Assembly (NCBI GenBank): GCA_965203055.1
Contig: OZ241863.1
Coordinates: 2,048,001 to 2,112,000, forward strand
Origin: Spirochaetia bacterium
Lineage (GTDB): Bacteria; Spirochaetota; Spirochaetia; SZUA-6; Bin103
Direction of reading: 5' to 3'
DNA length: 64,000 nucleotides
The translations under genes were made by a program, and so were the position numbers. How positions within the stretch are numbered: position 1 is the first letter of the stretch; the number at the start of each line of letters is the position of its first letter. Below are positions 1 to 64,000 of this stretch, piece by piece. Below the pieces are notes generated by a model that made no database searches, was not told the DNA's origin, and saw only the letters and a program-made list of their open reading frames with translations.

Positions 1-864
1 GGCAATGCGGAACAGGCCGCCGGTGGCGCCCGCAATGGCGCGCAGCTCGCGCTCGTCGATCTGCCCGCCGGGGCGGCCCGGCAGCCCCGCCGCGGCGCCG
101 CCGGCCGGCCCCGCGGCCAGTCCGATGGCGTGGATCGTGATGCCCCAATCACGCGCCAGCTCAGCCGCCTCGAGCGGCGTCCGGGTACCGGTGTTGTTGA
201 GCCCGTCGGTGAGCAGCACGATCACCTTGCTCTTGATCTCGTACTCGCGGCCGCCGGAGTCCGCGGCGAGCTGCTCGCCGGCGGTGCGCAGCCGCGCCGC
301 GGCCAGGGCCAGGGCGTCGCCGATTGCGGTGCCGTCCTCGGACCGCTCGGTGGCTACCTCCACGCTGCGCAGAAAGCCGTCGGCCGCGCCGTGGGCAAGG
401 GTGAGCGGCAGCACCGTCTCCGCGTAGCGGGCAAAGGTGATGAGGCCAATCAGATCGTCGCCGCGGCCGGCGAGGCCGGCGCCGTCGCCGTCGATGAAGC
501 GGCTCAGCACCTCCTTCGCCGCCGCCAGGCGGCTGCCGCTGTCCGGCCGCGCCGTCAGCGGAATGCCCATGCTCCCGGAGCGGTCCAGCACCAGCTCGAT
601 CGCCACCCCGCGGCTGACGTCCACCACCCGTTCCTGGCCTTGGCGCGGCCGCGCCAAGGCGGTCACCAACAGCAGCAGGGCCGCCACCTGCAGCGCCGCC
701 GGCAACCAGACGAGGCGCTGGCGCAGCGACGGCCGCACCGCCGCGGCCAGCGCCGCGGCGGAGAAGTCCAGGCCTACCCGCCGCCGGCCCAGCCGGCGGC
801 GCAGCAGCGGCAGCAGGCCCACCGCCGGCAGGAGCAGCAGTGCCCACGGGTGCTCAAACTGCAC
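1..864 (-). CDS. batA: VWA domain-containing protein, BatA-like (3' end runs off the window)
   Basis: Manual minus-strand translation from GTG at 864 gives VQFEHPWALLLL…ALARPR…LVLDRSGSM (MIDAS)…GTAIGDAL…IVLLTDG. Lies downstream of moxR and DUF58. Confidence 0.85.
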   Translation of the reverse strand, partial: MQFEHPWALLLLPAVGLLPLLRRRLGRRRVGLDFSAAALAAAVRPSLRQRLVWLPAALQVAALLLLVTALARPRQGQERVVDVSRGVAIELVLDRSGSMGIPLTARPDSGSRLAAAKEVLSRFIDGDGAGLAGRGDDLIGLITFARYAETVLPLTLAHGAADGFLRSVEVATERSEDGTAIGDALALAAARLRTAGEQLAADSGGREYEIKSKVIVLLTDGLNNTGTRTPLEAAELARDWGITIHAIGLAAGPAGGAAAGLPGRPGGQIDERELRAIAGATGGLFRIA

Positions 865-1879
865 GCGCGGCCTCCGCTTCCGGCACCGCCGGCCGGGTCG
901 CCGTCACCAGGGTGACGGCGGTTTCGATCAGCCCTTGACTCGCGCCCGCGGAGGGGCGGGCGCGGGCGAACTTCACTTGGTCGCACTGGGCGAGGAAGGC
1001 GTGCAACGCGCGGCGCTGAAAGTCGTCCAGCCAGCTTCCCGCGGCCAGGATGAACAGCAACTCCTCGGTGGTTCGCTGCGGCGCGCGGACGCCGAAGCGC
1101 TGCTCCAGATAGCGCCGTACGATCGCCGCTACCGCGGTGTGGAACGCGTGCAGGTCACGCTGCAGCAGGCCGTCGGCGGCGAGCTCGCGCAGCGCCTGCA
1201 GGGCCGCTTCGTGCGGCGGGACGGCCGCCGCCCGGACTGCGGCGCGGGCGGCGCGGCGGCGCAGCAGGAGGATGCCCGCCGCGGCCGCGCCGGCCAGCGC
1301 CAACCCGAGCGCCGCGAACAGCAGCACGCGGCCGGCGGGCGGCGGCACCGGCACCGGCCCCTCCACGTCGTGCAACGCCGGCGGCTCCTCCCCCGCGGCG
1401 AACACCGACGTCACCGTCAGGGCAATCGGTTCGGTGCGGACTGCGACGGCCGCGGCCCCGTCCGCCGCGGCCGCGGTCACCTCCAGAGCGGGCACCTCGT
1501 ACTCGCCGGCGAGGAACGGCTGCAGCTCGAAGCGGCGCCCCCAGCGCACCAGCCCGCCCTCCTGCAAGGCGGGCGCGGCGGTGCGGGTGCGCACCGCCCG
1601 CAAGCCGCCCGCCGCGGCCTGCTGCGCGGTCGGAAGGCGCACCGTCAGGCCCTCGGGCGCGGCAACCACCACCTCCAACTGCGCCCACTCCGCCGTCGTA
1701 ATCTCGCTGCGGTCCAGCCGCAGCAGCACCTCCACGCCGCCGCCGGCAAAGGAGCGCTCGACCGCCCATTCCTCGCCCGCGCCCGCCTCAGCCGGCGAAC
1801 CGCTCGCGCCGCCGCAGCCCGCGAGTACCGCCAGTACCGCGAGTACCGCCGGCGCGCCGCCCAGTCCCCTACCAGCCAC
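854..1879 (-). CDS. BatD/DUF4381-like membrane lipoprotein of the Bat operon
   Basis: C-terminal part of ORF 854..2149; likely GTG start at 1879. Signal with LAGC lipobox, one TM helix, then PPHEAALQAL…RRYLEQRF…TTEE…DQVKFA. Confidence 0.7.
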   Translation of the reverse strand: MAGRGLGGAPAVLAVLAVLAGCGGASGSPAEAGAGEEWAVERSFAGGGVEVLLRLDRSEITTAEWAQLEVVVAAPEGLTVRLPTAQQAAAGGLRAVRTRTAAPALQEGGLVRWGRRFELQPFLAGEYEVPALEVTAAAADGAAAVAVRTEPIALTVTSVFAAGEEPPALHDVEGPVPVPPPAGRVLLFAALGLALAGAAAAGILLLRRRAARAAVRAAAVPPHEAALQALRELAADGLLQRDLHAFHTAVAAIVRRYLEQRFGVRAPQRTTEELLFILAAGSWLDDFQRRALHAFLAQCDQVKFARARPSAGASQGLIETAVTLVTATRPAVPEAEAARAV

Positions 1880-2756
1880 GCGCCGCGCGCCGCTCCCGCG
1901 CCTTGAAGAAGCGCACCAGGTCCCGGGTCCAGCCTTGTTCGGTATGGATCGGCACCTGGTCGATGCCGAGTCCGCGCAGTTGCGCCGCCAGCGTCTGCTG
2001 CCGCTCGCGCCCGCGCCGCGCATACTCCTCCCGCACCCGCCGGCTGGAGGTATCCACCAGCACCCGCGCGCCGGTCTCGGCGTCCTGCAGCTCCAGCAAC
2101 CCGGCCCGCGGCAGCGCCAGCTCGTGGGGATCGACGATCGAGGCGGCAATCAGGTCGTGGCGCTTCACGGTCAGGCGCAGCTCACGCTCGTAGCCGGCCG
2201 CGAGAAAATCGGAAATCAGGAACACCGTGGCGCGGCGGCGCTGCACCCGGCTGACGAAGCCGAGCGCGGCGCCGATGTCGGTACCGCGCCGGCGCGGGGT
2301 GAAGTACAGCAGCTCGCGCACCAGGCGCAGGGCGTGGGTGGCCCCCTTCTTCGGCGGGATGAACCGCTCGATGACGTCGGTGAACACCACGAGGCCCACC
2401 CGGTCGTGGTGGCGAATGGCCGAGAACGCGAGCAGCGCGGTGAGTTCCGCGGCCACTTCGGTCTTGCTCCGCGCCCCGGAGCCGAACGTTCCCGAAGCCG
2501 ACAGATCGACCACGAACAGGACCGTGAGTTCGCGTTCCTCCACGTAGCGCTTCACGTAGGGTTGGCCCATGCGCGCGGTGACGTTCCAGTCGATGCTGCG
2601 AATCTCGTCGCCCGGCTGATAGTCGCGCACCTCCTGAAACTCGATGCCCTGGCCGCGGAACACGCTGGCGTACTCGCCGCCGAATACCGTATCCACGGCG
2701 CGCCGCGCGCGAATCTGGATGTAGCGTATCTGCCGCGCCAGCTCCGGGGAGATCAC
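1869..2756 (-). CDS. DUF58 domain-containing protein
   Basis: GQGIEFQEVRDYQPGDEIRSIDWNVTAR, VDLSASG and ISDF motifs; directly follows moxR. Confidence 0.92.
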   Translation of the reverse strand: MISPELARQIRYIQIRARRAVDTVFGGEYASVFRGQGIEFQEVRDYQPGDEIRSIDWNVTARMGQPYVKRYVEERELTVLFVVDLSASGTFGSGARSKTEVAAELTALLAFSAIRHHDRVGLVVFTDVIERFIPPKKGATHALRLVRELLYFTPRRRGTDIGAALGFVSRVQRRRATVFLISDFLAAGYERELRLTVKRHDLIAASIVDPHELALPRAGLLELQDAETGARVLVDTSSRRVREEYARRGRERQQTLAAQLRGLGIDQVPIHTEQGWTRDLVRFFKARERRAARGW

Positions 2757-3745
2757 GGCACCGGAACAGCGTCGAGAATTGCGTTGACCAGGTCGTCGGC
2801 GGTGCGTTCCTCCGCCTCCGCTTCGTAGCTCACGATGACCCGATGGCGGAGCACGTCAGGCGCCATGGTCTTGACGTCCTGGGGCGTTACGTAGCCGCGC
2901 CCGTGCAGCAGCGCATAGGCGCGGGCCGCCAGGGCGAGGTAGATGGTGGCGCGCGGCGAGGCGCCGTACTCGATCAGCCCGGCCAGCCCGGCCAGTTCCG
3001 GACCGAACTGCGCCGGCTCGCGGGTGGCGCACACCAAGTCCACGAGGTACTCCTCCACCTGCTCATCGACGTAGATGCGCTCGACCAGGCCGCGCAGGCG
3101 GCGAAAGTCGTCCGGCTGCAGGACCGCGGCGACCGGCGCCAGCGCGGCCGTGCGCGCCATCTGCCGCAGGATGCGCAGTTCTTCTTCGCGGCTGGGGTAG
3201 GTCACCCGCAGCTTGAGCATGAAGCGGTCGACCTGCGCTTCCGGCAGCGGGTAGGTGCCCTCCTGTTCGATCGGGTTCTGGGTAGCGAGCACCATGAACG
3301 GATCGTCCAGCGGGTGGCTGGCGTCGCCGATGGTCACCTGCCGTTCCTGCATCGCCTCCAGCAAGGCGCTCTGGACCTTGGCCGGCGCGCGGTTGATCTC
3401 GTCGGCGAGGATGATGTTGGCGAAGATCGGGCCGCGCCTAGTGGTGAACTCACCGCTGCCCGGGTGGTACACCAGGGTGCCGATCAAGTCGGCGGGAAGC
3501 AGGTCCGGGGTAAACTGGATGCGGCGGAAGCGGGCGTCGACGGCCTGCGCCAGGGTGGTGATCGACAGGGTCTTGGCCAACCCCGGCACCCCTTCCACCA
3601 GCAGGTGCGCATTGCACAGCAGCCCGATCTGCAACCGTTCGATCAGGTAGCTCTGTCCGATGATCACCTGTTCGAGTTGCCGGCGCACCTCCTGCAACAA
3701 GCGGCTCTCGCGTTGCACCTCGCTGCCGATCTGTCCGACGTCCAC
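2753..3745 (-). CDS. moxR: MoxR-family AAA+ ATPase
   Basis: EGVPGLAKT, RIQFTPDLLPAD, DEINRAPAKVQSALLEAMQE, ATQNPIEQEGTYPLPEAQ. Start placed at GTG 3745 (uncertain). Confidence 0.95.
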   Translation of the reverse strand: MDVGQIGSEVQRESRLLQEVRRQLEQVIIGQSYLIERLQIGLLCNAHLLVEGVPGLAKTLSITTLAQAVDARFRRIQFTPDLLPADLIGTLVYHPGSGEFTTRRGPIFANIILADEINRAPAKVQSALLEAMQERQVTIGDASHPLDDPFMVLATQNPIEQEGTYPLPEAQVDRFMLKLRVTYPSREEELRILRQMARTAALAPVAAVLQPDDFRRLRGLVERIYVDEQVEEYLVDLVCATREPAQFGPELAGLAGLIEYGASPRATIYLALAARAYALLHGRGYVTPQDVKTMAPDVLRHRVIVSYEAEAEERTADDLVNAILDAVPVP

Positions 3746-3867
3746 TGGTCGATTTCGAATGTAGCGAACCGCGGCCGCCAACGGCAACACCGGCCGTGTA
3801 GCGGTTGCCGTCATCGGCAAGCTTCAGTAGCCGGGCGGCGGTCATCGGCTCGTTCTCGACCGCCGCG

Positions 3868-4686
3868 TCACGGCCCGGGCCGGTGGTCGCAGTCGCCGCC
3901 ATCGCCTTGGAGCGCCTCGCCGGGCGGGCGCATCCAGAACTGCTCCAGATGATAGGCGGGGCGCCACCCCAGCACGCGGCTGATCTTGTCGCTGCGGAAC
4001 TTGCCGTGCGGCAACGGCGGAAACACGAAGTAGGTCTCGCAGCGCGACGGCAGCCGCGCCGGTTCCACCTCCAGCGCGGCGCGTATCGCGCTGCCGGTGT
4101 CAGGCCAGGCAATGACGAACGGACGGTCCAGATCACGGCCCAGCGGCGGAGCGGCGCCGGGATCGGCCGGCCCCAGCCGCCAGCTCCCCGGCACTCGCAT
4201 CCCCATGAACAGCAGGGTCTGTACGTACAGGTCGTGATCTGCGCTGAACACCCGCAGCACCTCCTGGCCGAGCGCCTTGGTCAAGGCGTACAGCCGGCTG
4301 CCCGGCGCCGGCGGCAGGTCCGGGTGCAGCCCGAAGTCCCAATCCTCGTACTGCGGCCCGGCAAGCTGGTAATGAGGACCGGTATTGATGATGCGGCGAA
4401 TGCCGTGGCGCACCGCGGCCAGCGCCACGTGGTAGTTGCCGCGCAGGTTCACCGCGAACGCCTGGCGATTGTCGTCGCGCAGCACCGACAGGTTGATGAT
4501 GGCGTCCATCCCCTCGGCCGCGGCGGCCACCGCGCCGCAGTCGGCGACGTCCAGGCGCCGGTACTCGTGCGCGAACGCCGGCGGCGGATCGTTCACGTCG
4601 GTGACGCGTAGCGTGTGGCGCCCGGCCAGGGCCGCCGCCACCCACGGTCCCATCCGGCCGTTGCCGCCCAGGATCAGCACCTTCAT
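3868..4686 (-). CDS. NAD-dependent epimerase/dehydratase family protein
   Basis: MKVLILGGNGRMG Rossmann motif and YALTK catalytic YxxxK. Confidence 0.85.
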   Translation of the reverse strand: MKVLILGGNGRMGPWVAAALAGRHTLRVTDVNDPPPAFAHEYRRLDVADCGAVAAAAEGMDAIINLSVLRDDNRQAFAVNLRGNYHVALAAVRHGIRRIINTGPHYQLAGPQYEDWDFGLHPDLPPAPGSRLYALTKALGQEVLRVFSADHDLYVQTLLFMGMRVPGSWRLGPADPGAAPPLGRDLDRPFVIAWPDTGSAIRAALEVEPARLPSRCETYFVFPPLPHGKFRSDKISRVLGWRPAYHLEQFWMRPPGEALQGDGGDCDHRPGP

Positions 4687-5357
4687 TGCCCGCCTCCGGG
4701 CGCCGCCGCGCCGGGGAAGCCCAGCGCCCGCTCCGCCTCGCGCAGCAGGAAGCGGGCGCCGGGCACCGGCGACTGCAGGTGAATCTCCTGCCACTGCGGC
4801 CACTCGGCGGCCAGCGCCGCCGCCGCCGCGGCGGTGACGTCCGCGGCGGCAACGGCGGCCGGGCCATGCTCCGGCCGTAGCGCGCGCCGGTCGCCGATCA
4901 CTTCCGGGAACCCTACCCGCAGCGTGAGGACCGGCAGCAGCCGGTCGCGGGCGCACTCCTTGGCCACCACCTCGCCCAGATGGCAGGCGAGCAGCGCGGC
5001 ATCCCCGCTCGGCGGGCGCGAGCGCCACTGCTCGGTGACCGCCAAGTGAGCCGGCAGCGCGGCCAGCAGGCGCAACGTGCTCACGTAGATGCAGCGCTCG
5101 ACGCCGGCCGCGGCGGCCGCCAGCAGCAGGTTGTAGGTGCGCCGCGCGGCGTGGTCGAGCAGCTCGCCGGCGTCCCCGGCCGGGCGCGGATAGCCGAAGT
5201 GGATCACCGCCCGCACGCCGGCCACCAGCGCGGCGGTGGCGGCGCCCGGCTCCAGCGGCTCATCCCAGCGGCTGCGCCGCACCTCGTGCTCCGACTCCAG
5301 GCCGGCGGCAACCGCGCCGGCCAGCGGGCTGTCGCTGTTGGTAACCAGCACCCTCAT
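4683..5357 (-). CDS. NAD(P)-dependent oxidoreductase/epimerase-like protein with degenerate motifs
   Basis: MRVLVT…TYNLLLAA…GVERCIYVST. GGAGG RBS upstream; 4-nt overlap with the next gene. Confidence 0.7.
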   Translation of the reverse strand: MRVLVTNSDSPLAGAVAAGLESEHEVRRSRWDEPLEPGAATAALVAGVRAVIHFGYPRPAGDAGELLDHAARRTYNLLLAAAAAGVERCIYVSTLRLLAALPAHLAVTEQWRSRPPSGDAALLACHLGEVVAKECARDRLLPVLTLRVGFPEVIGDRRALRPEHGPAAVAAADVTAAAAAALAAEWPQWQEIHLQSPVPGARFLLREAERALGFPGAAAPGGGQ

Positions 5358-5506
5358 CGCTCCAACCTCCCCAGGCTTCCCATGATCGGTAGCCTGCGCC
5401 AGTAACACCGGCGCGTCAATACGACCCCAGCGCCCTTCGATAAGCATCGCGGCTGATGCAAGTCCTGACAGGGCCGCGCGGCAGGCCCTGAGAGAGCGAT
5501 TAAAGC

Positions 5507-5535
5507 TTGACACTCCAATCATGTTCAACTACCGT
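5507..5535 (+). promoter_or_regulatory. Putative sigma70 promoter for the IrrE-like/rloA/rloB genes
   Basis: TTGACA (5507-5512), 17 bp spacer, TACCGT (5530-5535); the -10 overlaps a short inverted repeat CTACCG/CGGTAG. Confidence 0.5.
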
Positions 5536-5641
5536 GTTGCGGTAGCGCAGGCCCCTGATGTCTAAACGATCATGAACAGGGTACATATCACGGCTATCCT
5601 ATGCTAGGTGCGGATCCATTTCGAGACATTGTGATCTCTCT

Positions 5642-6418
5642 ATGGGGCCGTTCTTGAGTTCAACATTCCGTATTCAATACGAACGGTTACCCTGTAATTA
5701 CGGGAGTAACGAGGAGCGCATGACACTTGCCGATGTCGAGCTTTACGTCCGCAATTATTGTGCGACTGAGTTGCACGAAAACCGCGCTAAGACCGTCCGT
5801 CGATCCGCTCGTTTGTCCGCTCTTCATCTGGCTGAGTGGTTCGCCTCCAATTGGTGGCGGCTGATTTGGGAACTCTGGGCAAACGACGCCTGGATGAGAG
5901 CAAAGCAGGCCGCTCGTATGGTACGGCAAGCGTGGCACTTGGACGGCCCGGCGACAACTTCCATGATCGCCAACATATTCGCAATCAGAGAGTCGGACCT
6001 GTCCGATTGCATGGCGAGTCCGATTCGTCCGGTGTCAGCCGGATTTCGTATTGGCGAAGAACCGGACCGGATGCGCATTGCGTGGCACATACGGTCGCCG
6101 GCCGGTCGCCGGTTCTCGCTGGCTCGCATGGTGGCTGATCATCTGGTATCTCCTTCAGAGGAGAGGCTTCTGCCGGTCACCAGGACGGTGACCGGCAGAC
6201 AGCAATTTCAGCGAGCATTTGCCCAGGAATTCCTGTGCCCTTATGACGCACTTCGGGAGGTAATCGGCGGCTCACCGAGCGTGGATGACATAGAGTATGC
6301 GGCTGATTACTTTGCGGTCTCGACCTGGGTAGTCGTATGCGCCTTCGTCAATAACGGCGCGTTGCCGCAAGAGACACTCGCTGACTGGGGCGTGAGCTTG
6401 GCTACGCAGAACTGGTAG
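5642..6418 (+). CDS. ImmA/IrrE (DUF955)-like protein lacking HExxH, possibly internally deleted
   Basis: RRFSLARMVADHL where RFTLAHELGH is expected; QRAFAQEFLCP and a C-terminal HTH-like AADYFAVS. Visibly lower GC than the flanks. Confidence 0.55.
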   Translation: MGPFLSSTFRIQYERLPCNYGSNEERMTLADVELYVRNYCATELHENRAKTVRRSARLSALHLAEWFASNWWRLIWELWANDAWMRAKQAARMVRQAWHLDGPATTSMIANIFAIRESDLSDCMASPIRPVSAGFRIGEEPDRMRIAWHIRSPAGRRFSLARMVADHLVSPSEERLLPVTRTVTGRQQFQRAFAQEFLCPYDALREVIGGSPSVDDIEYAADYFAVSTWVVVCAFVNNGALPQETLADWGVSLATQNW

Positions 6419-6423
6419 CTGGC

Positions 6424-7647
6424 ATGCTCGTCGAATTTTCCGTTGCCAACTTCAGATCGATCAAAGAGGAGGTACGCCTCAGTCTCGTGGCTGGTCCAGG
6501 CAAGGAGCACGCCAACTCGATCCTTACGGCCGAGAGTCGCGCCGAAACCGCCGCGCGGCCGCTCCGACTTCTGCCGTCCGCCGCGATCTACGGCGCGAAC
6601 GCGGCCGGCAAGACCAACGTGATTCGCGGCCTCAAGACGATGCATGACATCGTACTCGGCTCCGCCGCCCGCGGTCCTGCTGAACTCCCGGTGACCCCGT
6701 TCCGATTCGACCCGGCGTGCAGCGACCAACCGACGGCCTTCGAAGTGATGTGCATCGCCGACGGCGTTCGCTACCAGTACGGCTTCCGCGCGACCCGCAG
6801 CGAAGTAACTGAGGAGTGGCTCTATGCATGGCCGAGCGGACGGCTGCAAGTCTGGTTCGAGAGACGCAACGGGAAAGCGACCGGGGAGCCCTCATGGAAG
6901 CTTGGCGGAAAGCTCACGGGCGACCGGCAGGTCTGGAAGAGAGCAACTCGCCCGCAAGCCCTGTTCCTGGCAACGGCGGTCTCCCTCAACAGCACGCAAC
7001 TACGGCCGATCTTCGACTGGTTTCACAAGCGGCTCCATGTCGCCCGAGTCGAGAGATGGAGTCCCGTCTTCTCAGTGAACTACGCTAAGAACGGCGGAGC
7101 CGAAGTACTCGGCTTTCTCGCCGCGGCCGATCTTGCGGTAACAGGTCTGAGGATCGTAGAAAAGGAAATATCACCGGACCAATTTCCCGAAGAAATAGAG
7201 ATATTCTTGCAACATCAACCGAAAGAGGGACAGCAGGCGGAACTGGAAATGGCCGAGGAGTCGCACGGAACCCAGAAGATGTTTGCGCTTGCCGGTCCAT
7301 GGCTCGACACCCTGGCCAAAGGCAACGTCATCGTGTTCGATGAGCTGCACGATAACCTGCATCCCGCACTTGTCCGCTTTCTGGTCAGCCGGTTCCACAA
7401 TCCGACAACGAATCCGCACGGAGCGCAGCTCGTTTTCACGACGCACGATACGTCCATGCTCAATCGCGATTTGTTTCGGCCTGATCAGATCTGGCTCTGC
7501 GAGCGCAACGAACGCCTCGAAACCAGTCTCTTCCCGCTCAGCGACTTTCGGCCACGACGGGGTATCGAGAACCTGGAACGAGCATATCTGGCCGGCCGCT
7601 TCGGAGCGCTCCCTTACATCCGGTCAAGCGACCGGTCATCAGACTGA
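6424..7647 (+). CDS. AAA_21/ABC-type ATPase, RloA/AbiLi-like
   Basis: MLVEFSVANFRSIKE, GANAAGKT (Walker A), ESHGT signature, VFDE (Walker B), FTTH, YLAGRFGALP. Confidence 0.88.
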   Translation: MLVEFSVANFRSIKEEVRLSLVAGPGKEHANSILTAESRAETAARPLRLLPSAAIYGANAAGKTNVIRGLKTMHDIVLGSAARGPAELPVTPFRFDPACSDQPTAFEVMCIADGVRYQYGFRATRSEVTEEWLYAWPSGRLQVWFERRNGKATGEPSWKLGGKLTGDRQVWKRATRPQALFLATAVSLNSTQLRPIFDWFHKRLHVARVERWSPVFSVNYAKNGGAEVLGFLAAADLAVTGLRIVEKEISPDQFPEEIEIFLQHQPKEGQQAELEMAEESHGTQKMFALAGPWLDTLAKGNVIVFDELHDNLHPALVRFLVSRFHNPTTNPHGAQLVFTTHDTSMLNRDLFRPDQIWLCERNERLETSLFPLSDFRPRRGIENLERAYLAGRFGALPYIRSSDRSSD

Positions 7648-7650
7648 CCG

Positions 7651-8265
7651 ATGGCGGGAAAACCACGCGGACGCCGTGAGATTAGACAGAGGAAGAAAAC
7701 CGCACGGGAGATATACAAGCGAGTGCTCATCGTCTGTGAGGGCAAGAAAACAGAGCCTAACTATTTCCGGGATTTGGTAGATCGGCGTCGGCTGATCACC
7801 GCCGAAGTTGTGATCGATGGATTCGGATATGATCCCAGTAAGCTGGTCGCAACCGCGAAGTGTTTGAAGAAGAAAGAGATACAACGAGGAGATTCATATG
7901 ATGAAGTCTATTGCGTCTTCGACCGTGACCAACATGCACACTTCCAAAAGGCGTCTCGAGATGCCCAGAGCGCCAAGTTGAAGCTGGCCCGCTCCTGGCC
8001 GTGCTTCGAATACTGGCTGGTTTTGCATTTCGTCTATCATCGCGAGCCTTACTACCAATCGCGGTATTGCGTAAGGCACCTCAAGAAGTATCTGTACCGC
8101 TACACGAAGCGCATGGCCGGCGTGTACAAGAACCTGGAAGACCGACTGGAAACGGCGAAGTCGAATGCGAAGTGTGCCCTATCACACGCGGAGACAACAG
8201 GAGTACACGACCCGTCGACAGAAGTGCATCTCCTCGTCGCGTACCTGCAAGACCTCAAACCCTGA
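7651..8265 (+). CDS. rloB: RloB family protein
   Basis: LIVCEGKKTEPNYF, CVFDRD, SWPCFEYWLVLHF, DPSTEVHLLV; immediately follows the RloA-like ATPase. Confidence 0.9.
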   Translation: MAGKPRGRREIRQRKKTAREIYKRVLIVCEGKKTEPNYFRDLVDRRRLITAEVVIDGFGYDPSKLVATAKCLKKKEIQRGDSYDEVYCVFDRDQHAHFQKASRDAQSAKLKLARSWPCFEYWLVLHFVYHREPYYQSRYCVRHLKKYLYRYTKRMAGVYKNLEDRLETAKSNAKCALSHAETTGVHDPSTEVHLLVAYLQDLKP

Positions 8266-8274
8266 GCGGGCGCG

Positions 8275-9843
8275 TCAGCGGCCGGCCCGCTCTGTGGCGG
8301 CGCGTTGCCGGAGGGCGCGTTGCGCCGCCTGTTCCTCGACCAAGCCGCGGCGCAGGCGGCGGTACCGCTCCAGGTGCGGTTGATACTCGGCGTGCGCGGC
8401 CGGGTCGGGCAGCACCGCGGCGCCGCGCGTGCAGCACACCGCCACCGCCTGGTCCAGGCTGCCCCACCAGCCGGCCGCTATTCCCGCCAGCAGGGCCACT
8501 CCCAGCGCGCCCGGCTCGGCGTTGGCCGCCACCGCAAAGGCGCGGCCGGTCACGTCGGCAACAATCCGGCGCCATGCCGCGTCGTGCGCCCCGCCCCCCA
8601 ACAGGGTTATCGGCTCCGCAAACGCCGGCAGCAGATCAAGGCAATCCGCCACCGCGAACGCCAGCCCCTCATAGATACTGCGCAGTATCTCCCAGCGCGT
8701 GTGCTCCAGCCCCAATCCCGACAGCCGGCCGCGCGCGCGCGGCTCGTACACCGGCGCCAACACTCCGGTGCCGTTCAGGTAGGGGTGGAACGTCACGCCG
8801 CGGGCGCCGCGCGGCACCTCGGCGACCGCCGCCTGCAGCGCCGCTGCGTCCATCCCCGCGGCGCCGAACTCACGCCGGAACCAGTCCAGGGCGAGAGTCC
8901 CGGTCTGGTTCGGCATGGTGCGCGTCCAGCCGCCGGGGGGAATCAGAAAGCTCAACCCCACCCCGGCCGGCTCCCACACCGGCCGCTCGGTCACCACGCT
9001 GTTGAGGCACGACGAGCCGAGGATGGTGCCGGCCTGCCGCGCCCGCACCACGCCGCCGCCCACCAGCGCCGCTGATACGTCGGCCAACCCGGTGACCACG
9101 GGCGTGCCGGCCGGCATGCCGGTAGCCGCGGCCGCCGCCGCAGTCACGCGACCGGCCACGTCGCCGGACGGCAGCACCGGCGGCAGCAGGCCGCTCAACC
9201 CGCCAAGCCCCCAGGCCGCCATCAAAGGCAGCGAGAAGCCGCGCTGCAAGGCGTCGCCGGGCGCGTGGCTGGCGTCGCTGGCGTCGGTGGCCAGCTCGCC
9301 GGTAAGCCGGAAGCGGAGCCAATCCTTGGCGAACAGCAGGGTACGCGCCCGGGCCAGGACCTCCGGTTCATGGTCGCGCAGCCAGCGCAGCACCACCAGC
9401 GCGAAGCCCGGCGTAAGCGCGTTGCAGGAAATGGTGAAGCTGCGTTCGAGCAGGCCGGCCGCCCGCAGTTCGTCCAGCACCGCCACCGCCCGGGCGTCGT
9501 GCCACGCAACGGCGTTCCGTACCGGGCGCCCGTTCCGATCGACCAGCCACGCCCCGCCCATGAACGCGCTGATGCCCATGGCCTGGACCTGATGGCCGCC
9601 GCCAAGCCGTCCGGCGAGCGCGCGCAGGGTGGCCGCCGCCTGCCGCCACAGCCCCTCCATCGCCAGTTCCGCCCAACCCGGCCGGGGGGACTCGCAGATA
9701 GTCGCCGCCTGCGCCCGCGCCACTACCCGGCCGCGCTGATCGAACGCCGCGGCCTTGATCAGCGTGGTGCCGACGTCCACCCCGACCACCACCTCTGCCC
9801 GGCTGCGGGGCGCGCCCGGCCTGCTGGCAGGAGTCGGCGGCAT
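8275..9843 (-). CDS. FGGY-family carbohydrate kinase
   Basis: GVDVGTTLIKA, PRPGWAE, KDWLRFRLTG, TDASDAS, FHPYLNG, GGGA. GGAGG RBS before ATG 9843. Confidence 0.92.
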   Translation of the reverse strand: MPPTPASRPGAPRSRAEVVVGVDVGTTLIKAAAFDQRGRVVARAQAATICESPRPGWAELAMEGLWRQAAATLRALAGRLGGGHQVQAMGISAFMGGAWLVDRNGRPVRNAVAWHDARAVAVLDELRAAGLLERSFTISCNALTPGFALVVLRWLRDHEPEVLARARTLLFAKDWLRFRLTGELATDASDASHAPGDALQRGFSLPLMAAWGLGGLSGLLPPVLPSGDVAGRVTAAAAAATGMPAGTPVVTGLADVSAALVGGGVVRARQAGTILGSSCLNSVVTERPVWEPAGVGLSFLIPPGGWTRTMPNQTGTLALDWFRREFGAAGMDAAALQAAVAEVPRGARGVTFHPYLNGTGVLAPVYEPRARGRLSGLGLEHTRWEILRSIYEGLAFAVADCLDLLPAFAEPITLLGGGAHDAAWRRIVADVTGRAFAVAANAEPGALGVALLAGIAAGWWGSLDQAVAVCCTRGAAVLPDPAAHAEYQPHLERYRRLRRGLVEEQAAQRALRQRAATERAGR

Positions 9844-9952
9844 CACGCAACCTCCCCGCTCACGAACGCCCGGCCAGGCGGCGGAACCGCCGGCCGCGGC
9901 ACCCCGTGCCGGCGGCGGCAAGCACGGCGAGCGCGGGCAGCATCGACCGGGA

Positions 9953-10498
9953 TCAGCTTTTCATGAGGCGCTTGACGTACTCGCGGACGTCGCCCTCTAC
10001 CACACCCAGATCGTTGCGCATTTCCTGCAGAACGGAGCGAAAGGATCCGCGGTCGTCCTCGCTGGTGATGCTGCCGCTCTGTTCCACCGACTCCACGAAC
10101 TCAGCGAGTGAGCGCACCAACTCCCGGTTGCCGACGAGGGCGGTCATCCGCGCGTAGTTGCGCATCTCCTCGATCTCATGCTCGTCGATCACGCCGTCAT
10201 CGTCGGCCCGCGTGACACACGCCAGGGTATCCTTGTACAGCTCGAGCTTCTGCCGAAACAACTCGACGCGGTACTCCCGCTCGGTCTCGGAACGAACCTG
10301 AAAGTGAATCGTCACGCCCACCGAAGCGACCACGAGCACGACGGCGATGATCGCGGCGAGCAGCTCGACCGTCAGATCATTGACGTCACTGGAAAACAGA
10401 ACATGAACCAGAATGGACGCGGTAATGACCAACGCTACCGCAAGAACCACGACGGTGAACGTTGCGGTCTGATCTCTGCCTAACGATCCCAAAGACAC
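9953..10498 (-). CDS. Hypothetical membrane protein with two N-terminal TM helices
   Basis: 181-aa ORF with two hydrophobic stretches followed by a charged helical domain; AGGAGG upstream. Confidence 0.65.
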   Translation of the reverse strand: MSLGSLGRDQTATFTVVVLAVALVITASILVHVLFSSDVNDLTVELLAAIIAVVLVVASVGVTIHFQVRSETEREYRVELFRQKLELYKDTLACVTRADDDGVIDEHEIEEMRNYARMTALVGNRELVRSLAEFVESVEQSGSITSEDDRGSFRSVLQEMRNDLGVVEGDVREYVKRLMKS

Positions 10499-10745
10499 TC
10501 TTGACGAAGCCTCCTGACTCAGCGGCTACCGGCTTCCAACCCCGGGGCGTCGAATACCGCGGCCACGTCGGCCGCGAAGCCGGCAAGCAGCGGCGATGCC
10601 GGCGCGGCGCCGCGCCGGCAATGGTTCCGAGGCCGCCGGCAATTGGTCAAGGTTCCGGCGCCGGTGCGCGCCGCCAGTAGCCGCTGGCGCCGGCAACCAG
10701 GACCGCCGCGCGCCGGCTTACCCAAGGCGCCGCGCTGCCGCGTCA

Positions 10746-11735
10746 TCATCGCTCGAAGCCGCACTTGGCGGCGATCGCCTTCGCAAGCCGCTCGAAGTCC
10801 TCGTAGCAATCCTGCACCGCGTAGATGTGGCCGCCCAGGGCGCCGTCGGCCGCCCGCAGGTGGAACATCGGCTTGCGCGCCTCCCGAGCCATCGGCATCA
10901 GGCTGGGGTAATGCTTCAGCGTAGCCAGGCAGTGCGGGTCGTCGTCGATCGAGGAGACGCCCGGTCCGGTCCCATCGAGCGCTTCCTTGCGATACACGGC
11001 GGGAATGCGCCGGCTCCACCGCTGATACGCCAGCACGGGCCGGCCGGCCCTGACCGCGTTCCGGATCACGACGTACCCGGCCGGCGTGATCTCCGCCGAG
11101 GGCAGCGGCAGGCCCGGATCGCCGGGCGTCCGGTCGAGCCGATCCTGCCACTCCGTACGCCAGGCGCGCAGGGTGGGACCGAGGTTGCGGAGCCCCTGCA
11201 ACGAGAACAGGTCCGGGGCGAGCGGCACGACGACGAAGTCGGCGGCGATGATCGCCGCCCGGTTGATTGCCCCCAGATTGGGGCCGACGTCGACCAGCAC
11301 CACGTCCGCATCCTGCTTCCTGGCAGCCTGGAGAATCGTTCGGTAGAGCGCTGACTCGGCCCGAAAGGCGGATTCGTCGCCGTCCAGGCAGGCCGGCCAC
11401 GCCGCGGAGAGCTTCGCCTCGAAACGGGACAGACCCAGGTCGCCGACCACCAGGCCGCAGTTCGACGCGATTTCCTCCACGTGCGGTTCGCGGATGTCAC
11501 CAAGGCCCCTCAGAATCGGAGAGATCGCCCCGAGAATGGTCTGATGATGATCGCCGTCGGGCCACAGTTCTTCGAGCCGCTCCTCTTCGAGGAACATGGC
11601 GCTCAGGTTCGCTTGCGGGTCCAGGTCCGCGGCGACCACCGAAACGCCCCGTTCGGCGTACATCGAGGCGAGGTGGTAGACCAGCGACGTCTTTCCGACG
11701 CCCCCCTTGTTATTGAAGAACGCGATCGTCTTCAC
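10746..11735 (-). CDS. Orphan ParA/Soj-family ATPase
   Basis: FNNKGGVGKTS, DLDPQANLS, LVDVGPNLGAINRAA, PDLFSLQGL. No parB next to it; GTGA overlap with the upstream gene. Confidence 0.88.
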   Translation of the reverse strand: MKTIAFFNNKGGVGKTSLVYHLASMYAERGVSVVAADLDPQANLSAMFLEEERLEELWPDGDHHQTILGAISPILRGLGDIREPHVEEIASNCGLVVGDLGLSRFEAKLSAAWPACLDGDESAFRAESALYRTILQAARKQDADVVLVDVGPNLGAINRAAIIAADFVVVPLAPDLFSLQGLRNLGPTLRAWRTEWQDRLDRTPGDPGLPLPSAEITPAGYVVIRNAVRAGRPVLAYQRWSRRIPAVYRKEALDGTGPGVSSIDDDPHCLATLKHYPSLMPMAREARKPMFHLRAADGALGGHIYAVQDCYEDFERLAKAIAAKCGFER

Positions 11736-12916
11736 GTCTTGCTCCGAATGGTCACCAGCACGTGCGACGGCTCGAACCTGAACTCCGCCGTCGGGTTGCC
11801 GTTGCGGCGCAGCGCCTCCTGCGCGCGGATCACGCCGCGGCCGAACGCGTTGACGTACCCTAACGTCGCCATCGCCTCCGCGATCACCGGATTGCGGTAG
11901 TCCGTCTGCGCCGGAAAGTTCTCCGGGGAGGCCATTCCATACAGCCCGCCGGGGCTCTGAATCTCGATCCGATCATCGAACCAATTGAAGCGCACCGGCG
12001 CGTTCGATTCGTACGAGCGGTGCATGATAGCGTTGAGCAACAATTCGCGGACCGCCACCGCCGGGTAGTCGACGTGGGTCCGCTCCCGCAACATCGATTC
12101 GGCGACCGGACGCGCTTGCGTCTGAAGCGAAACATACGCCCGAATCTCGCGCAGCACCGAGAGCAAATCGCCGCTGAACCTTGCTTCGTCGAGCACCTCG
12201 TCCGCCATCGTCGTTCCCGCCCAGCGCACGAACTGGAGCCACGCTCCCGGAATCCACCGTAGAGGCTGCCTGGCGAACAGCAGGACGCCGGCGTGCGTAG
12301 GGCAGTCCGCCGCCAAGTCGTAGCAGCGAAGCGACGCCATCTGTTCCCTGAGATCGCGTTCGTTCTCCTCGATCACGTCTCGGCTGACCGCGGCGGGCAG
12401 GTAGCCCACCAGGAACAGGTCCGGGACCAGATCATCTAACGTGCAGCCGCGGCAGGGCCGCGCATCGAAGGTCCTCTGCAGAGCGGTCCGCCGCTCGGCC
12501 AGCAGCCGCTCCTCTTGCTGGTTCGCGCCGCGCCGGGACGGACCGACCCGAATCCACACCCGGCCCTTGTAGCGGACGGGCGGAAGGTCGGACGGCATGA
12601 CTTCCACGACCGCCACCTCACCCCCGGGCAGCACCTGCTTCTGCACCGTCAACGCGGGAGGCGGTTCCAGGTTGACGTTCGCGCGCAGATCCGCGAGTCT
12701 CCGCAACAGCCGGTCGCCAACGGTCAGGCCGCTTGCCTTGCCGGCGTCGTCGACCCCCACCAGGAGATAGCCGGGCTCCCGGTGATTCGGGAAGTCGTTG
12801 GCGAAGGCGCAGATCGCCTCACCGAACTTGTCCGTATCGTTCACGGCGACGGTCATCTCGACGCGGTCGGATTCGTGATCCGCCATCAGCGCGCGCAACT
12901 GGCCGGTGGTCAGCAT
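11732..12916 (-). CDS. Schlafen/AlbA_2 domain plus HATPase_c_4 (RecG C-terminal-like) ATP-binding protein
   Basis: ESDRVE…ICAFAND…GYLLVGVDD at the N-terminus; YPAVAVRELLLNAIMHRSY, IEIQSPGGL, YRNPVIAE, GRGV at the C-terminus. Confidence 0.85.
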   Translation of the reverse strand: MLTTGQLRALMADHESDRVEMTVAVNDTDKFGEAICAFANDFPNHREPGYLLVGVDDAGKASGLTVGDRLLRRLADLRANVNLEPPPALTVQKQVLPGGEVAVVEVMPSDLPPVRYKGRVWIRVGPSRRGANQQEERLLAERRTALQRTFDARPCRGCTLDDLVPDLFLVGYLPAAVSRDVIEENERDLREQMASLRCYDLAADCPTHAGVLLFARQPLRWIPGAWLQFVRWAGTTMADEVLDEARFSGDLLSVLREIRAYVSLQTQARPVAESMLRERTHVDYPAVAVRELLLNAIMHRSYESNAPVRFNWFDDRIEIQSPGGLYGMASPENFPAQTDYRNPVIAEAMATLGYVNAFGRGVIRAQEALRRNGNPTAEFRFEPSHVLVTIRSKT

Positions 12917-13112
12917 CGGGTCCGATTATGGCGGGCGACCGCTCGCCCAACAACTCCAGGCCCAGGCGCCGCCCCACGGCTTCGATCATGCCTCGCTAGG
13001 GCCGCCGCCCTCAGGTGGCGCTCGCGCGGATTGGGTTGGCTGGCTGGGCTGCTGCCTGCTGTTCGGCGGTTGACGCCGGCCGCTCCGTCTGCTACTACGC
13101 TGCCAGCCGCAC

Positions 13113-13538
13113 ATGAGCCGCCTGCAGAAGAGCAACGGTGACGACTTCCCCGAGGCCGCCGAGAAGCACCTCGAGGACGCAGTGGTTCTTATCGCCGGTG
13201 CTCGCTATGACGGCACTGCTTACCTGGTCGGATACGTGGTAGAGTGCACCTTGAAGACTCTCATTCAAATGCAAACAGGGCGGTTCCATCATTCGCACGA
13301 CCTTCAGGGCCTCGATAGCACGCTAGGGACTATCGCCGCTCAAGCGGATCGCAGGACGAAGCAGATGTACGCATCCGCCAGGAAGATTCTGAAGGGCGCT
13401 GATATACTTGCATGGAAACCGGGAATGCGTTACCAAGCTGCCTACGTCACTGGTTCCACCGCCGGAAAGTGGCTTCGAGAGGCTACGGCGATCTACTCCC
13501 GAATCATTGGCGAGCTGAAAAAGGACGGAAAGATCTGA
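13113..13538 (+). CDS. HEPN domain protein
   Basis: AEKHLEDAVVL…AYLVGYVVECTLK…HDLQGL…WKPGMRY matches the HEPN helical pattern. TGATG overlap with the next gene. Confidence 0.7.
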   Translation: MSRLQKSNGDDFPEAAEKHLEDAVVLIAGARYDGTAYLVGYVVECTLKTLIQMQTGRFHHSHDLQGLDSTLGTIAAQADRRTKQMYASARKILKGADILAWKPGMRYQAAYVTGSTAGKWLREATAIYSRIIGELKKDGKI

Positions 13539-14839
13539 TGATCCATGCCGACCAGGCTCACCGCCAGGCACGGGATTCTCTGACCGAATTTCTCCGGGAC
13601 AAGACGAGTACATGGCGCATCCTGTTGATCTTCGATTTGTTCTACCAACTCCGAATCATCCTGTGGTGCCCGAAGCAGAACTGGGAATCGTCCCGAACGG
13701 AGATCGACGAGACACTTAAGCAAGCATCCTCGGCCTATTGGTCCGGCGCGGTGCTCAAGGGCTGCGGACCGAAGGAATATCCCGACGGGCCGTGGCAGAA
13801 CGATGCATGGCAACAGGCCGCTGCCGTTCCGGAGACGAACAAACTGCGGATCGTGGAACGGCAGCGCACCAAGGAGGGCTGGTTCGAGGCCCCCGCCGAA
13901 CCTCCGTGGGCGGTTCTGAACGACAATCCGGCAATCGTCTCGTTCTATTCATTCAAGGGCGGCGTTGGCCGATCGACCGCGCTCGCGGCGGCGGCGCTGC
14001 ACCTGGCTGCCGCCGGCGAGCGCGTAGCGGTGGTCGACTTCGATCTCGATGCCCCGGGCGTCGGTTTTCTGTTGGCAGGACACGACGGCGCCACCGCGCA
14101 GTGGGGCGTCGCCGACTACCTGTTGGAGCAGCCGATCGTCGCCGAATACGGAGCCGGCTCCGGACCGGACCTCGCGGATTACTTCCACCGGTGTCCGACT
14201 TCGCTCTTCGCCGGGACGGGCGAGATCTCGGTGTTTCCAGCCGGGTCCGCCGATCGGCGCTACGTGGAAAAGCTGGCGCGACTGGACTACGGTGTTTCGC
14301 GCGGTCAGACGCATCCCTTCGTGCAACTCCTCCTGGAAATCCGCCAGCATCTCCATCCGCACTGGATACTCATCGACGCCCGCGCCGGACTCGGCAACGC
14401 ATCCGGCTTCGTGATGGGGGGCCTGTGCCACCTCCACGTGCTGGCAGCGACCTTGGCGGACGCGAGCTGGCGCGGTCTGGAGATGATTCTGGACCGGCTC
14501 GGAGCAGACCGGGTGCAGGCAGGGCAACCTCAAGCCGAATGCGTAATGGCGGCGGCGATGGTGCCTCGATCCCAGGAACGTCAATATCAGGAGTTGGTCG
14601 CGGCGTTCACCGACCGCGCCCGCGACGTGTTCAGCAACCACTACTACGCCGAGCGGGAACAGGAGGACAAGTTCTGGTCGTTGGATGACGTGGAGAGCAT
14701 CGACGCCCCCCACGTTCCGGTCGTCCTGCCATACGACGAGCGCCTCGCGCTGTTTCGCGAATTGAGCGAAGTGAGCAACGTTCTGCTCGATGGCGAGCCC
14801 TACAGGCAGCTCGCGGAACGGGTGCGATCGCGACGATGA
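13538..14839 (+). CDS. ParA/MinD-like ATPase with KGGVGR-variant Walker A and a long N-terminal extension
   Basis: SFYSFKGGVGRST, VVDFDLDAPG, GVADYLLE, LIDARAG. ATG 13538 overlaps the HEPN stop codon. Confidence 0.85.
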   Translation: MIHADQAHRQARDSLTEFLRDKTSTWRILLIFDLFYQLRIILWCPKQNWESSRTEIDETLKQASSAYWSGAVLKGCGPKEYPDGPWQNDAWQQAAAVPETNKLRIVERQRTKEGWFEAPAEPPWAVLNDNPAIVSFYSFKGGVGRSTALAAAALHLAAAGERVAVVDFDLDAPGVGFLLAGHDGATAQWGVADYLLEQPIVAEYGAGSGPDLADYFHRCPTSLFAGTGEISVFPAGSADRRYVEKLARLDYGVSRGQTHPFVQLLLEIRQHLHPHWILIDARAGLGNASGFVMGGLCHLHVLAATLADASWRGLEMILDRLGADRVQAGQPQAECVMAAAMVPRSQERQYQELVAAFTDRARDVFSNHYYAEREQEDKFWSLDDVESIDAPHVPVVLPYDERLALFRELSEVSNVLLDGEPYRQLAERVRSRR

Positions 14840-16416
14840 GCCGGAGACTCACCAAGCAGGCCTGCGCGGAGTTGCGTACCGAGCTCCGTGATCTTGGCCG
14901 CGGCCAAGCCGAAGCGGTAACTCCTGAGCCCGTTAGCCGCCGCCTGTATCCGGTACCGGAACATCTCAGGGCCCTCGACCCGAACGTAGTGCTGGTCGTC
15001 GGTCCGCGCGGCTCGGGAAAGAGCGAGCTGTTCAACACGTTCTTCAAGCACAGCGAACTCCGCGACACCATCTTGCGGTACGCCGCGACGCCCGTCCGGC
15101 TGATGATTCAGTCCTCGTCCGTAGCGTGGAAGCCGGCGTACCCGGCCGGAACGGAGTTTCCGGATAGTGCGGAATTGGAGCGGCGCATCGATTCGGACGC
15201 GCAAGCGAAGACGCTCTGGCACGTCATGCTGACACGAAGCCTCAACAACGAGTTCTCCACTTCGGTGAAGAAGCAGCTCAGACCTTTGACGGTGCCGACG
15301 GCGGCAGCCCTTGGCCCGATTTTAAACGCGATGCAGGATCTGCAGGTGAATCCCACGGCTGCGCTGGACTTGCTGGAAAAACGCTTGCATCGGGAGGACG
15401 GCTGGATCTTCGTCGGATACGACGAGCTGGACACACTGGGCGGTTCCAATTGGGACCTGATGGCCAGGCTGGTTCGCGGACTCGTTGCCTTCTGGTCCGA
15501 ATACGGCCGGCGGTGGCAGCGAATCCGGGCCAAGATCTTCCTGCGGTCCGACCTGTTTCGCCGTCACTCCGGCATGGGCACCGCTGACTTCGCCAAGCTG
15601 GCAGCCAACCGGTCCGAGTTGGCCTGGTCCGACGCCAACCTGCTCGGCATGCTAGTGAAGCGCATCGCCAACACCTCCGCGCCTCTGGCCGATTACTGCC
15701 GCGGAGCCAGAATCGCATTCGCTCAGGACCCGGCGCTTGGACTGCTGCCGAAGATCGGGCGGCCCGAGCACGCATATCCGCTGCTGGAGCGCATAGCCGG
15801 AGAGTACATGGGAGCCGGCCGAAAGAAGGGCTACGTGCGCAACTGGGTTCTCGATCATCTGCGCGACGGGAACGCGCAGGTCTCGCCCCGGACGCTGGTA
15901 CGCCTGTTCGAGCAGGCAGCTACGAAAGACGCCTCACATCGAACGCTGCGCGCGCCGAAGCTGCTGCATCCGACTGCCTTGCGGCTGGCGCTCGATGACG
16001 TATCCCGCGATCACGTGACGCAAGCGATCAGCAGCGAGTGGCCATGGCTCGAAGGCGTGCGGGACCGTCTCCGCGGACAGCCGCTCGTCCCATGGTCCCG
16101 CGAGGAAATCGTGAGCTTGTTGGAACGCGAATGGGACGGCGCGTGGGGTTCAGGCGAAAACCCCGACTTCCGGCCGCCGGAGGAACGGCCCGAACGTCTC
16201 GTAGATTACTTGGTCGAGCTCGGCATCTTCCGCCGGCGTTCGGATGACCGGATCGACGTGCCAGACCTCTATCTGCTTGGCCTCGACCTCCGCCGAAAGG
16301 GCGGCGTGCGACGGCGTATCGCGCCGCGGCGCCGCCAACCCGGCGGCGTAAGGTCGTCCGCTCGTCAGTCCGGGCCGGGGCTGCCGCGGCCGTCGGTCAG
16401 TTCCGGGAACTCGTAG
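14836..16416 (+). CDS. P-loop NTPase, Sll1717-like
   Basis: VVGPRGSGKS (Walker A), FVGYDELD (Walker B), KIFLRSD, SPRTLVRL and a wHTH-like LVELGIF…VPDLY end. ATGA overlap with the upstream gene. Confidence 0.78.
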   Translation: MSRRLTKQACAELRTELRDLGRGQAEAVTPEPVSRRLYPVPEHLRALDPNVVLVVGPRGSGKSELFNTFFKHSELRDTILRYAATPVRLMIQSSSVAWKPAYPAGTEFPDSAELERRIDSDAQAKTLWHVMLTRSLNNEFSTSVKKQLRPLTVPTAAALGPILNAMQDLQVNPTAALDLLEKRLHREDGWIFVGYDELDTLGGSNWDLMARLVRGLVAFWSEYGRRWQRIRAKIFLRSDLFRRHSGMGTADFAKLAANRSELAWSDANLLGMLVKRIANTSAPLADYCRGARIAFAQDPALGLLPKIGRPEHAYPLLERIAGEYMGAGRKKGYVRNWVLDHLRDGNAQVSPRTLVRLFEQAATKDASHRTLRAPKLLHPTALRLALDDVSRDHVTQAISSEWPWLEGVRDRLRGQPLVPWSREEIVSLLEREWDGAWGSGENPDFRPPEERPERLVDYLVELGIFRRRSDDRIDVPDLYLLGLDLRRKGGVRRRIAPRRRQPGGVRSSARQSGPGLPRPSVSSGNS

Positions 16417-16826
16417 GTGACCCGCCCGTTGTCGGAGACCTCCATGCGCACCCGCACGCCGTCGCAGAGCTGATCCATGTACGCCTCGGCCTGCTCCAGC
16501 GACATACCGGTCTCCATCACCACCTGGGAAACCGTGACCCGCCCCCCGTTCTGGTACGCCAGCCGGAACACCCGGCTGTCGAACGAGCGCCGGCCGAACG
16601 GACTCGGCACGCCGAACGGCGCGCGCGGTTCGGCGGCCACGCTGTCGTCCGCCGGGTAGCGGTAGACCCCGCCGCGCCCGCGCAGATGAGGCCGATCGTC
16701 CTCCGGTTCGTCCTGGATGCGGCGAAACAGCGCCGTGCCTACGCGCAGGGCAGCGAACATCAGCAGGAAAGGCGCCAGCAGCGCAAGAAAGCCGAACGGT
16801 CCCCAGCCGAAGAACAACATGACCAT
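16365..16826 (-). CDS. Hypothetical membrane protein with a C-terminal winged-helix-like domain
   Basis: N-terminal TM segment; VFRLAYQNGGRVTVSQVVMETGMSLEQAE…GRVTYEFPE. Confidence 0.65.
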   Translation of the reverse strand: MVMLFFGWGPFGFLALLAPFLLMFAALRVGTALFRRIQDEPEDDRPHLRGRGGVYRYPADDSVAAEPRAPFGVPSPFGRRSFDSRVFRLAYQNGGRVTVSQVVMETGMSLEQAEAYMDQLCDGVRVRMEVSDNGRVTYEFPELTDGRGSPGPD

Positions 16827-16988
16827 GACGAACGTACCACACGGCCGCCCCGCAATCAACCCGCCCGGCCGCCCGCCCGCCCGCCCCGCCCGGCGGGCAC
16901 GGCACGGCGGCGGCCGCGGACCGCCGACCGATCGGGCTCCAGGCCAATGGCGGCGGCGGGCGCCAATTCGCTGCGCCGCTTACCTCAG

Positions 16989-18581
16989 TTACATCCCCCA
17001 CACCGTGATGGACGCGCCGGCGCCCGCCTCCCGGCGGCGGAACAGCTTCTCCCGCCACTCCTTGCCGGGCGTGCGGTCGAAGATCACCAAGTGGCCTTCG
17101 GCGGCCCCGCATCGGTCCAGGTAGCCGCGGGTCTGCGCCACCCCCTCGCGGATGGCGCGATCCAGGCCGCCGCGCAGCAGCTTGCACTCGATCACCATGC
17201 GCCGGGTCCGCTCCGGCGGCGCGCCGGCCGGCCATACGATCAGCAGGTCGGTGCGCATCCGCCCCAGCCCATACTCGCGCTCCACCCGGCCACCGGAGTT
17301 GACGATGCGCTGCAGGAACGCCTGCAGCAGCAACTGCGGCCCCGCCTCCCGGTACTGGAAGCGCTCGAGCCAGTGCTCGGAGTGCTCGCGGAAGAACTCC
17401 TGAAACGCCGCCAGCAGCTTGCTCAGGTTCAGTCCGGCGTCCGGTTCCACGTACCAGGCGGGGTCGTGCGGCAGGAACTCCTGGGTGGTCCACGTGATGG
17501 CGCGCGGAATGACCTCCCGGTAGATCGGATTTGCGACGCGCACCGGCGGATCGACCGCCACCAGCCCCAGGTCGCGCACGTACTGCAGATCGTCGGCGCG
17601 GATGGTCCCGGGCGCCGGGCTGCCGCTCAGCAGCGGGCCGATCACCCGCCGCACGCGCTCCTCCTGCAGCTTGTCGGCGAGCTGGTCCAGATGGGTCTCG
17701 CGGCGCAGGATGAGGCGCTCGCGGGCGGCGTGGACCGCTTCGGCGCTGATGGTGCGGGTGCGGTCGCGCCCCGCTTCGCCGCCGGAGCACGCCTCCCGGG
17801 CCAGCGCGTTGACCAGCCACGGCTGCCCGGCGGTCAACTCCCACACCGCCTGCAGGGCCGCGTCGGCGAACCTTTGTCCGGTTTCGGCGGTGTGCTGAGC
17901 GAGCAGCTCCCCTGTTTCGGTCTGCGCAAAGTCGCCCAGGCGCAACGACGCGGCCTTGACGTTGAACGCGCTGCCGCCGGTGATGACGTCGTTCTGCGCC
18001 GCGGAACGGATGCGGTAATCGCGCACGTCGCGCACGCCGCACAGGATCACGCTCTGCGGGAAGCCGTCCGGCCGCTCGTCGTAGCCGGCGCGCAACTGGC
18101 GCAGCACCGCGATCAGCGTGTCGCCGACCAGCGCGTCGATCTCATCGATCAGCAGCACCAGCGGCGTCGGGTCGGCCTCCGCCCAGCGCACCAGCACTTC
18201 CTGAAGCGCCCCTTCCGGGCCGAAGGTCGTCAGAATGCCGGGCCAGAGGCTCGCCAGCGACTCGTCGCCCAGGGTCCGGCGCGCCCGCGTCCCCAACGCC
18301 CCCAGAATGGCGCGCATCCCCCGCCCCACGTGCTCGCGGGCCGCCTGGCCGATCTCGACGTTCACGTAGACGCAGCGGTAGGCGCCCGCGGTCCCGCTGT
18401 TCAGCAGGTCGCGCAACGCCAGCAGGGCGGAGGTCTTGCCGGTCTGCCGGGGCGCGTGCAGCACGAAGTAGCGCTTGTCGCGGATCAGCGCCAGCACCTC
18501 GTCCAGATTCACCCGCTGCAGCGGCGGAATGCAGTAATGATCGGCGGCCACCACCGGCCCCGAAGTGTTGAAGAAACGCAT
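16989..18581 (-). CDS. AAA-like ATPase with C-terminal PD-(D/E)XK-like domain (copy 1)
   Basis: MRFFNTSGP, HAPRQTGKTS, LLIDEID, GQPWLVNAL, RTDLL…VIECK. Confidence 0.88.
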   Translation of the reverse strand: MRFFNTSGPVVAADHYCIPPLQRVNLDEVLALIRDKRYFVLHAPRQTGKTSALLALRDLLNSGTAGAYRCVYVNVEIGQAAREHVGRGMRAILGALGTRARRTLGDESLASLWPGILTTFGPEGALQEVLVRWAEADPTPLVLLIDEIDALVGDTLIAVLRQLRAGYDERPDGFPQSVILCGVRDVRDYRIRSAAQNDVITGGSAFNVKAASLRLGDFAQTETGELLAQHTAETGQRFADAALQAVWELTAGQPWLVNALAREACSGGEAGRDRTRTISAEAVHAARERLILRRETHLDQLADKLQEERVRRVIGPLLSGSPAPGTIRADDLQYVRDLGLVAVDPPVRVANPIYREVIPRAITWTTQEFLPHDPAWYVEPDAGLNLSKLLAAFQEFFREHSEHWLERFQYREAGPQLLLQAFLQRIVNSGGRVEREYGLGRMRTDLLIVWPAGAPPERTRRMVIECKLLRGGLDRAIREGVAQTRGYLDRCGAAEGHLVIFDRTPGKEWREKLFRRREAGAGASITVWGM

Positions 18582-18781
18582 CGCTCCCAATCGGCGTCTG
18601 ACTGATCTCAGCGCCGGAATCCCGCCGCCGCTGCCCACGGAAATACCTGACAACTCATTTTCTCGGTGCAAGGTCTCGACATTTGGCCAACGGTATCCTA
18701 TATCTGATCTGACAAAGTGAGTAGCGCGCGCGCCGCGGCATGCCGTGATCGATGCTGCGCGAGCTGCCGGAGGAGAGGAAT

Positions 18782-19093
18782 ATGGGCGAAAAGACGACGA
18801 CGGTCAGCGCTCTGCGCCAGCAACTGATCGAAAAGGCGACCGCGGACCGCGAGTTTCGCAACCAATTGATGGCGGACCCCAGGACCGCGATCGAGGCGGA
18901 AACCGGCCTGACCGTGCCCTCCGAGTTCAACGTCGAGGTGCACCAGGACACGGCGACTACCGGTCACTTGATCCTGCCGCCCTCCGCCGAGCTCGGGGAA
19001 GCCGACCTGGCGCAGGCCGCCGGCGGCATCGACTGGTCCGGAGTGGGGCAATGGGAATATGGCAGGACCTACGACGAGGTGATGAACTCGTAG
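18782..19093 (+). CDS. NHLP (nitrile hydratase-like leader) RiPP precursor, proteusin type
   Basis: LIEKATADREFRNQLMADPRTAIEAETG…VEVHQDT…HLILPP…ELGEADLAQAAGG leader (82 aa) plus a 21-aa core. GGAGAGGA RBS upstream. Confidence 0.88.
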   Translation: MGEKTTTVSALRQQLIEKATADREFRNQLMADPRTAIEAETGLTVPSEFNVEVHQDTATTGHLILPPSAELGEADLAQAAGGIDWSGVGQWEYGRTYDEVMNS

Positions 19094-22000
19094 CCGGCAC
19101 GGCCGCGGCGCGGGCTTCGGCGGCGGCGCGGCCGGCGTTGAGCGCGAGCAGGCGGGCGAGCGCTTCGTCGCGGACCGCGTCGGGCCAGCGGTAGCGGCAG
19201 GGTTTCTTCTTGCGGCCCCAGGCGGCCTCGTCGATCGCATAGTCGAGGAGGAAGTCGCAGGCGGTGGGAAGGTCGCTCCAGCCGTAGGCGTCGAGCACGG
19301 CGCGGTCCATGGCGGCATGCAGTTCGCGGAGCTTGGCGATGCGCGGGTCGGTCTCGTAGAGGTCGTGGAAGCGGTTGTAGGTCCGCGTCATGCCTTCGCC
19401 GTTGTCCACCATGAGCGCCGCGCGGTAGTCGTAGTACGCTTTGCCGGCGGCTTCGAGGGCGGGATGAGTGTCCCGGCCTTCCGGGAACGGGAAGGTCTCG
19501 AAGCAGTCGGAGGGAGTATACGTGAGTCGGTCTTCCAGTGAAGACCCGAGAAATCGGGACCATATCTCATGAATTCGAGATTGGAGCACACAGAATAATT
19601 GGCAGCTCTCGCTGGGAAAGATGACGAGTCGATCACTGTACACCGCCGCTGACCGAAGGAACGCGAACCCCGTGTGCTCACTGACTCGAGAGATTGCCAG
19701 CACTCGGTCCAGGCCGGCGATGGCGCCGCCATAGAGTTCCTTGGCGGTCGATCCGTAGCGCCACCAGAACTTGGCGCGTTTCCTGCCGATGGCGTTCCTG
19801 CTGAGCTTGGCGCGTTCCGGCTTGACCCGCTCCTCGACAATCGCCATCAAGTCCGGCCAGCGCCGACGGCACTCAGCCTCGCTTCGCTCGCCGAAGTTGA
19901 TGACGTAACGATGGTGCGCGTGAGTCGGGCTGGTGTTCACCTCCTCGCCGCCGACGTAGGGGAAGATCACCTCGCGGTTGCGCGGGTCCTGATCGATCAG
20001 CCGCCGCATCTCGGCGAGCGGTGATGCCACTCCCTTCCGGTCGGTGTCGTCGAAGGTGAATCCCATGCCGAGCACGATGCTGCCCTGAAAGCTCTTGCCG
20101 GCGTTGGCCGCCAGCCGCACCGGATCGGCATGCCCGCCCCGATGAAACAGAAACGCCGTGACGCGCTCCACCGGGGCGCCGTCGAGCGTCCTCCTGCCCG
20201 ACGACTTGCCCTTCTCTATGTGTACCACGCTGACGACGACCGCGGCATCGCCAGGCCATTTGACCCGCTTGGTGGCGCGGTAGATATGACCGCCATGCTC
20301 GCAGATCCAGCGCAGGCCGCTGGAACGGGTGTCACCCTGGGCGATGGTGTTGGTGGCGATCAGGCCGAACGCGCCGCCGCCGCGCAGCAGGTCGAACGCG
20401 CGCCGGTAGAAGTGCGCCACCAGGTCGGCGTTGCCGTGGCTCTGCGCGTGCAGTTCCTTGAGCCAGCTCGGATAGCCGGCGACGTTGCCGGCGGCAACGT
20501 TGTTCTTACCCGCGAACGGCGGGTTGCCGACGAAGCCGTCGAAGCCCGGGTTCGCGCGCTCGAACACCTCGGGAAACTCGATTTCCCAGTGGAACGGCGC
20601 GAACGGCTTTTCTTGAGTGTTACGGCGCGTCTTCAACTCCGCGGCGTGGCGCCACCCCTGCCGCGTGAGAATCGCTTCCTGGTACGCCTCCAGACGCGCC
20701 GCGCGCTCCTTCGGCTTCGAGCCCTCGAAGAACGCCGCCAGCGTCAGATCGCCGAACCGCCGCACCTCCGCCAGCGCGTCCTGCGCGCGGCGCCACAGCG
20801 TCTGCAACTGCCGGTCGGTCACGGTGTCGTCCGCTTCCCGAATCCGGCGCCGCAACTCAGATGCCTCCGCCAACTTCTCGCGCACCCCGAAGCCGGCCAG
20901 GATCGGCTGTCCGCCCTGCCAGTGCAGCGCTTCGATCTGCCGCCGCGTCAGCCCCACGAGCGAATCGCCGCGGCGGAAGGCGTGGTCCACGAAGGTGAAC
21001 GGATGGTCGCGCGCCAGCGTGCTCAGCCACAGCGACACCTTGGCCAAGTCTACCGCCATCGGGTTGCGGTCGATGCCGTACAGACACTTCTGGGCCACCA
21101 GCCGGCGCGCGAAGGTCACCTCGTCCTCATCCGCCGGGATGTCAGGCAGCGCTCCGTGCGCGCCCCACGCCTCGATCAGCGCGTCGGCAAGCTGGCGGCA
21201 GGTCTCCACCAGAAACGCCCCCGATCCCATCGCCGGATCGCAGATCTTGAGATCGAGGACCTGCTCCGGGCGCGGCGGGCCGCCGTCCTCGCCGCGCAGC
21301 CGCTCCAGCAGCGGCGCCAGCGTATGGCGCACGATCGGCTCGGTCAGCTCCCGCGGCGTGTAGTGCGAGCCGGAACGGCGCCGCTCCTCGTTGGGCTGCA
21401 GCACCAGCCCGCCGCGGGGCACCAGGTCCGGCGTCGCGGCGTGATCCAGCACCCGGTCCAGCACCGCGTGCAGGTCGTTCACCGTGTGCGCCGCGCGCAG
21501 CCCCTTCGCGACCGCGGCGCTGACTGGGCGGTCCGCCCGCTCCTGCAGCCAGCGTCCGCGGCGCGCGGGGGGCTGCGCCAGCAGCGCGTCCAGGTCGATG
21601 GTGGTGGGCGCCCCCAACTTCTTCGCCGGCTTGATCGCCAGCGAGCGCCCGGTCGCGGTCTCCAGGCGAAACCCCATGATCGTCTCGTACACCGAGCCGA
21701 TCTGCTCCACGTCCAGCGTCCGGTAGGAGAGTCGCTCCCCGTCCAGCACCAGCAGCTTTTCCAGCACCCGGTAGACCACCCCGTCCGACACCCGCGGCGG
21801 CTCCAGCCGCGCGTTCCGCTGCCGCGACCCGCTGCCGCGGCGGCCCTCCAGGAACCGGTAGCGGTCCGGGTCGAACAGCGCGCCGCGGCGCTCCGGCAGA
21901 CTCACCGCGCCGCCGGTGCGGTCGGCCGGCACCCCGTCGTGGAGCAGGCGAAACAGCACCACCAACTGCGCCCAGGCGCCGTAGCGCTGATCCATCGTGT

Positions 22001-23018
22001 CCGGGTAGGCCGCGGCGTCCTTGCGCAGCCGCCGGTAGAGGCCGCCCAGCAAGTAGTGGCGCGCGAAGGTCTCGTCCTTTGGCAGCAGGCCGCGCTCCTC
22101 CGCGTACAGCAGGAACACCAGCCGCAGGATCACGGTGAGCAGCCCGCGGTAGATGGCGTTGCGGTCCCCGCCGGCCGCCAGCGGCTCGCTCAGCAGCGCG
22201 CCGTCGGTGGCGGCATGGGCGTTCTGGAAGCCGCGCACCAGTTCGTACAGCGCATGCAGCACCTGCTCGGCGAGGCGCTCGGAAACTTCGTTCTGATACA
22301 GCCGGCTGTCGGCCAGCACCGCGGTGAGGCGTTCATGACGCGGCAGCGCCAGCAGGCGCTGCTCGGAGAGGAGCAGGTGCAGGGCGGAGCAGAGCGGGCG
22401 CCCGGCGGTGGTGAGCAGGTCGGCGAAGCGGAAATCGATCCAGCCGGAACTCTCGCCGTGCGGGGCGGAGATCAGGCGCAGCGCAACGCCGTTGACCAGC
22501 ACGCCGGCGCGCACCCCGGTGGCGCGCAGCAGGCGTTCCGCGCGCCCCTGGGCGGATGCGTCCAGCCCGCCGGCGCCGGGCGCCGGGCGGTCGAACTCCT
22601 GGCCGGCGGCCAGCACCTGCACCAGCAGTTGCCACGCCGAGTCGCCGTTGCCGGGGTCGCGTTCGCGCACCGCGAAGTCGGGGCGCAGGGTCTCGCCGTA
22701 ATCGGGCAACGGCAGCGTGAGCTCTTCAGGGATCGGAGTTTCTGCAGTGAAGCCGGCGTAGCCCCGGGGCGAGAAGCCCCAGCCGAGCACCGCGGCGGCG
22801 AACTCGCGGAAGTCGCGGATGCACGGCTGCGGGTTGCCGCCCGGCGTGAGCGCCCGTTCCTCGGCGCAGCCGGCGAGCAGCGCCTGCCGGTGGGTATCCT
22901 GGCGGTTGACGAACGCCCCCGCCTTGAGCAGCGCCGGCGGCGACACCACCAGACCGTGCGGCTGGATGAACCCCAGCCATTCCAGGTGCGCGCGCGTGTT
23001 CGGATCGGCAGCAGGCAT
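18957..23018 (-). CDS. Large type IIG/IIL restriction-modification N6-adenine methyltransferase (Eco57I/MmeI-like; resembles DISARM DrmMI)
   Basis: LDVEQIGSVYE, GSHYTPREL, DPAMGSGAFL, FHWEIEFPEVF, GNPPF, YTPSDCFETFPFP, YNRFHD, LHAAMDRAVLDAYGW. Confidence 0.88.
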   Translation of the reverse strand: MPAADPNTRAHLEWLGFIQPHGLVVSPPALLKAGAFVNRQDTHRQALLAGCAEERALTPGGNPQPCIRDFREFAAAVLGWGFSPRGYAGFTAETPIPEELTLPLPDYGETLRPDFAVRERDPGNGDSAWQLLVQVLAAGQEFDRPAPGAGGLDASAQGRAERLLRATGVRAGVLVNGVALRLISAPHGESSGWIDFRFADLLTTAGRPLCSALHLLLSEQRLLALPRHERLTAVLADSRLYQNEVSERLAEQVLHALYELVRGFQNAHAATDGALLSEPLAAGGDRNAIYRGLLTVILRLVFLLYAEERGLLPKDETFARHYLLGGLYRRLRKDAAAYPDTMDQRYGAWAQLVVLFRLLHDGVPADRTGGAVSLPERRGALFDPDRYRFLEGRRGSGSRQRNARLEPPRVSDGVVYRVLEKLLVLDGERLSYRTLDVEQIGSVYETIMGFRLETATGRSLAIKPAKKLGAPTTIDLDALLAQPPARRGRWLQERADRPVSAAVAKGLRAAHTVNDLHAVLDRVLDHAATPDLVPRGGLVLQPNEERRRSGSHYTPRELTEPIVRHTLAPLLERLRGEDGGPPRPEQVLDLKICDPAMGSGAFLVETCRQLADALIEAWGAHGALPDIPADEDEVTFARRLVAQKCLYGIDRNPMAVDLAKVSLWLSTLARDHPFTFVDHAFRRGDSLVGLTRRQIEALHWQGGQPILAGFGVREKLAEASELRRRIREADDTVTDRQLQTLWRRAQDALAEVRRFGDLTLAAFFEGSKPKERAARLEAYQEAILTRQGWRHAAELKTRRNTQEKPFAPFHWEIEFPEVFERANPGFDGFVGNPPFAGKNNVAAGNVAGYPSWLKELHAQSHGNADLVAHFYRRAFDLLRGGGAFGLIATNTIAQGDTRSSGLRWICEHGGHIYRATKRVKWPGDAAVVVSVVHIEKGKSSGRRTLDGAPVERVTAFLFHRGGHADPVRLAANAGKSFQGSIVLGMGFTFDDTDRKGVASPLAEMRRLIDQDPRNREVIFPYVGGEEVNTSPTHAHHRYVINFGERSEAECRRRWPDLMAIVEERVKPERAKLSRNAIGRKRAKFWWRYGSTAKELYGGAIAGLDRVLAISRVSEHTGFAFLRSAAVYSDRLVIFPSESCQLFCVLQSRIHEIWSRFLGSSLEDRLTYTPSDCFETFPFPEGRDTHPALEAAGKAYYDYRAALMVDNGEGMTRTYNRFHDLYETDPRIAKLRELHAAMDRAVLDAYGWSDLPTACDFLLDYAIDEAAWGRKKKPCRYRWPDAVRDEALARLLALNAGRAAAEARAAAVPATSSSPRRRSCHIPIAPLRTSRCRRRPAPGRLPRARRRAAGSSDR

Positions 23019-23140
23019 CGTTCAGCAGCCTTCGATAATAGACTACCCCGGCGACCCAGGCCCTTGAGGCTCAGCCCCCCGGCCTCGGCAGGGGCTCCAA
23101 CGGTCGATTGTGGTAGGCTGAAATCGGCCAGGGCTCCAAG

Positions 23141-23773
23141 TTGTCATCGAATCCATTCATCACCTACCAGTACGGAAACCGATTCGTGTCATTGGTCTTC
23201 GTTGGCCTGATGGCGCTTGCGCAGCCGGCCCGCGCCCGGTCGGAAGCGGCGGCGCCCGCGGACCGCGAGCTGCGGCTGCTCACGCTCGAACAGCTACGCG
23301 ACGCCGAATACCATCTGCCGCTGCTCGGCGATGAGGAGACGCCGATTCGATTCCACCAGGGGCGCGGATCGCTCACGTTCGGCCCCGGCGCCACCGAGCA
23401 GGTCCACGCCGGACTGGCAGGCGGCCTGGCCGCGTTCGGAGACCTCGACGGTGACCGCGTAGCCGATGCGGCGGTAGTCGTCTTCATCGATCCCGGCGGC
23501 AGCGGCACCTTCATCCACTTGCTGGCGATGCATGACCGCGCCGGCGCGCCGGTGCAGGCGGCGCGCGCGTTCCTGGGTGATCGGGTGCGCGTGGAACGCC
23601 TCGCCATCCGGGGCGGTCGGATCTTCGTTACGATGGTGGCGCACGGTCCCGACGAACCGATGTGTTGCCCCGCGACCCGGGTCCGCCGCGCGTTCACGTT
23701 GCGCGGGCGCCGGCTGGTGCCTTCGAGCGCCGCACGACAACCGCAAGGAGATCAACCGATATGGGACGCTTGA
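23141..23773 (+). CDS. Hypothetical secreted protein
   Basis: Signal-like FVSLVFVGLMALAQPARA; FGDLDGD…DAAVV…GGSGTF…PMCCP. Start codon uncertain. Confidence 0.6.
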   Translation: MSSNPFITYQYGNRFVSLVFVGLMALAQPARARSEAAAPADRELRLLTLEQLRDAEYHLPLLGDEETPIRFHQGRGSLTFGPGATEQVHAGLAGGLAAFGDLDGDRVADAAVVVFIDPGGSGTFIHLLAMHDRAGAPVQAARAFLGDRVRVERLAIRGGRIFVTMVAHGPDEPMCCPATRVRRAFTLRGRRLVPSSAARQPQGDQPIWDA

Positions 23774-24597
23774 AAGACAAGGTAGCGCTGATTACCGGCG
23801 CCGCGCGCGGCCACGCGCAGGCGATGGCGCGGCGCTTCGCAGCCGAAGGGGCGCGGCTGGCGATCTGCGACCTGACTTCGCCCGAGGAGCTGGACGCCAC
23901 CACCGGCGCGCAGGTCCGGGAAGCGGGCGGCCGCGCGCTCTGCTTTCGCACCGACGTGTCGGACGAGCGGCAGGTGAACGAGATGGTGGAGCGGACCCTG
24001 GCCGAGTACGGCGCCATCGACATCCTGGCGCCGGTGGTCGGCATCGCCGGCCCCACCAAGGACCTGTGGAACCTCTCGCTGGCCGAGTGGAAGCAGGTGC
24101 TGGCGGTCAATCTCGACTCGATCTTCCTGTGCTGCAAGGCGGCGCTGCCGTCGATGATCGAACGCCGGCGGGGCCGCATCATCATGTTCAGTTCGCCGAC
24201 CGGCAAGCAGCCGCTGGCGCACCGCTCCTCCTACGCCACCAGCAAGATGGCGGTGATCGGCCTCACCCGCACGCTGGCGGCCGAGGTGGGCCCCTACAAC
24301 ATCACCGTCAACGCCATCTGCCCCGGCGGCCACGCCGCGCGCGACCGCGAGCTCGCCAAGGCGTTCGCCGAGTACGTCGGCAAGCCGGTCGACGGCGACC
24401 TCTACACCAACTACGCGCCCGGCCCCAAGCCGGCCAACAAGGTGCTGTGCGGCCACTGGCTGCAGGCCGAGGGCTACGTGCAGGACCACGGCACCTCCGA
24501 CGACGCCGCCGCGGTGGCGGTGTTCATCGCATCCGACGAGGCCGGCAGCTTTACCGGCCAGGACGTCAACACCCCCGGCGGCTACGTGATGTGGTGA
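23761..24597 (+). CDS. SDR-family oxidoreductase
   Basis: KVALITGAARG, YATSK, ITVNAICPG, SFTGQ. AAGGAG RBS. Confidence 0.92.
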   Translation: MGRLKDKVALITGAARGHAQAMARRFAAEGARLAICDLTSPEELDATTGAQVREAGGRALCFRTDVSDERQVNEMVERTLAEYGAIDILAPVVGIAGPTKDLWNLSLAEWKQVLAVNLDSIFLCCKAALPSMIERRRGRIIMFSSPTGKQPLAHRSSYATSKMAVIGLTRTLAAEVGPYNITVNAICPGGHAARDRELAKAFAEYVGKPVDGDLYTNYAPGPKPANKVLCGHWLQAEGYVQDHGTSDDAAAVAVFIASDEAGSFTGQDVNTPGGYVMW

Positions 24598-24600
24598 TGA

Positions 24601-24629
24601 TTGACAGTCATCGAGGAATACCTTAGCCT
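24601..24629 (+). promoter_or_regulatory. Putative sigma70 promoter of ABC cassette 1
   Basis: TTGACA, 17 bp spacer, TAGCCT; 50 bp upstream of the binding-protein ATG. Confidence 0.6.
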
Positions 24630-24678
24630 GCGTTCTTGGGCAAAGATACGCCCGACGACACCATCTAAGGAGGAGCGC

Positions 24679-26496
24679 ATGACGTTTCTTTCCACAATAA
24701 GGGGGGCAGCGGCTGTCGGCTTGGCGCTCACGCTGGCAGCGACCGCCGTGTGGGCTGCGGGCGAAGAAGAAGCCGCCGCCGAGGCAGAGTTCGTCACCGT
24801 AGAGCTCACCAAGCTCGACGGCACGACCATGACCCGGGAATACGAGAAACCCCGCTACGGCGGCACGATCACCATGAACCGGGAGATCCTGCTGGTTTCG
24901 TTCACGAACTGGGATCCGAGGGGCGGCGGCGGACCGCACGAGCTGGCCAACGTCCAGATCACCAACCAGCGCCTCTCGCAGTTGGACTGGGCGCGCGGCG
25001 CCTCGGGCACGAATGACTACCCGAACTTCGTGGCGGCGACACCGCCCCTGTACGTGGCGCCCCTGCTGGCGGAGAGCTGGTCGATGCCCAACAGCACCTC
25101 GATGGTGTTCAAGATGCGCGAAGGCGTCCACTTCTGGGAAAAGGAGGACGTGGCGCAAGCGAACCCGGGCCTCGAGGCTGACTACGGGCGCGAGTTGACT
25201 GCGCACGACGCGGCCTGGTCGTACGCCACGATGAACTTCTTCCAGTCGGGCCAAGCCGGGACTATCACCTGGACCGCCCTCGACGACCACACCCTGGAGT
25301 TGTCGTGGCCCGAGCCGGACGCGACCCAGGCGGGCTTCAACATGTCGCAGTACGCCTTCATCTTCAACTCGGGGATGCAGAACATCCCCCAGGACGATTG
25401 GGGGGACTGGCGAAACGCACTCGGTACCGGCGCATACATCCCCACTGACTTCGTGCCTGGCAGTACCGTCACCTACAAGCGCAATCCCAACTACTGGGAG
25501 AACGACCCGATCCACACCGACATGCGGCTGCCCTACGCCGACACCTTTCGCATCGTCGACTTCGACGACGAGGCGGCGATCATCGCAGCGCTGCGGGCCG
25601 GCCAGATCGACCTGACCAATGGCCTCGGCTCATCGGGCAAGTGGGGGCTGCAGCTCAAGGAGACGAACCCCGAGATTGGCCAGTTCCCCGCCGCCGCGAC
25701 CCCTTCGGTGTGGGTACCGCGCGTGGATCTGCCGGACAGCCCATTCAGTGACATCAAGGTGCGGCAGGCGCTCATGATGTCCATTCCGCGCGACGAGATC
25801 GTCGAGGACTTCTACGGCGGATTCGCCAGTGCGTATGCCTATCCGACCTTCCCGAACTTCGCGGATTGGTTTGTCGAGTACGAGGATCTGCCGACCGAGC
25901 CGACGCTGCCCGGTTCCTGCGCCAGTGCTCGCGACGTGGTGACGTACCTTCCCGACAAGGCGCGCGAGTGTCTCGCCGCGGCCGGGTACCCCGACGGTTT
26001 CGAGTTCGATCTGTGGAGTCCGCCGGGTGAGGCCGAGTTCAACGAGCTGTACCAGGGCTACTGGAACGAGGTGGGCATCCGCGCCAACCTCAAGGTGGTC
26101 GAGCTCGCGGTGTGGCAGTCGGTCAAGGACCGGGAGCCCCACCTCGGACTGACGAGCTGGACCCCTGGTAATTGGCAGGATCCGTTCAACGTAGTCATCT
26201 ATCAGCTGTCCAGAAATGGCACGGTCAACAGCGCGCGGGTGAACAACCCGATGTACGACGAGATTCTCAAGGTCGTCGAGACCGAGCTCGACGAAGAGAA
26301 GAGGCAGGCGGCGTGGCTGGAGTTCTTTCCCAAGGCGCTGGAGGAGGCCATTTACCCCGGCGGCGTCGCGTTCGACAAGCTGACGTTCTGGAACCCATGG
26401 GTAAAGGGATACAGTGGAGAGATCAGCAACGTCGGCATCCAGGGATGGCACTCGCTGGCCAAGATCATCTGGATCGACCAGAACATGCAGCCGTAG
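24679..26496 (+). CDS. ABC transporter substrate-binding protein, family 5
   Basis: Signal peptide, PRYGGT, PLLAESW, GTGAY, RNPNYW, LPYAD, PFSDIKVRQAL. AAGGAGGAG RBS. Confidence 0.92.
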   Translation: MTFLSTIRGAAAVGLALTLAATAVWAAGEEEAAAEAEFVTVELTKLDGTTMTREYEKPRYGGTITMNREILLVSFTNWDPRGGGGPHELANVQITNQRLSQLDWARGASGTNDYPNFVAATPPLYVAPLLAESWSMPNSTSMVFKMREGVHFWEKEDVAQANPGLEADYGRELTAHDAAWSYATMNFFQSGQAGTITWTALDDHTLELSWPEPDATQAGFNMSQYAFIFNSGMQNIPQDDWGDWRNALGTGAYIPTDFVPGSTVTYKRNPNYWENDPIHTDMRLPYADTFRIVDFDDEAAIIAALRAGQIDLTNGLGSSGKWGLQLKETNPEIGQFPAAATPSVWVPRVDLPDSPFSDIKVRQALMMSIPRDEIVEDFYGGFASAYAYPTFPNFADWFVEYEDLPTEPTLPGSCASARDVVTYLPDKARECLAAAGYPDGFEFDLWSPPGEAEFNELYQGYWNEVGIRANLKVVELAVWQSVKDREPHLGLTSWTPGNWQDPFNVVIYQLSRNGTVNSARVNNPMYDEILKVVETELDEEKRQAAWLEFFPKALEEAIYPGGVAFDKLTFWNPWVKGYSGEISNVGIQGWHSLAKIIWIDQNMQP

Positions 26497-26526
26497 CGGG
26501 CCTCCTGGCACCGCGATGAGCCTGGC

Positions 26527-26572
26527 AGGGGTTGGCGGAGTTTCCTTCGGGGAGCGCCGCCAGCCCCTTTTC
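26527..26572 (+). terminator. Hairpin with U-tract after the binding-protein gene
   Basis: AGGGGTTGGCGG…CCGCCAGCCCCT followed by TTT, with an inner C(UUCG)G loop. Confidence 0.65.
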
Positions 26573-26594
26573 TGAAGCAGCAACCCATAGCTTG

Positions 26595-27590
26595 ATGACT
26601 GCCTACATCATCAGACGGCTCACTCTGATCATCCCCACCCTGTTCATCGTCTCGCTGCTGGCGTTCTTCTTGATTCGCTGGATTCCCGGCGACGTCATCG
26701 ACCTGATGGTCGCAATCATGCAGCAGTACGTGTACACCGGCAGCACCTCGGTGCTCGCCACCGGCGACGAGGTTGTGTCGGAACTGGCGCAGACACTGCG
26801 CGAACAGCTTGGACTGGATGTCCCGGCGCACGTTCAGTACGTGCGCTGGCTCGGGGAGTTGTTCCAGGGCAAGTTCGGACAGTCGCTGTGGACCAGGCAG
26901 CCGGTCGGAACGGACCTCCTGTTCCGCCTGCCGGTATCTCTCCAGCTCGGCCTGATGGCGATCATCTTCTCGCTGGTAATTGCGCTGCCGGTGGGCATCG
27001 TTTCCGGGATCCGGCCTGACTCGGGCGTCGACCAGGTTCTCCGTAGCTTTGCCATTCTACTAGTGACCGTTCCCGCCTTCTGGCTGGGCACCATGGTCGT
27101 AGTCTACCCGGCGCTGTGGTGGGGGTGGGCGCCGCCGTTGTTCTTCGTCCGATTCAGTGACGATCCGCTCGGCAACCTGACCCAGATGTTCGTGCCGTCA
27201 CTGATCCAGGGGATGCTGCTGTCGGGAATAACGATGCGCTTCACCCGTACCATGATGCTGGAGGTGCTGCGCCAGGACTTCGTCCGCACCGCGTGGGCGA
27301 AGGGGCTGCGGGAGCGGGTGCTGGTGGTCCGCCACGTCCTCAAGAACGCGACGATTCCGGTGATCACGATGATCGGACTGCAGCTGCCGGTGCTGATTGG
27401 CGGGGCCGTGATCGTGGAGAAGATCTTCAACGTACCGGGCCTCGGGACGCTCATAATCGAGGCGCTCGAGAAACGTGACTACCCCGTCGTCACCGCCGTA
27501 AATCTGCTCATGGCCGGGTTCGTGCTGGTCGTCAACGTCTTGATCGACATCAGCTACGCCTATCTCGACCCGCGGATTCGCTACGACTGA
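26595..27590 (+). CDS. ABC permease, DppB/OppB-like
   Basis: YIIRRL…PGD, QDFVRTAWAKGL, VEKIFNVPGLG, LDPRIRY. Confidence 0.93.
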   Translation: MTAYIIRRLTLIIPTLFIVSLLAFFLIRWIPGDVIDLMVAIMQQYVYTGSTSVLATGDEVVSELAQTLREQLGLDVPAHVQYVRWLGELFQGKFGQSLWTRQPVGTDLLFRLPVSLQLGLMAIIFSLVIALPVGIVSGIRPDSGVDQVLRSFAILLVTVPAFWLGTMVVVYPALWWGWAPPLFFVRFSDDPLGNLTQMFVPSLIQGMLLSGITMRFTRTMMLEVLRQDFVRTAWAKGLRERVLVVRHVLKNATIPVITMIGLQLPVLIGGAVIVEKIFNVPGLGTLIIEALEKRDYPVVTAVNLLMAGFVLVVNVLIDISYAYLDPRIRYD

Positions 27591-28537
27591 TGGCTGACCC
27601 CGCGACGACCAGGAAGGCGCCGGCCGCCGCGCAGCCCGGGCGCAAGTCCCTCCTGCGCGACACCCTCTCGCGGCTGTTCAAGGAGAAGAAGCTGGGCGCC
27701 GCCGGCCTGATCATCATGGTGCTGTTCCTGCTGGTCGGCATCTTCGCCGACGTGCTCGCCACCCACGACATGTTCGAGCAGAACGTCCCGCGGCGTCTGG
27801 AGGGGCCATCGTCCGACTATCCCCTGGGCACCGATCAGTTTGGGCGCGACGTGTACAGCCGGGTGGTGCAGGGCGCCCGCATCTCGATGCTGGTCGGCAT
27901 CGCCGCCAGCCTCGTTGCGGTGGCGGTCGCCTCGGTGTGCGGCCTCTTGCTGGGATACTTCGGCGGCGCGGTGGACCTGGTTGCGCAGCGGGTGGTGGAT
28001 GCCGTGCAGGCGTTCCCGTGGCTGTTCCTGATCATCACGGTCATGTCGCTGCTGGGACCGGGCATCCCGCAGGTGATCATCGTCCTCGGCGTACCCTGGG
28101 GCATCGTCAACATCAGGACCGTGCGCAGCGTCGTGCTGAGCGTGAAGGAGACCCCCTACGTGGAGGCGGCGCGGGCGACCGGCGCGAGCACCCTGCGCAT
28201 CCTCGCCCGCCACGTCGCGCCGCAGATCGTGGCGCCGATGATCGTGCTGTTCACCGTTTCGGTCGGCGGCAACATACTCGCCGAGGCGTCGGTGAGCTTC
28301 CTCGGCTTCGGCATACCGCCGCCGCAGCCGAGCTGGGGCAGCATGCTGAGCATAGAGGGCCGCGCCTACATGCTGGAGGCGCCGTTGCTGGCGTTCTGGC
28401 CCGGCCTGTGCCTGGCGATAGTCGTATTCGGCATCAACATGTTCGGCGACGCGTTGCGCGACCTGCTCGACCCCCGGCTGCGCGGCGGCATCGGCCGCTT
28501 CGGAGCGGGCGCCCCGCGGGCGAACCGGCAACGCTGA
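27590..28537 (+). CDS. ABC permease, DppC/OppC-like
   Basis: LGTDQFGRD, YVEAARATG, SFLGFG, GDALRDLLDPR. Confidence 0.93.
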   Translation: MADPATTRKAPAAAQPGRKSLLRDTLSRLFKEKKLGAAGLIIMVLFLLVGIFADVLATHDMFEQNVPRRLEGPSSDYPLGTDQFGRDVYSRVVQGARISMLVGIAASLVAVAVASVCGLLLGYFGGAVDLVAQRVVDAVQAFPWLFLIITVMSLLGPGIPQVIIVLGVPWGIVNIRTVRSVVLSVKETPYVEAARATGASTLRILARHVAPQIVAPMIVLFTVSVGGNILAEASVSFLGFGIPPPQPSWGSMLSIEGRAYMLEAPLLAFWPGLCLAIVVFGINMFGDALRDLLDPRLRGGIGRFGAGAPRANRQR

Positions 28538-28608
28538 CGGCGGCCGGCCAGGCCGGGCGCGCTTGACGGAACCGGGCGGTTGGCGCTTAGGTAGGGACGA
28601 GTCAGCCG

Positions 28609-29667
28609 ATGCCAATGACCACCCGCGCCGCCATCCAGATAACCAGCGGCCAGCCGCTCATCATCGATGAGCTGCAGCTTGCCGACCCGCGCCCCGAGCA
28701 GGCGGTCGTCAAGCTGCTCGCCAGCGGGATCTGTCACTCGCAGGTCCACGAACTGCACGACGACCGGGCGCGGCCGACCACCTTCGGCCACGAGGCCACC
28801 GGCGTGGTGATCCGCGCCGGGAGCGAGGTGACGCGGGTACGGGAAGGCGACCAGGTAATCGTCACCTGGGTGCGGCGCCACGCGCTGCCGCGGGGACAGC
28901 AGGAGGACCGCTGGTGCGGCGCCAGCTACCGGGGAAGCCCGATCCCGTGGCCGGTGTTTACCTGGGGCGAACACACCCTGGTGGCGGAGGAATACCTGGT
29001 GCCGATCGCCGCCGGCGAGCCCGCCGACCTGTGCTCCATCATCGGCTGCGCGGTGTTGACCGGCGCCGGCGCGGTGATCCACACCGCGCGGGTGCAGCCG
29101 GGCGAGTCGGTGGCGGTGTTCGGCGCCGGCGGCGTGGGGCTGTCGGCGGTGCGCGCGGCCGCCCTGCGCGGCGCCGACCCGATCATCGCGGTGGACCTGC
29201 GCCCTGCCAAGCTGGCCCTGGCCCGCGAGTTCGGCGCCACCCACACGGTGGACGCCGGCGCCGGCGACCCGGTGGCGGCGATTCTGGAGCTGAGCGGCGG
29301 CGGCGTCGACTACGCGTTCGACGCGATCGGCGTGCGGCAGACCACCGAAACGATCAACGAGGTCACCCGGCCCGGGTCCCCCGGCGCCGCCAACACCGGC
29401 GGCACCGCGATCCTGATCGGGGTGCCCGGCCGGGAGATGACGTTGAACCCGCGCGCCATGCTGTCGGGCCAGCGGAGCTACCGCACCAGTCTCGGCGCGG
29501 CGTATCCCGACCGCGACTTCCCGATCTACCTGCGCTGGTTCCGCGACGGCCTGTTCCCGCTGGAAAAGCTGGTGACCGACCGCTACCGCCTGGAACAGAT
29601 CAACGAGGCGTGCGCGGCGCTGCAGGCGGGCAAGATCATGGGCCGCGCCATCCTGGAGTACGAGTGA
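28609..29667 (+). CDS. Zn-binding (MDR) alcohol dehydrogenase family protein
   Basis: GICHS, GHE, GCAVLTG, GAGGVG. Confidence 0.9.
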   Translation: MPMTTRAAIQITSGQPLIIDELQLADPRPEQAVVKLLASGICHSQVHELHDDRARPTTFGHEATGVVIRAGSEVTRVREGDQVIVTWVRRHALPRGQQEDRWCGASYRGSPIPWPVFTWGEHTLVAEEYLVPIAAGEPADLCSIIGCAVLTGAGAVIHTARVQPGESVAVFGAGGVGLSAVRAAALRGADPIIAVDLRPAKLALAREFGATHTVDAGAGDPVAAILELSGGGVDYAFDAIGVRQTTETINEVTRPGSPGAANTGGTAILIGVPGREMTLNPRAMLSGQRSYRTSLGAAYPDRDFPIYLRWFRDGLFPLEKLVTDRYRLEQINEACAALQAGKIMGRAILEYE

Positions 29668-29669
29668 CC

Positions 29670-30521
29670 ATGAGCGCCGCGGGCACGCGCCGTCGGCAAC
29701 TGCTGGATGAGGGATTCTGCGTGTTCCCGGGCCTGCTGGACGGCGGCCTGCTGGCGCGCCTGCGGCGGGTGACCGACCGGCTGCTCGACGCCTGCCCGGC
29801 GGAGGAGCGGCAGCGGCGCGGCAACCAGGGCAGCGTGGTCGGCCTCGCCTACCAGGATCGGGCGTTCGCCGAGCTGATCGCCTGGCCGGCCACCTGGGCG
29901 GCGCTGCGCGAGCTGGGCTTCGCGCGGGCGCGCTACTGGAGCGGATCGATCATCGCCAAGGAGCCCCGGTCCACCTCCCTCTACTGGCATCAGGATTGGA
30001 CCTGGTGGGAAGATCCGGTAAGCGCCGAGCCGGCGCCGCACCAGTTGTTTCTGATGTGGTATCTCACCGATACGCGGCCGGAGAACGGCTGCCTGCGGGT
30101 GCTGCCGCAATCGCACCGCCGCCGGATGGCCGCCCATGACCTGATCGGCACCCACGACGACGGCATCCGCCACCTCGACCCGGCCACCGCGCCCGGCTAC
30201 CGGACGCTGCCCGGAGAAATCGACGTGGCGGTGACCGCGGGCGACTTGGTGATCGGCGATTCGCGGGTATTGCACGCCGCGCATGCCAACGCCACCGGGC
30301 GCCGGCGAACCGTGATCACGATGTGGTACCTGCCGCGCTACGACGAGCTGAGCGAACCGTTGCGCGCCTCCTATCAGGAACGGATGGCTCCGCCGCCGGC
30401 CTCGCTGCCGGCCGCGGAGCTGGCGCTGGTGCAGCCGCTGCTGCCCGACTACCGCGGCAGCGCCGCGCCGGCGCGGCACACCTACGTACCGACCGACTAC
30501 CTGCGGCGCGGCGCCTCTTGA
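29670..30521 (+). CDS. Phytanoyl-CoA dioxygenase (PhyH) family protein
   Basis: C-terminal part of ORF 28914..30521 from ATG 29670; WHQD, ENGCLRVLPQSH, LHAA. Confidence 0.88.
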   Translation: MSAAGTRRRQLLDEGFCVFPGLLDGGLLARLRRVTDRLLDACPAEERQRRGNQGSVVGLAYQDRAFAELIAWPATWAALRELGFARARYWSGSIIAKEPRSTSLYWHQDWTWWEDPVSAEPAPHQLFLMWYLTDTRPENGCLRVLPQSHRRRMAAHDLIGTHDDGIRHLDPATAPGYRTLPGEIDVAVTAGDLVIGDSRVLHAAHANATGRRRTVITMWYLPRYDELSEPLRASYQERMAPPPASLPAAELALVQPLLPDYRGSAAPARHTYVPTDYLRRGAS

Positions 30522-30666
30522 CGTCCCCGTGACCGCGCCGAGGCAGAGTTGCCGGCCAGCCGACGGGCGGTTGACGGCGGTTGACACGGCCGGGGCGCCG
30601 TGTTGTCCTGTGGAGCATCAGTCGTGGCAGTCCGTATCGGAACTGCCCATTTGGAGGGTAGGTAGC

Positions 30667-32487
30667 GTGACTATCTGCAATGTAAAGATAAAGACAGTAC
30701 TCGCCGCGGCCGCGGCCGCGTTGCTGGCAGCAACCGGCGCCTGGGCCACCGGAGAGGAGGAAGGGTCCTCCGGGGCGGCCATGATGTCGCCCTCGGACAT
30801 CGACACCGTTCCCGTCTACGGCGGCAACCTCACCACCGCCGACAACACCTGGTCGAGCGTCTGGGACCCGACGGTGCTCCAACACGGCATCCAGGTGGTG
30901 CCGGCGATCTACGATCAGTTGTTCGAGTACGACATCACCCAGGGGCCTCGGGGCACCGGCGAGTGGGGGTTGAACGACTTCAACTGGCAGAATCCAAACG
31001 TGATCAGGTTCCAGGTGATCGAGTCCAACACGGTACTGAGCCCGACCCGGTTGCGGTGGAAGATTCGCCGGGGCATCCACTACCACGACCGGCCGCCGGC
31101 CAACGGCAGAGAGATGACCGTGGAAGACGTTCTCGTCACCTGGGACGAGGTCACCGCGGAGCCAAGATCCGGCCTGATGTTCAAGGGCGACGAGATCATC
31201 AAGATGACCGCCGATCCGAACGACCCCTGGGCGATCAACGTCGAACTGGCGGCGCCCGACAGCCTGGGTCAGTGGGTCTATCTCACCAGCGCCCTGAACG
31301 GCGTTCTGCCGGCCGAGTGGTGGAGGGATGACTCCATCAACCGGGAAGACTGGCGCAACCACATGGGATCGGGGCCATTCTGGCCCATCGAAGTCGTCGA
31401 GGGCAGCCACATCACCTACACCAGGAACCCCAACTACTGGATGGACGATCCTCTGAATCCGGGTAACCGGCTGCCGTATCTGGACACCATGCAGATCATC
31501 TCCTTCGCCGACGGCGCAGCGCGGATCGCGGCGCTGCGCAGCGGCAAGCTCGACCGCATGGTGCAAAACGGCCTTACGCCCACGCAGGTAGACGATCTGA
31601 GGCGGAGCAACCCGGAGATACGAACCAACGAGACGTGGGCGCACGGACAGTACGCCGCGGTGCGCGCCGACCTGGCGCCGTGGAACGACATCCGCGTGCG
31701 GCAGGCAGCGATGCTGGCCGTCGACCACGCCGGCCTCGAGGAGTTCTTCACGCCGGAGCACTACCACTACCCCGGGTTCCCCACCAAGCGGTCAGCCGGG
31801 AAGCCCCAGTACCATACCAAGGCGGAGCTGGACCGGGTGCGTCCTGACATCGCCCGGTTGTACGAATACGATCCCGCCGAGGCCGAGCGGCTTCTCGACG
31901 AGGCCGGATACCCGCGCGGCGACGACGGCATCCGTTTCGAGACGAGCTTCATTACGGACCCCGTCTACGAGAATTACGAAGTGTACTTCGGGTACCTCGA
32001 GGAGGTCGGCATCCGGGTCAACTTCGACCCGATCCCGAACGGCGGCCACTGGGGCATGATTCACAGCGAGACCGGACCGAACGACGAGAAGTTTACCGGC
32101 TTGGCGTTTCACAATGCCGGCGGCACGAGCTTCTCGGTCCTGGCCACCCATTTCTGGAACGCGCCCTATCGGCCGTTGTACAGCATGGGTCGGATCCAGG
32201 GTTCTCCCGAGGCCCTCGAGGTGGAGCGACTGTTCAACGCGGTCAACTTGCTCGAGGCCAACACTCCCGAGTGGACCGAGGCGCTTCTGGAGCTGGTCTT
32301 CTACTGGCAGGAGCAGCTGTGGTTCCTGGACTTCGGCGCCGTTCACGAGTACATGGCATGGCAGCCGTGGGTGAAGGGCAAAGAGGGCATGAGCGGGTTG
32401 CAGACCTACCAGTACCACTTCACCAAGTACTTCTGGATCGACGCGGCCCTGAAGAAGGAGCTCAGCGGGCGCGACGCGGACGAATAG
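30667..32487 (+). CDS. ABC transporter substrate-binding protein, family 5
   Basis: PVYGG, PPANGREMT, GSGPF, RNPNYW, LPYLD, PWNDIRVRQA. GGAGG upstream of GTG 30667. Confidence 0.9.
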   Translation: MTICNVKIKTVLAAAAAALLAATGAWATGEEEGSSGAAMMSPSDIDTVPVYGGNLTTADNTWSSVWDPTVLQHGIQVVPAIYDQLFEYDITQGPRGTGEWGLNDFNWQNPNVIRFQVIESNTVLSPTRLRWKIRRGIHYHDRPPANGREMTVEDVLVTWDEVTAEPRSGLMFKGDEIIKMTADPNDPWAINVELAAPDSLGQWVYLTSALNGVLPAEWWRDDSINREDWRNHMGSGPFWPIEVVEGSHITYTRNPNYWMDDPLNPGNRLPYLDTMQIISFADGAARIAALRSGKLDRMVQNGLTPTQVDDLRRSNPEIRTNETWAHGQYAAVRADLAPWNDIRVRQAAMLAVDHAGLEEFFTPEHYHYPGFPTKRSAGKPQYHTKAELDRVRPDIARLYEYDPAEAERLLDEAGYPRGDDGIRFETSFITDPVYENYEVYFGYLEEVGIRVNFDPIPNGGHWGMIHSETGPNDEKFTGLAFHNAGGTSFSVLATHFWNAPYRPLYSMGRIQGSPEALEVERLFNAVNLLEANTPEWTEALLELVFYWQEQLWFLDFGAVHEYMAWQPWVKGKEGMSGLQTYQYHFTKYFWIDAALKKELSGRDADE

Positions 32488-32520
32488 CGTCTGCCCTGAT
32501 CTGATTTGATCTGACCGTTC

Positions 32521-32555
32521 GCGGGGGCCGGGCCGGCTGGTCCGGCCCCCGCTTT
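32521..32555 (+). terminator. Hairpin after the binding-protein gene
   Basis: GCGGGGGCCGG…CCGGCCCCCGC followed by TTT. Confidence 0.55.
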
Positions 32556-32561
32556 CGCCCC

Positions 32562-33509
32562 ATGCAAGCCTACATCATCAGAAGAGTGCTGCTGATCGTG
32601 CCGACGATGCTGATCGTCAGCCTCATCGTGTTCCTCTCGATGCGCCTCATCCCCGGGGACGTGCTCGATTACATGGTCTCCGTCAGATACATGGCCGCCG
32701 GAGCCATGGAGGCTCTGCGGGAGCAACTGGGCCTGAATCTGCCCGCTCACGTCCAATACGGACGCTGGATCTCCGGCGTGTTTCAGGGCGACTTCGGTGA
32801 GACGATGATCACCAGGCTCGCGGTCGAAGAGGTGATCCTCGAGCGGCTGCCGAGGTCGCTGGAGCTGGGCGCCCTGTCCCTGGTGTTCGCGCTGATGATA
32901 GCGCTGCCCGTAGGTATCTACTCCGGTCTGAAGCCGGAGTCCGCCGGCGACCAGATACTGCGCAGCATCGCCATTGCTTTCATCTGCATCCCCAGCTTCT
33001 GGCTGGGGACGATGATCCTGGTCCTGCCGGCGGTGTGGTGGCGGTGGTCGCCGCCCATGTTCTGGGTCTCCTTCTGGGAGGATCCGCTCGGCAATCTGGC
33101 CATGTTCATCATCCCCGCCATCGTTCTGGGAATGTGGCTGTCCGGCGTCACCATGCGCCTGACCCGCACGATGATGCTGGAGGTGATGCGGCAGGACTAT
33201 ATCCGCACCGCGTGGGCGAAGGGGCTCAGGGAGCGGGCGGTGGTGGTACGGCACGCGCTGAAGAATGCGCTGAACCCGGTGCTTACCACGATCGGACTGC
33301 AGCTTCCGGTCCTGATCGGCGGCGCGGTCGTGGTGGAGCACATATTCAACATACCCGGCATCGGCTCGCTGGTGGTAAGAACGCTGGAGCAGCGCGACGT
33401 TCCGCTGCTGGCGGGACTGAATCTGATGATGGCGGGATTCGTGTTGCTCGTGAACGTCATCGTCGACATCAGCTACGCCTGGCTCGACCCGCGGATTCAG
33501 TACAAGTGA
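32562..33509 (+). CDS. ABC permease, DppB-like
   Basis: YIIRRV…PGD, QDYIRTAWAKGL, LDPRIQY. Confidence 0.93.
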   Translation: MQAYIIRRVLLIVPTMLIVSLIVFLSMRLIPGDVLDYMVSVRYMAAGAMEALREQLGLNLPAHVQYGRWISGVFQGDFGETMITRLAVEEVILERLPRSLELGALSLVFALMIALPVGIYSGLKPESAGDQILRSIAIAFICIPSFWLGTMILVLPAVWWRWSPPMFWVSFWEDPLGNLAMFIIPAIVLGMWLSGVTMRLTRTMMLEVMRQDYIRTAWAKGLRERAVVVRHALKNALNPVLTTIGLQLPVLIGGAVVVEHIFNIPGIGSLVVRTLEQRDVPLLAGLNLMMAGFVLLVNVIVDISYAWLDPRIQYK

Positions 33510-34480
33510 GCGGTTCGGCTGCACCGGAGGCTGCTCCGAAGGCTGCTCCGAGAAAAGGGTCGCTACGCGACCTGCTGCCGCGTCTGTTTCGGGAAAAGAA
33601 GCTGGGCGCCGTCGGCTTGATCATCGTACTGGTGTTCTTCCTGGTGGGCGTGTTTGCTGACGTTATCGCCACCCACGACCTCAGAGACCAGAATCTCAGG
33701 CGCGCGCTCGAAGGACCATCGGCCGAGTTTCCGCTCGGCACCGACCAGTTTGGGCGCGACCTGCTGACCCGCGTCGTCTACGGGGCGCGCGTCTCCATGA
33801 TCGTGGGAGTGGGAGCCGTCGCCATCGGCCTGGTCATCGCCCTCTTCTTCGGTCTGCTGTCCGGTTACTGGGGTGGCACGTTCGACCTGATCGTGCAGCG
33901 ATTCGTCGATGCCTGGCTCACCTTCCCGTGGCTGTTCATCGTGCTGACCGTGATGTCGCTCATCGGTCAGGGGCTGGTGCCAATGGTGATCGTCCTGGGC
34001 GCGTTTACCGGCATCGGCAACATCCGTACCGTGCGGGGCGTGGTGCTGAGCACCAAGCAGGACGCGTACGTGGAGGCGGCGCGGGCGGTCGGCGCGGGGA
34101 CATGGCGCATCCTGCTCCGCCACGTCCTGCCGCAGGTCTGGCCGCCGGTGATCGTCGTGTTCACCATCTCTCTCGGCGCGGTGATCCTGAGCGAGTCGAC
34201 GATCAGCTTCCTCGGCTTCGGCATTCCGCCGCCGCAGCCGAGCTGGGGCGGCATGCTGAGTCTGGAAGGCCGCCGGTTCATGGAGCGGGCGCCGCTGCTG
34301 GCGATCTGGCCCGGTCTGTCGCTGGCGATCGTGGTGTACGGCATCAACATGTTCGGCGATGCCCTGCGCGACCTGCTCGACCCCCGGCTGACCGGCGGCG
34401 CCGGGCGTTTGCGCGCGGCGAAGGTTCGCAAGTCCGCCGGCCGGACGTCCAAGCCGCCGGCCCCGCCAGCAGCTTCGTGA
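33506..34480 (+). CDS. ABC permease, DppC-like
   Basis: GTG overlapping the upstream stop; LGTDQFGRD, YVEAARAVG, GDALRDLLDPR. Confidence 0.92.
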   Translation: MSGSAAPEAAPKAAPRKGSLRDLLPRLFREKKLGAVGLIIVLVFFLVGVFADVIATHDLRDQNLRRALEGPSAEFPLGTDQFGRDLLTRVVYGARVSMIVGVGAVAIGLVIALFFGLLSGYWGGTFDLIVQRFVDAWLTFPWLFIVLTVMSLIGQGLVPMVIVLGAFTGIGNIRTVRGVVLSTKQDAYVEAARAVGAGTWRILLRHVLPQVWPPVIVVFTISLGAVILSESTISFLGFGIPPPQPSWGGMLSLEGRRFMERAPLLAIWPGLSLAIVVYGINMFGDALRDLLDPRLTGGAGRLRAAKVRKSAGRTSKPPAPPAAS

Positions 34481-34538
34481 CTCCGTTCGTTCGTCCGTGA
34501 CGTGGCAACCGTGATGCGGATCAGGCTATAGTCGGAGC

Positions 34539-35477
34539 ATGCGGATCAACCGGAGCATCGAGCTGTTGGCGGACGGGCAGCCGATCTACTACGTGGGCGG
34601 CCACACCGGACTCGCCGGCACCTTTCACCGGCGCCCCAAGGACACGCTCACCGGGTCGCACTCGCCGGTCCTTACCTATGAGCAGGGCGGCACCGACGCC
34701 GGCCACTGGGCCGATTATCTCAACGTCGGCTTCGAGCACGGAGCGTTCAATCTCGCCGGCCTCGACGACTACCTGCACGGCATGGTGGATGCCGGGCCAA
34801 CGCGCAGCGGCCACCGCACGCCGACCATCATCGTCGAGGCGCCGGTCAACGGCATCTCACGCGCGGTGGTGGAGGCCAACGCCTGGCAGTTCCAGCAGAT
34901 TCTGGCGCGCGGCGCGCATGGCGTGATTCTGTGCAAGGCCAACACGCCCGAGGCGGTGGCGGCGTTCGTGGAGGCGTGCCGCTATCCGATCAACCGCCTC
35001 GGGGTGGGAACGGGCCTCGGCGCCGGCCAGCGCGGCTTCGCCTCGGAAGACAGCGCCGGGCACGTGTGGGGCCTGGACACCGAAGCCTATATCGCGCGGG
35101 CCGAGCCGTGGCCGCTGAACCCGGACGGCGAGCTGTTCCTGGGCATCAAGATCGAATCGAAGGCGGCGCTCCCCTACGTCGAGGAGATCATGCAGGTGCC
35201 GGGCGTGGGATTCGCGGAAGTGGGGCCGCGCGACATGGCGCTGACGCTCGGCTACCGGACGCTGTCCGATCCGTGGCCGCAGGAGATGGTGGAAATCGAA
35301 CAGCGCGTCAAGGAGGCGTGCGCGGCTTCGGGCGTCTACTTCCACCCCTACACCGGGTTCTCCGCGCCCGCCGACGCACCGGCGTGGATCGACCGGGGCA
35401 CCATGATCTTTACCGCACCCAGCGAGGAACTGGCCCGCATCGGGCGCGCCCATTCCAAGCGCGTCATGCCGGTCTGA
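34539..35477 (+). CDS. HpcH/HpaI aldolase-citrate lyase family protein
   Basis: EHG, ILARGAHGVIL, ACRYP, GIKIES, EVGPRDM. Confidence 0.8.
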   Translation: MRINRSIELLADGQPIYYVGGHTGLAGTFHRRPKDTLTGSHSPVLTYEQGGTDAGHWADYLNVGFEHGAFNLAGLDDYLHGMVDAGPTRSGHRTPTIIVEAPVNGISRAVVEANAWQFQQILARGAHGVILCKANTPEAVAAFVEACRYPINRLGVGTGLGAGQRGFASEDSAGHVWGLDTEAYIARAEPWPLNPDGELFLGIKIESKAALPYVEEIMQVPGVGFAEVGPRDMALTLGYRTLSDPWPQEMVEIEQRVKEACAASGVYFHPYTGFSAPADAPAWIDRGTMIFTAPSEELARIGRAHSKRVMPV

Positions 35478-35508
35478 AGACGCGGCAAGCCCTGAAGGAG
35501 GTAACCAA

Positions 35509-35937
35509 ATGGGGGAATCCGCTACCGGAGTCCGTTTCGACCACGTTCATCTGCTCAGTGAGGACCCGCGCGCCGCGGCGCGCTGGTACGAGGAAATCCT
35601 CGGCGGCAGCATCACCGACCAGTCGGAGGTGCTGGGGGCGCCGCAGTTCGCCGTCCGGCTCGGCGGCATGCGGCTGCTGATCCGCGGCCGCCGGCCCGGC
35701 GAGGCGCCGGCGGCGGCCAACCCGATGCGGCAGTACACCGGCTACGCCAGCCACAACCGGTGGGGCACCGACCACTTCGGCTACGACTACCACGGCGACC
35801 TGCGCGCCTTCTGCGAGGAGATTCGCGCCAAGGGCGCCACCTTCGCCGCCGAACCGTGGGAGTTCAGCCCCGGGAACGTGATCTGCTTCCTGCAGGCCCC
35901 CGACAACGTCAGCATCGAGCTGATGCAGGCCCAATAG
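35509..35937 (+). CDS. VOC/glyoxalase family protein
   Basis: FDHVHL, TDHFG, FLQAPDNVSIEL. Confidence 0.88.
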   Translation: MGESATGVRFDHVHLLSEDPRAAARWYEEILGGSITDQSEVLGAPQFAVRLGGMRLLIRGRRPGEAPAAANPMRQYTGYASHNRWGTDHFGYDYHGDLRAFCEEIRAKGATFAAEPWEFSPGNVICFLQAPDNVSIELMQAQ

Positions 35938-35978
35938 CATAGCGCGGGCGCGCCGGCCGCTCCCCCCGGCGCGGCGCC

Positions 35979-37166
35979 CTACCCGCGCGCCAGCACGGGC
36001 GGGGCCAAGTCGCCAATCGAGCCGCTGAGGTCGTCGTCCGGCTGCGCGCGGCGGCCGTTGAGATGGCCCGGATTCGCGGTCGCCGGCAGCGGCGTGTCGT
36101 ACTGGTAACCCGGCTCGATCTGCTGGCGCTTCCAGGTGGCGCGCAGCTCCCGGAACGCGCCGAGCGCGCCCTTCGCCGCCGGCAGGTCGAAGGCAATTGC
36201 CCGGCGCAGCTTGCGCAGGTTGTAGCACGGCACGCCGGCGTACATGTGGTGTTCCAGGTGCCAGTTCATGCGCCAGTACATGAACGATGAGAGCGGATCG
36301 AGCCGGATGCTGCGCGTGCACTTGCGGAAGTCGGCCACGTTGTCGCGCAGACCGCAGTGCATCGGCAGGAACACCACGCAGCGCCACCAGTTCATGATGA
36401 AGCGGGACAGCGTGATGAACACCGGCAGCAGCCAGAGCTGAAACACGACCGCGGCCGCGATCACCGCGGCGTGGAACAGCAGGATCTTGCGCGCCCAGCG
36501 CACCGCCTTGATCCGTTCCTCGGGGTGCGCCTGGTACAGCGCCGCCAGCCACTCGCGGGCGGCCGGCGTCAGCGGCTCGCCGTCGGCGGCGGCGGCGTTC
36601 GCGTCCAGCGGCCGGCCCAACGCCGTGCGCACCGTGTCCCGGACGCGGAAGATCAGTCCGTCACTGCCCAGCCCGCCGGTCAGGTTGATGCAGAACATCT
36701 GCAGCACGAACAGCGCGCGCACCGCCGCCGACTGCGGCAGCACCACCTCGCGGTCGCCGTCCGGGTGCAGCGTGTAGCGGTGGTGGTAGGTGTGGCTCAG
36801 GGCGTAGTCGTGAGGGTTGAACCAGGTAATCAGCGAGAACAGCCGCAAAAAGAACCGGTTGAGCGCCTTGGTGCGGAACACCGTGCCGTGATCGAGTTCG
36901 TGCGACGCGGCGCCCAGAAAGCAGGCGAAGGTCCCGTAAGCGAACAGGGAAACGGCAAACGCCGCCCACTGCTGCTGCGCGAAGAAGTGGTAGCTCAGCA
37001 GTGCGGTGCCGGTCAGGTAACCGATCACTCCCAGCGTCTGCCACCAGCCCTGCAGATCGCTGCGCCGCATGAGCTGCCGCAACAGCCCCGGATCGATCGG
37101 GCTCCGATACCACTTGACGCGCAACGTACGGCGCACGTCAGCCAACGGAGGGCGCGTACCGCTCAT
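35979..37166 (-). CDS. Fatty-acid-desaturase-family membrane oxygenase, MocD (rhizopine oxygenase)-like
   Basis: His boxes HELDH, HTYHH, HLEHH; N-terminal WYRSPI…LMRRSD. Confidence 0.85.
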   Translation of the reverse strand: MSGTRPPLADVRRTLRVKWYRSPIDPGLLRQLMRRSDLQGWWQTLGVIGYLTGTALLSYHFFAQQQWAAFAVSLFAYGTFACFLGAASHELDHGTVFRTKALNRFFLRLFSLITWFNPHDYALSHTYHHRYTLHPDGDREVVLPQSAAVRALFVLQMFCINLTGGLGSDGLIFRVRDTVRTALGRPLDANAAAADGEPLTPAAREWLAALYQAHPEERIKAVRWARKILLFHAAVIAAAVVFQLWLLPVFITLSRFIMNWWRCVVFLPMHCGLRDNVADFRKCTRSIRLDPLSSFMYWRMNWHLEHHMYAGVPCYNLRKLRRAIAFDLPAAKGALGAFRELRATWKRQQIEPGYQYDTPLPATANPGHLNGRRAQPDDDLSGSIGDLAPPVLARG

Positions 37167-37228
37167 GACGACCAGCGTTACCGCTCCCCGCCCCAACCGT
37201 CAAGCCGGCGTCGTACCATCAGCTTAAG

Positions 37229-37660
37229 CTAACGCTGGCCGCCGCCGGCGTTCGAGTGCGAATCGCTCGCGCGTTGCTCCGGCTCGGCCAATCTGACGGC
37301 TGAGCACGAGTCGGCGAACGACACGATCAGGCGAAGGTAGGCGTTGTAGCGCGCATACGCCAAGTCGCCTTCGGTGGAGGAGAGCAACCGATAGAGCCGG
37401 AACTCCGGGTCGGGTTGGGTGTTCGTCACCGGCACGCCCTCACGCCGCAGCCGCGGGGCCGCCAGCGACACCAGCAGGCTCGCGACGCTGGTGCGGCCGC
37501 AAGCCAGGTCAGCCAATCCCTCATCGACCAGGGCGCCGCCCGGCAGCCCGAGGTCGGCAAACCGACTCGCTCCAAATCGCCCGCGCACCCCGCCCGCGCC
37601 GGCCGCGAGGCCCGTCCTCCCATCCGATTCCTTGCTAGCGCTCATACCCGTATACTCCAT
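37229..37660 (-). CDS. Hypothetical protein, possibly an antitoxin-like partner of a nucleotidyltransferase
   Basis: LPGGALVDEGLADL…SLLVSLAAPRL…LYRLL…YNAYLRLIVSF. Confidence 0.6.
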   Translation of the reverse strand: MEYTGMSASKESDGRTGLAAGAGGVRGRFGASRFADLGLPGGALVDEGLADLACGRTSVASLLVSLAAPRLRREGVPVTNTQPDPEFRLYRLLSSTEGDLAYARYNAYLRLIVSFADSCSAVRLAEPEQRASDSHSNAGGGQR

Positions 37661-37741
37661 GGACATACGCCAAGCCCGATCGCATCTCTGAGCTTGGCCA
37701 CCCTATACAATCATCCCCTGACGGTATATCGTCAAACATTG

Positions 37742-38650
37742 ATGGACGGCACTGGCGCGTACAGCGACTTCACGACCCGCCTGAAGCTGTTGATCGGGAA
37801 GCGGCCTGACCTAATCACCACGACGCTCAGCAATATCTTTACGATGAGGCTGATCGGAAACAAGACCCACGGCGACTTGGCCGAGATCGCGGTATCCGAG
37901 TTCATCAACCAGTATATGTATGACTTTCGCTCCGTCCACGTAGGCAAGGACCGGTATCGAAAAAAAAACTCAGGAGGAAGACATCCTGATCACCAATGAG
38001 ATCACCAAAGCCGAGTTTCCGGTTAGTCTCAAGGCGTATGGCTACGGTGATCTGCAACTATCAACGGACAAGAATCATTTAATGTATACTCGTCTGAAAA
38101 ATGAAGGAAAAAAATTGTCGGTAAAAAGGTTAAGAAGATCCTCGACGAGAAGGTTTTCTCCGGTTTCAATAATATACTTTCTTTGATCTACGACGAGAAG
38201 AATAAACGTTGTAACATTCTAGTGTTCGACTACGCTCGCGCCCGCAGCTCTACCGTAAAGATCATTCGTGAGGAACCTGGACGACGAAGGAAACATCCCG
38301 TGTACCGGTTCTACGATGCGGATAGTCGCTACATATGTGAAGTTCGTTACGGCGGCACAGACGCGAACGCACTTCAGAGAGGACTCTGGACCAACACGAG
38401 GAACGGTATCGAGTATTTCGAAAGCATCACCAACGGCTGGATATGCTACTCCCACAATCACACTCTGGTGAAACTGTTTTCACACGCTCTCGTCGCATCA
38501 GATACCGGCCACACAGCTGCACTTCCGAAGATTAGTGAAGACATTGCTCAATTGAAGCGGGGATTGGGGCCGCGGCCGCGGCGGCGACGGCGCAGGCGGA
38601 AGCGAAGCAGACCGCTGCGGCAGTGCCGGTCAGGGCGGTGGCTGAGGTGA
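37742..38650 (+). pseudogene. Putative type II restriction endonuclease with two frameshifts
   Basis: An AT-rich continuous frame is restored if A9 (37960-37968) and A7 (38108-38114) are both read as A8; the repaired middle reads EEDILI…VSLKAYG (PD-(D/E)XK-like). Its stop overlaps the methylase GTG. Confidence 0.65.
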
Positions 38651-39781
38651 GCAACCTGTCGCTGTTTTCGGATATCGTCGTCGATGCTCCCGTCACGGAA
38701 GGGATCAAGTACGCCGGCTCCAAACTCAGGCTGCTCCCGCACATCCTCGAGATGGCGAAACGGACCGAGGCGCGGACCGTCCTCGATGGTTTCTCGGGAT
38801 CGACCCGCGTGTCCCAAGCCTTCACCAAGGCGGGGTATCGGGTCATCAGCAATGACGTGGCCGTCTGGTCGGAGGTCCTCGCGACGTGCTATCTCCTGAA
38901 CCGAAAGCCTGGAGCGCATTACTCCCCGCTGATCGAGCACCTGAATGCCGTTCGACCAAGGGACGGTTGGTTCACGGAACACTACGGCGGCGCCCCGAAC
39001 GGCGGCCTCTCCGTCCAATCGGACGGTCTCAAGAAGCCCTGGCAGATTCACAATACTCGCAAGCTGGATGGCATCCGTGAAGAGATCGACTCACTCGGAC
39101 TATCCTCGACCGAGCGCGCGGTAGTTCTGGCGAGCTTGATGCTGGCGCTGGACCGAGTGGACAAATACCCTCGGTCATTTCGTCTCATATCTCCGCGAGT
39201 GGTCGCCCCGATCATACGACACCTTGCACCTCAGGATACCGGAACTGTTCATCCCGAATGACGGCAATGAAGTGGTGCGCGGGGACGTGTTCGACGTCGC
39301 CGGGCGCAGCGTCGACCTCGCCTACTTCGATCCGCCGTACGGTTCCAACAACGAGAAGATGCCGCCTTCACGGATCCGATACGCGTCCTATTATCATCTT
39401 TGGACTACCGTCTGTCTGAACGACTCGCCGGCGCTGGTCGGCAAGGCGTTGCGGCGCACCGATACGGCGGATGCCGTCGCCGCTTCGGTGTTCGAGGAAT
39501 TCCAGCGGAATCCGTCGTCGGGACGGTTTCTGGCGGTCGAGGCAATCGAACGGCTGATCCGATCCACGGCGGCGCGCTGGATCATCCTCTCGTACAGTTC
39601 GGGAGGCCGCGCGACCGCCGAGGATCTTTACGACCTGCTGCACGCAAACGGCAGAGTCATCGACATCATGGAGCTGGACCACCGGCGCAACGTTACGGCG
39701 GGCATGAAGTGGACCAACGCCTGGCTGCGCGATGCGGGCGCGCCCAACCGCGAGTTCCTCTTCCTGATCGACAGAGGATAG
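38647..39781 (+). pseudogene. DNA adenine methyltransferase (D12 class) with one frameshift
   Basis: KYAGSK, LDGFSGS and SND lie in one frame; YFDPPY, YYHLW and ILSYS lie in another. Removing one A at 39163-39165 joins them (DNTLGHFVSYL). Confidence 0.8.
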
Positions 39782-39899
39782 CCCTCGGCACACATGATCC
39801 GGTTCGCGGCATTGCCGGTCGGGCGGACGGTTGCTTGATGCCAATTCCTACACCCGACCGACCCTACCAGCCGCCAAAGTTCAGGTTAACGCTTATCGG

Positions 39900-40157
39900 T
39901 CACGAGGCGCGGGCAGGCGCCGCAGAGCGAGTCCGTGACAGCCATCGCAGGAGTCGCTGCGCTTCGACGAATCCGCCGCGGTCAGCGCAGGATATGATGC
40001 GGCGCAGCACCATCCGCGCCACCGCTTCCTGTTCCAGGTCGGGATGTTCCTTGAGGTCCCACAGACACTCCTCCCGATAGCGCGTCACGAGAGCCCGCAG
40101 CCGGCGCCGGAAATCGGCAGCGTCATGGAGTTCGCGGTTGGCTGCCGGATCGGGCAT
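39900..40157 (-). CDS. Small hypothetical protein
   Basis: 85-aa ORF (LVTRYREECLW…LRRI…RWLSRT); extended -10 TGGTATAGC ends 6 nt before the ATG. Confidence 0.5.
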   Translation of the reverse strand: MPDPAANRELHDAADFRRRLRALVTRYREECLWDLKEHPDLEQEAVARMVLRRIISCADRGGFVEAQRLLRWLSRTRSAAPARAS

Positions 40158-40279
40158 GGCACCGCTATACCATTATTCCGCCGCGAGGACCAGTACCGGC
40201 AGCGAGCCCTACTCCGCCCTGAACCAGCGCCCGCTGCCTTGCTTGCGGCTCGCCGCGGCCGATGCCACTATGCCGGCGC

Positions 40280-41350
40280 ATGATGCCTCGCACGACCCGA
40301 GTGGCCGCGCTCGACGGCCATGGCCGCGGCACGCTGATCGAACGCGGCGTGCCCGAGCTTGCCGCCGGCCACGTGCTGGTGGCGGTGCGCGCTTCCATGA
40401 TCAGCCCCGGCACCGAGCTGAGCCGCGCCAAGCGGTTCCGCGCCGCGCCTGACCCTGACGTCGCGGCGCGGCCGTTCGGCTACTCCAACGCCGGCACGGT
40501 GGCCGCGGCCGGAGCCGGCGTCACCCGCTTCCGCGCCGGAGACCGGGTTGCCTGCATGGGCGGCGGGATGGCTTTCCACGCCGACTACGCGGTGGTGCCG
40601 CAGAACCTGTGCGCGCCGATTCCGGCGGAGGTGAGCTTCGACCACGCCGCCGCGGTGCACTTGGCCGCCACCGCGCTCAACGCCATCCGCCGCACGGCGC
40701 CGCAGTTCGGCGAGAACGGCATCGTGGCCGGCCTGGGCATCGTGGGCCAGCTCTGCTGCCAGTTGTTCCAGGCGTCGGGCTGTCACGTCATGGCTATGGA
40801 TCCCCTGGCGGGCAGGCGCGCCATCGCGCACCTCGCCGGCGCCGAGGGTGAGGTGGACCCGGCTGCCGAGAACGTGACCGCCGCGGCGCAGCGCTTCTCC
40901 GGCGGCTTCGGGATCGACTTCGGCGTGATCGCCTTTGGCGGCGACGCCTCCGCCGCCTTCCGGCAGCTCTACGAGGCGCTGCGGGAACGGCCCGACAGCC
41001 ACCATACCGGGCGCATCGTCATCGTCGGCGGCGCGCGCGTCAGCCACGGTTTCGGCGCCGCGCTCGGCAACGTCGACGTCCGCAGCGCGGCGCGCACCGG
41101 ACCCGGCTATCATGACGGCCGATGGGAGGCGGGCGCCGACTACCCGCCGGTGCTGGTGGAGTGGAACACCGGGCGCAACATGATGGAGTCGTTGCGGGCG
41201 ATGGCCGACGGGCGCCTGCGCGTGGAACCTTTGATCACCCACCGCTTTCCCCTCGACCGCGTGGCCGAGGCGGTGGACCTGCTGGTCGAGCGGCCGGAGG
41301 CCGCAGTGGGCGTGGTGCTGCAGCCGCAGGTGGCACCGGGAGGCGAATGA
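40280..41350 (+). CDS. MDR-family dehydrogenase (ISPGTE/GYS subtype)
   Basis: ISPGTE, FGYSNAG, GLGIVGQ, LITHRF. Confidence 0.88.
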   Translation: MMPRTTRVAALDGHGRGTLIERGVPELAAGHVLVAVRASMISPGTELSRAKRFRAAPDPDVAARPFGYSNAGTVAAAGAGVTRFRAGDRVACMGGGMAFHADYAVVPQNLCAPIPAEVSFDHAAAVHLAATALNAIRRTAPQFGENGIVAGLGIVGQLCCQLFQASGCHVMAMDPLAGRRAIAHLAGAEGEVDPAAENVTAAAQRFSGGFGIDFGVIAFGGDASAAFRQLYEALRERPDSHHTGRIVIVGGARVSHGFGAALGNVDVRSAARTGPGYHDGRWEAGADYPPVLVEWNTGRNMMESLRAMADGRLRVEPLITHRFPLDRVAEAVDLLVERPEAAVGVVLQPQVAPGGE

Positions 41351-41353
41351 ACC

Positions 41354-42346
41354 GTGATGGAGCTGCCCCGGCTTACCACCGACCTGGAACGCTGCAAGGC
41401 GGACCTGGAGCGTTGCGGCTACTGCCTGCTGGCGGAGGCGTTGCCGCCGGCGCAGTTGCAGGAGGCGCGCGCACGGCTCAGCGCCCAGGCCGCGGCCGAA
41501 CGCGAGCAGGGCGTGGCCTACATGGACGGCGCGCCCGACCAGCGCTGGGGCGCGTTTACCGACGCCGGCGGCAAGGTGCGCGCGCAGGACTTCGCGGTCG
41601 GCGCCGGCGGCATGAGCCAGCGCCTGTTCATGCTGCTCAACAAGGGCCGGATCTTCGGTGACATCGTGCTCATGGAGCAGGCCCTGGAACTGGTCGGCCA
41701 CGTGCTCGGCGCGCACTACCAGCTCTCCTGCAGCACCGCCAACATCATCGGCACGGGCGCCGCGCCGATGGAACTGCACACCGATGCCTGGTGGATGCCG
41801 CCGCCGGTGCCCCACGGCCGCTTCGGGCTGCCCGTCGGGTCGATTACCCGCGCCGAGGCGGGCGAGGCGCCCTCCCCCGCCCCCATGATCGCGCCGCCGG
41901 CGTGCGTCAACAGCATGTGGCTGCTGGCGGACTTCCACGCCGCCAACGGCGCCACCCGGGTGGTGCCTGGCAGCCACCTGAGCGGGCGCCAGCCGAAGCC
42001 GGCGCTCTATTCCGAAGAAGACCTGGTCGCAATCGAGGCCCCGGCCGGCAGCGCGATGTTCTTCGAAGGCCGGCTGTGGCACGGCTCCGGCACCAACCGC
42101 ACCGACCAACCGCGGATGGGCCTGCTCAACACCTACTGCGGTCCCCAGTTCCGGCCGCAGGAGAACTACACCCTCGGCCTGCTGCCGGAGGTGCTCGCCG
42201 CTGCCCCGTTGCGCCTCAAGGAGCTGGTCGGCCTCAAGGTGTGGAACGGATACGGCCGCTTCGATACCCCGGCGGTCGATCTGATTGACCGTGACCAGCT
42301 CGTCGGCGAACTGACCCCCAGCTCAGCGGCGAGCCTCGCCCGGTAG
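41354..42346 (+). CDS. Phytanoyl-CoA dioxygenase (PhyH) family protein
   Basis: LHTD, NGATRVVPGSH, RLWHG, RPQEN. Confidence 0.9.
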   Translation: MMELPRLTTDLERCKADLERCGYCLLAEALPPAQLQEARARLSAQAAAEREQGVAYMDGAPDQRWGAFTDAGGKVRAQDFAVGAGGMSQRLFMLLNKGRIFGDIVLMEQALELVGHVLGAHYQLSCSTANIIGTGAAPMELHTDAWWMPPPVPHGRFGLPVGSITRAEAGEAPSPAPMIAPPACVNSMWLLADFHAANGATRVVPGSHLSGRQPKPALYSEEDLVAIEAPAGSAMFFEGRLWHGSGTNRTDQPRMGLLNTYCGPQFRPQENYTLGLLPEVLAAAPLRLKELVGLKVWNGYGRFDTPAVDLIDRDQLVGELTPSSAASLAR

Positions 42347-42354
42347 CGAACGGC

Positions 42355-43935
42355 GTGCGGTTCTTCAACACCACCGGTCCGGTCCGCCGGGACCGGCACT
42401 ATACGGTTCCGCCGTTGAGCCGCCTCGACCTCGACGAAGTGCTCGGCCTGATCCACACCGCGCGCTACTTCGTGCTGCACGCCCCGCGGCAGACCGGGAA
42501 GACTTCCGTGCTGCTGGCACTGCAGAACCTGCTCAACGGCGGCGCCGAGGGCGCCTACCGCTGCCTGTACGTCAACGTGGAGGCCGGTCAGGCGGCGCGT
42601 GAGCGCACCACGCGGGCGATGCGGGCGATCCTCGGCGAACTGGCCCTGCGGGCGCGGCTGGTGCTGGAAGACGACCAGCTCGACGGGACGTGGCCGGAAA
42701 TCCTCGACAGGGCAGGCCCTGACGGAGCGCTCAAGGAGGTGTTGGTGCGCTGGACGCTGGCCGACCCCCGCCCGCTGGTGCTGCTGATCGACGAGATCGA
42801 TTCCCTGGTGGGCGATACCCTGATCTCGGTCCTGCGCCAATTGCGCTCCGGCTATGACCTGCACCCCGACGGCTTTCCGCACAGCGTCGTGCTGTGCGGC
42901 GTACGCGACGTGCGCGACTACCGGATCCGCTCCGGCAGCGAGAACGCCGTCATCACCGGCGGCAGCGCGTTCAACGTCAAGGCGCGGTCGTTGCGCCTCG
43001 GCGACTTCTCGCGCGGCGAGATGCAGGCGCTGCTGGCGCAGCATACCCGGGACACGGGACAGGCGTTCACCGATGGCGCGCTGGAGACCATCTGGACGCG
43101 GACCCGGGGCCAGCCCTGGCTGGTGAACGCGCTGGCGGACGAGACCTGCTTCCGCGACCGGGGCGGCCGCGACCGGGCCCGCCCCGTCACCGCCGGCGCC
43201 GTGCGCGACGCGCAGGAGCAGCTCATCGTGCGCCGCGAGACCCACCTGGATCAGTTGGCGGACAAGCTGAAGGAGGAACGCGTGCGCCGCGTGGTCGAGC
43301 CGCTGCTGAGCGGCGGTGAACGGCGCCACTTCACCGACCGCGATCTCGAATATACGCGCGACCTCGGGCTGGTGGCGCCGGATCCACCGATCCGGATTGC
43401 CAACCCGATCTACGCCGAAGTGGTGCCGCGCGAACTCACCTGGGTGGTGCAGGAGGAGTTCGCGCAGGAGGCCGCCTGGTACGTGGACGCTGACGGCGGG
43501 CTGCAGGTGGACCGGCTGCTGGCGGCATTCCAGGCATTCTTCCGCGAGCACTCAGAACACTGGGTAACCCGGTTCAGCTACCGGGAGGCGGGTCCGCAGC
43601 TTCTCCTGCAGGCGTTCCTGCAGCGCATCGTCAACGGCGGCGGGCGCATCGAACGGGAATTCGGCCTGGGGCGGGGGCGCACCGACCTGCTGGTGGTGTG
43701 GCCGCAGCGCGGGCGGGAGCGCCGGTTCGTGGTCGAGTGCAAGATCCTGCACCGCAGTCTGGAGCGCACCATCAGTCAGGGGCTGGAGCAGACGGCGGCC
43801 TATCTTGACCGCTGCGCCGGCGAGGCGGGCCACCTGGTCATCTTCGACCGCGATGAAGGCAGGCGCTGGGAGGAGAAGATCTTCCACCGGCGGGAGTCGG
43901 CCGGGGGCCGCGCGATCGACGTCTGGGGCATGTAG
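42355..43935 (+). CDS. AAA-like ATPase with C-terminal PD-(D/E)XK-like domain (copy 2)
   Basis: MRFFNTTGP, HAPRQTGKTS, LLIDEID, RTDLL…VVECK; paralogue of 16989..18581. Confidence 0.88.
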   Translation: MRFFNTTGPVRRDRHYTVPPLSRLDLDEVLGLIHTARYFVLHAPRQTGKTSVLLALQNLLNGGAEGAYRCLYVNVEAGQAARERTTRAMRAILGELALRARLVLEDDQLDGTWPEILDRAGPDGALKEVLVRWTLADPRPLVLLIDEIDSLVGDTLISVLRQLRSGYDLHPDGFPHSVVLCGVRDVRDYRIRSGSENAVITGGSAFNVKARSLRLGDFSRGEMQALLAQHTRDTGQAFTDGALETIWTRTRGQPWLVNALADETCFRDRGGRDRARPVTAGAVRDAQEQLIVRRETHLDQLADKLKEERVRRVVEPLLSGGERRHFTDRDLEYTRDLGLVAPDPPIRIANPIYAEVVPRELTWVVQEEFAQEAAWYVDADGGLQVDRLLAAFQAFFREHSEHWVTRFSYREAGPQLLLQAFLQRIVNGGGRIEREFGLGRGRTDLLVVWPQRGRERRFVVECKILHRSLERTISQGLEQTAAYLDRCAGEAGHLVIFDRDEGRRWEEKIFHRRESAGGRAIDVWGM

Positions 43936-44015
43936 CGCGCCGGGGCCACGTTCGTAGCCGTTCGCCGGCGGCGCCCTTGCCAGGGAGCGCCGGCCCGCGC
44001 TATGACGCGAAGCGT

Positions 44016-45908
44016 ATGGCAAACGACGTTTCCCTCCACGAGCCGGAGTTTCGGCCCGCGGCCCTGGGCGCGGTTACCCCGCAGGGCTGGCTGGCGGAGC
44101 AGCTCCGCATCCAGGCGCGCGGCCTCAGCGGCCACCTCGACCAGTTCTGGCCCGACATCCGGGACAGCGCCTGGATCGGCGGCGCGGCCGAGGGCTGGGA
44201 GCGGATGCCGTACTGGCTCGACGGCGTCATTCCGCTGGCCTGGCTGCTGCGCGACCGGCCCCTGCAGCAGCGCATCACCGGTTACCTCGATTACGTCATC
44301 GAGCATCAGCAGGCCGACGGCTGGCTCGGCCCGCGCGTGGAGGACCGCCCGGAGGCGGCCGACCTCTGGTCGCAGGCGCTCGCCCTCAAGGCGCTGGTCG
44401 GCTACCACGACGCCACCGCGGACCGCCGCGTCGCCGGCTGCGTGGAGCGCGCGCTGGCCATGTTGGACCGCCGCGTAGACCGCAACCCGCTGGCGCATTG
44501 GGGCCAATACCGCTGGTTCGAGTTCCTGATCTCGATCTGGTGGCTCTACGAACGCAGCGGGGAGCGCTGGTTGATCGACCTCGCGCAGCGCCTGCGCGCG
44601 CAGGGGTTCAACTGGCAGCTCTACTTCGAGCGTTGGCCGCGCACCGGCGCCACTGCCAAGGGCCGCTGGTGCTACGACGCCCACGTGGTGAACAACGCCA
44701 TGGCGCTCAAGGAAGGGGCGCTGTGGTGGCGGCTGACCGGGGCCGCCGGCGACCGCGGGGCGGCGCACCGGATGCTGCAGGCGCTCGACCGGCACCACGG
44801 CATGGCAACCGGCGTGTTCAGCGGCGACGAGTGCCTGGCCGGCACCAACCCCAGCCAGGGCACCGAGCTGTGCGCCGTGGTGGAGTACCTCTACTCGCTG
44901 GAGTGGCTGGTCGGCGTGCTCGGCGACCCGGCGGCCGCGGACCGGCTGGAGAGCATCGCCTTCAACACGCTGCCGGCGACCTTCTCCCCGGACATGTGGG
45001 CGCATCAATACGACCAGCAGGTGAATCAGATCGAATGCAGCGCCCGCGCGGACCGGCTCTGGAATACCAACGGCCCGGAGGCCAACGTCTTCGGCCTGGA
45101 ACCCAACTACGGCTGTTGCACCGCCAACCTCAGCCAGGGATGGCCCAAGTTCGCGGCCCATCAGTGGATGCGCGCGCCTGACGGCGGCATCGTGGCCGCG
45201 GCCTACGCCCCCTCCGCGCTGGACGCGGCGGTCGGCGGCGTGCCGGTGCGCGTCGAGTTGCGGACCGACTACCCCTTCCGGGAAGAGCTGCGGTTCACGG
45301 TCCGGGCGCCGCGCCCGGTGCGCTTCCCGTTGCGGCTGCGCGTTCCCGGCTGGGCGCAGACGGCGGCGCTCACGGTCGATGGCCGCCCCTCCCCGGTGGC
45401 CGCCGCGGGCGCGTTCCACACCATCGAGCGGGAGTGGAACGGCGCCAGCGAGATCGTCCTGTCGCTGCCGATGGCGCCGCGCGTCATCCCGCGGCCGCAG
45501 GGCGCCGTCGCGCTGGCGCGCGGCCCGCTGCGGTACGCGTTGCGGGTCGGCGAACGCTGGCAGCGGATCAATCAGGACCGGCCGCACCGCGAGCCGCCGC
45601 ACGCGGACTGGGAAATCTACCCCACCACGCCGTGGAACTTCGCGCTCGAGTTGGGGGAAGGCGAGCTGAGCGAAGCCGTGCGCTTCGCCGAGCATCCCAT
45701 CGGCTCACCGGTGTTCACGCCCGGCGCGCCGCCGGTCAGCGCCACCGTCCGCGGGCGCCGCGTGCCCGAGTGGACCGCGCGCAACGGCTCCGCCGGCCCG
45801 CCGCCGCCCGCTCCGTTCCGGACCGCCGGCCCGCCCGAGGATCTGACCCTGATCCCCTACGGCTGCAGCAACCTGCGCATCGCCGAGTTCCCGCTGCTGC
45901 GCCGCTGA
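44016..45908 (+). CDS. Glycoside hydrolase family 127 (beta-L-arabinofuranosidase-like)
   Basis: GWERMPYWLDG, HVVN, TELCAVVE, NYGCCTAN, TDYPF, LIPYG. Confidence 0.88.
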   Translation: MANDVSLHEPEFRPAALGAVTPQGWLAEQLRIQARGLSGHLDQFWPDIRDSAWIGGAAEGWERMPYWLDGVIPLAWLLRDRPLQQRITGYLDYVIEHQQADGWLGPRVEDRPEAADLWSQALALKALVGYHDATADRRVAGCVERALAMLDRRVDRNPLAHWGQYRWFEFLISIWWLYERSGERWLIDLAQRLRAQGFNWQLYFERWPRTGATAKGRWCYDAHVVNNAMALKEGALWWRLTGAAGDRGAAHRMLQALDRHHGMATGVFSGDECLAGTNPSQGTELCAVVEYLYSLEWLVGVLGDPAAADRLESIAFNTLPATFSPDMWAHQYDQQVNQIECSARADRLWNTNGPEANVFGLEPNYGCCTANLSQGWPKFAAHQWMRAPDGGIVAAAYAPSALDAAVGGVPVRVELRTDYPFREELRFTVRAPRPVRFPLRLRVPGWAQTAALTVDGRPSPVAAAGAFHTIEREWNGASEIVLSLPMAPRVIPRPQGAVALARGPLRYALRVGERWQRINQDRPHREPPHADWEIYPTTPWNFALELGEGELSEAVRFAEHPIGSPVFTPGAPPVSATVRGRRVPEWTARNGSAGPPPPAPFRTAGPPEDLTLIPYGCSNLRIAEFPLLRR

Positions 45909-45984
45909 GCGGCGCAGCGCCGGCCGCTGCCACCGCCGCCGGCCGGCCGGCGGGCGGTGGCGGGCGGGCGAGCGAGCGAGCGAG

Positions 45985-46013
45985 TTGACCGCCGGCAGCT
46001 CGTGGGCTATGGT
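45985..46013 (+). promoter_or_regulatory. Putative sigma70 promoter of the sugar ABC cassette
   Basis: TTGACC, 17 bp spacer, TATGGT. Confidence 0.55.
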
Positions 46014-46051
46014 CGCGGTTGGTGCTCGATCGAGACTGCGACACCGGGAGG

Positions 46052-47707
46052 ATGGCTGTGTTGAGGAACCACGGGAAACGCGGATTGCGGCTGGGGGTCG
46101 GGTTGGCGCTGGCAGCGGCGGCGACCGGCGTCTGGGCCGGCGGCGAAGCGGAACAGGCAGCGGCCGGCAGCTCCGCCGAGTCCGGCTACACGCTGCCGAT
46201 CGTGGAGCCGGGCAGCGTGACCTTGAGCTATGCCGGCTGGGAGCATCCCGTCGGGTTCGGCGACGGCCCCGTCTGGCAGCGCATCCATGAGGACACCGGC
46301 GTAACGGTGGACTGGCAGGTCGTGCCGGGCAACGACTACCCCTCCTTCATCAAGACCCGAATCGCCGCCGCGGTCGATCTGCCCGACGTGATGAGCCTCG
46401 GCTGGAACAACGCGGTCGGCAGTGCGGTGGATCTGCATGCCCAGGGGGCCACCATCAAGCTGACCGAACTGGTCAACCAATACGCCCCCAACATCAAGCG
46501 GCTGATGGAGGAATTCACCGCGGTGCGCCCCTACCTGGTGGCGCCCGACGGCGACATCTACGCCACCGCGGCGCGCACCGTGCCGCCGATCAGCAACTAC
46601 AAGAACTGGTACGTCAGAGAAGACTGGCTGGAGCGGCTCGGACTGGAGAAGCCGGCGAGTCTGGAAGAGTGGAAGACCGTCCTGAAGGCGTTCCGCAACG
46701 AGGACCCCAACGGCAACGGCGAGCAGGACGAAGTCCCGCTGGCCCCGCGCACGTTGTGGCAACTGGAGTGGTTCGGCTCGTCCGGCCTCGACCTGGACAT
46801 CTACTACAGCTACGGGTTCTCACTCGACGCCGGCGTGGTCTCCTACGATTACGTCAGTCCCGAGTACCGCGACTATCTCGCGTTTCTGCATGAGATGTAC
46901 GAGGCCGGCGCCCTGTCGCAGGAAGTGACCATGACCGGACAGACCCTCAACTCGCTGCGGGTCGACGACCGCGTGGGAGGGTTCTGGACCGGCATCGGCG
47001 GGGTGTTGTTCGGCAATCGGGTGCTCGCCGAGGCCGGCATCCCCGGACGCTACACCTGGACGCCGCTGCCGGAGAACGCGCAGGGCGTAGCGCGTTACGT
47101 GCACGAGCCGCTGGTCATCGCCGCGTCGGTGATCACCAGCCAGAGCAAGAATCCCGAGGTGGCCATCAAGTGGCTGGACTACGTGTGGGCCAGCCCGCAG
47201 GGCTACCTGTACTCGAACTACGGCCTCGAAGGCGACACCTACAACGTCAATCCGGAACTCAATTCCGACTCGCCGTGGTTGAAGCATTTTCCCGGCCGTC
47301 CCGAGTACAGTGACAGCATCCGCAACAATCCGGAAGGCAAGTCGGTGCAGACGGTGCTGTCCGACATTGGGGCCTTCAACCATCCGCTGTACGCCGATGA
47401 CGACGAGTCGTTCGCGGCGCGCTTCTCGGAAGATCCGTTCTCGGCCGAGCTGACCCGGCTCGCCGCGCCGATCGCGGTAACGCCGTTCCCGCGCTATCTT
47501 TCCTCGCCGGAGCAGGAGCGGCGCCTGCGCGCCCTGCGCGAGGAGGTCCTTCCGACCCAGGAGGAGTGGACCTTCAAGTTCATCACCGGCCAGGAGCCGC
47601 TCGACCGGTTCGCCGATTACGTGGCCACGATGAAGCGCGTCGGCGTCGATGAGCTGGTCGAAATCACGCAGGAACAGCACGACGCGTACACCGCTTCGTC
47701 CCGGTAA
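46052..47707 (+). CDS. Carbohydrate ABC transporter extracellular solute-binding protein (LplA-like)
   Basis: Signal peptide, YAPNI, APDGDIY, REDWLERLGLEKP, DPNGNGEQDEVP, YGLEG. Confidence 0.9.
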   Translation: MAVLRNHGKRGLRLGVGLALAAAATGVWAGGEAEQAAAGSSAESGYTLPIVEPGSVTLSYAGWEHPVGFGDGPVWQRIHEDTGVTVDWQVVPGNDYPSFIKTRIAAAVDLPDVMSLGWNNAVGSAVDLHAQGATIKLTELVNQYAPNIKRLMEEFTAVRPYLVAPDGDIYATAARTVPPISNYKNWYVREDWLERLGLEKPASLEEWKTVLKAFRNEDPNGNGEQDEVPLAPRTLWQLEWFGSSGLDLDIYYSYGFSLDAGVVSYDYVSPEYRDYLAFLHEMYEAGALSQEVTMTGQTLNSLRVDDRVGGFWTGIGGVLFGNRVLAEAGIPGRYTWTPLPENAQGVARYVHEPLVIAASVITSQSKNPEVAIKWLDYVWASPQGYLYSNYGLEGDTYNVNPELNSDSPWLKHFPGRPEYSDSIRNNPEGKSVQTVLSDIGAFNHPLYADDDESFAARFSEDPFSAELTRLAAPIAVTPFPRYLSSPEQERRLRALREEVLPTQEEWTFKFITGQEPLDRFADYVATMKRVGVDELVEITQEQHDAYTASSR

Positions 47708-47759
47708 CGCCCCGGGGCCGCGGCGCGTGAGATCGGCGCCGCGGCCCAACTTGTAACCC

Positions 47760-48677
47760 ATGCCGCCGGCAGTCCGGCGTTCGGCCAAGGCGCTCCTGCA
47801 GGACCGGTATCTCTGGCTGCTGGCGGCGCCTGCCGTCGTCTACTACTTCCTGTTCCACTACCTGCCGATGTACGGGCTGCTGATCGCCTTCAAGGACTTC
47901 AGCCCGTTTCTCGGCATCCTCGGCAGTCCGTGGGCCGGGTTGGTGTGGTTCGAGCAGTTCTTCACTTCGATTCACTTCGTGCGCACGGTGCGCAACACCC
48001 TGCTGCTCAACTTCTACGGCTTCTTCTTCAACTTCACGGTACCGATCATCTTCGCCCTGCTGCTGAACGAGGTGCACCATAGCCTGTTCCGGCGCTGGGT
48101 GCAGACCATCAGCTACGTCCCGCACTTCGTGTCGATCGTCGTCGTGGTGGGGCTGATCAACGCCATGTTCAATTCCGAGAACGGCTTGGTCAACACCGTG
48201 CTCGGCCGGCTCGGCATGGAGCCGGTGCCGTTCCTCATTCTGCCGGGATGGTTTCGGCCGCTGTACATCGGCTCCGACATCTGGCAGCACTTCGGCTGGC
48301 GCGCCATCATCTACCTGGCCGCGCTCACCGCCATCGACCAGGAGCAATATGACGCCGCCTGGGTGGACGGCGCCAACCGCTGGCAGCAGCTTCGCTACAT
48401 CACCCTGCCGGGAATCGCGCCCACCATCATCATCCTGATGATCCTCTACGTCGGCCAGATGATGTCGGTGGGCTTCGAGAAGATCCTGTTGATGTACGGC
48501 CCCGGCACCTACGAGACCGCGGACGTGATCTCCACCTTCGTCTACCGCCGCGGCATTACCGGCGGCGACTACAGCTTCGCCGCCGCGGCCGGGTTGTTCA
48601 ACTCGGTGATCAACCTGTCGCTGATCCTGTTCGTCAACCGCCTGAGCAAGCAGCTCACCGGGACCAGCCTGTGGTAG
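47760..48677 (+). CDS. Carbohydrate ABC permease (LplB-like)
   Basis: YLPMYGLLIAFKD, SPWAGL, YDAAWVDGANRWQ, ADVISTFVY. Confidence 0.93.
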   Translation: MPPAVRRSAKALLQDRYLWLLAAPAVVYYFLFHYLPMYGLLIAFKDFSPFLGILGSPWAGLVWFEQFFTSIHFVRTVRNTLLLNFYGFFFNFTVPIIFALLLNEVHHSLFRRWVQTISYVPHFVSIVVVVGLINAMFNSENGLVNTVLGRLGMEPVPFLILPGWFRPLYIGSDIWQHFGWRAIIYLAALTAIDQEQYDAAWVDGANRWQQLRYITLPGIAPTIIILMILYVGQMMSVGFEKILLMYGPGTYETADVISTFVYRRGITGGDYSFAAAAGLFNSVINLSLILFVNRLSKQLTGTSLW

Positions 48678-49561
48678 GCGGCGCGGCCGTCCGCTATCGC
48701 CGCAGCGCGCTGGAGCGCCTCGCGGAGTTCGTCATCATCGTGGTGCTGGCGGCGGCCGCGCTGGTCACCATCTTCCCGCTGATCTACGTGTTCAACAACT
48801 CGATCAGCGGCAGCGCCGAGATCCTCGGCGGCACGGTGTGGCTGTGGCCCCGCAACGTCACCTGGAACGGCTATTTGACGGTGGTGCAGTCGACCGAAGT
48901 GTGGCGCTCCTACTACAACACGCTGTGGTATACCGGCGTCGGCACGGCGCTCAACGTCTCGATCACGCTCATGGTTGCCTATCCGCTGTCGCGGCGGGCC
49001 TTCAACGGGCGCGGCCTGCTGATGTTCTACATCGCCTTCACCATGTGGTTCAGCGGCGGCATCATCCCGACGTTCATCATCGTGCGCAACCTGGGGCTGT
49101 ACGCCACCCGCTGGGCGATGGTGCTGCCGACCGCCGCGGCGGCCTGGAACATCATCATCACGCGCACCTATCTGCAGAGCAACATCGACGACTCGATCCC
49201 GGAGTCGGCAAAGATCGACGGCGCCAACGACCTGACCATCTTCTTCCGCATTGTCATTCCGGTGTCCAGCACGATCATCGCGGTGAACGTGCTGTTCTAC
49301 GCGGTGGCGCACTGGAATGCCTACTTCCCCGCCCTGATCTACCTGCCCGATCCCGACCTGCACCCGCTGCAGATGATCTTGCGCAAGTTCCTGATCCTGC
49401 CGCCGGAAGAAGAGGAGTTGATGGCGTTCGAGGCGATCGCCGGCGTCACCCGCAACCGCTTCGTGGTGATCATGGTGGGCACGCTGCCGATTCTGGCCGT
49501 CTACCCCTTCCTGCAGCGCTACTTCATCAAGGGCGTGATGATCGGCGCCCTGAAGGGGTGA
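48671..49561 (+). CDS. Carbohydrate ABC permease (LplC-like)
   Basis: FSGGIIP, ESAKIDGA, YPFLQRYFIKG. Confidence 0.93.
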   Translation: MVGGAAVRYRRSALERLAEFVIIVVLAAAALVTIFPLIYVFNNSISGSAEILGGTVWLWPRNVTWNGYLTVVQSTEVWRSYYNTLWYTGVGTALNVSITLMVAYPLSRRAFNGRGLLMFYIAFTMWFSGGIIPTFIIVRNLGLYATRWAMVLPTAAAAWNIIITRTYLQSNIDDSIPESAKIDGANDLTIFFRIVIPVSSTIIAVNVLFYAVAHWNAYFPALIYLPDPDLHPLQMILRKFLILPPEEEELMAFEAIAGVTRNRFVVIMVGTLPILAVYPFLQRYFIKGVMIGALKG

Positions 49562-49604
49562 CCGCGGCGATCACACCGCCAAACCGGGGTCAAGCGCGGC
49601 AGCG

Positions 49605-49647
49605 CCGTTACGCCGCCGCCGCGCGGGCGGCGGCGGCGGCGTAACGG
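49605..49647. terminator. Perfect 18-bp inverted repeat between convergent genes
   Basis: CCGTTACGCCGCCGCCGC, 7-nt loop, GCGGCGGCGGCGTAACGG. Confidence 0.65.
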
Positions 49648-49669
49648 ACGTCTGTCGCCGGTGTCCTGT

Positions 49670-51661
49670 CTATTCCTTGTAGAAGAGCTGCTGGGCGTCG
49701 TAGAACAGGCACGCCTGCCACTCCGCCGAGCCGTTGTACGCCGGCGGGATGTTGCCGAGCTTCGAATTGGCCACGTAGAGCGTCGGCGCCAGTCCTACCG
49801 TGCCGACGACCACGACGTTATCGGCGTGCCAGTCCAGCAGTTCCTCGGAAATCTCCGTGTACTCCGGTGATCCCATGACGGTCAGCAGGCGCTGCTCCAG
49901 CGCCAGAAAGAGATTCTTGTATTCCTCCGGAGGTTCCTCGCCCGGCAGGACGCCGTCGGTGAAGTCGGCCAGCGTCGCCAGTCCGGTGCGCACGCGCTGG
50001 TCCGCTGCCAGCCACGTGCCCCACAACGGCGCCCAACCGAAGTCGGATGCCCCCGGCGCCCAGTGGTTGCCGGTCAGGTAGTGCACGGCTTCGAGCGTAT
50101 TCCCATAGATCATGGCGCCCACCATGCGGTCGGTCATGTCCGAGCGTTCGAAGTACAACTCTCGCTGCATCTCGCTGAGCTGCACGCGGATGCCGACGTT
50201 CTCCCAGTACTCTTCGACCAGGTCGTACATTTCCTGTGGTATGTCCGCCTGAAAGAAGTAATCGACGATCAATTCGAAGCGTTCGCCGTCCGGGCGCAGG
50301 CGGAAGCCGTCCCCGTCGCGCTGGGCCATACCGGCTTCGTCGAGCAGCCGGTTCGCTTCCGCGGGGTCGAACTGCGCGTACGCCTCGCCCCACTCCTGCT
50401 TGTAGAAACTGGCGGAGGGGTCGACGGTAGCCTGCCGCGGCGTGGCCAATCCGAAGTATATCGCGTCGTTCATCTCGTCACGATCGATCGCCAGCGACAT
50501 CGCGCGGCGGAAGCGGACGTCCTGGAACAGCGCCCGCAGCGCCGGCTCCTCGTTGTTCAGGTTGAATCCGAACGCAAGCTGGCTGCCGAGTATTCCGGGG
50601 ATGGGATAGACCGTGTAGCCGGCCGTAGCTTCGCTCTCCTTGTACAGCGTGTAGTTGGCGAACGACGTGTTGTACGCCTGCACGTCCGCCTCGCCGGACA
50701 CGATCTTGAGATCGATCGTCTCCTTGCCGGCAAGATTGTTGACGATGGTGTCGATGTAGGGGAGCTGATTGCCGGCCGTGTCCACCTCGTAGTAGTAGGG
50801 ATTCCGCTCGTACAATCGGTAGGAAGTGGTGAACTCCTTCATGAACCACGGCAGCACCACCGGCTTTTCGAGGTCGCCGAGGGGGTTGACCTGCATGTGG
50901 GCGTTGAACGCGTCCACCCAGGTATCGTGGCCCTCCTCCTTGGCCAGCTTGTCGGCGTCCTCATTGTAGTTGATGTGGTACTTCGACAGGTATTTGCTCG
51001 GCGAGAACGAAATCCAGTGACTCCCCGGCCAGTGCGTAAAGAAGACCGGCAGCGCAGCCAGCGACTCATCGCTCTCGTAGCGCACCGTGCGGTCATCGAC
51101 CTTGACGACGCGGTCCACTATGGTGGCCGGCGCGCCGCCGCCCCAGAAGCTGACCTCGTCGATCCAGTTGATCGCTTCCCACCGAAACAGGATGTCGTCC
51201 GCGGTGAACGGGTCGCCGTTGGACCACTTGAGCCCCTCCCTGAGGGTGAGCAGCATGCTCTTGTTGTCCGCCGACATCTCGAAATCGGTTGCTATGTCGG
51301 CCACGACCTCGCCGTCGTAGGAGAACTCCAGGAGGAACGCCGAACCGTTCTCCGGTCCGTCGCTCAGGTCTCCCCAGGGACTGCTGTCGGGGTTGAACGT
51401 GGTGATCGAGCCGCCGTAGCGCCCCACCGTCTCGAACGGGACGACCACCTTCGGCTCGACCGGCAGCCGTTCGTCGACCGGCGGCAGCTCGCCGGCGGCG
51501 ACCCGGGCGGCCAGCATCGGCGCCTCGCGGTACTTGCCGCCGCCGGAGACCATGACCGCTTCCGTCCCTCCTTCCGGTTCCTCCGCTCCGCTCGCCCAGA
51601 CGGCGGTTGCGAGCGCCAGCGTCATGGTCGCCGCCCCGGCGACCGCGAATAGCTTCTTCAT
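49670..51661 (-). CDS. ABC transporter substrate-binding protein, family 5 (YepA/saccharide-like subgroup)
   Basis: EAPML…GELPPVDERLP, RNPYYYEVDTAGNQLPYID, RFRRAMSLAIDR. GGAGGAG RBS. Confidence 0.92.
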   Translation of the reverse strand: MKKLFAVAGAATMTLALATAVWASGAEEPEGGTEAVMVSGGGKYREAPMLAARVAAGELPPVDERLPVEPKVVVPFETVGRYGGSITTFNPDSSPWGDLSDGPENGSAFLLEFSYDGEVVADIATDFEMSADNKSMLLTLREGLKWSNGDPFTADDILFRWEAINWIDEVSFWGGGAPATIVDRVVKVDDRTVRYESDESLAALPVFFTHWPGSHWISFSPSKYLSKYHINYNEDADKLAKEEGHDTWVDAFNAHMQVNPLGDLEKPVVLPWFMKEFTTSYRLYERNPYYYEVDTAGNQLPYIDTIVNNLAGKETIDLKIVSGEADVQAYNTSFANYTLYKESEATAGYTVYPIPGILGSQLAFGFNLNNEEPALRALFQDVRFRRAMSLAIDRDEMNDAIYFGLATPRQATVDPSASFYKQEWGEAYAQFDPAEANRLLDEAGMAQRDGDGFRLRPDGERFELIVDYFFQADIPQEMYDLVEEYWENVGIRVQLSEMQRELYFERSDMTDRMVGAMIYGNTLEAVHYLTGNHWAPGASDFGWAPLWGTWLAADQRVRTGLATLADFTDGVLPGEEPPEEYKNLFLALEQRLLTVMGSPEYTEISEELLDWHADNVVVVGTVGLAPTLYVANSKLGNIPPAYNGSAEWQACLFYDAQQLFYKE

Positions 51662-51830
51662 GTGGCTTCTCCTCCCGGACGCGGAATCAGGCCGGCGCGG
51701 CGCGCCTCGCCCGCTCCGCGGCGTTCCCCGCCATGATAACCCCGCAGGGGCCACGGTCAAGGCACTCATCGAGCGTGCGCGCGTGCGTGGGCTCGGCAGG
51801 CGGCGCGCGTGTGGTATAAAGGGGGCGGAC

Positions 51831-52829
51831 ATGCTGAGCTACGTCGTCCGGCGCCTGGCCTACATGATCGTGCTGCTGGTGCTGCTCTCGATGGCCACCT
51901 TCGTCATCATCCAGCTCCCGCCCGGCGACTACCTCACCACCCTCACCATCAACATGCGCCGCGCGGGCGTGGTGCTGGACGAAGAGGCGCTCGAAGTGCT
52001 CTCCGAGCGGTACGGGCTTGGCCGTCCGCTTCACGTTCAGTACCTGACCTGGTTCGCGAATCTGTTGCGGGGAGACATGGGCGAGTCCTTCATCTGGGAG
52101 GCGCCGGTCACCGAGATCATAGGGGAGCGGCTGGCGCTCACCGTGACGCTCTCGATCTCGACGTTGATCCTGACCTATCTGATCGCGATTCCCATCGGGA
52201 TCTACTCGGCGACCCATCAGTACTCGGTCGCCGACTACGGCTTCACCACGCTCGGGTTCGTCGGACTGGCCACGCCCAACTTTCTCCTGGCGCTGATCCT
52301 GATGTTCCTGTTCTACAAGTACTTCAACTGGAGCGTGGGGGGACTGTTCTCGCCCGAGTATCAGTTGGCGCCGTGGAGTCTCGGCAAGGTGATCGACCTG
52401 CTCAAGCACTTTCCGATTCCGCTCCTCGTGATCGGCACCGCCGGCGCCGCCAGTCTGATCCGCATCATGCGGGCAACGCTGCTGGACGAGCTGAGCAGGC
52501 AGTACGTGATCACGGCACGCGCCAAGGGAGTCGCCGAGCGCCGGCTGCTGTTCCGCTACCCGGTGCGGGTAGCGATCAACCCGGTGGTGAGCACCATCGG
52601 CTGGCTGCTGCCGGAGACCATCTCCGGGGCGACCCTCACGGCGATCGTGCTCAGTCTGCCTACCATCGGGCCGCTGCTGCTGCGGGCGCTGGAGGCGCAG
52701 GACATGTTCCTGGCGGGCAGCATGGTGATGCTGCTGAGCGCGCTGGGCATTGTGGGTACGCTGATTTCGGATCTGCTGCTGGTGGTGGTCGATCCCCGGA
52801 TTCGCTTCGAGCGGCAGGCAACGGGATGA
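51831..52829 (+). CDS. ABC permease, DppB-like
   Basis: IQLPPGD, YVITARAKG, QDMFLAG, DPRIR. Confidence 0.93.
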   Translation: MLSYVVRRLAYMIVLLVLLSMATFVIIQLPPGDYLTTLTINMRRAGVVLDEEALEVLSERYGLGRPLHVQYLTWFANLLRGDMGESFIWEAPVTEIIGERLALTVTLSISTLILTYLIAIPIGIYSATHQYSVADYGFTTLGFVGLATPNFLLALILMFLFYKYFNWSVGGLFSPEYQLAPWSLGKVIDLLKHFPIPLLVIGTAGAASLIRIMRATLLDELSRQYVITARAKGVAERRLLFRYPVRVAINPVVSTIGWLLPETISGATLTAIVLSLPTIGPLLLRALEAQDMFLAGSMVMLLSALGIVGTLISDLLLVVVDPRIRFERQATG

Positions 52830-53959
52830 GCGGCGGCGCGCCGATCGGCCGGCGGCGGAAGCGCCAGGATACCGAAGCGTACTACCTGGCATCCAGTTGG
52901 GTGCTGATGAAGCGCAAGTTCCTGCGCCACAAGCTGGCGATTGCCGGCGGCTGCGTGCTGCTGGTGTTCTACGTAACGGGCGCGGCGTTCTCCGGCTTCT
53001 TCTCGACCGCCGACATCGCCCGGCGCCACCCCGACTACGCGCTGGCGCCGCCGCAACGGATCCACTTCTTTCACGACGGAAGGCTGCGCGCGCCGTTCGT
53101 GTACGGTACCGCGGTCAAGGTCAATCCGGAGACCTTTCGGCGCACCTACGTGGAGGAGCGGAGCACGCTTCACCCGCTCCGCTTCTTCACCCGCGGCGAC
53201 CGTTACCGGCTGCTCGGGCTGTGGGACACCACGATCCGCTTCGTGGGGGTGGCGGAGCCCGGTACCCTGTTCCTGTTCGGGACCGACAACCTGGGCCGCG
53301 ACATCTACTCCCGTACCCTGGCCGGCGCCCGCATCTCGCTGACCATCGGCTTGGTGGGGGTGGCGCTGAGCTTCGCCCTCGGCTCGCTGCTCGGAGGGCT
53401 GTCCGGCTACTTCGGCGGCGCCCCGGACATGCTGATCCAGCGGGCGATCGACTTTCTGGTCTCCATACCGACCCTGCCGCTGTGGATGGCGCTCGCGGCC
53501 GCGGTGCCCAGCGACTGGCCCCCGGTGCGCACCTACTTCATGATTACCATCATCCTGTCGGTAGTGGGATGGACCGGGTTGGCGCGGGTAGTGCGCGGCA
53601 AGCTGCTTCAGCTCCGGGTCGAAGACTACGTGCTGGCGGCGAAGATCGCGGGAGCCGGCGAGCTGACCACCATCGTGCGCCACCTGCTGCCGGGGTTCAT
53701 GAGCTACCTGGTGGTGCATCTGACCCTCGCGGTCCCGGCGATGATCCTGGGCGAGACGGCGCTGAGCTTCATCGGCTTCGGTCTGAGGCCGCCGGTCGTC
53801 AGTTGGGGGGTCCTGCTGCAGCAGGCGCAGAACGTCCGTACCCTGGCGGTGAGCCCGTGGCTGCTGATTCCGGCCCTGTTCGTGGTCATCACGGTGCTGT
53901 GCTTCAACTTCCTGGGCGACGGGCTCAGGGATGCAACCGATCCCTACCGCTCAACGTGA
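52826..53959 (+). CDS. ABC permease, DppC-like
   Basis: FGTDNLGRD, EDYVLAA, GDGLRDATDPY. ATGA overlap with the upstream gene. Confidence 0.92.
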   Translation: MSGGAPIGRRRKRQDTEAYYLASSWVLMKRKFLRHKLAIAGGCVLLVFYVTGAAFSGFFSTADIARRHPDYALAPPQRIHFFHDGRLRAPFVYGTAVKVNPETFRRTYVEERSTLHPLRFFTRGDRYRLLGLWDTTIRFVGVAEPGTLFLFGTDNLGRDIYSRTLAGARISLTIGLVGVALSFALGSLLGGLSGYFGGAPDMLIQRAIDFLVSIPTLPLWMALAAAVPSDWPPVRTYFMITIILSVVGWTGLARVVRGKLLQLRVEDYVLAAKIAGAGELTTIVRHLLPGFMSYLVVHLTLAVPAMILGETALSFIGFGLRPPVVSWGVLLQQAQNVRTLAVSPWLLIPALFVVITVLCFNFLGDGLRDATDPYRST

Positions 53960-54041
53960 CCGCCGCTGCCTCCGCTGCCGCCCGCGCGCCCTTGACAACC
54001 CGGCAACGTCAACTACGGTAACTCCCGTCAAGGAGAATGCT

Positions 54042-56081
54042 ATGGACAGACGACTACTGACGGCAGCCGCGGCGCTGGCGCTGATGCCGTGGGCGGCGTT
54101 CGCCGGCGGCAGTGACGAGTCTCCCGCGGCCAGCGCCGCGGAGACCTCGGCGCCGGCGGCCGCGCAGCCAATGCCGGAGGCCGAAGGACTGGTGCCCGGC
54201 ATGGTGAACTTCTACGCCACCGTCACCGAGTACGAGCAGGCCACCGGCAACCGCATCACCGGCTTCCGGGAAGCGCCGCTGCTGGCCGCCCGCGTCGAGG
54301 CCGGCGAGCTGCCGCCGCTTGCGGAGCGCATGCCGGACGACCCGATGGTGATCATTCCCCTCGAGAGCATCGGCTCCTACGGCGGCAGCCTGCGCCATGC
54401 GGCGCTGAGCCCGGTCACCGCCGGCGCGGAGTCGTGGACCGCGCGCACCCAACCGCTGTTGATGGTCCACCCCAGCCTGCAGGCAATCGCCCCGAACGCC
54501 GCCACCGGCTGGGAGTGGAACGACGAGTTCTCGCAGCTCACCGTCTATCTGCGACCGGGTCTGCGCTGGAGCGACGGCGACCCGTTGACGGCCGACGACT
54601 TCACCTTCTGGTACGAGGATTTTCTGGGCAACGAGCTGTTGCTGGCGTCGCTGCCCGCGTCATGGCGCCCGCTCGAACGTCTGGAGCGGATCGATGACTA
54701 CACCGTGCGCTTCGTGTTCAGCAAGCCCTATCCCAGCGTCCTGAACGTGCTCGGCACCGAAGCCCGCCGCTACCATGAAGTGCCGTTCCTGCCCTCCCAT
54801 TTCCTGGCCCGGTTTCACGCCGATCACAACCCGGACGCCGCCGAGCTCGCCAAGTCCGAAGGCTACGAAAGCTGGGCGCAACTGTTCCTCAGCAAGTGGC
54901 CGGTCGACGTGCAGCAGCGCATGGACCCGGCCATTCCCACCATCGACCCCTGGACCATGGTCGAGGTGGACGAACTGGGCAACAAGTTCTTCGAGCGCAA
55001 CCCGTACTACTGGAAGGTGGATCCGGCCGGCAACCAACTGCCCTACATCGACACCCAGGACCGCCTGCTGCACGAAAACCTCGAAGCGGTCACCTCCAAG
55101 ATCATCGCCGGCGAGCTGGACTACGCCCTGCAGTTCACCACGATGGACAACTTCACCCTCTACAAGGAGAACGAGGAGCGCGGCGGGTACCGCACCAAGC
55201 TGTGGTTCGATGGCCGCGGCAACGTGATGCTGGCGATCCGCCCCAACCTCAACCACCGCGATCCGGTGATGCGCGAGCTGTTCCAGGACCTTCGCTTCCG
55301 CGAAGCGCTGTCGCTCGCGCTCGACCGCGACGAAATCAATGAGGTGATCTGGCGCGGGTTGGCGACGCCGCGCGCCGCCACGGTCGATCCGACCGTCAGC
55401 TTCTACGAACCGTGGATGGGCGAGAAGTTCATTGCCTACGACGTGGACCGCGCCAACGCGATTCTGGATGAGCTGGGACTGGCCTGGGACGACCGCCGGG
55501 AGTTCCGCCTGCGGCCGGACGGCGCCGCGCTGACCATCAACATCGACTACTTCCAGTTGGAGGAGAAGATGGAAGTGGGCGTGGAGCTGATCAAGCAGTT
55601 CTGGGAGGAGATCGGCGTCAAGGTGCCGACGCGCGCGGTGGACGGTCCGCTGGTCGGCCAGCGCCGCGCCGCCGGCGAGCTGGACGTCTGGGTGTGGAAC
55701 TTCGATCAGACCACCGAGATCGGCTTTCACGGGCGGCCCACCTTTCACATGCCGCCGCTGGAGAACGCCGTGGATTGGAACGCCTGGTTCAGTTCCGGCG
55801 GGCAACAGGGCGCTGAGCCGCCGGCCGAAGTGGTGCGCTGGATGGAGCTGGCCGCGGAGTTTCAGCAGTACCCGATGGGCCACGCCCGCTACACCGAGAT
55901 CGGCCGCGAGCTGCTCACGGTGGCGGCCAACAACCTGTGGGACATAGGCATTGCCGGCATCACGCCGAAGCCGATGACGGTCAAGGCCAACCTGCGCAAC
56001 GTGAAGGGCGAAGGCGGCCTGTTCATCTATTCCTACCGGTTCTGGATGATCTATCACCCGGAGCAGTGGTACTACGAGTGA
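54042..56081 (+). CDS. ABC transporter substrate-binding protein, family 5
   Basis: EAPLL…GELPPLAERMP, RNPYYWKVDPAGNQLPYID. AAGGAG RBS; TTGACA-16-TACGGT upstream. Confidence 0.92.
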   Translation: MDRRLLTAAAALALMPWAAFAGGSDESPAASAAETSAPAAAQPMPEAEGLVPGMVNFYATVTEYEQATGNRITGFREAPLLAARVEAGELPPLAERMPDDPMVIIPLESIGSYGGSLRHAALSPVTAGAESWTARTQPLLMVHPSLQAIAPNAATGWEWNDEFSQLTVYLRPGLRWSDGDPLTADDFTFWYEDFLGNELLLASLPASWRPLERLERIDDYTVRFVFSKPYPSVLNVLGTEARRYHEVPFLPSHFLARFHADHNPDAAELAKSEGYESWAQLFLSKWPVDVQQRMDPAIPTIDPWTMVEVDELGNKFFERNPYYWKVDPAGNQLPYIDTQDRLLHENLEAVTSKIIAGELDYALQFTTMDNFTLYKENEERGGYRTKLWFDGRGNVMLAIRPNLNHRDPVMRELFQDLRFREALSLALDRDEINEVIWRGLATPRAATVDPTVSFYEPWMGEKFIAYDVDRANAILDELGLAWDDRREFRLRPDGAALTINIDYFQLEEKMEVGVELIKQFWEEIGVKVPTRAVDGPLVGQRRAAGELDVWVWNFDQTTEIGFHGRPTFHMPPLENAVDWNAWFSSGGQQGAEPPAEVVRWMELAAEFQQYPMGHARYTEIGRELLTVAANNLWDIGIAGITPKPMTVKANLRNVKGEGGLFIYSYRFWMIYHPEQWYYE

Positions 56082-56185
56082 GGCTGCCGCGCCGGAGGCC
56101 GCCGGCGGCGTGACCAGGCGGCCGCGGCGCTCGCGGCCACCGCGGCGGCGCCCGGCCGCGACGGTCCTGCGGCGATGATCCCGCC

Positions 56186-57169
56186 ATGCTGAGGTTCGCC
56201 GTTCGCCGCCTGCTCTACATGTTCATCCTGGTCGCCGCGGTGGCGGTGCTGGGGTTCGTGGTGATCCAGCTCCCGCCCGGCGACTGGCTCAGCACCTACA
56301 TCCTGCAGGTGGAGATGAGCGGCGACCGCGTCGACCAGGAACAGGTCGAGACCCTCAAGCGGATGTACGGCCTGGACCGTTCGCTGATCGACCAGTTCCT
56401 GCACTGGGTGTGGGGCATGCTGCGCGGCAACTTCGGCTATTCCTTCTTCTGGAACCGTCCGGTGGCCGATCTGGTCACCGAGCGCCTGGGGTTCACCCTG
56501 CTGATCAGCGGCTCCACCATCATCTTCAGCTACGTCATGGCGGTCGCCATCGGCGTGTACTCGGCGACCCGGCAGTACGGCATCGGCGACTACGCGGCCA
56601 CGGTGCTGGGATTTCTGGGCCTGTCGACGCCCCCGTTTCTGGTGGCGCTGGTCCTGGTCTGGTTCTTCCTCGTCCTGTTCGACGTCAACGTGGTGGGACT
56701 GTTCTCGCCCGACTATCTCAACGCCGACTGGTCCTTTGCCCGGGTGCTCGATCTGTTGAAGCACCTGCCGGTGCCGGTACTGGTGATCGGGCTGGGCGGC
56801 ATCGCCGGGTTGCAGCGGATCATGCGCGCCACGCTGCTCGATGAGCTGCGCCGGCAGTACGTCATCACGGCGCGGGCCAAGGGGGTGCAAGAGACCACGC
56901 TGCTGTTCAAGTATCCGGTGCGCGTGGCGATCAATCCGATCATCAGCACCGTGGCCTGGGTCTTTCCCGAGCTGGTGTCGGGCGGCGCCATCGTCGCCGT
57001 GGTGCTCAATCTGCCAACCATGGGACCGCTGCTGCTGTCGTCGCTGCGCGGACAGGACATGTTCCTGGCCGGCGCCATCATGACCCTGCTGAGCGTGATG
57101 ACGGTGGTGGGGTTCTTCCTCTCCGACCTGCTGCTGATGGTGATCGACCCGCGCATCCGCATGGAGTAG
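56186..57169 (+). CDS. ABC permease, DppB-like
   Basis: IQLPPGD, YVITARAKG, QDMFLAG, DPRIR. Confidence 0.93.
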   Translation: MLRFAVRRLLYMFILVAAVAVLGFVVIQLPPGDWLSTYILQVEMSGDRVDQEQVETLKRMYGLDRSLIDQFLHWVWGMLRGNFGYSFFWNRPVADLVTERLGFTLLISGSTIIFSYVMAVAIGVYSATRQYGIGDYAATVLGFLGLSTPPFLVALVLVWFFLVLFDVNVVGLFSPDYLNADWSFARVLDLLKHLPVPVLVIGLGGIAGLQRIMRATLLDELRRQYVITARAKGVQETTLLFKYPVRVAINPIISTVAWVFPELVSGGAIVAVVLNLPTMGPLLLSSLRGQDMFLAGAIMTLLSVMTVVGFFLSDLLLMVIDPRIRME

Positions 57170-57180
57170 GACGCGCACCG

Positions 57181-58290
57181 ATGGCCCGCGCCGCGCCAGC
57201 CCCGGACGCCGAACGCTACGAGCTGGCCTCGCAGTGGCAGCTCATGCGCCGCAGCTTTCGCCGCCATCGCGCCGCCCTGGTCGGCATGGTGGTGCTGGCG
57301 TTGTTCTATGCGGCGGCGCTGTTCGCCGAGTTCATCGCCCCGCATGACCCCAACCAGCGCAACTCCGGCTTCATCGAGGCGCGCCCGCAACGGGTACGCA
57401 TCTTCCATCAAGGCCGTCTGGTGCGCCCGTTCGTCTACCCCCTGGTCAAGTCGGTGGACCTGGAAACGCTGGCGCGCATCTACACCGACGACGAGGGCCG
57501 GCGGCTGCCCCTGCGGTGGTTCGCGCCCGGCGACGAGTACCGGCTGTGGAACGTGATTCCGGCGCGCCGGCACCTGTTCGGCGCCGGCGAAGGCGAACGT
57601 CTGTTCCTGTTCGGCACCGACAAGCTCGGCCGCGACCTGCTGTCGCGGGTGATCTACGCCACCCGCGTGTCGTTGTCGATCGGGCTGCTGGGGGTGGCGG
57701 TGAGCTTCGTGCTGGGGTCGCTGTGCGGCGGGCTGTCCGGCTACCTGGGCGGGCGCACCGACGTGATCATCCAGCGGATCATCGAGTTCCTGTTGGCGAT
57801 TCCCAAGATCCCGCTGTGGATGGCGCTCGCCGCGGCGCTGCCGCCGGGCTGGGACCCGGTAAAGCTGTACTTCGGCATGACGCTGATCCTGTCCCTGGTA
57901 GGGTGGACCCAGATCGCCCGGGTGGTGCGCGGCAAGATCATCAGCCTGCGGGAGGAAGACTACGTGGCCGCGGCCCGCATCGCCGGCGCGCGCACCGGCG
58001 CCATACTGCTGCGCCACCTGCTGCCCGGCTTCCTGAGCTACCTGATCGTGAGCCTGACGCTGGCGGTGCCGCAGATGATCCTCGCCGAGACCTCCCTGAG
58101 CTTTCTGGGACTGGGCCTGCAGCCGCCGGCGATAAGCTGGGGAGTGCTGCTGCAGGACGCGCAGGCGATCCGCTCCATCGCCCTGCAGCCCTGGCTGCTG
58201 ATCCCGGGGCTGTTCGTGGTGGCCGCCGTGCTCTCCTTCAACTTCGTAGGCGACGGCCTGCGCGACGCCTCCGACCCCTACTCCCAATAA
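57181..58290 (+). CDS. ABC permease, DppC-like
   Basis: FGTDKLGRD, EDYVAAA, GDGLRDASDPY. Confidence 0.93.
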   Translation: MARAAPAPDAERYELASQWQLMRRSFRRHRAALVGMVVLALFYAAALFAEFIAPHDPNQRNSGFIEARPQRVRIFHQGRLVRPFVYPLVKSVDLETLARIYTDDEGRRLPLRWFAPGDEYRLWNVIPARRHLFGAGEGERLFLFGTDKLGRDLLSRVIYATRVSLSIGLLGVAVSFVLGSLCGGLSGYLGGRTDVIIQRIIEFLLAIPKIPLWMALAAALPPGWDPVKLYFGMTLILSLVGWTQIARVVRGKIISLREEDYVAAARIAGARTGAILLRHLLPGFLSYLIVSLTLAVPQMILAETSLSFLGLGLQPPAISWGVLLQDAQAIRSIALQPWLLIPGLFVVAAVLSFNFVGDGLRDASDPYSQ

Positions 58291-58349
58291 CCCGGCGCCG
58301 CGCGTCTGGTGCTTGACAGCGGCGCCGGCTTGTGGCACGAGACGGGGGG

Positions 58350-59264
58350 ATGCAGAGACCTGACGTTGCCGCGGTGACCGGCGGCCTCGAGGCGGCGAAG
58401 GCGCACCTGGACGAGCACGGCTACTGCGTGGTGGAAGGCGCGATCAGCAGCGCGGCTGCGGCCGCGCTCCGCAAGCGGCTCACCGAGCAGGCCGAAGCGG
58501 AGGCTCAACTCGGCGCGGCCAGCGTGCTCCCGGACAAGAAGCAGCTCATCTACTTTCTCCTGAACAAGGGGCAGGGATTCCGCGACCTGTTGTTCCATCC
58601 GACCATGCGCCAGCTCGTCGGGCACGTCATCGGGCCGCGCTACCTGCTGTCGTCCTACAACGGGCACATCGCCCTTCCCGGCGGTACGACTCGATTCCAC
58701 ACCGATCAGTGGTGGATGCCGCCGCCGACCACCTCCGCCCGGCGCACGCTGCTGCGGCCGGGAGAGATCGCCCGCGACGACCATCGCGGCCACTACCGGC
58801 TCGGCGCGGAGGGCAGCGCTCCGGCAGCCATCGCGCCGGCCTGCGTCTGCAACGTGATGTGGACCGTCGATGACTTCACGGCCGAGAACGGCGCCACCAT
58901 CGTGGTGCCGGGCAGCCACCTGTTCGGGCGCGAGCCCGACCACGAGCTGGACGCGGACGCCGGCTGGAAGCCCGCGGAGGCGCCGGCGGGAAGCTTCATC
59001 GTGCTCGACGGCCGCGTGTGGCACTCGACCGGCGAGAACCGGACCGACCGCGCGCGCATCGGCCTGACCACCAATTTCTGCGCCTGGCAGTTCCGCCAGC
59101 AGGAGAACCTCGCCATGGGGGTCTCCCCCGAAGTCCTGGCGAACGCCTCGACCGAGCTGCTCGATCTGATCGGCTTCCGGCCGACGTTCGGCTACGGGGG
59201 CATCGAGGCGCGGGAGCGCATCGCGCGCGGCCAGTACGCGCTGGGCGAGATGAAGCCCTCGTAG
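58350..59264 (+). CDS. Phytanoyl-CoA dioxygenase (PhyH) family protein
   Basis: FHTD, ENGATIVVPGSH, RVWHS, RQQEN. Confidence 0.9.
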   Translation: MQRPDVAAVTGGLEAAKAHLDEHGYCVVEGAISSAAAAALRKRLTEQAEAEAQLGAASVLPDKKQLIYFLLNKGQGFRDLLFHPTMRQLVGHVIGPRYLLSSYNGHIALPGGTTRFHTDQWWMPPPTTSARRTLLRPGEIARDDHRGHYRLGAEGSAPAAIAPACVCNVMWTVDDFTAENGATIVVPGSHLFGREPDHELDADAGWKPAEAPAGSFIVLDGRVWHSTGENRTDRARIGLTTNFCAWQFRQQENLAMGVSPEVLANASTELLDLIGFRPTFGYGGIEARERIARGQYALGEMKPS

Positions 59265-59295
59265 CGTGCAGTCGGAGCACGACAGGAGGATGAAG

Positions 59296-60075
59296 ATGGT
59301 CGACACGGCAACTCCCGCCGGTCTGAAAGATCTGGTGCGAGACGGGTTCGTTCTGGTACCCGGCGCCCTCGATTCCGAAACGGTGGCGGTGTGGAAACGC
59401 ACCCTCTACGACCTGCACCGCCGCGGCCTGAACGAGATCGACAACAGCGTCGGCAACGTGGCCTTCGAGAGTCTGCTGCGGCTGGAGCCGGAGCTGTCGC
59501 GGGGCCTGATCGGCCACGCCAGCACGGCGCCCTATCTCAAGGCGATGCTTGGCCGGCAATGCCAGCTCCGGTCGTTGCGCGCGCACCTCAACCCGCGCGC
59601 CTACCGCCAGGAGTGGCACATGGACTTCGCCGACTACCACTACCAGGAGCGCAACGCCGAGGCCGAGCGGCCGCTGCGCGCCCTGTGCATGAACACAACC
59701 TTCTATCTTACGGACAACACGCCCGAGCGGGGCCGGCTGACGTTCCTGACGAACTACGTCGACCGCCGGCTGCCGGAGGAACTGTTGCCGCACATCCACT
59801 ACACCGACGACCGCAGCAACCCGTTCCAGGCGTGGTGCGACGCGCAGCCGCAGGAGCATCTCTATCCGCGCGCCGGCGACGCCATCGTGTTCCTCGCCCA
59901 CGTCCCGCACCAGGGGGTCAAGTTCGGCGACGACCCGGAAGACGACATCCGCGCCAACTTGGTGCTGCACTACCAGCAGAACCCGATGTATCCGGGCATC
60001 AAATTCGTCAGCACGCCCGACTTCACGCTGCACGCGCTCGGCTACGCCGGCACCTTCCCCTTCGCAACGGAGTAA
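59296..60075 (+). CDS. Phytanoyl-CoA dioxygenase (PhyH)-like protein
   Basis: DGFVLV, WHMD, FYLTD, AGDAIVF…PHQG. AGGAGG RBS. Confidence 0.8.
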   Translation: MVDTATPAGLKDLVRDGFVLVPGALDSETVAVWKRTLYDLHRRGLNEIDNSVGNVAFESLLRLEPELSRGLIGHASTAPYLKAMLGRQCQLRSLRAHLNPRAYRQEWHMDFADYHYQERNAEAERPLRALCMNTTFYLTDNTPERGRLTFLTNYVDRRLPEELLPHIHYTDDRSNPFQAWCDAQPQEHLYPRAGDAIVFLAHVPHQGVKFGDDPEDDIRANLVLHYQQNPMYPGIKFVSTPDFTLHALGYAGTFPFATE

Positions 60076-60149
60076 TCAGGGTTCCTCGCCCATGCCGGGC
60101 CAGAGTCCGCCGCGAGGCAGGCAGGCGGCTGGCAGGCAGCGCCCGCCGG

Positions 60150-60178
60150 TTGACCGACCGACCGCGCCGCCGTAGCGT
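60150..60178 (+). promoter_or_regulatory. Putative sigma70 promoter, probably giving a leaderless yfiT mRNA
   Basis: TTGACC, 17 bp spacer, TAGCGT, then 6 nt to ATG 60185. Confidence 0.55.
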
Positions 60179-60184
60179 GAGAGC

Positions 60185-60751
60185 ATGCAAGGCCAGTCAC
60201 CTGCCGCCGATGGGAATCACGATAGCGAAGAAGGGCTCCGGTACCCGATCGGTCGGTTTCGCGAGGACCCGCAGCCGACCCCGGAGAAGCGCGAGCGTTG
60301 GATCGACAGCATCGCTGCCCTGCCGGGCGAGGTGCGGACGCTGGTGCAGGGTCTCGCCGACCGGCAGCTCGACACTCCATACCGTCCCGGCGGCTGGACG
60401 GTGCGGCAGGTGGTGCACCATCTGGCCGACAGCCACCTGAATGCCTACTGCCGTACCAAGTTGGCCCTGACCGAAGAGGTACCGACCATCAAGCCCTACG
60501 ACCAGGTAGCGTGGGCGACGCTGCCCGATACCCGCTCGGCGCCGCCGGAGGCGTCGCTGGACCTGCTGCAGGGGCTGCACACGCGTTGGGTAGCGGTGTT
60601 GCGGACCCTGGACGAGACGGCGTTGCAGCGGAAGCTGCACCATCCGGAAGATGGCATGCTCACCGTCAGCCGAATCATCCAGAGCTACGCGTGGCACGGT
60701 CGCCACCACCACGCGCACATCGCCAACCTGCGCTCCCGCAAGGGGTGGTGA
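60185..60751 (+). CDS. yfiT: YfiT/DinB-family metal-dependent thiol transferase
   Basis: LRYPIG, LDTPYRPGGWTVRQVVHHLADSH, PTIKPYD, YAWHGRHH. Confidence 0.9.
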   Translation: MQGQSPAADGNHDSEEGLRYPIGRFREDPQPTPEKRERWIDSIAALPGEVRTLVQGLADRQLDTPYRPGGWTVRQVVHHLADSHLNAYCRTKLALTEEVPTIKPYDQVAWATLPDTRSAPPEASLDLLQGLHTRWVAVLRTLDETALQRKLHHPEDGMLTVSRIIQSYAWHGRHHHAHIANLRSRKGW

Positions 60752-60826
60752 CGGGGCCTCACCTCGCATGGACTCCGCACCGGAGGCGCGCCCAGGGGCG
60801 ATGAGCAGTCCCGGGGAGGATTGTCA

Positions 60827-62362
60827 ATGAACGAACCGGCCCTCATTCCGCGACCGATGGCGGTGGAACCCGGTTCCGGGAGCCTGCCGGTGAGCGATCG
60901 TACCGCGGTCCTGGCGGATGCGGCGAGCCGCACCGCCGCGGCGCTGCTCGCCGGGCTGCTGCCGCCGGCAGGCGGCGGGCCGCGGCCGGTGGGATCAGCC
61001 CGGCCGCAGCCCGCCCCCAACACCATCACCGTGGTCACTGACGGCGCTCGCGCCGACCTCGGCGACGAAGGCTACGAACTGGCGATCACGCCGCAGTATG
61101 CCATCGTGACCGGCCGCGAGCCGCGCGGTGTGGCGTGGGGCGTCCAGACGGTGCGCCAGTTGCTCGCCCCCGGCGCGGCTCAGGTCACCACCCTGCCGGC
61201 GTTGACCATCCGCGACCGCCCGCGCTTCGCGTGGCGCGGGCTGCACCTCGACGTGGCGCGCCACTTCTTTCCCGTTGCGTTCATCGAGCGGCTTCTCGAT
61301 CTGATGGCGCTCTACAAGCTCAACACCTTCCACTGGCACCTGACCGACGACCAGGGCTGGCGGCTGGAAGTCCGCTCCCGGCCGCGGCTGACGGAGATCG
61401 GCTCCCGGCGCGCCGCCACTCCCCTGCCCCACGACCGCAACCAATCGGACGGCACGCCGTATCACGGCCATTACTCGCAGGAGGAGGTGCGGCAGGTGGT
61501 GGCCTACGCGGCCGCGCGCGGCATCACGGTAGTGCCCGAAGTCGAGCTGCCCGGCCACTCCCTGGCGGCCCTGGCCAGCTACCCGGATCTCGGCTGCCGC
61601 GGCGCCGGCTACGAGACGGCGGTGAGTTGGGGGATCAAGCGCGACGTGCTATGCGCCGGGCGCGAGTCCACCTTCACCTTCCTGGAGGAGGTGCTGAGCG
61701 AGGTACTGGAGCTGTTCCCCGCCCGCTTCATCCACGTCGGCGGCGACGAGTGCCCCAAGCAGTGCTGGCGCGAGTGCCGGCACTGCCGGGCGCGCCGCGC
61801 GGCCGAGGGGCTGCGCGACGAAGACGAACTGCAGAGCTGGTTCATCCGCCGCATCGGCGCGTGGCTGGCGGCGCGCGGGAGGCGCCTGGTCGGCTGGGAT
61901 GAAATCCTGGAGGGAGGCTTGGCGCCCGGGGCGACGGTCATGAGCTGGCGCGGAATCGACGGCGGAGTGGCCGCAGCCGCCGCCGGCCACGACGTGGTGA
62001 TGACGCCCAACACCCACTGCTACTTCGACTACTATCAGTCGCGCGACGCCGCGGCCGAACCGCCGGCCATCGGCGGCTTCCTGCCGCTGGAGCAGGTCTA
62101 CGACTTCGATCCCGTTCCCCGCGCCATCGGCAGCGCCCGCGCCCGCCACGTGCTGGGCGTCCAGGGCAACATCTGGACCGAGTACATCCCCACCCCGACG
62201 CAGGTCGAATACATGGCGTTTCCCCGCGCCCTGGCGCTGGCGGAAGTAGGCTGGACCCCGGCGCCGCGCCGCTCGGCCGCCCACTTCCGGGACCGCCTGC
62301 AGCGGCACCGCCCCATGCTCGACCACCTCGGCGTCCGCTACCGGCCCTGGCAAGATCCTTGA
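60827..62362 (+). CDS. Beta-N-acetylhexosaminidase (GH20)
   Basis: DRPRFAWRGLHLDVARHF, HWHLTDDQGWR, HVGGDE, IWTEY. Confidence 0.95.
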   Translation: MNEPALIPRPMAVEPGSGSLPVSDRTAVLADAASRTAAALLAGLLPPAGGGPRPVGSARPQPAPNTITVVTDGARADLGDEGYELAITPQYAIVTGREPRGVAWGVQTVRQLLAPGAAQVTTLPALTIRDRPRFAWRGLHLDVARHFFPVAFIERLLDLMALYKLNTFHWHLTDDQGWRLEVRSRPRLTEIGSRRAATPLPHDRNQSDGTPYHGHYSQEEVRQVVAYAAARGITVVPEVELPGHSLAALASYPDLGCRGAGYETAVSWGIKRDVLCAGRESTFTFLEEVLSEVLELFPARFIHVGGDECPKQCWRECRHCRARRAAEGLRDEDELQSWFIRRIGAWLAARGRRLVGWDEILEGGLAPGATVMSWRGIDGGVAAAAAGHDVVMTPNTHCYFDYYQSRDAAAEPPAIGGFLPLEQVYDFDPVPRAIGSARARHVLGVQGNIWTEYIPTPTQVEYMAFPRALALAEVGWTPAPRRSAAHFRDRLQRHRPMLDHLGVRYRPWQDP

Positions 62363-62394
62363 CCAGGGAGGCGGCAAAGCCCAACACGGCCACG

Positions 62395-62742
62395 CTATGG
62401 GCGATTGTCGGCGTCACGGCGCAGGCTTTCGATGTTCGCGCCGTTCCCTCTCACATCGATCGCAACCTCTCCGATCTTCTCGTTCAGGGTGTCGATCTTC
62501 CCGCGGTTCTCTCTCATGTCGATGCGAGTCTCGTCAATCTTCTCGTTTATGCTCGTAACGGTCGCGCTAAGGGTGTCGATCTTCCCGGACAACCTCTCGC
62601 CAAGGGTGTTGATGTTCCCGACGATCCCATCGTGAGCTGCCTTTGCTTCCGCGCGGATGGCCTTACCTTGCATCATCACCATTGGCACCAATACGCCAAG
62701 GATGGCGGCTACGGCAACAGCACCGGCAATCCAAGTCTCCAT
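62395..62742 (-). CDS. Small membrane-anchored coiled-coil protein with internal KID repeats
   Basis: AGGAGG RBS; N-terminal TM segment; GKIDTL twice and NEKI twice. Confidence 0.7.
   Translation of the reverse strand: METWIAGAVAVAAILGVLVPMVMMQGKAIRAEAKAAHDGIVGNINTLGERLSGKIDTLSATVTSINEKIDETRIDMRENRGKIDTLNEKIGEVAIDVRGNGANIESLRRDADNRP
62486..62620. repeat. 18-bp direct repeat (two perfect copies, one degenerate) inside the small ORF
   Basis: AGGGTGTCGATCTTCCCG at 62486 and 62570; AGGGTGTTGATGTTCCCG at 62603. Confidence 0.8.
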
Positions 62743-63027
62743 CGGTCCACCTCCTACAGCGGGCCGGGGGCGGCCAATCTGTGGCCGCTTGATTCATGGA
62801 GCCGAGCATACCACGCGGCGCAGCAGGACGACAACGTGCCAGACTGCAGGCCAGACGCTCGCCAAGGCGCACGCTGGCGTCACCCGGTCCCACAAAATCA
62901 CCACCGGGCGCCGTCCCGCCAGTGTAGAGAGCTTCTCGGTCGATTCTGCACGCAACGGGGCCGGAGCGGTCTGCGGGCGGGCATGGTCGCCGCCGGGGGC
63001 GCAATACTCGCGCCGCGTCGCCGCGGC

Positions 63028-63756
63028 TTACCAGGCCAGGCTGATGCCGCGTTGGCGGAGGTCTTCGCGGCGGCGTTGGTAGTCGGGCAGGACGCGGCCG
63101 ACGGCCTGCCAGTAGTCGCGGCCGTGGCCGCGGTGGCGCAGGTGGACCAGCTCGTGGACCACGACGTAGTCGATCAGCCGCATGGGGGCCTGGATGATGC
63201 GCCAGTTCAGGCGGATGGTGCCGTTGCGGTCGCAGCTCCCCCACCGCTTCTGCTGATCGGAGATGACGACGCGCGGCAGCTCGACGCCGGCCTTCGCGCG
63301 CCAGGCCGCCACCCGTTCCGGCAACCGCGCGGCCGCGTGCCGGCGAAACCAGGCGACCAAGGCGGCGCGCACGTGCTCCGTCCGCTCCGCTCCGCGGGGC
63401 GCGGGTACGTGCAGCCAACCGCCGCGCAGCTTGGCGGCGCCGGTCTCCCCCCCATGCACCTTCAGGCGATAATGGCGGCCGAGATAGAGCACGCTCTCGC
63501 CGCTGACGAACTCGCGCGGCGCGGGCGGCGGGTCGTGGGACTGTACGTGACGCCGCCGTTGCGCAATCCACGGCGCCTTGCGCTGCACCAGCGCGTCCAG
63601 CCGGCTGGTGGAAAACTGTTCCGGCGCCACCAGCATCACGCTGCCGTCAGACGCCACCGTGACCGCTACGGTCTTCTTTCGCCGCCGGCTGCGGCGGATG
63701 GCGTACGCGAGCCGGGTCCCGCCCCAGGTAACGGCGGAGGTCTCGGCCGCGGTCAC
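63028..63756 (-). CDS. M48/YgjP (DUF45) metallopeptidase, type I R-M associated
   Basis: FVSGESVLYLG, KRWGSC, LNWRI, YVVVHELVH. Confidence 0.92.
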   Translation of the reverse strand: MTAAETSAVTWGGTRLAYAIRRSRRRKKTVAVTVASDGSVMLVAPEQFSTSRLDALVQRKAPWIAQRRRHVQSHDPPPAPREFVSGESVLYLGRHYRLKVHGGETGAAKLRGGWLHVPAPRGAERTEHVRAALVAWFRRHAAARLPERVAAWRAKAGVELPRVVISDQQKRWGSCDRNGTIRLNWRIIQAPMRLIDYVVVHELVHLRHRGHGRDYWQAVGRVLPDYQRRREDLRQRGISLAW

Positions 63757-64000
63757 GGGGCGGCCCGCACCTTGGCGAGATCGACGATGCCGGCGGCGAG
63801 CGCCTCCATGTCATCCGCCGGGAGCCCGCGGGCGCGCAGGTGCTGCTTGATCGTGCGCCGCATCTCGCGCTGCAGGTCCTCTTTCTGCCACCAGTCGACC
63901 AGTTTGGTGAACGGTTCGATCGCCTCATCGAGATCGGAAGCGAGGTCGCGGTTGCCCGCATCGTAGCCGGTGGCCTGCTCCTCCTCGATCTTGCCCGGGC
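63753..64000 (-). CDS. hsdR: Type I restriction endonuclease subunit R, C-terminal fragment
   Basis: Manual translation gives …LVDWWQKEDLQREMRRTIKQHL…IVDLAKVRAAP*. GTGA overlap with the M48 gene, the usual hsdR-M48 order. Confidence 0.7.
   Translation of the reverse strand, partial: PGKIEEEQATGYDAGNRDLASDLDEAIEPFTKLVDWWQKEDLQREMRRTIKQHLRARGLPADDMEALAAGIVDLAKVRAAP

What the first reader, a model, noticed from the sequence alone, without database searches (positions are those of the whole stretch)
18782..19093. Orphan NHLP/proteusin RiPP precursor with an aromatic, Cys-free core containing an XYG motif
Seen in sequence: an NHLP leader ending AAGG, then core IDWSGVGQWEYGRTYDEVMNS (2 Trp, 2 Tyr, no Cys), with a strong RBS. 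I found no YcaO, LanM, radical SAM or C39-transporter gene in this 64 kb, and the gene sits among defence genes. Established: radical SAM spliceases (PlpXY) act on XYG motifs of NHLP/Nif11 precursors, triceptide maturases crosslink aromatic Ω-X-X motifs, and Trp halogenases acting on proteusins are known. Inference: a dispersed precursor matured in trans, possibly one of a genome-wide precursor library.
Basis: partly seen in the sequence, partly recalled or inferred. Interest (0 to 1): 0.7.

Follow-up and report, generated by a model that had tools for sequence, protein, structure and literature searches.

The report
Satellite precursor for prenylated tryptophan peptides
This small gene encodes the precursor of a secreted, tryptophan-rich peptide, and its likely finishing enzyme (an unannotated prenyl-attaching transferase) and its exporter lie far away in the same genome.

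Summary
ORF 18782-19093 (+) is a genuine NHLP-leader precursor (TIGR03793, 62 bits against a cut-off of 50.9). It has an L(X)4L-GG leader end and a 21-residue Cys-free core.

In a related genome, the ortholog of this exact core sits in one operon with that enzyme (L030). The leader family and the enzyme family occur in the same 8 of 31 related genomes.

The genome has no SPASM, YcaO or Trp-halogenase match, and the Tyr of "EYG" is kept in only 1 of 5 orthologs.

Best reading: a translocated satellite precursor that is Trp-prenylated in trans, then cleaved at GG and exported. Prenylation is inferred from fold and context and has not been shown.

The scan had already reached the same system at three other places in this genome.

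The parts
18608..18781 (+). Conserved upstream part of the precursor cassette (5' untranslated and regulatory region), including the ribosome-binding site GGAGGAGAGG at 18769-18778.
   Evidence: blastn shows window 18608-19096 is 88% identical to L030 5061-5541, and 18611-19038 is 96% identical to the paralog at genome 2118356-2118786. The paralog alignment shows homology starting about 150 nt before the ATG. Contigs of runs X1, X3 and X5 join 19096 back to 18634, which marks the unit's ends. The sigma-70 consensus scan found no promoter here.
18782..19027 (+). NHLP leader, residues 1-82. It carries the L(X)4L motif (L71...L76, 18992-19009) and the double-glycine cleavage site (G81 G82, 19022-19027).
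   Evidence: TIGR03793 scores 62 bits against a cut-off of 50.9. L71, G72, E73, A74, D75, L76, G81 and G82 are invariant in 21 of 21 aligned relatives. The roles of L(X)4L and GG in binding C39 domains, SrpI and MppC are taken from PMC10858898 and PMC12715784 (passages read).
19028..19093 (+). Core peptide IDWSGVGQWEYGRTYDEVMNS plus the stop codon. The candidate acceptor residues are W85 (19034-19036) and W91 (19052-19054).
   Evidence: W85 is invariant in 21 of 21 sequences and W91 is kept in 19 of 21. The core is 86-100% identical in 5 orthologs whose leaders are 78-96% identical. The same core type lies two genes upstream of the enzyme homolog in L030.
18957..23018 (-). DrmMI-like type IIG DNA methyltransferase. 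Its native C-terminal tail was replaced, so the ORF now reads about 49 codons antisense through the precursor gene. It is a neighbour that marks the insertion site and is not part of the peptide system.
   Evidence: PADLOC DrmMI scores 1289 bits over residues 6-1313. Pfam finds Eco57I, MmeI_Mtase and MmeI_TRD. DNA homology to 7 paralogs begins at 19106. Those paralogs end 8-30 residues after ...AAEARAG with other tails.
16989..18671 (-). AAA_22 ATPase paralog on the other flank of the cassette. Its homology to paralogs ends at about 18583-18587. It is a neighbour and not part of the peptide system.
   Evidence: Pfam AAA_22. No PADLOC hit. blastn finds 19 further places in the genome that are 72-82% identical to window 18000-18587.

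Best explanation
The ORF is a functional satellite copy of a multi-copy NHLP precursor family whose cognate maturase is encoded elsewhere.

Proposed path:
1. The 103-aa precursor is made.
2. Its folded NHLP leader and L(X)4L region dock on a soluble ABBA-fold prenyltransferase-like enzyme (P0001, genome 3856950-3858077, about 1.79 Mb away). The paralog P0002 at 1722028-1723164 is the less likely partner.
3. That enzyme transfers a prenyl group to a core tryptophan (W85 and/or W91).
4. The NHLP-specific C39-peptidase ABC exporter with its partner ABC protein and HlyD-like adaptor (genome 951876-958052) cuts after G81-G82 and secretes a 21-residue lipidated linear peptide.

Shown here: NHLP membership; the paralog set; the exporter; the tight gene linkage and co-occurrence of this leader family with the enzyme family; the enzyme's fold.

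Inferred: prenyl transfer itself, which Trp is modified, the chain length, action in trans on this copy, and expression.

The gene reached its present place as a roughly 0.46-0.49 kb cassette wedged between an ATPase paralog and the 3' end of a DISARM-type methyltransferase paralog.
For: 1. NHLP leader: 62 bits against a cut-off of 50.9.

2. The genome has 12 leader matches. Seven share this leader type and differ in their cores directly after GG-x-x-W-S/D.

3. P0001 and P0002 are 60% identical and are the only two copies in the genome. Each starts within about 50 nt after an NHLP precursor.

5. Six residues are invariant across 51 family members down to 23% identity: E59, D128, R209, K336, K348 and Y350. 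An acid plus basic/Tyr set is what a prenyl-diphosphate site needs. That reading is an inference from recalled ABBA-prenyltransferase knowledge.

6. In 39 loci holding enzyme homologs, 39 of 39 have at least one NHLP precursor within about 6 kb, and 32 of 39 have one ending 700 nt or less upstream on the same strand.

7. L030 carries a window-type core (…GGIDWSGVGQWQEGRTYDEVRNS), then a second precursor, then the enzyme at 85% identity to P0001.

8. The leader family and the enzyme family are found in the same 8 of 31 related genomes and in none of the other 23. These genomes are kin and not independent.

9. Of 97 distinct cores beside these enzymes, 86 contain Trp, 33 end in Trp, 47 have Trp in the last three residues and only 10 have any Cys. 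Trp makes up 8.2% of core residues.

10. The exporter is present: TIGR03796 at 905 bits (cut-off 853) and TIGR03797 at 728 (cut-off 709).

11. The core is conserved, 86-100% against 78-96% for the leader.

12. Precedent exists for leader-dependent Trp prenylation of long-leader precursors: MppC (PMC12715784, section read) and PalQ/PalX (PMC10853753, part 1 of the text read).
Against: - No known prenyltransferase family matches the enzyme by sequence. Pfam and NCBIfam give nothing. A profile of the family against PDB sequences gives no prenyltransferase. Of 20 distant family members sampled, 0 have a relevant Pfam hit. The assignment therefore rests on fold and context, and fold does not prove function.
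- This core does not end in Trp, unlike 33 of the 97 cores. Its second Trp is followed by 12 more residues.
- The gene lies 1.79 Mb from the enzyme, was inserted secondarily in a defence island, and two sister copies are decayed: a frameshift at 1335929 and an in-frame TAG at 1724109.
- The consensus scan found no sigma-70-type promoter.
- Other enzymes travel with many family loci and could act too. A neighbour cluster present in 18 of 39 loci was identified as JmjC_2 oxygenase in the 2 members scanned, and the genome has one JmjC_2 gene.
Confidence: 0.55

Rival explanations
1. Relic copy. The cassette was carried into the defence island by recombination and is no longer expressed or processed. 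Only the operon-linked precursors are substrates.
For: The cassette is wedged between paralog blocks, with junctions at about 18587/18608 and 19096/19106, and it replaced the methyltransferase's native tail. Two other copies in the genome are pseudogenes. The consensus scan found no promoter. The neighbouring copies at 2117-2118 kb abut methyltransferase gene fragments.
Against: The ORF is intact. Its ribosome-binding site and about 150 nt of upstream homology are kept. The core is 86-100% conserved in five orthologs. Both junctions are bridged by contigs with at most one other letter: the 3' junction in runs X3 and X6, the 5' junction in X1, X3, X5 and X6, across two studies, one of which may be the source sample.
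Confidence: 0.17
2. Unmodified double-glycine peptide. The precursor is only cleaved and exported by the NHLP C39/ABC system, like a class II bacteriocin or a signalling peptide. The ABBA-fold protein does not act on it.
For: The exporter is present and sufficient for cleavage and export. No maturase lies nearby. The core differs from most by not ending in Trp.
Against: The ortholog of this core shares an operon with the enzyme in L030. The leader family and enzyme family co-occur in exactly the same 8 of 31 genomes. W85 is invariant.
Confidence: 0.13
3. The ABBA-fold protein performs another leader-guided reaction, such as a different alkylation, a cyclisation or a non-catalytic chaperone role, possibly together with the JmjC oxygenase. 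The product would then be modified but not prenylated.
For: There is no sequence link to any characterised prenyltransferase. A neighbour cluster present in 18 of 39 loci is JmjC_2 in the 2 members scanned, and a cluster present in 5 loci is an FAD oxidase in the 1 member scanned.
Confidence: 0.1
4. One reading: radical-SAM splicing at XYG, triceptide-type aromatic crosslinking, or Trp halogenation by an enzyme encoded elsewhere in the genome.
For: The window copy has E-Y-G and aromatic residues. The genome is estimated 95.9% complete, so a missing gene cannot be fully excluded.
Against: The genome has 0 SPASM matches, 0 Trp_halogenase and 0 YcaO. Tyr93 is present in only the window copy and 1 of 5 orthologs, and is E in L030.
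Confidence: 0.03

Closest known systems
PalX / PalQ of Paenibacillus alvei (PMC10853753; abstract, introduction and first results section read)
   Same: An NHLP-type precursor whose conserved feature is a tryptophan. A single dedicated enzyme prenylates that Trp. The gene set is small and has no class-defining RiPP maturase.
   Different: PalQ belongs to the isoprene-synthase (all-helical, ComQ-like) superfamily, not the ABBA barrel. It is strictly selective for a C-terminal Trp, and this core ends ...VMNS. The PalX cluster has one precursor and a histidine kinase, whereas here there are 12 leader copies and no kinase nearby.
MppE / MppC of Moorena producens PAL (PMC12715784; main text read)
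   Same: A soluble alpha-beta-beta-alpha prenyltransferase that needs the long structured leader and its L(X)4L motif, and that alkylates a Trp indole in the core.
   Different: MppE has a Nif11-like leader and a lanthionine ring made by a LanM, which MppC prefers as substrate. Here the leader is NHLP (TIGR03798 scores only 19.7 bits against 32.3), the core has no Cys, and no LANC_like match was found, though that control rang nowhere. I had no MppC sequence, so sequence relatedness to MppC was not tested.
Bacterial DMATS-type indole prenyltransferases (MpnD, CymD, PriB, IptA)
   Different: They act on free Trp or small indoles. Identity in the structural alignments is 8-13%. There is no Pfam Trp_DMAT or PTase_Orf2 hit. 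P0001 is linked to peptide precursors.
Cyanobactin F-family prenyltransferases (PagF, KgpF and others; as described in PMC12715784 and PMC10853753)
   Same: ABBA-barrel enzymes that prenylate side chains of ribosomal peptides, Trp included.
   Different: They are leader-independent and act on excised, mostly macrocyclic cores. No NCBIfam family at all matched P0001, and none of them appears among the 50 structural entries shown. That absence does not exclude relatedness.
Prochlorosin-type precursor libraries (ProcA/ProcM).
   Same: Many dispersed precursor genes share a conserved long leader and have hypervariable cores, all served in trans by one enzyme.
   Different: The chemistry there is lanthionine formation on Cys-containing cores. 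Here the cores are Cys-poor and Trp-rich, and the enzyme has a prenyltransferase fold.
SrpE / SrpI proteusin bromination (PMC10858898; passages read)
   Same: An NHLP-type precursor whose Trp is modified in a leader-dependent, L(X)4L-dependent way.
   Different: SrpI is a flavin halogenase that works on a thiazoline-containing LCCCW core. This genome has no Trp_halogenase and no YcaO match.

Membership tests
NHLP leader peptide family (TIGR03793) | HMM score over the curated cut-off | tested here: met
   62.0 bits against 50.9, E 3.5e-17, model positions 4-77 of 77.
NHLP leader peptide family (TIGR03793) | Leader ends in a double-glycine cleavage motif preceded by L(X)4L | tested here: met
   ...L71GEADL76AQAAG81G82. 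All of these positions are invariant in 21 of 21 relatives.
NHLP leader peptide family (TIGR03793) | Dedicated NHLP export system (C39 peptidase ABC, second ABC, HlyD) in the genome | tested here: met
   TIGR03796 scores 905.3 against 853.3 and TIGR03797 scores 728.3 against 709.4. TIGR03794 scores only 83.9 against 156.2 on my 313-aa ORF call. The genes lie at genome 951876-958052, not in the window.
Proteusins in the narrow sense (radical-SAM epimerised or methylated NHLP peptides) | Radical-SAM epimerase or C-methyltransferase partner | tested here: inconclusive
   There are 0 SPASM matches in the genome and no Radical_SAM among the 47 window ORFs or the 42 neighbour ORFs scanned. I did not run PF04055 over the whole genome.
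Spliceotides (PlpA / PlpXY) | Conserved XYG motif in the core | tested here: not met
   Tyr93 is kept in 1 of 5 database orthologs (E or Q in the other 4) and is E in L030.
Spliceotides and triceptides | Radical-SAM/SPASM maturase in the genome | tested here: not met
   PF13186 gives 0 matches in G000 (95.9% complete). The control rang in 8 of 14 genomes.
Halogenated proteusins (SrpI type) | Flavin-dependent Trp halogenase in the genome | tested here: not met
   PF04820 gives 0 matches. The control rang in 6 of 14 genomes.
TOMM / lanthipeptide NHLP products | YcaO or LanC-like enzyme, and Cys/Ser/Thr-rich cores | tested here: not met
   YcaO gives 0 matches. LANC_like gives 0, but its control rang nowhere, so that half is inconclusive. 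The core has no Cys.
ABBA aromatic prenyltransferases (for the proposed partner enzyme P0001) | Prenyltransferase-barrel fold of repeated alpha-beta-beta-alpha units | tested here: met
ABBA aromatic prenyltransferases (for the proposed partner enzyme P0001) | Sequence membership in a curated prenyltransferase family (Trp_DMAT, PTase_Orf2, LynF/TruF) | tested here: not met
   No Pfam or NCBIfam hit. No prenyltransferase in a profile search of PDB sequences. Of 20 distant members, 0 have a relevant hit.
ABBA aromatic prenyltransferases (for the proposed partner enzyme P0001) | Basic/Tyr diphosphate-binding ring and a catalytic acid inside the barrel | tested here: inconclusive
   E59, D128, R209, K336, K348 and Y350 are invariant in 51 sequences and lie on or beside predicted strands. 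I had no coordinates to show that they face the cavity.
ABBA aromatic prenyltransferases (for the proposed partner enzyme P0001) | Prenyl transfer activity | not testable with these tools
   This needs an enzyme assay or co-expression with mass spectrometry.
PalX/PalQ-type C-terminal Trp prenylation | Trp as the last residue of the precursor, and an isoprene-synthase-fold enzyme | tested here: not met
   This core ends ...VMNS. The linked enzyme has an ABBA fold, not an all-helical one.

The most novel reading that the evidence does not exclude
The roughly 0.46-kb unit (regulatory region, leader, GG-x-D-W-S) is a recombining cassette that spreads through defence islands rich in Rpn-type nucleases and restriction-modification paralogs. 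It sometimes creates new cores by fusing to whatever DNA it lands in. One copy's core runs into a methyltransferase gene fragment. A single promiscuous, leader-guided member of a very large unannotated prenyltransferase family then lipidates the whole library in trans. That would be a natural engine for combinatorial lipopeptides.
Probability: 0.15. Interest if true: 0.85.

Novelty: new variant of a known kind. Interest (0 to 1): 0.6.

Why it matters
If the enzyme does prenylate these peptides, this would be a third route to Trp-prenylated long-leader RiPPs, alongside PalQ and MppC. It would use linear, Cys-free NHLP peptides and an enzyme family that no database annotates. That family is large: 2,720 clusters at 50% identity with E up to 1e-3, and 1,604 with E up to 1e-10.

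The window's gene adds one specific point. Precursors of this system also sit far from the enzyme, so cluster-based genome mining would call them orphans and would under-count the product library.

A leader-guided, sequence-tolerant Trp prenyltransferase would also be a useful tool for peptide lipidation.

I found no paper describing NHLP precursors paired with an ABBA prenyltransferase in four full-text searches. The library lacks most subscription journals, so this does not show that the pairing is unpublished.

Tried and rejected
- Predicted complex of P0001 (alignment A1) with this precursor (alignment A2). Verdict "weak support": ipSAE 0.59 (runs 0.56, 0.59, 0.62), best of 3 controls 0.02, partner pLDDT at least 71, runs agreeing in at least 68% of contacts. 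By the tool's calibration the mark was reached by 116 of 157 solved complexes and 2 of 215 mismatched pairs, but at 0.60 or under by only 18 of those 157 solved complexes and by both mismatches that passed. No interface was given. I do not count it either way.
- Expression. No RNA holder was listed among 6 runs from 2 studies. This is no evidence on expression.
- Reads. Only short contigs could be laid, so no transcript ends or expression levels could be read.
- Promoter. The consensus scan found 0 sites in 18450-19350. The TCGACA...TATATC pair that I saw by eye upstream does not meet the scanner's rule.
- Sequence link from the enzyme to known prenyltransferases. Pfam, NCBIfam, a profile search of PDB sequences and Pfam on 20 distant members all gave nothing.
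- PF27793, listed for two precursor homologs, is not in the local Pfam copy, so I could not learn what it is.
- Window versus L030 codon comparison. The core has 1 synonymous and 3 non-synonymous changes, the leader 8 and 16. That is too few to say anything about selection.
- The 525-aa ORF next to the precursor at 2482 kb has no family hit and was not pursued.
- A 401-aa antisense ORF cluster found in 25 loci looks like an artefact of ORF calling over precursor genes. Its one scanned member also spans a DUF1844 gene.
- I did not determine the organism's taxonomy. The record titles of related MAGs carry mutually inconsistent labels.

Full report
**1. The observation**

Searches show a 103-codon ORF at 18782-19093 on the + strand. 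GGAGGAGAGG lies at 18769-18778. The first 82 residues end in LGEADLAQAAGG. The last 21 are IDWSGVGQWEYGRTYDEVMNS, with two Trp, two Tyr and no Cys.

NCBIfam TIGR03793 (NHLP leader) scores 62.0 bits against a curated cut-off of 50.9, with nearly the full model aligned. Pfam gives only sub-threshold nitrile-hydratase-alpha and Frankia_peptide hits.

I scanned 47 window ORFs against Pfam. They were chosen by a codon-position GC filter, with a few added from the ORF list. None is a YcaO, LanC/LanM, radical-SAM or C39 protein.

The defence setting is real:
- A DrmMI-like type IIG methyltransferase at 18957-23018 (-), 1289 bits.
- An AbiLi/AbiLii pair at 6424-8265.
- A PDC-M28B/C pair at 13412-16416.

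**2. The gene is one of a family in this genome**

A whole-genome search with TIGR03793 gives 12 matches, 11 over the cut-off. Their translations fall into two groups.

Group A has seven copies that share this leader at 77-97% identity (identities). Their cores are IDWSGVGQWEYGRTYDEVMNS (the window), MGWSFQW, IDWSFTPPALPYG, FSWDNVGW, INWSALTRP, IDWSVPGGGGGGMGDISLDW and one frameshifted copy.

Group B has five copies. Four have long cores containing FWDD, three of them ending ...GGPRHNA(D/S). One of these carries an in-frame TAG.

A DNA alignment of the group A copies shows homology beginning about 150 nt before the ATG and ending right after the GG-x-x-W-S codons.

**3. What the other copies sit next to**

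Pfam and NCBIfam scans of 42 neighbouring ORFs and 16 further ORFs gave three results.

First, the genome has the dedicated NHLP export system at 951876-958052, next to one precursor:
- TIGR03796 (C39 peptidase/permease/ATPase): 905 bits against 853.
- TIGR03797: 728 against 709.
- A partial TIGR03794 HlyD match: 84 against 156.

Second, two ORFs of 375 and 378 aa follow precursors directly. P0001 (3856950-3858077) follows FSWDNVGW, and P0002 (1722028-1723164) follows an FWDD precursor. They have no family hit. They are 60% identical to each other and are the only two copies in the genome.

Third, three of the eight precursor places have an Rpn/YhgA-like (Transposase_31) gene directly beside them.

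**4. What the 375-aa protein is**

It has 178 database homologs, none with a Pfam domain. An AlphaFold2 model built on a 39-sequence alignment has mean pLDDT 89.5 and a repeated helix-helix-strand-strand pattern.

By sequence there is no link:
- A family profile finds no prenyltransferase among PDB sequences.
- Of 20 distant family members, 0 have a relevant Pfam hit.
- A language-model search places a Trp_DMAT cluster as the nearest named set at 0.90, which is a lead only.

An exhaustive profile search shows the family is large: 2,720 clusters at 50% identity with E up to 1e-3.

Across 51 members down to 23% identity, six residues never change: E59, D128, R209, K336, K348 and Y350. Two acids, three basic residues and a Tyr are what a prenyl-diphosphate site with a catalytic acid would need. 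That reading rests on my recalled knowledge of ABBA prenyltransferases. I could not check that these residues face the barrel cavity.

**5. Linkage of enzyme and precursors elsewhere**

A scan of one genome per species found 39 loci with enzyme homologs, in MAGs whose labels are inconsistent. An HMM of the leaders found at least one NHLP precursor in 39 of 39 loci. In 32 of 39, one ends 700 nt or less upstream on the enzyme's strand. Several loci carry 8-14 precursors.

The 97 distinct cores I could parse have these properties (121 of 126 hits parsed):

| Property | Count of 97 |
|---|---|
| Contain Trp | 86 |
| End in Trp | 33 |
| Trp in last three residues | 47 |
| FWD motif | 17 |
| Any Cys | 10 |

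Trp makes up 8.2% of core residues. The 11 cores without Trp mostly have Tyr near the end.

The decisive locus is L030. It holds a precursor with the window's core type (…GGIDWSGVGQWQEGRTYDEVRNS), then a WSWDEVGWR precursor, then the enzyme at 85% identity to P0001.

Among 31 related genomes, the leader family is found in 8. The enzyme family is found in exactly the same 8 and in none of the other 23. These genomes are kin, so this is a profile and not a statistic.

Other recurrent neighbours, from my clustering, with only a few members of each cluster scanned against Pfam:
- A cluster present in 18 of 39 loci, JmjC_2 oxygenase in the 2 members scanned.
- A cluster present in 18 loci, ABC transporter in the 3 members scanned.
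- A cluster directly after the enzyme in 5 loci, FAD_binding_4/cytokinin-dehydrogenase-like oxidase in the 1 member scanned.

**6. This copy in particular**

Five database homologs keep the same core with 0-3 changes (86-100% identity), while their leaders are 78-96% identical. The core is therefore a conserved product and not read-through noise. W85 is invariant in 21 of 21 aligned relatives, and W91 is kept in 19 of 21.

The Tyr of "EYG" is kept in only 1 of the 5 orthologs and is E in L030. XYG is therefore not a feature of this peptide.

The gene arrived here secondarily:
- Window 18608-19096 is 88% identical to the L030 operon copy.
- DNA to the left (up to about 18587) belongs to an AAA_22 ATPase family with 19 further copies.
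- DNA from 19106 onward belongs to a methyltransferase family with 7 further copies.
- Those methyltransferase paralogs end 8-30 residues after ...AAEARAG. In the window, the ORF instead runs about 49 codons antisense through the precursor gene to a stop at 18957.

Short contigs bridge both junctions with at most one other letter: the 3' junction in X3 and X6, the 5' junction in X1, X3, X5 and X6. Together they come from two studies, one of which may be the source sample. Contigs in three runs join 19096 back to 18634, which is a tandem cassette form like L030.

**7.

The genome (95.9% complete, one contig) gave these results:

| Family searched | Matches |
|---|---|
| SPASM | 0 |
| Trp_halogenase | 0 |
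| YcaO | 0 |
| LANC_like | 0 (control rang nowhere, so uninformative) |

Splicease, triceptide and halogenase readings are therefore disfavoured. The idea of a dispersed library matured in trans is supported.

**8. Mechanism proposed**

The leader, with its folded N-terminal part and L(X)4L, recruits the ABBA-fold enzyme. P0001 is the likelier partner for two reasons. Its adjacent precursor has the nearest leader (77% identity against about 50% for P0002's). Its ortholog is the one linked to this core in L030.

A prenyl group is then put on W85 and/or W91. The C39 ABC exporter cuts after GG and secretes the peptide.

Leader-dependent Trp prenylation has precedent in MppC (an ABBA enzyme with a Nif11 leader acting on a lanthipeptide; PMC12715784, main text read). 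NHLP precursors with a prenylated Trp have precedent in PalX/PalQ (isoprene-synthase fold; PMC10853753, part 1 read).

What differs here is the combination of an NHLP leader, linear Cys-free cores, a Pfam-less ABBA family and multi-copy dispersed precursors. I give this 0.55. The main rivals are a relic copy (0.17), export without modification (0.13), and a different reaction by the same enzyme (0.10).

**9. Novelty and standing**

Four full-text searches and one search found no paper on NHLP precursors paired with an ABBA prenyltransferase. The library omits most subscription journals.

After I had reached this reading, one search showed that earlier agents of this scan had come to the same system at three other places of this genome: the FSWDNVGW-enzyme pair, the 1.72-Mb multi-precursor locus, and the tandem copies at 4.216 Mb.

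I rate it a new variant of a known kind, with interest 0.6.

Noticed in passing
window 18957-19105 (- strand): The DrmMI-like methyltransferase ORF has lost the tail its 7 paralogs carry. It reads about 49 Arg-rich codons antisense through the precursor gene. Whether the enzyme still works with this tail is unknown.
   Followed up: partly
whole genome; for example L013:8068-9180 (-), L019:10300-11412 (+), L015:11397-12428 (-): The genome has 57 Transposase_31 (Rpn/YhgA-like nuclease) matches. Three of the 8 NHLP places have one directly adjacent. By my rough estimate about 0.3 would be expected by chance, but both gene kinds may simply gather in the same islands.
   Followed up: partly
L013:10300-10700 and about 9600-9750 (genome 2117.6-2118.4 kb, - strand): The core IDWSFTPPALPYG of the copy at 2118 kb runs into a 48-residue fragment of a methyltransferase paralog (residues 627-674 of the window's methyltransferase, 83% identity). 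A 19-residue piece recurs after the next copy. In the DNA alignment I also read, by eye, a duplicated end of the hsdM gene after that copy. The same core occurs in a database homolog, P0132.
   Followed up: partly
window 16989-18671 (-) and 42355-43935 (+): These are two members of an AAA_22 ATPase family with 19 further places in the genome at 72-82% DNA identity to the 5' region. They have no PADLOC hit and their function is unknown.
   Followed up: no
window 38623-39261 and 39224-39781 (+): Two overlapping ORFs match the first and second halves of one type II (D12-class) methyltransferase model, PDLC03342 positions 10-178 and 198-381. The gene looks split by a frameshift. It lies in a low-GC stretch of 58.4%.
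   Followed up: no
window 5642-8265 (+): An AbiLi/AbiLii (AAA_21 plus RloB) pair lies in a 58.8% GC segment of a roughly 68% GC window, which suggests recent acquisition.
   Followed up: no
genome 1335929-1336336 (+) and 1723992-1724396 (-): Two precursor copies are decayed. One has a frameshift in the leader; in the shifted frame the DNA, read by eye, still spells the core YDWSTFGQNW, which is known from homologs P0129 and P0133. The other has an in-frame TAG in the leader.
   Followed up: partly
L050:7096-8565 (+) and the like in L051-L054: An FAD_binding_4/cytokinin-dehydrogenase-like oxidase follows the enzyme homolog directly in 5 loci. Only one member was scanned. Such oxidases act on prenyl side chains in other pathways (recalled), which fits a prenylated intermediate.
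   Followed up: no
L015:6931-8247 (-) (genome 1719931-1721247): This is the only JmjC_2 oxygenase gene of the genome. It sits divergently beside the FWDD precursor and P0002. The same pairing appears in related loci: a neighbour cluster present in 18 of 39 loci is JmjC_2 in the 2 members scanned. It suggests a hydroxylation step for the FWDD group.
   Followed up: partly
window 18634 / 19096: Contigs in runs X1, X3 and X5 join 19096 directly back to 18634 with one extra letter. Relatives in those samples therefore carry this cassette in tandem with another.
   Followed up: no
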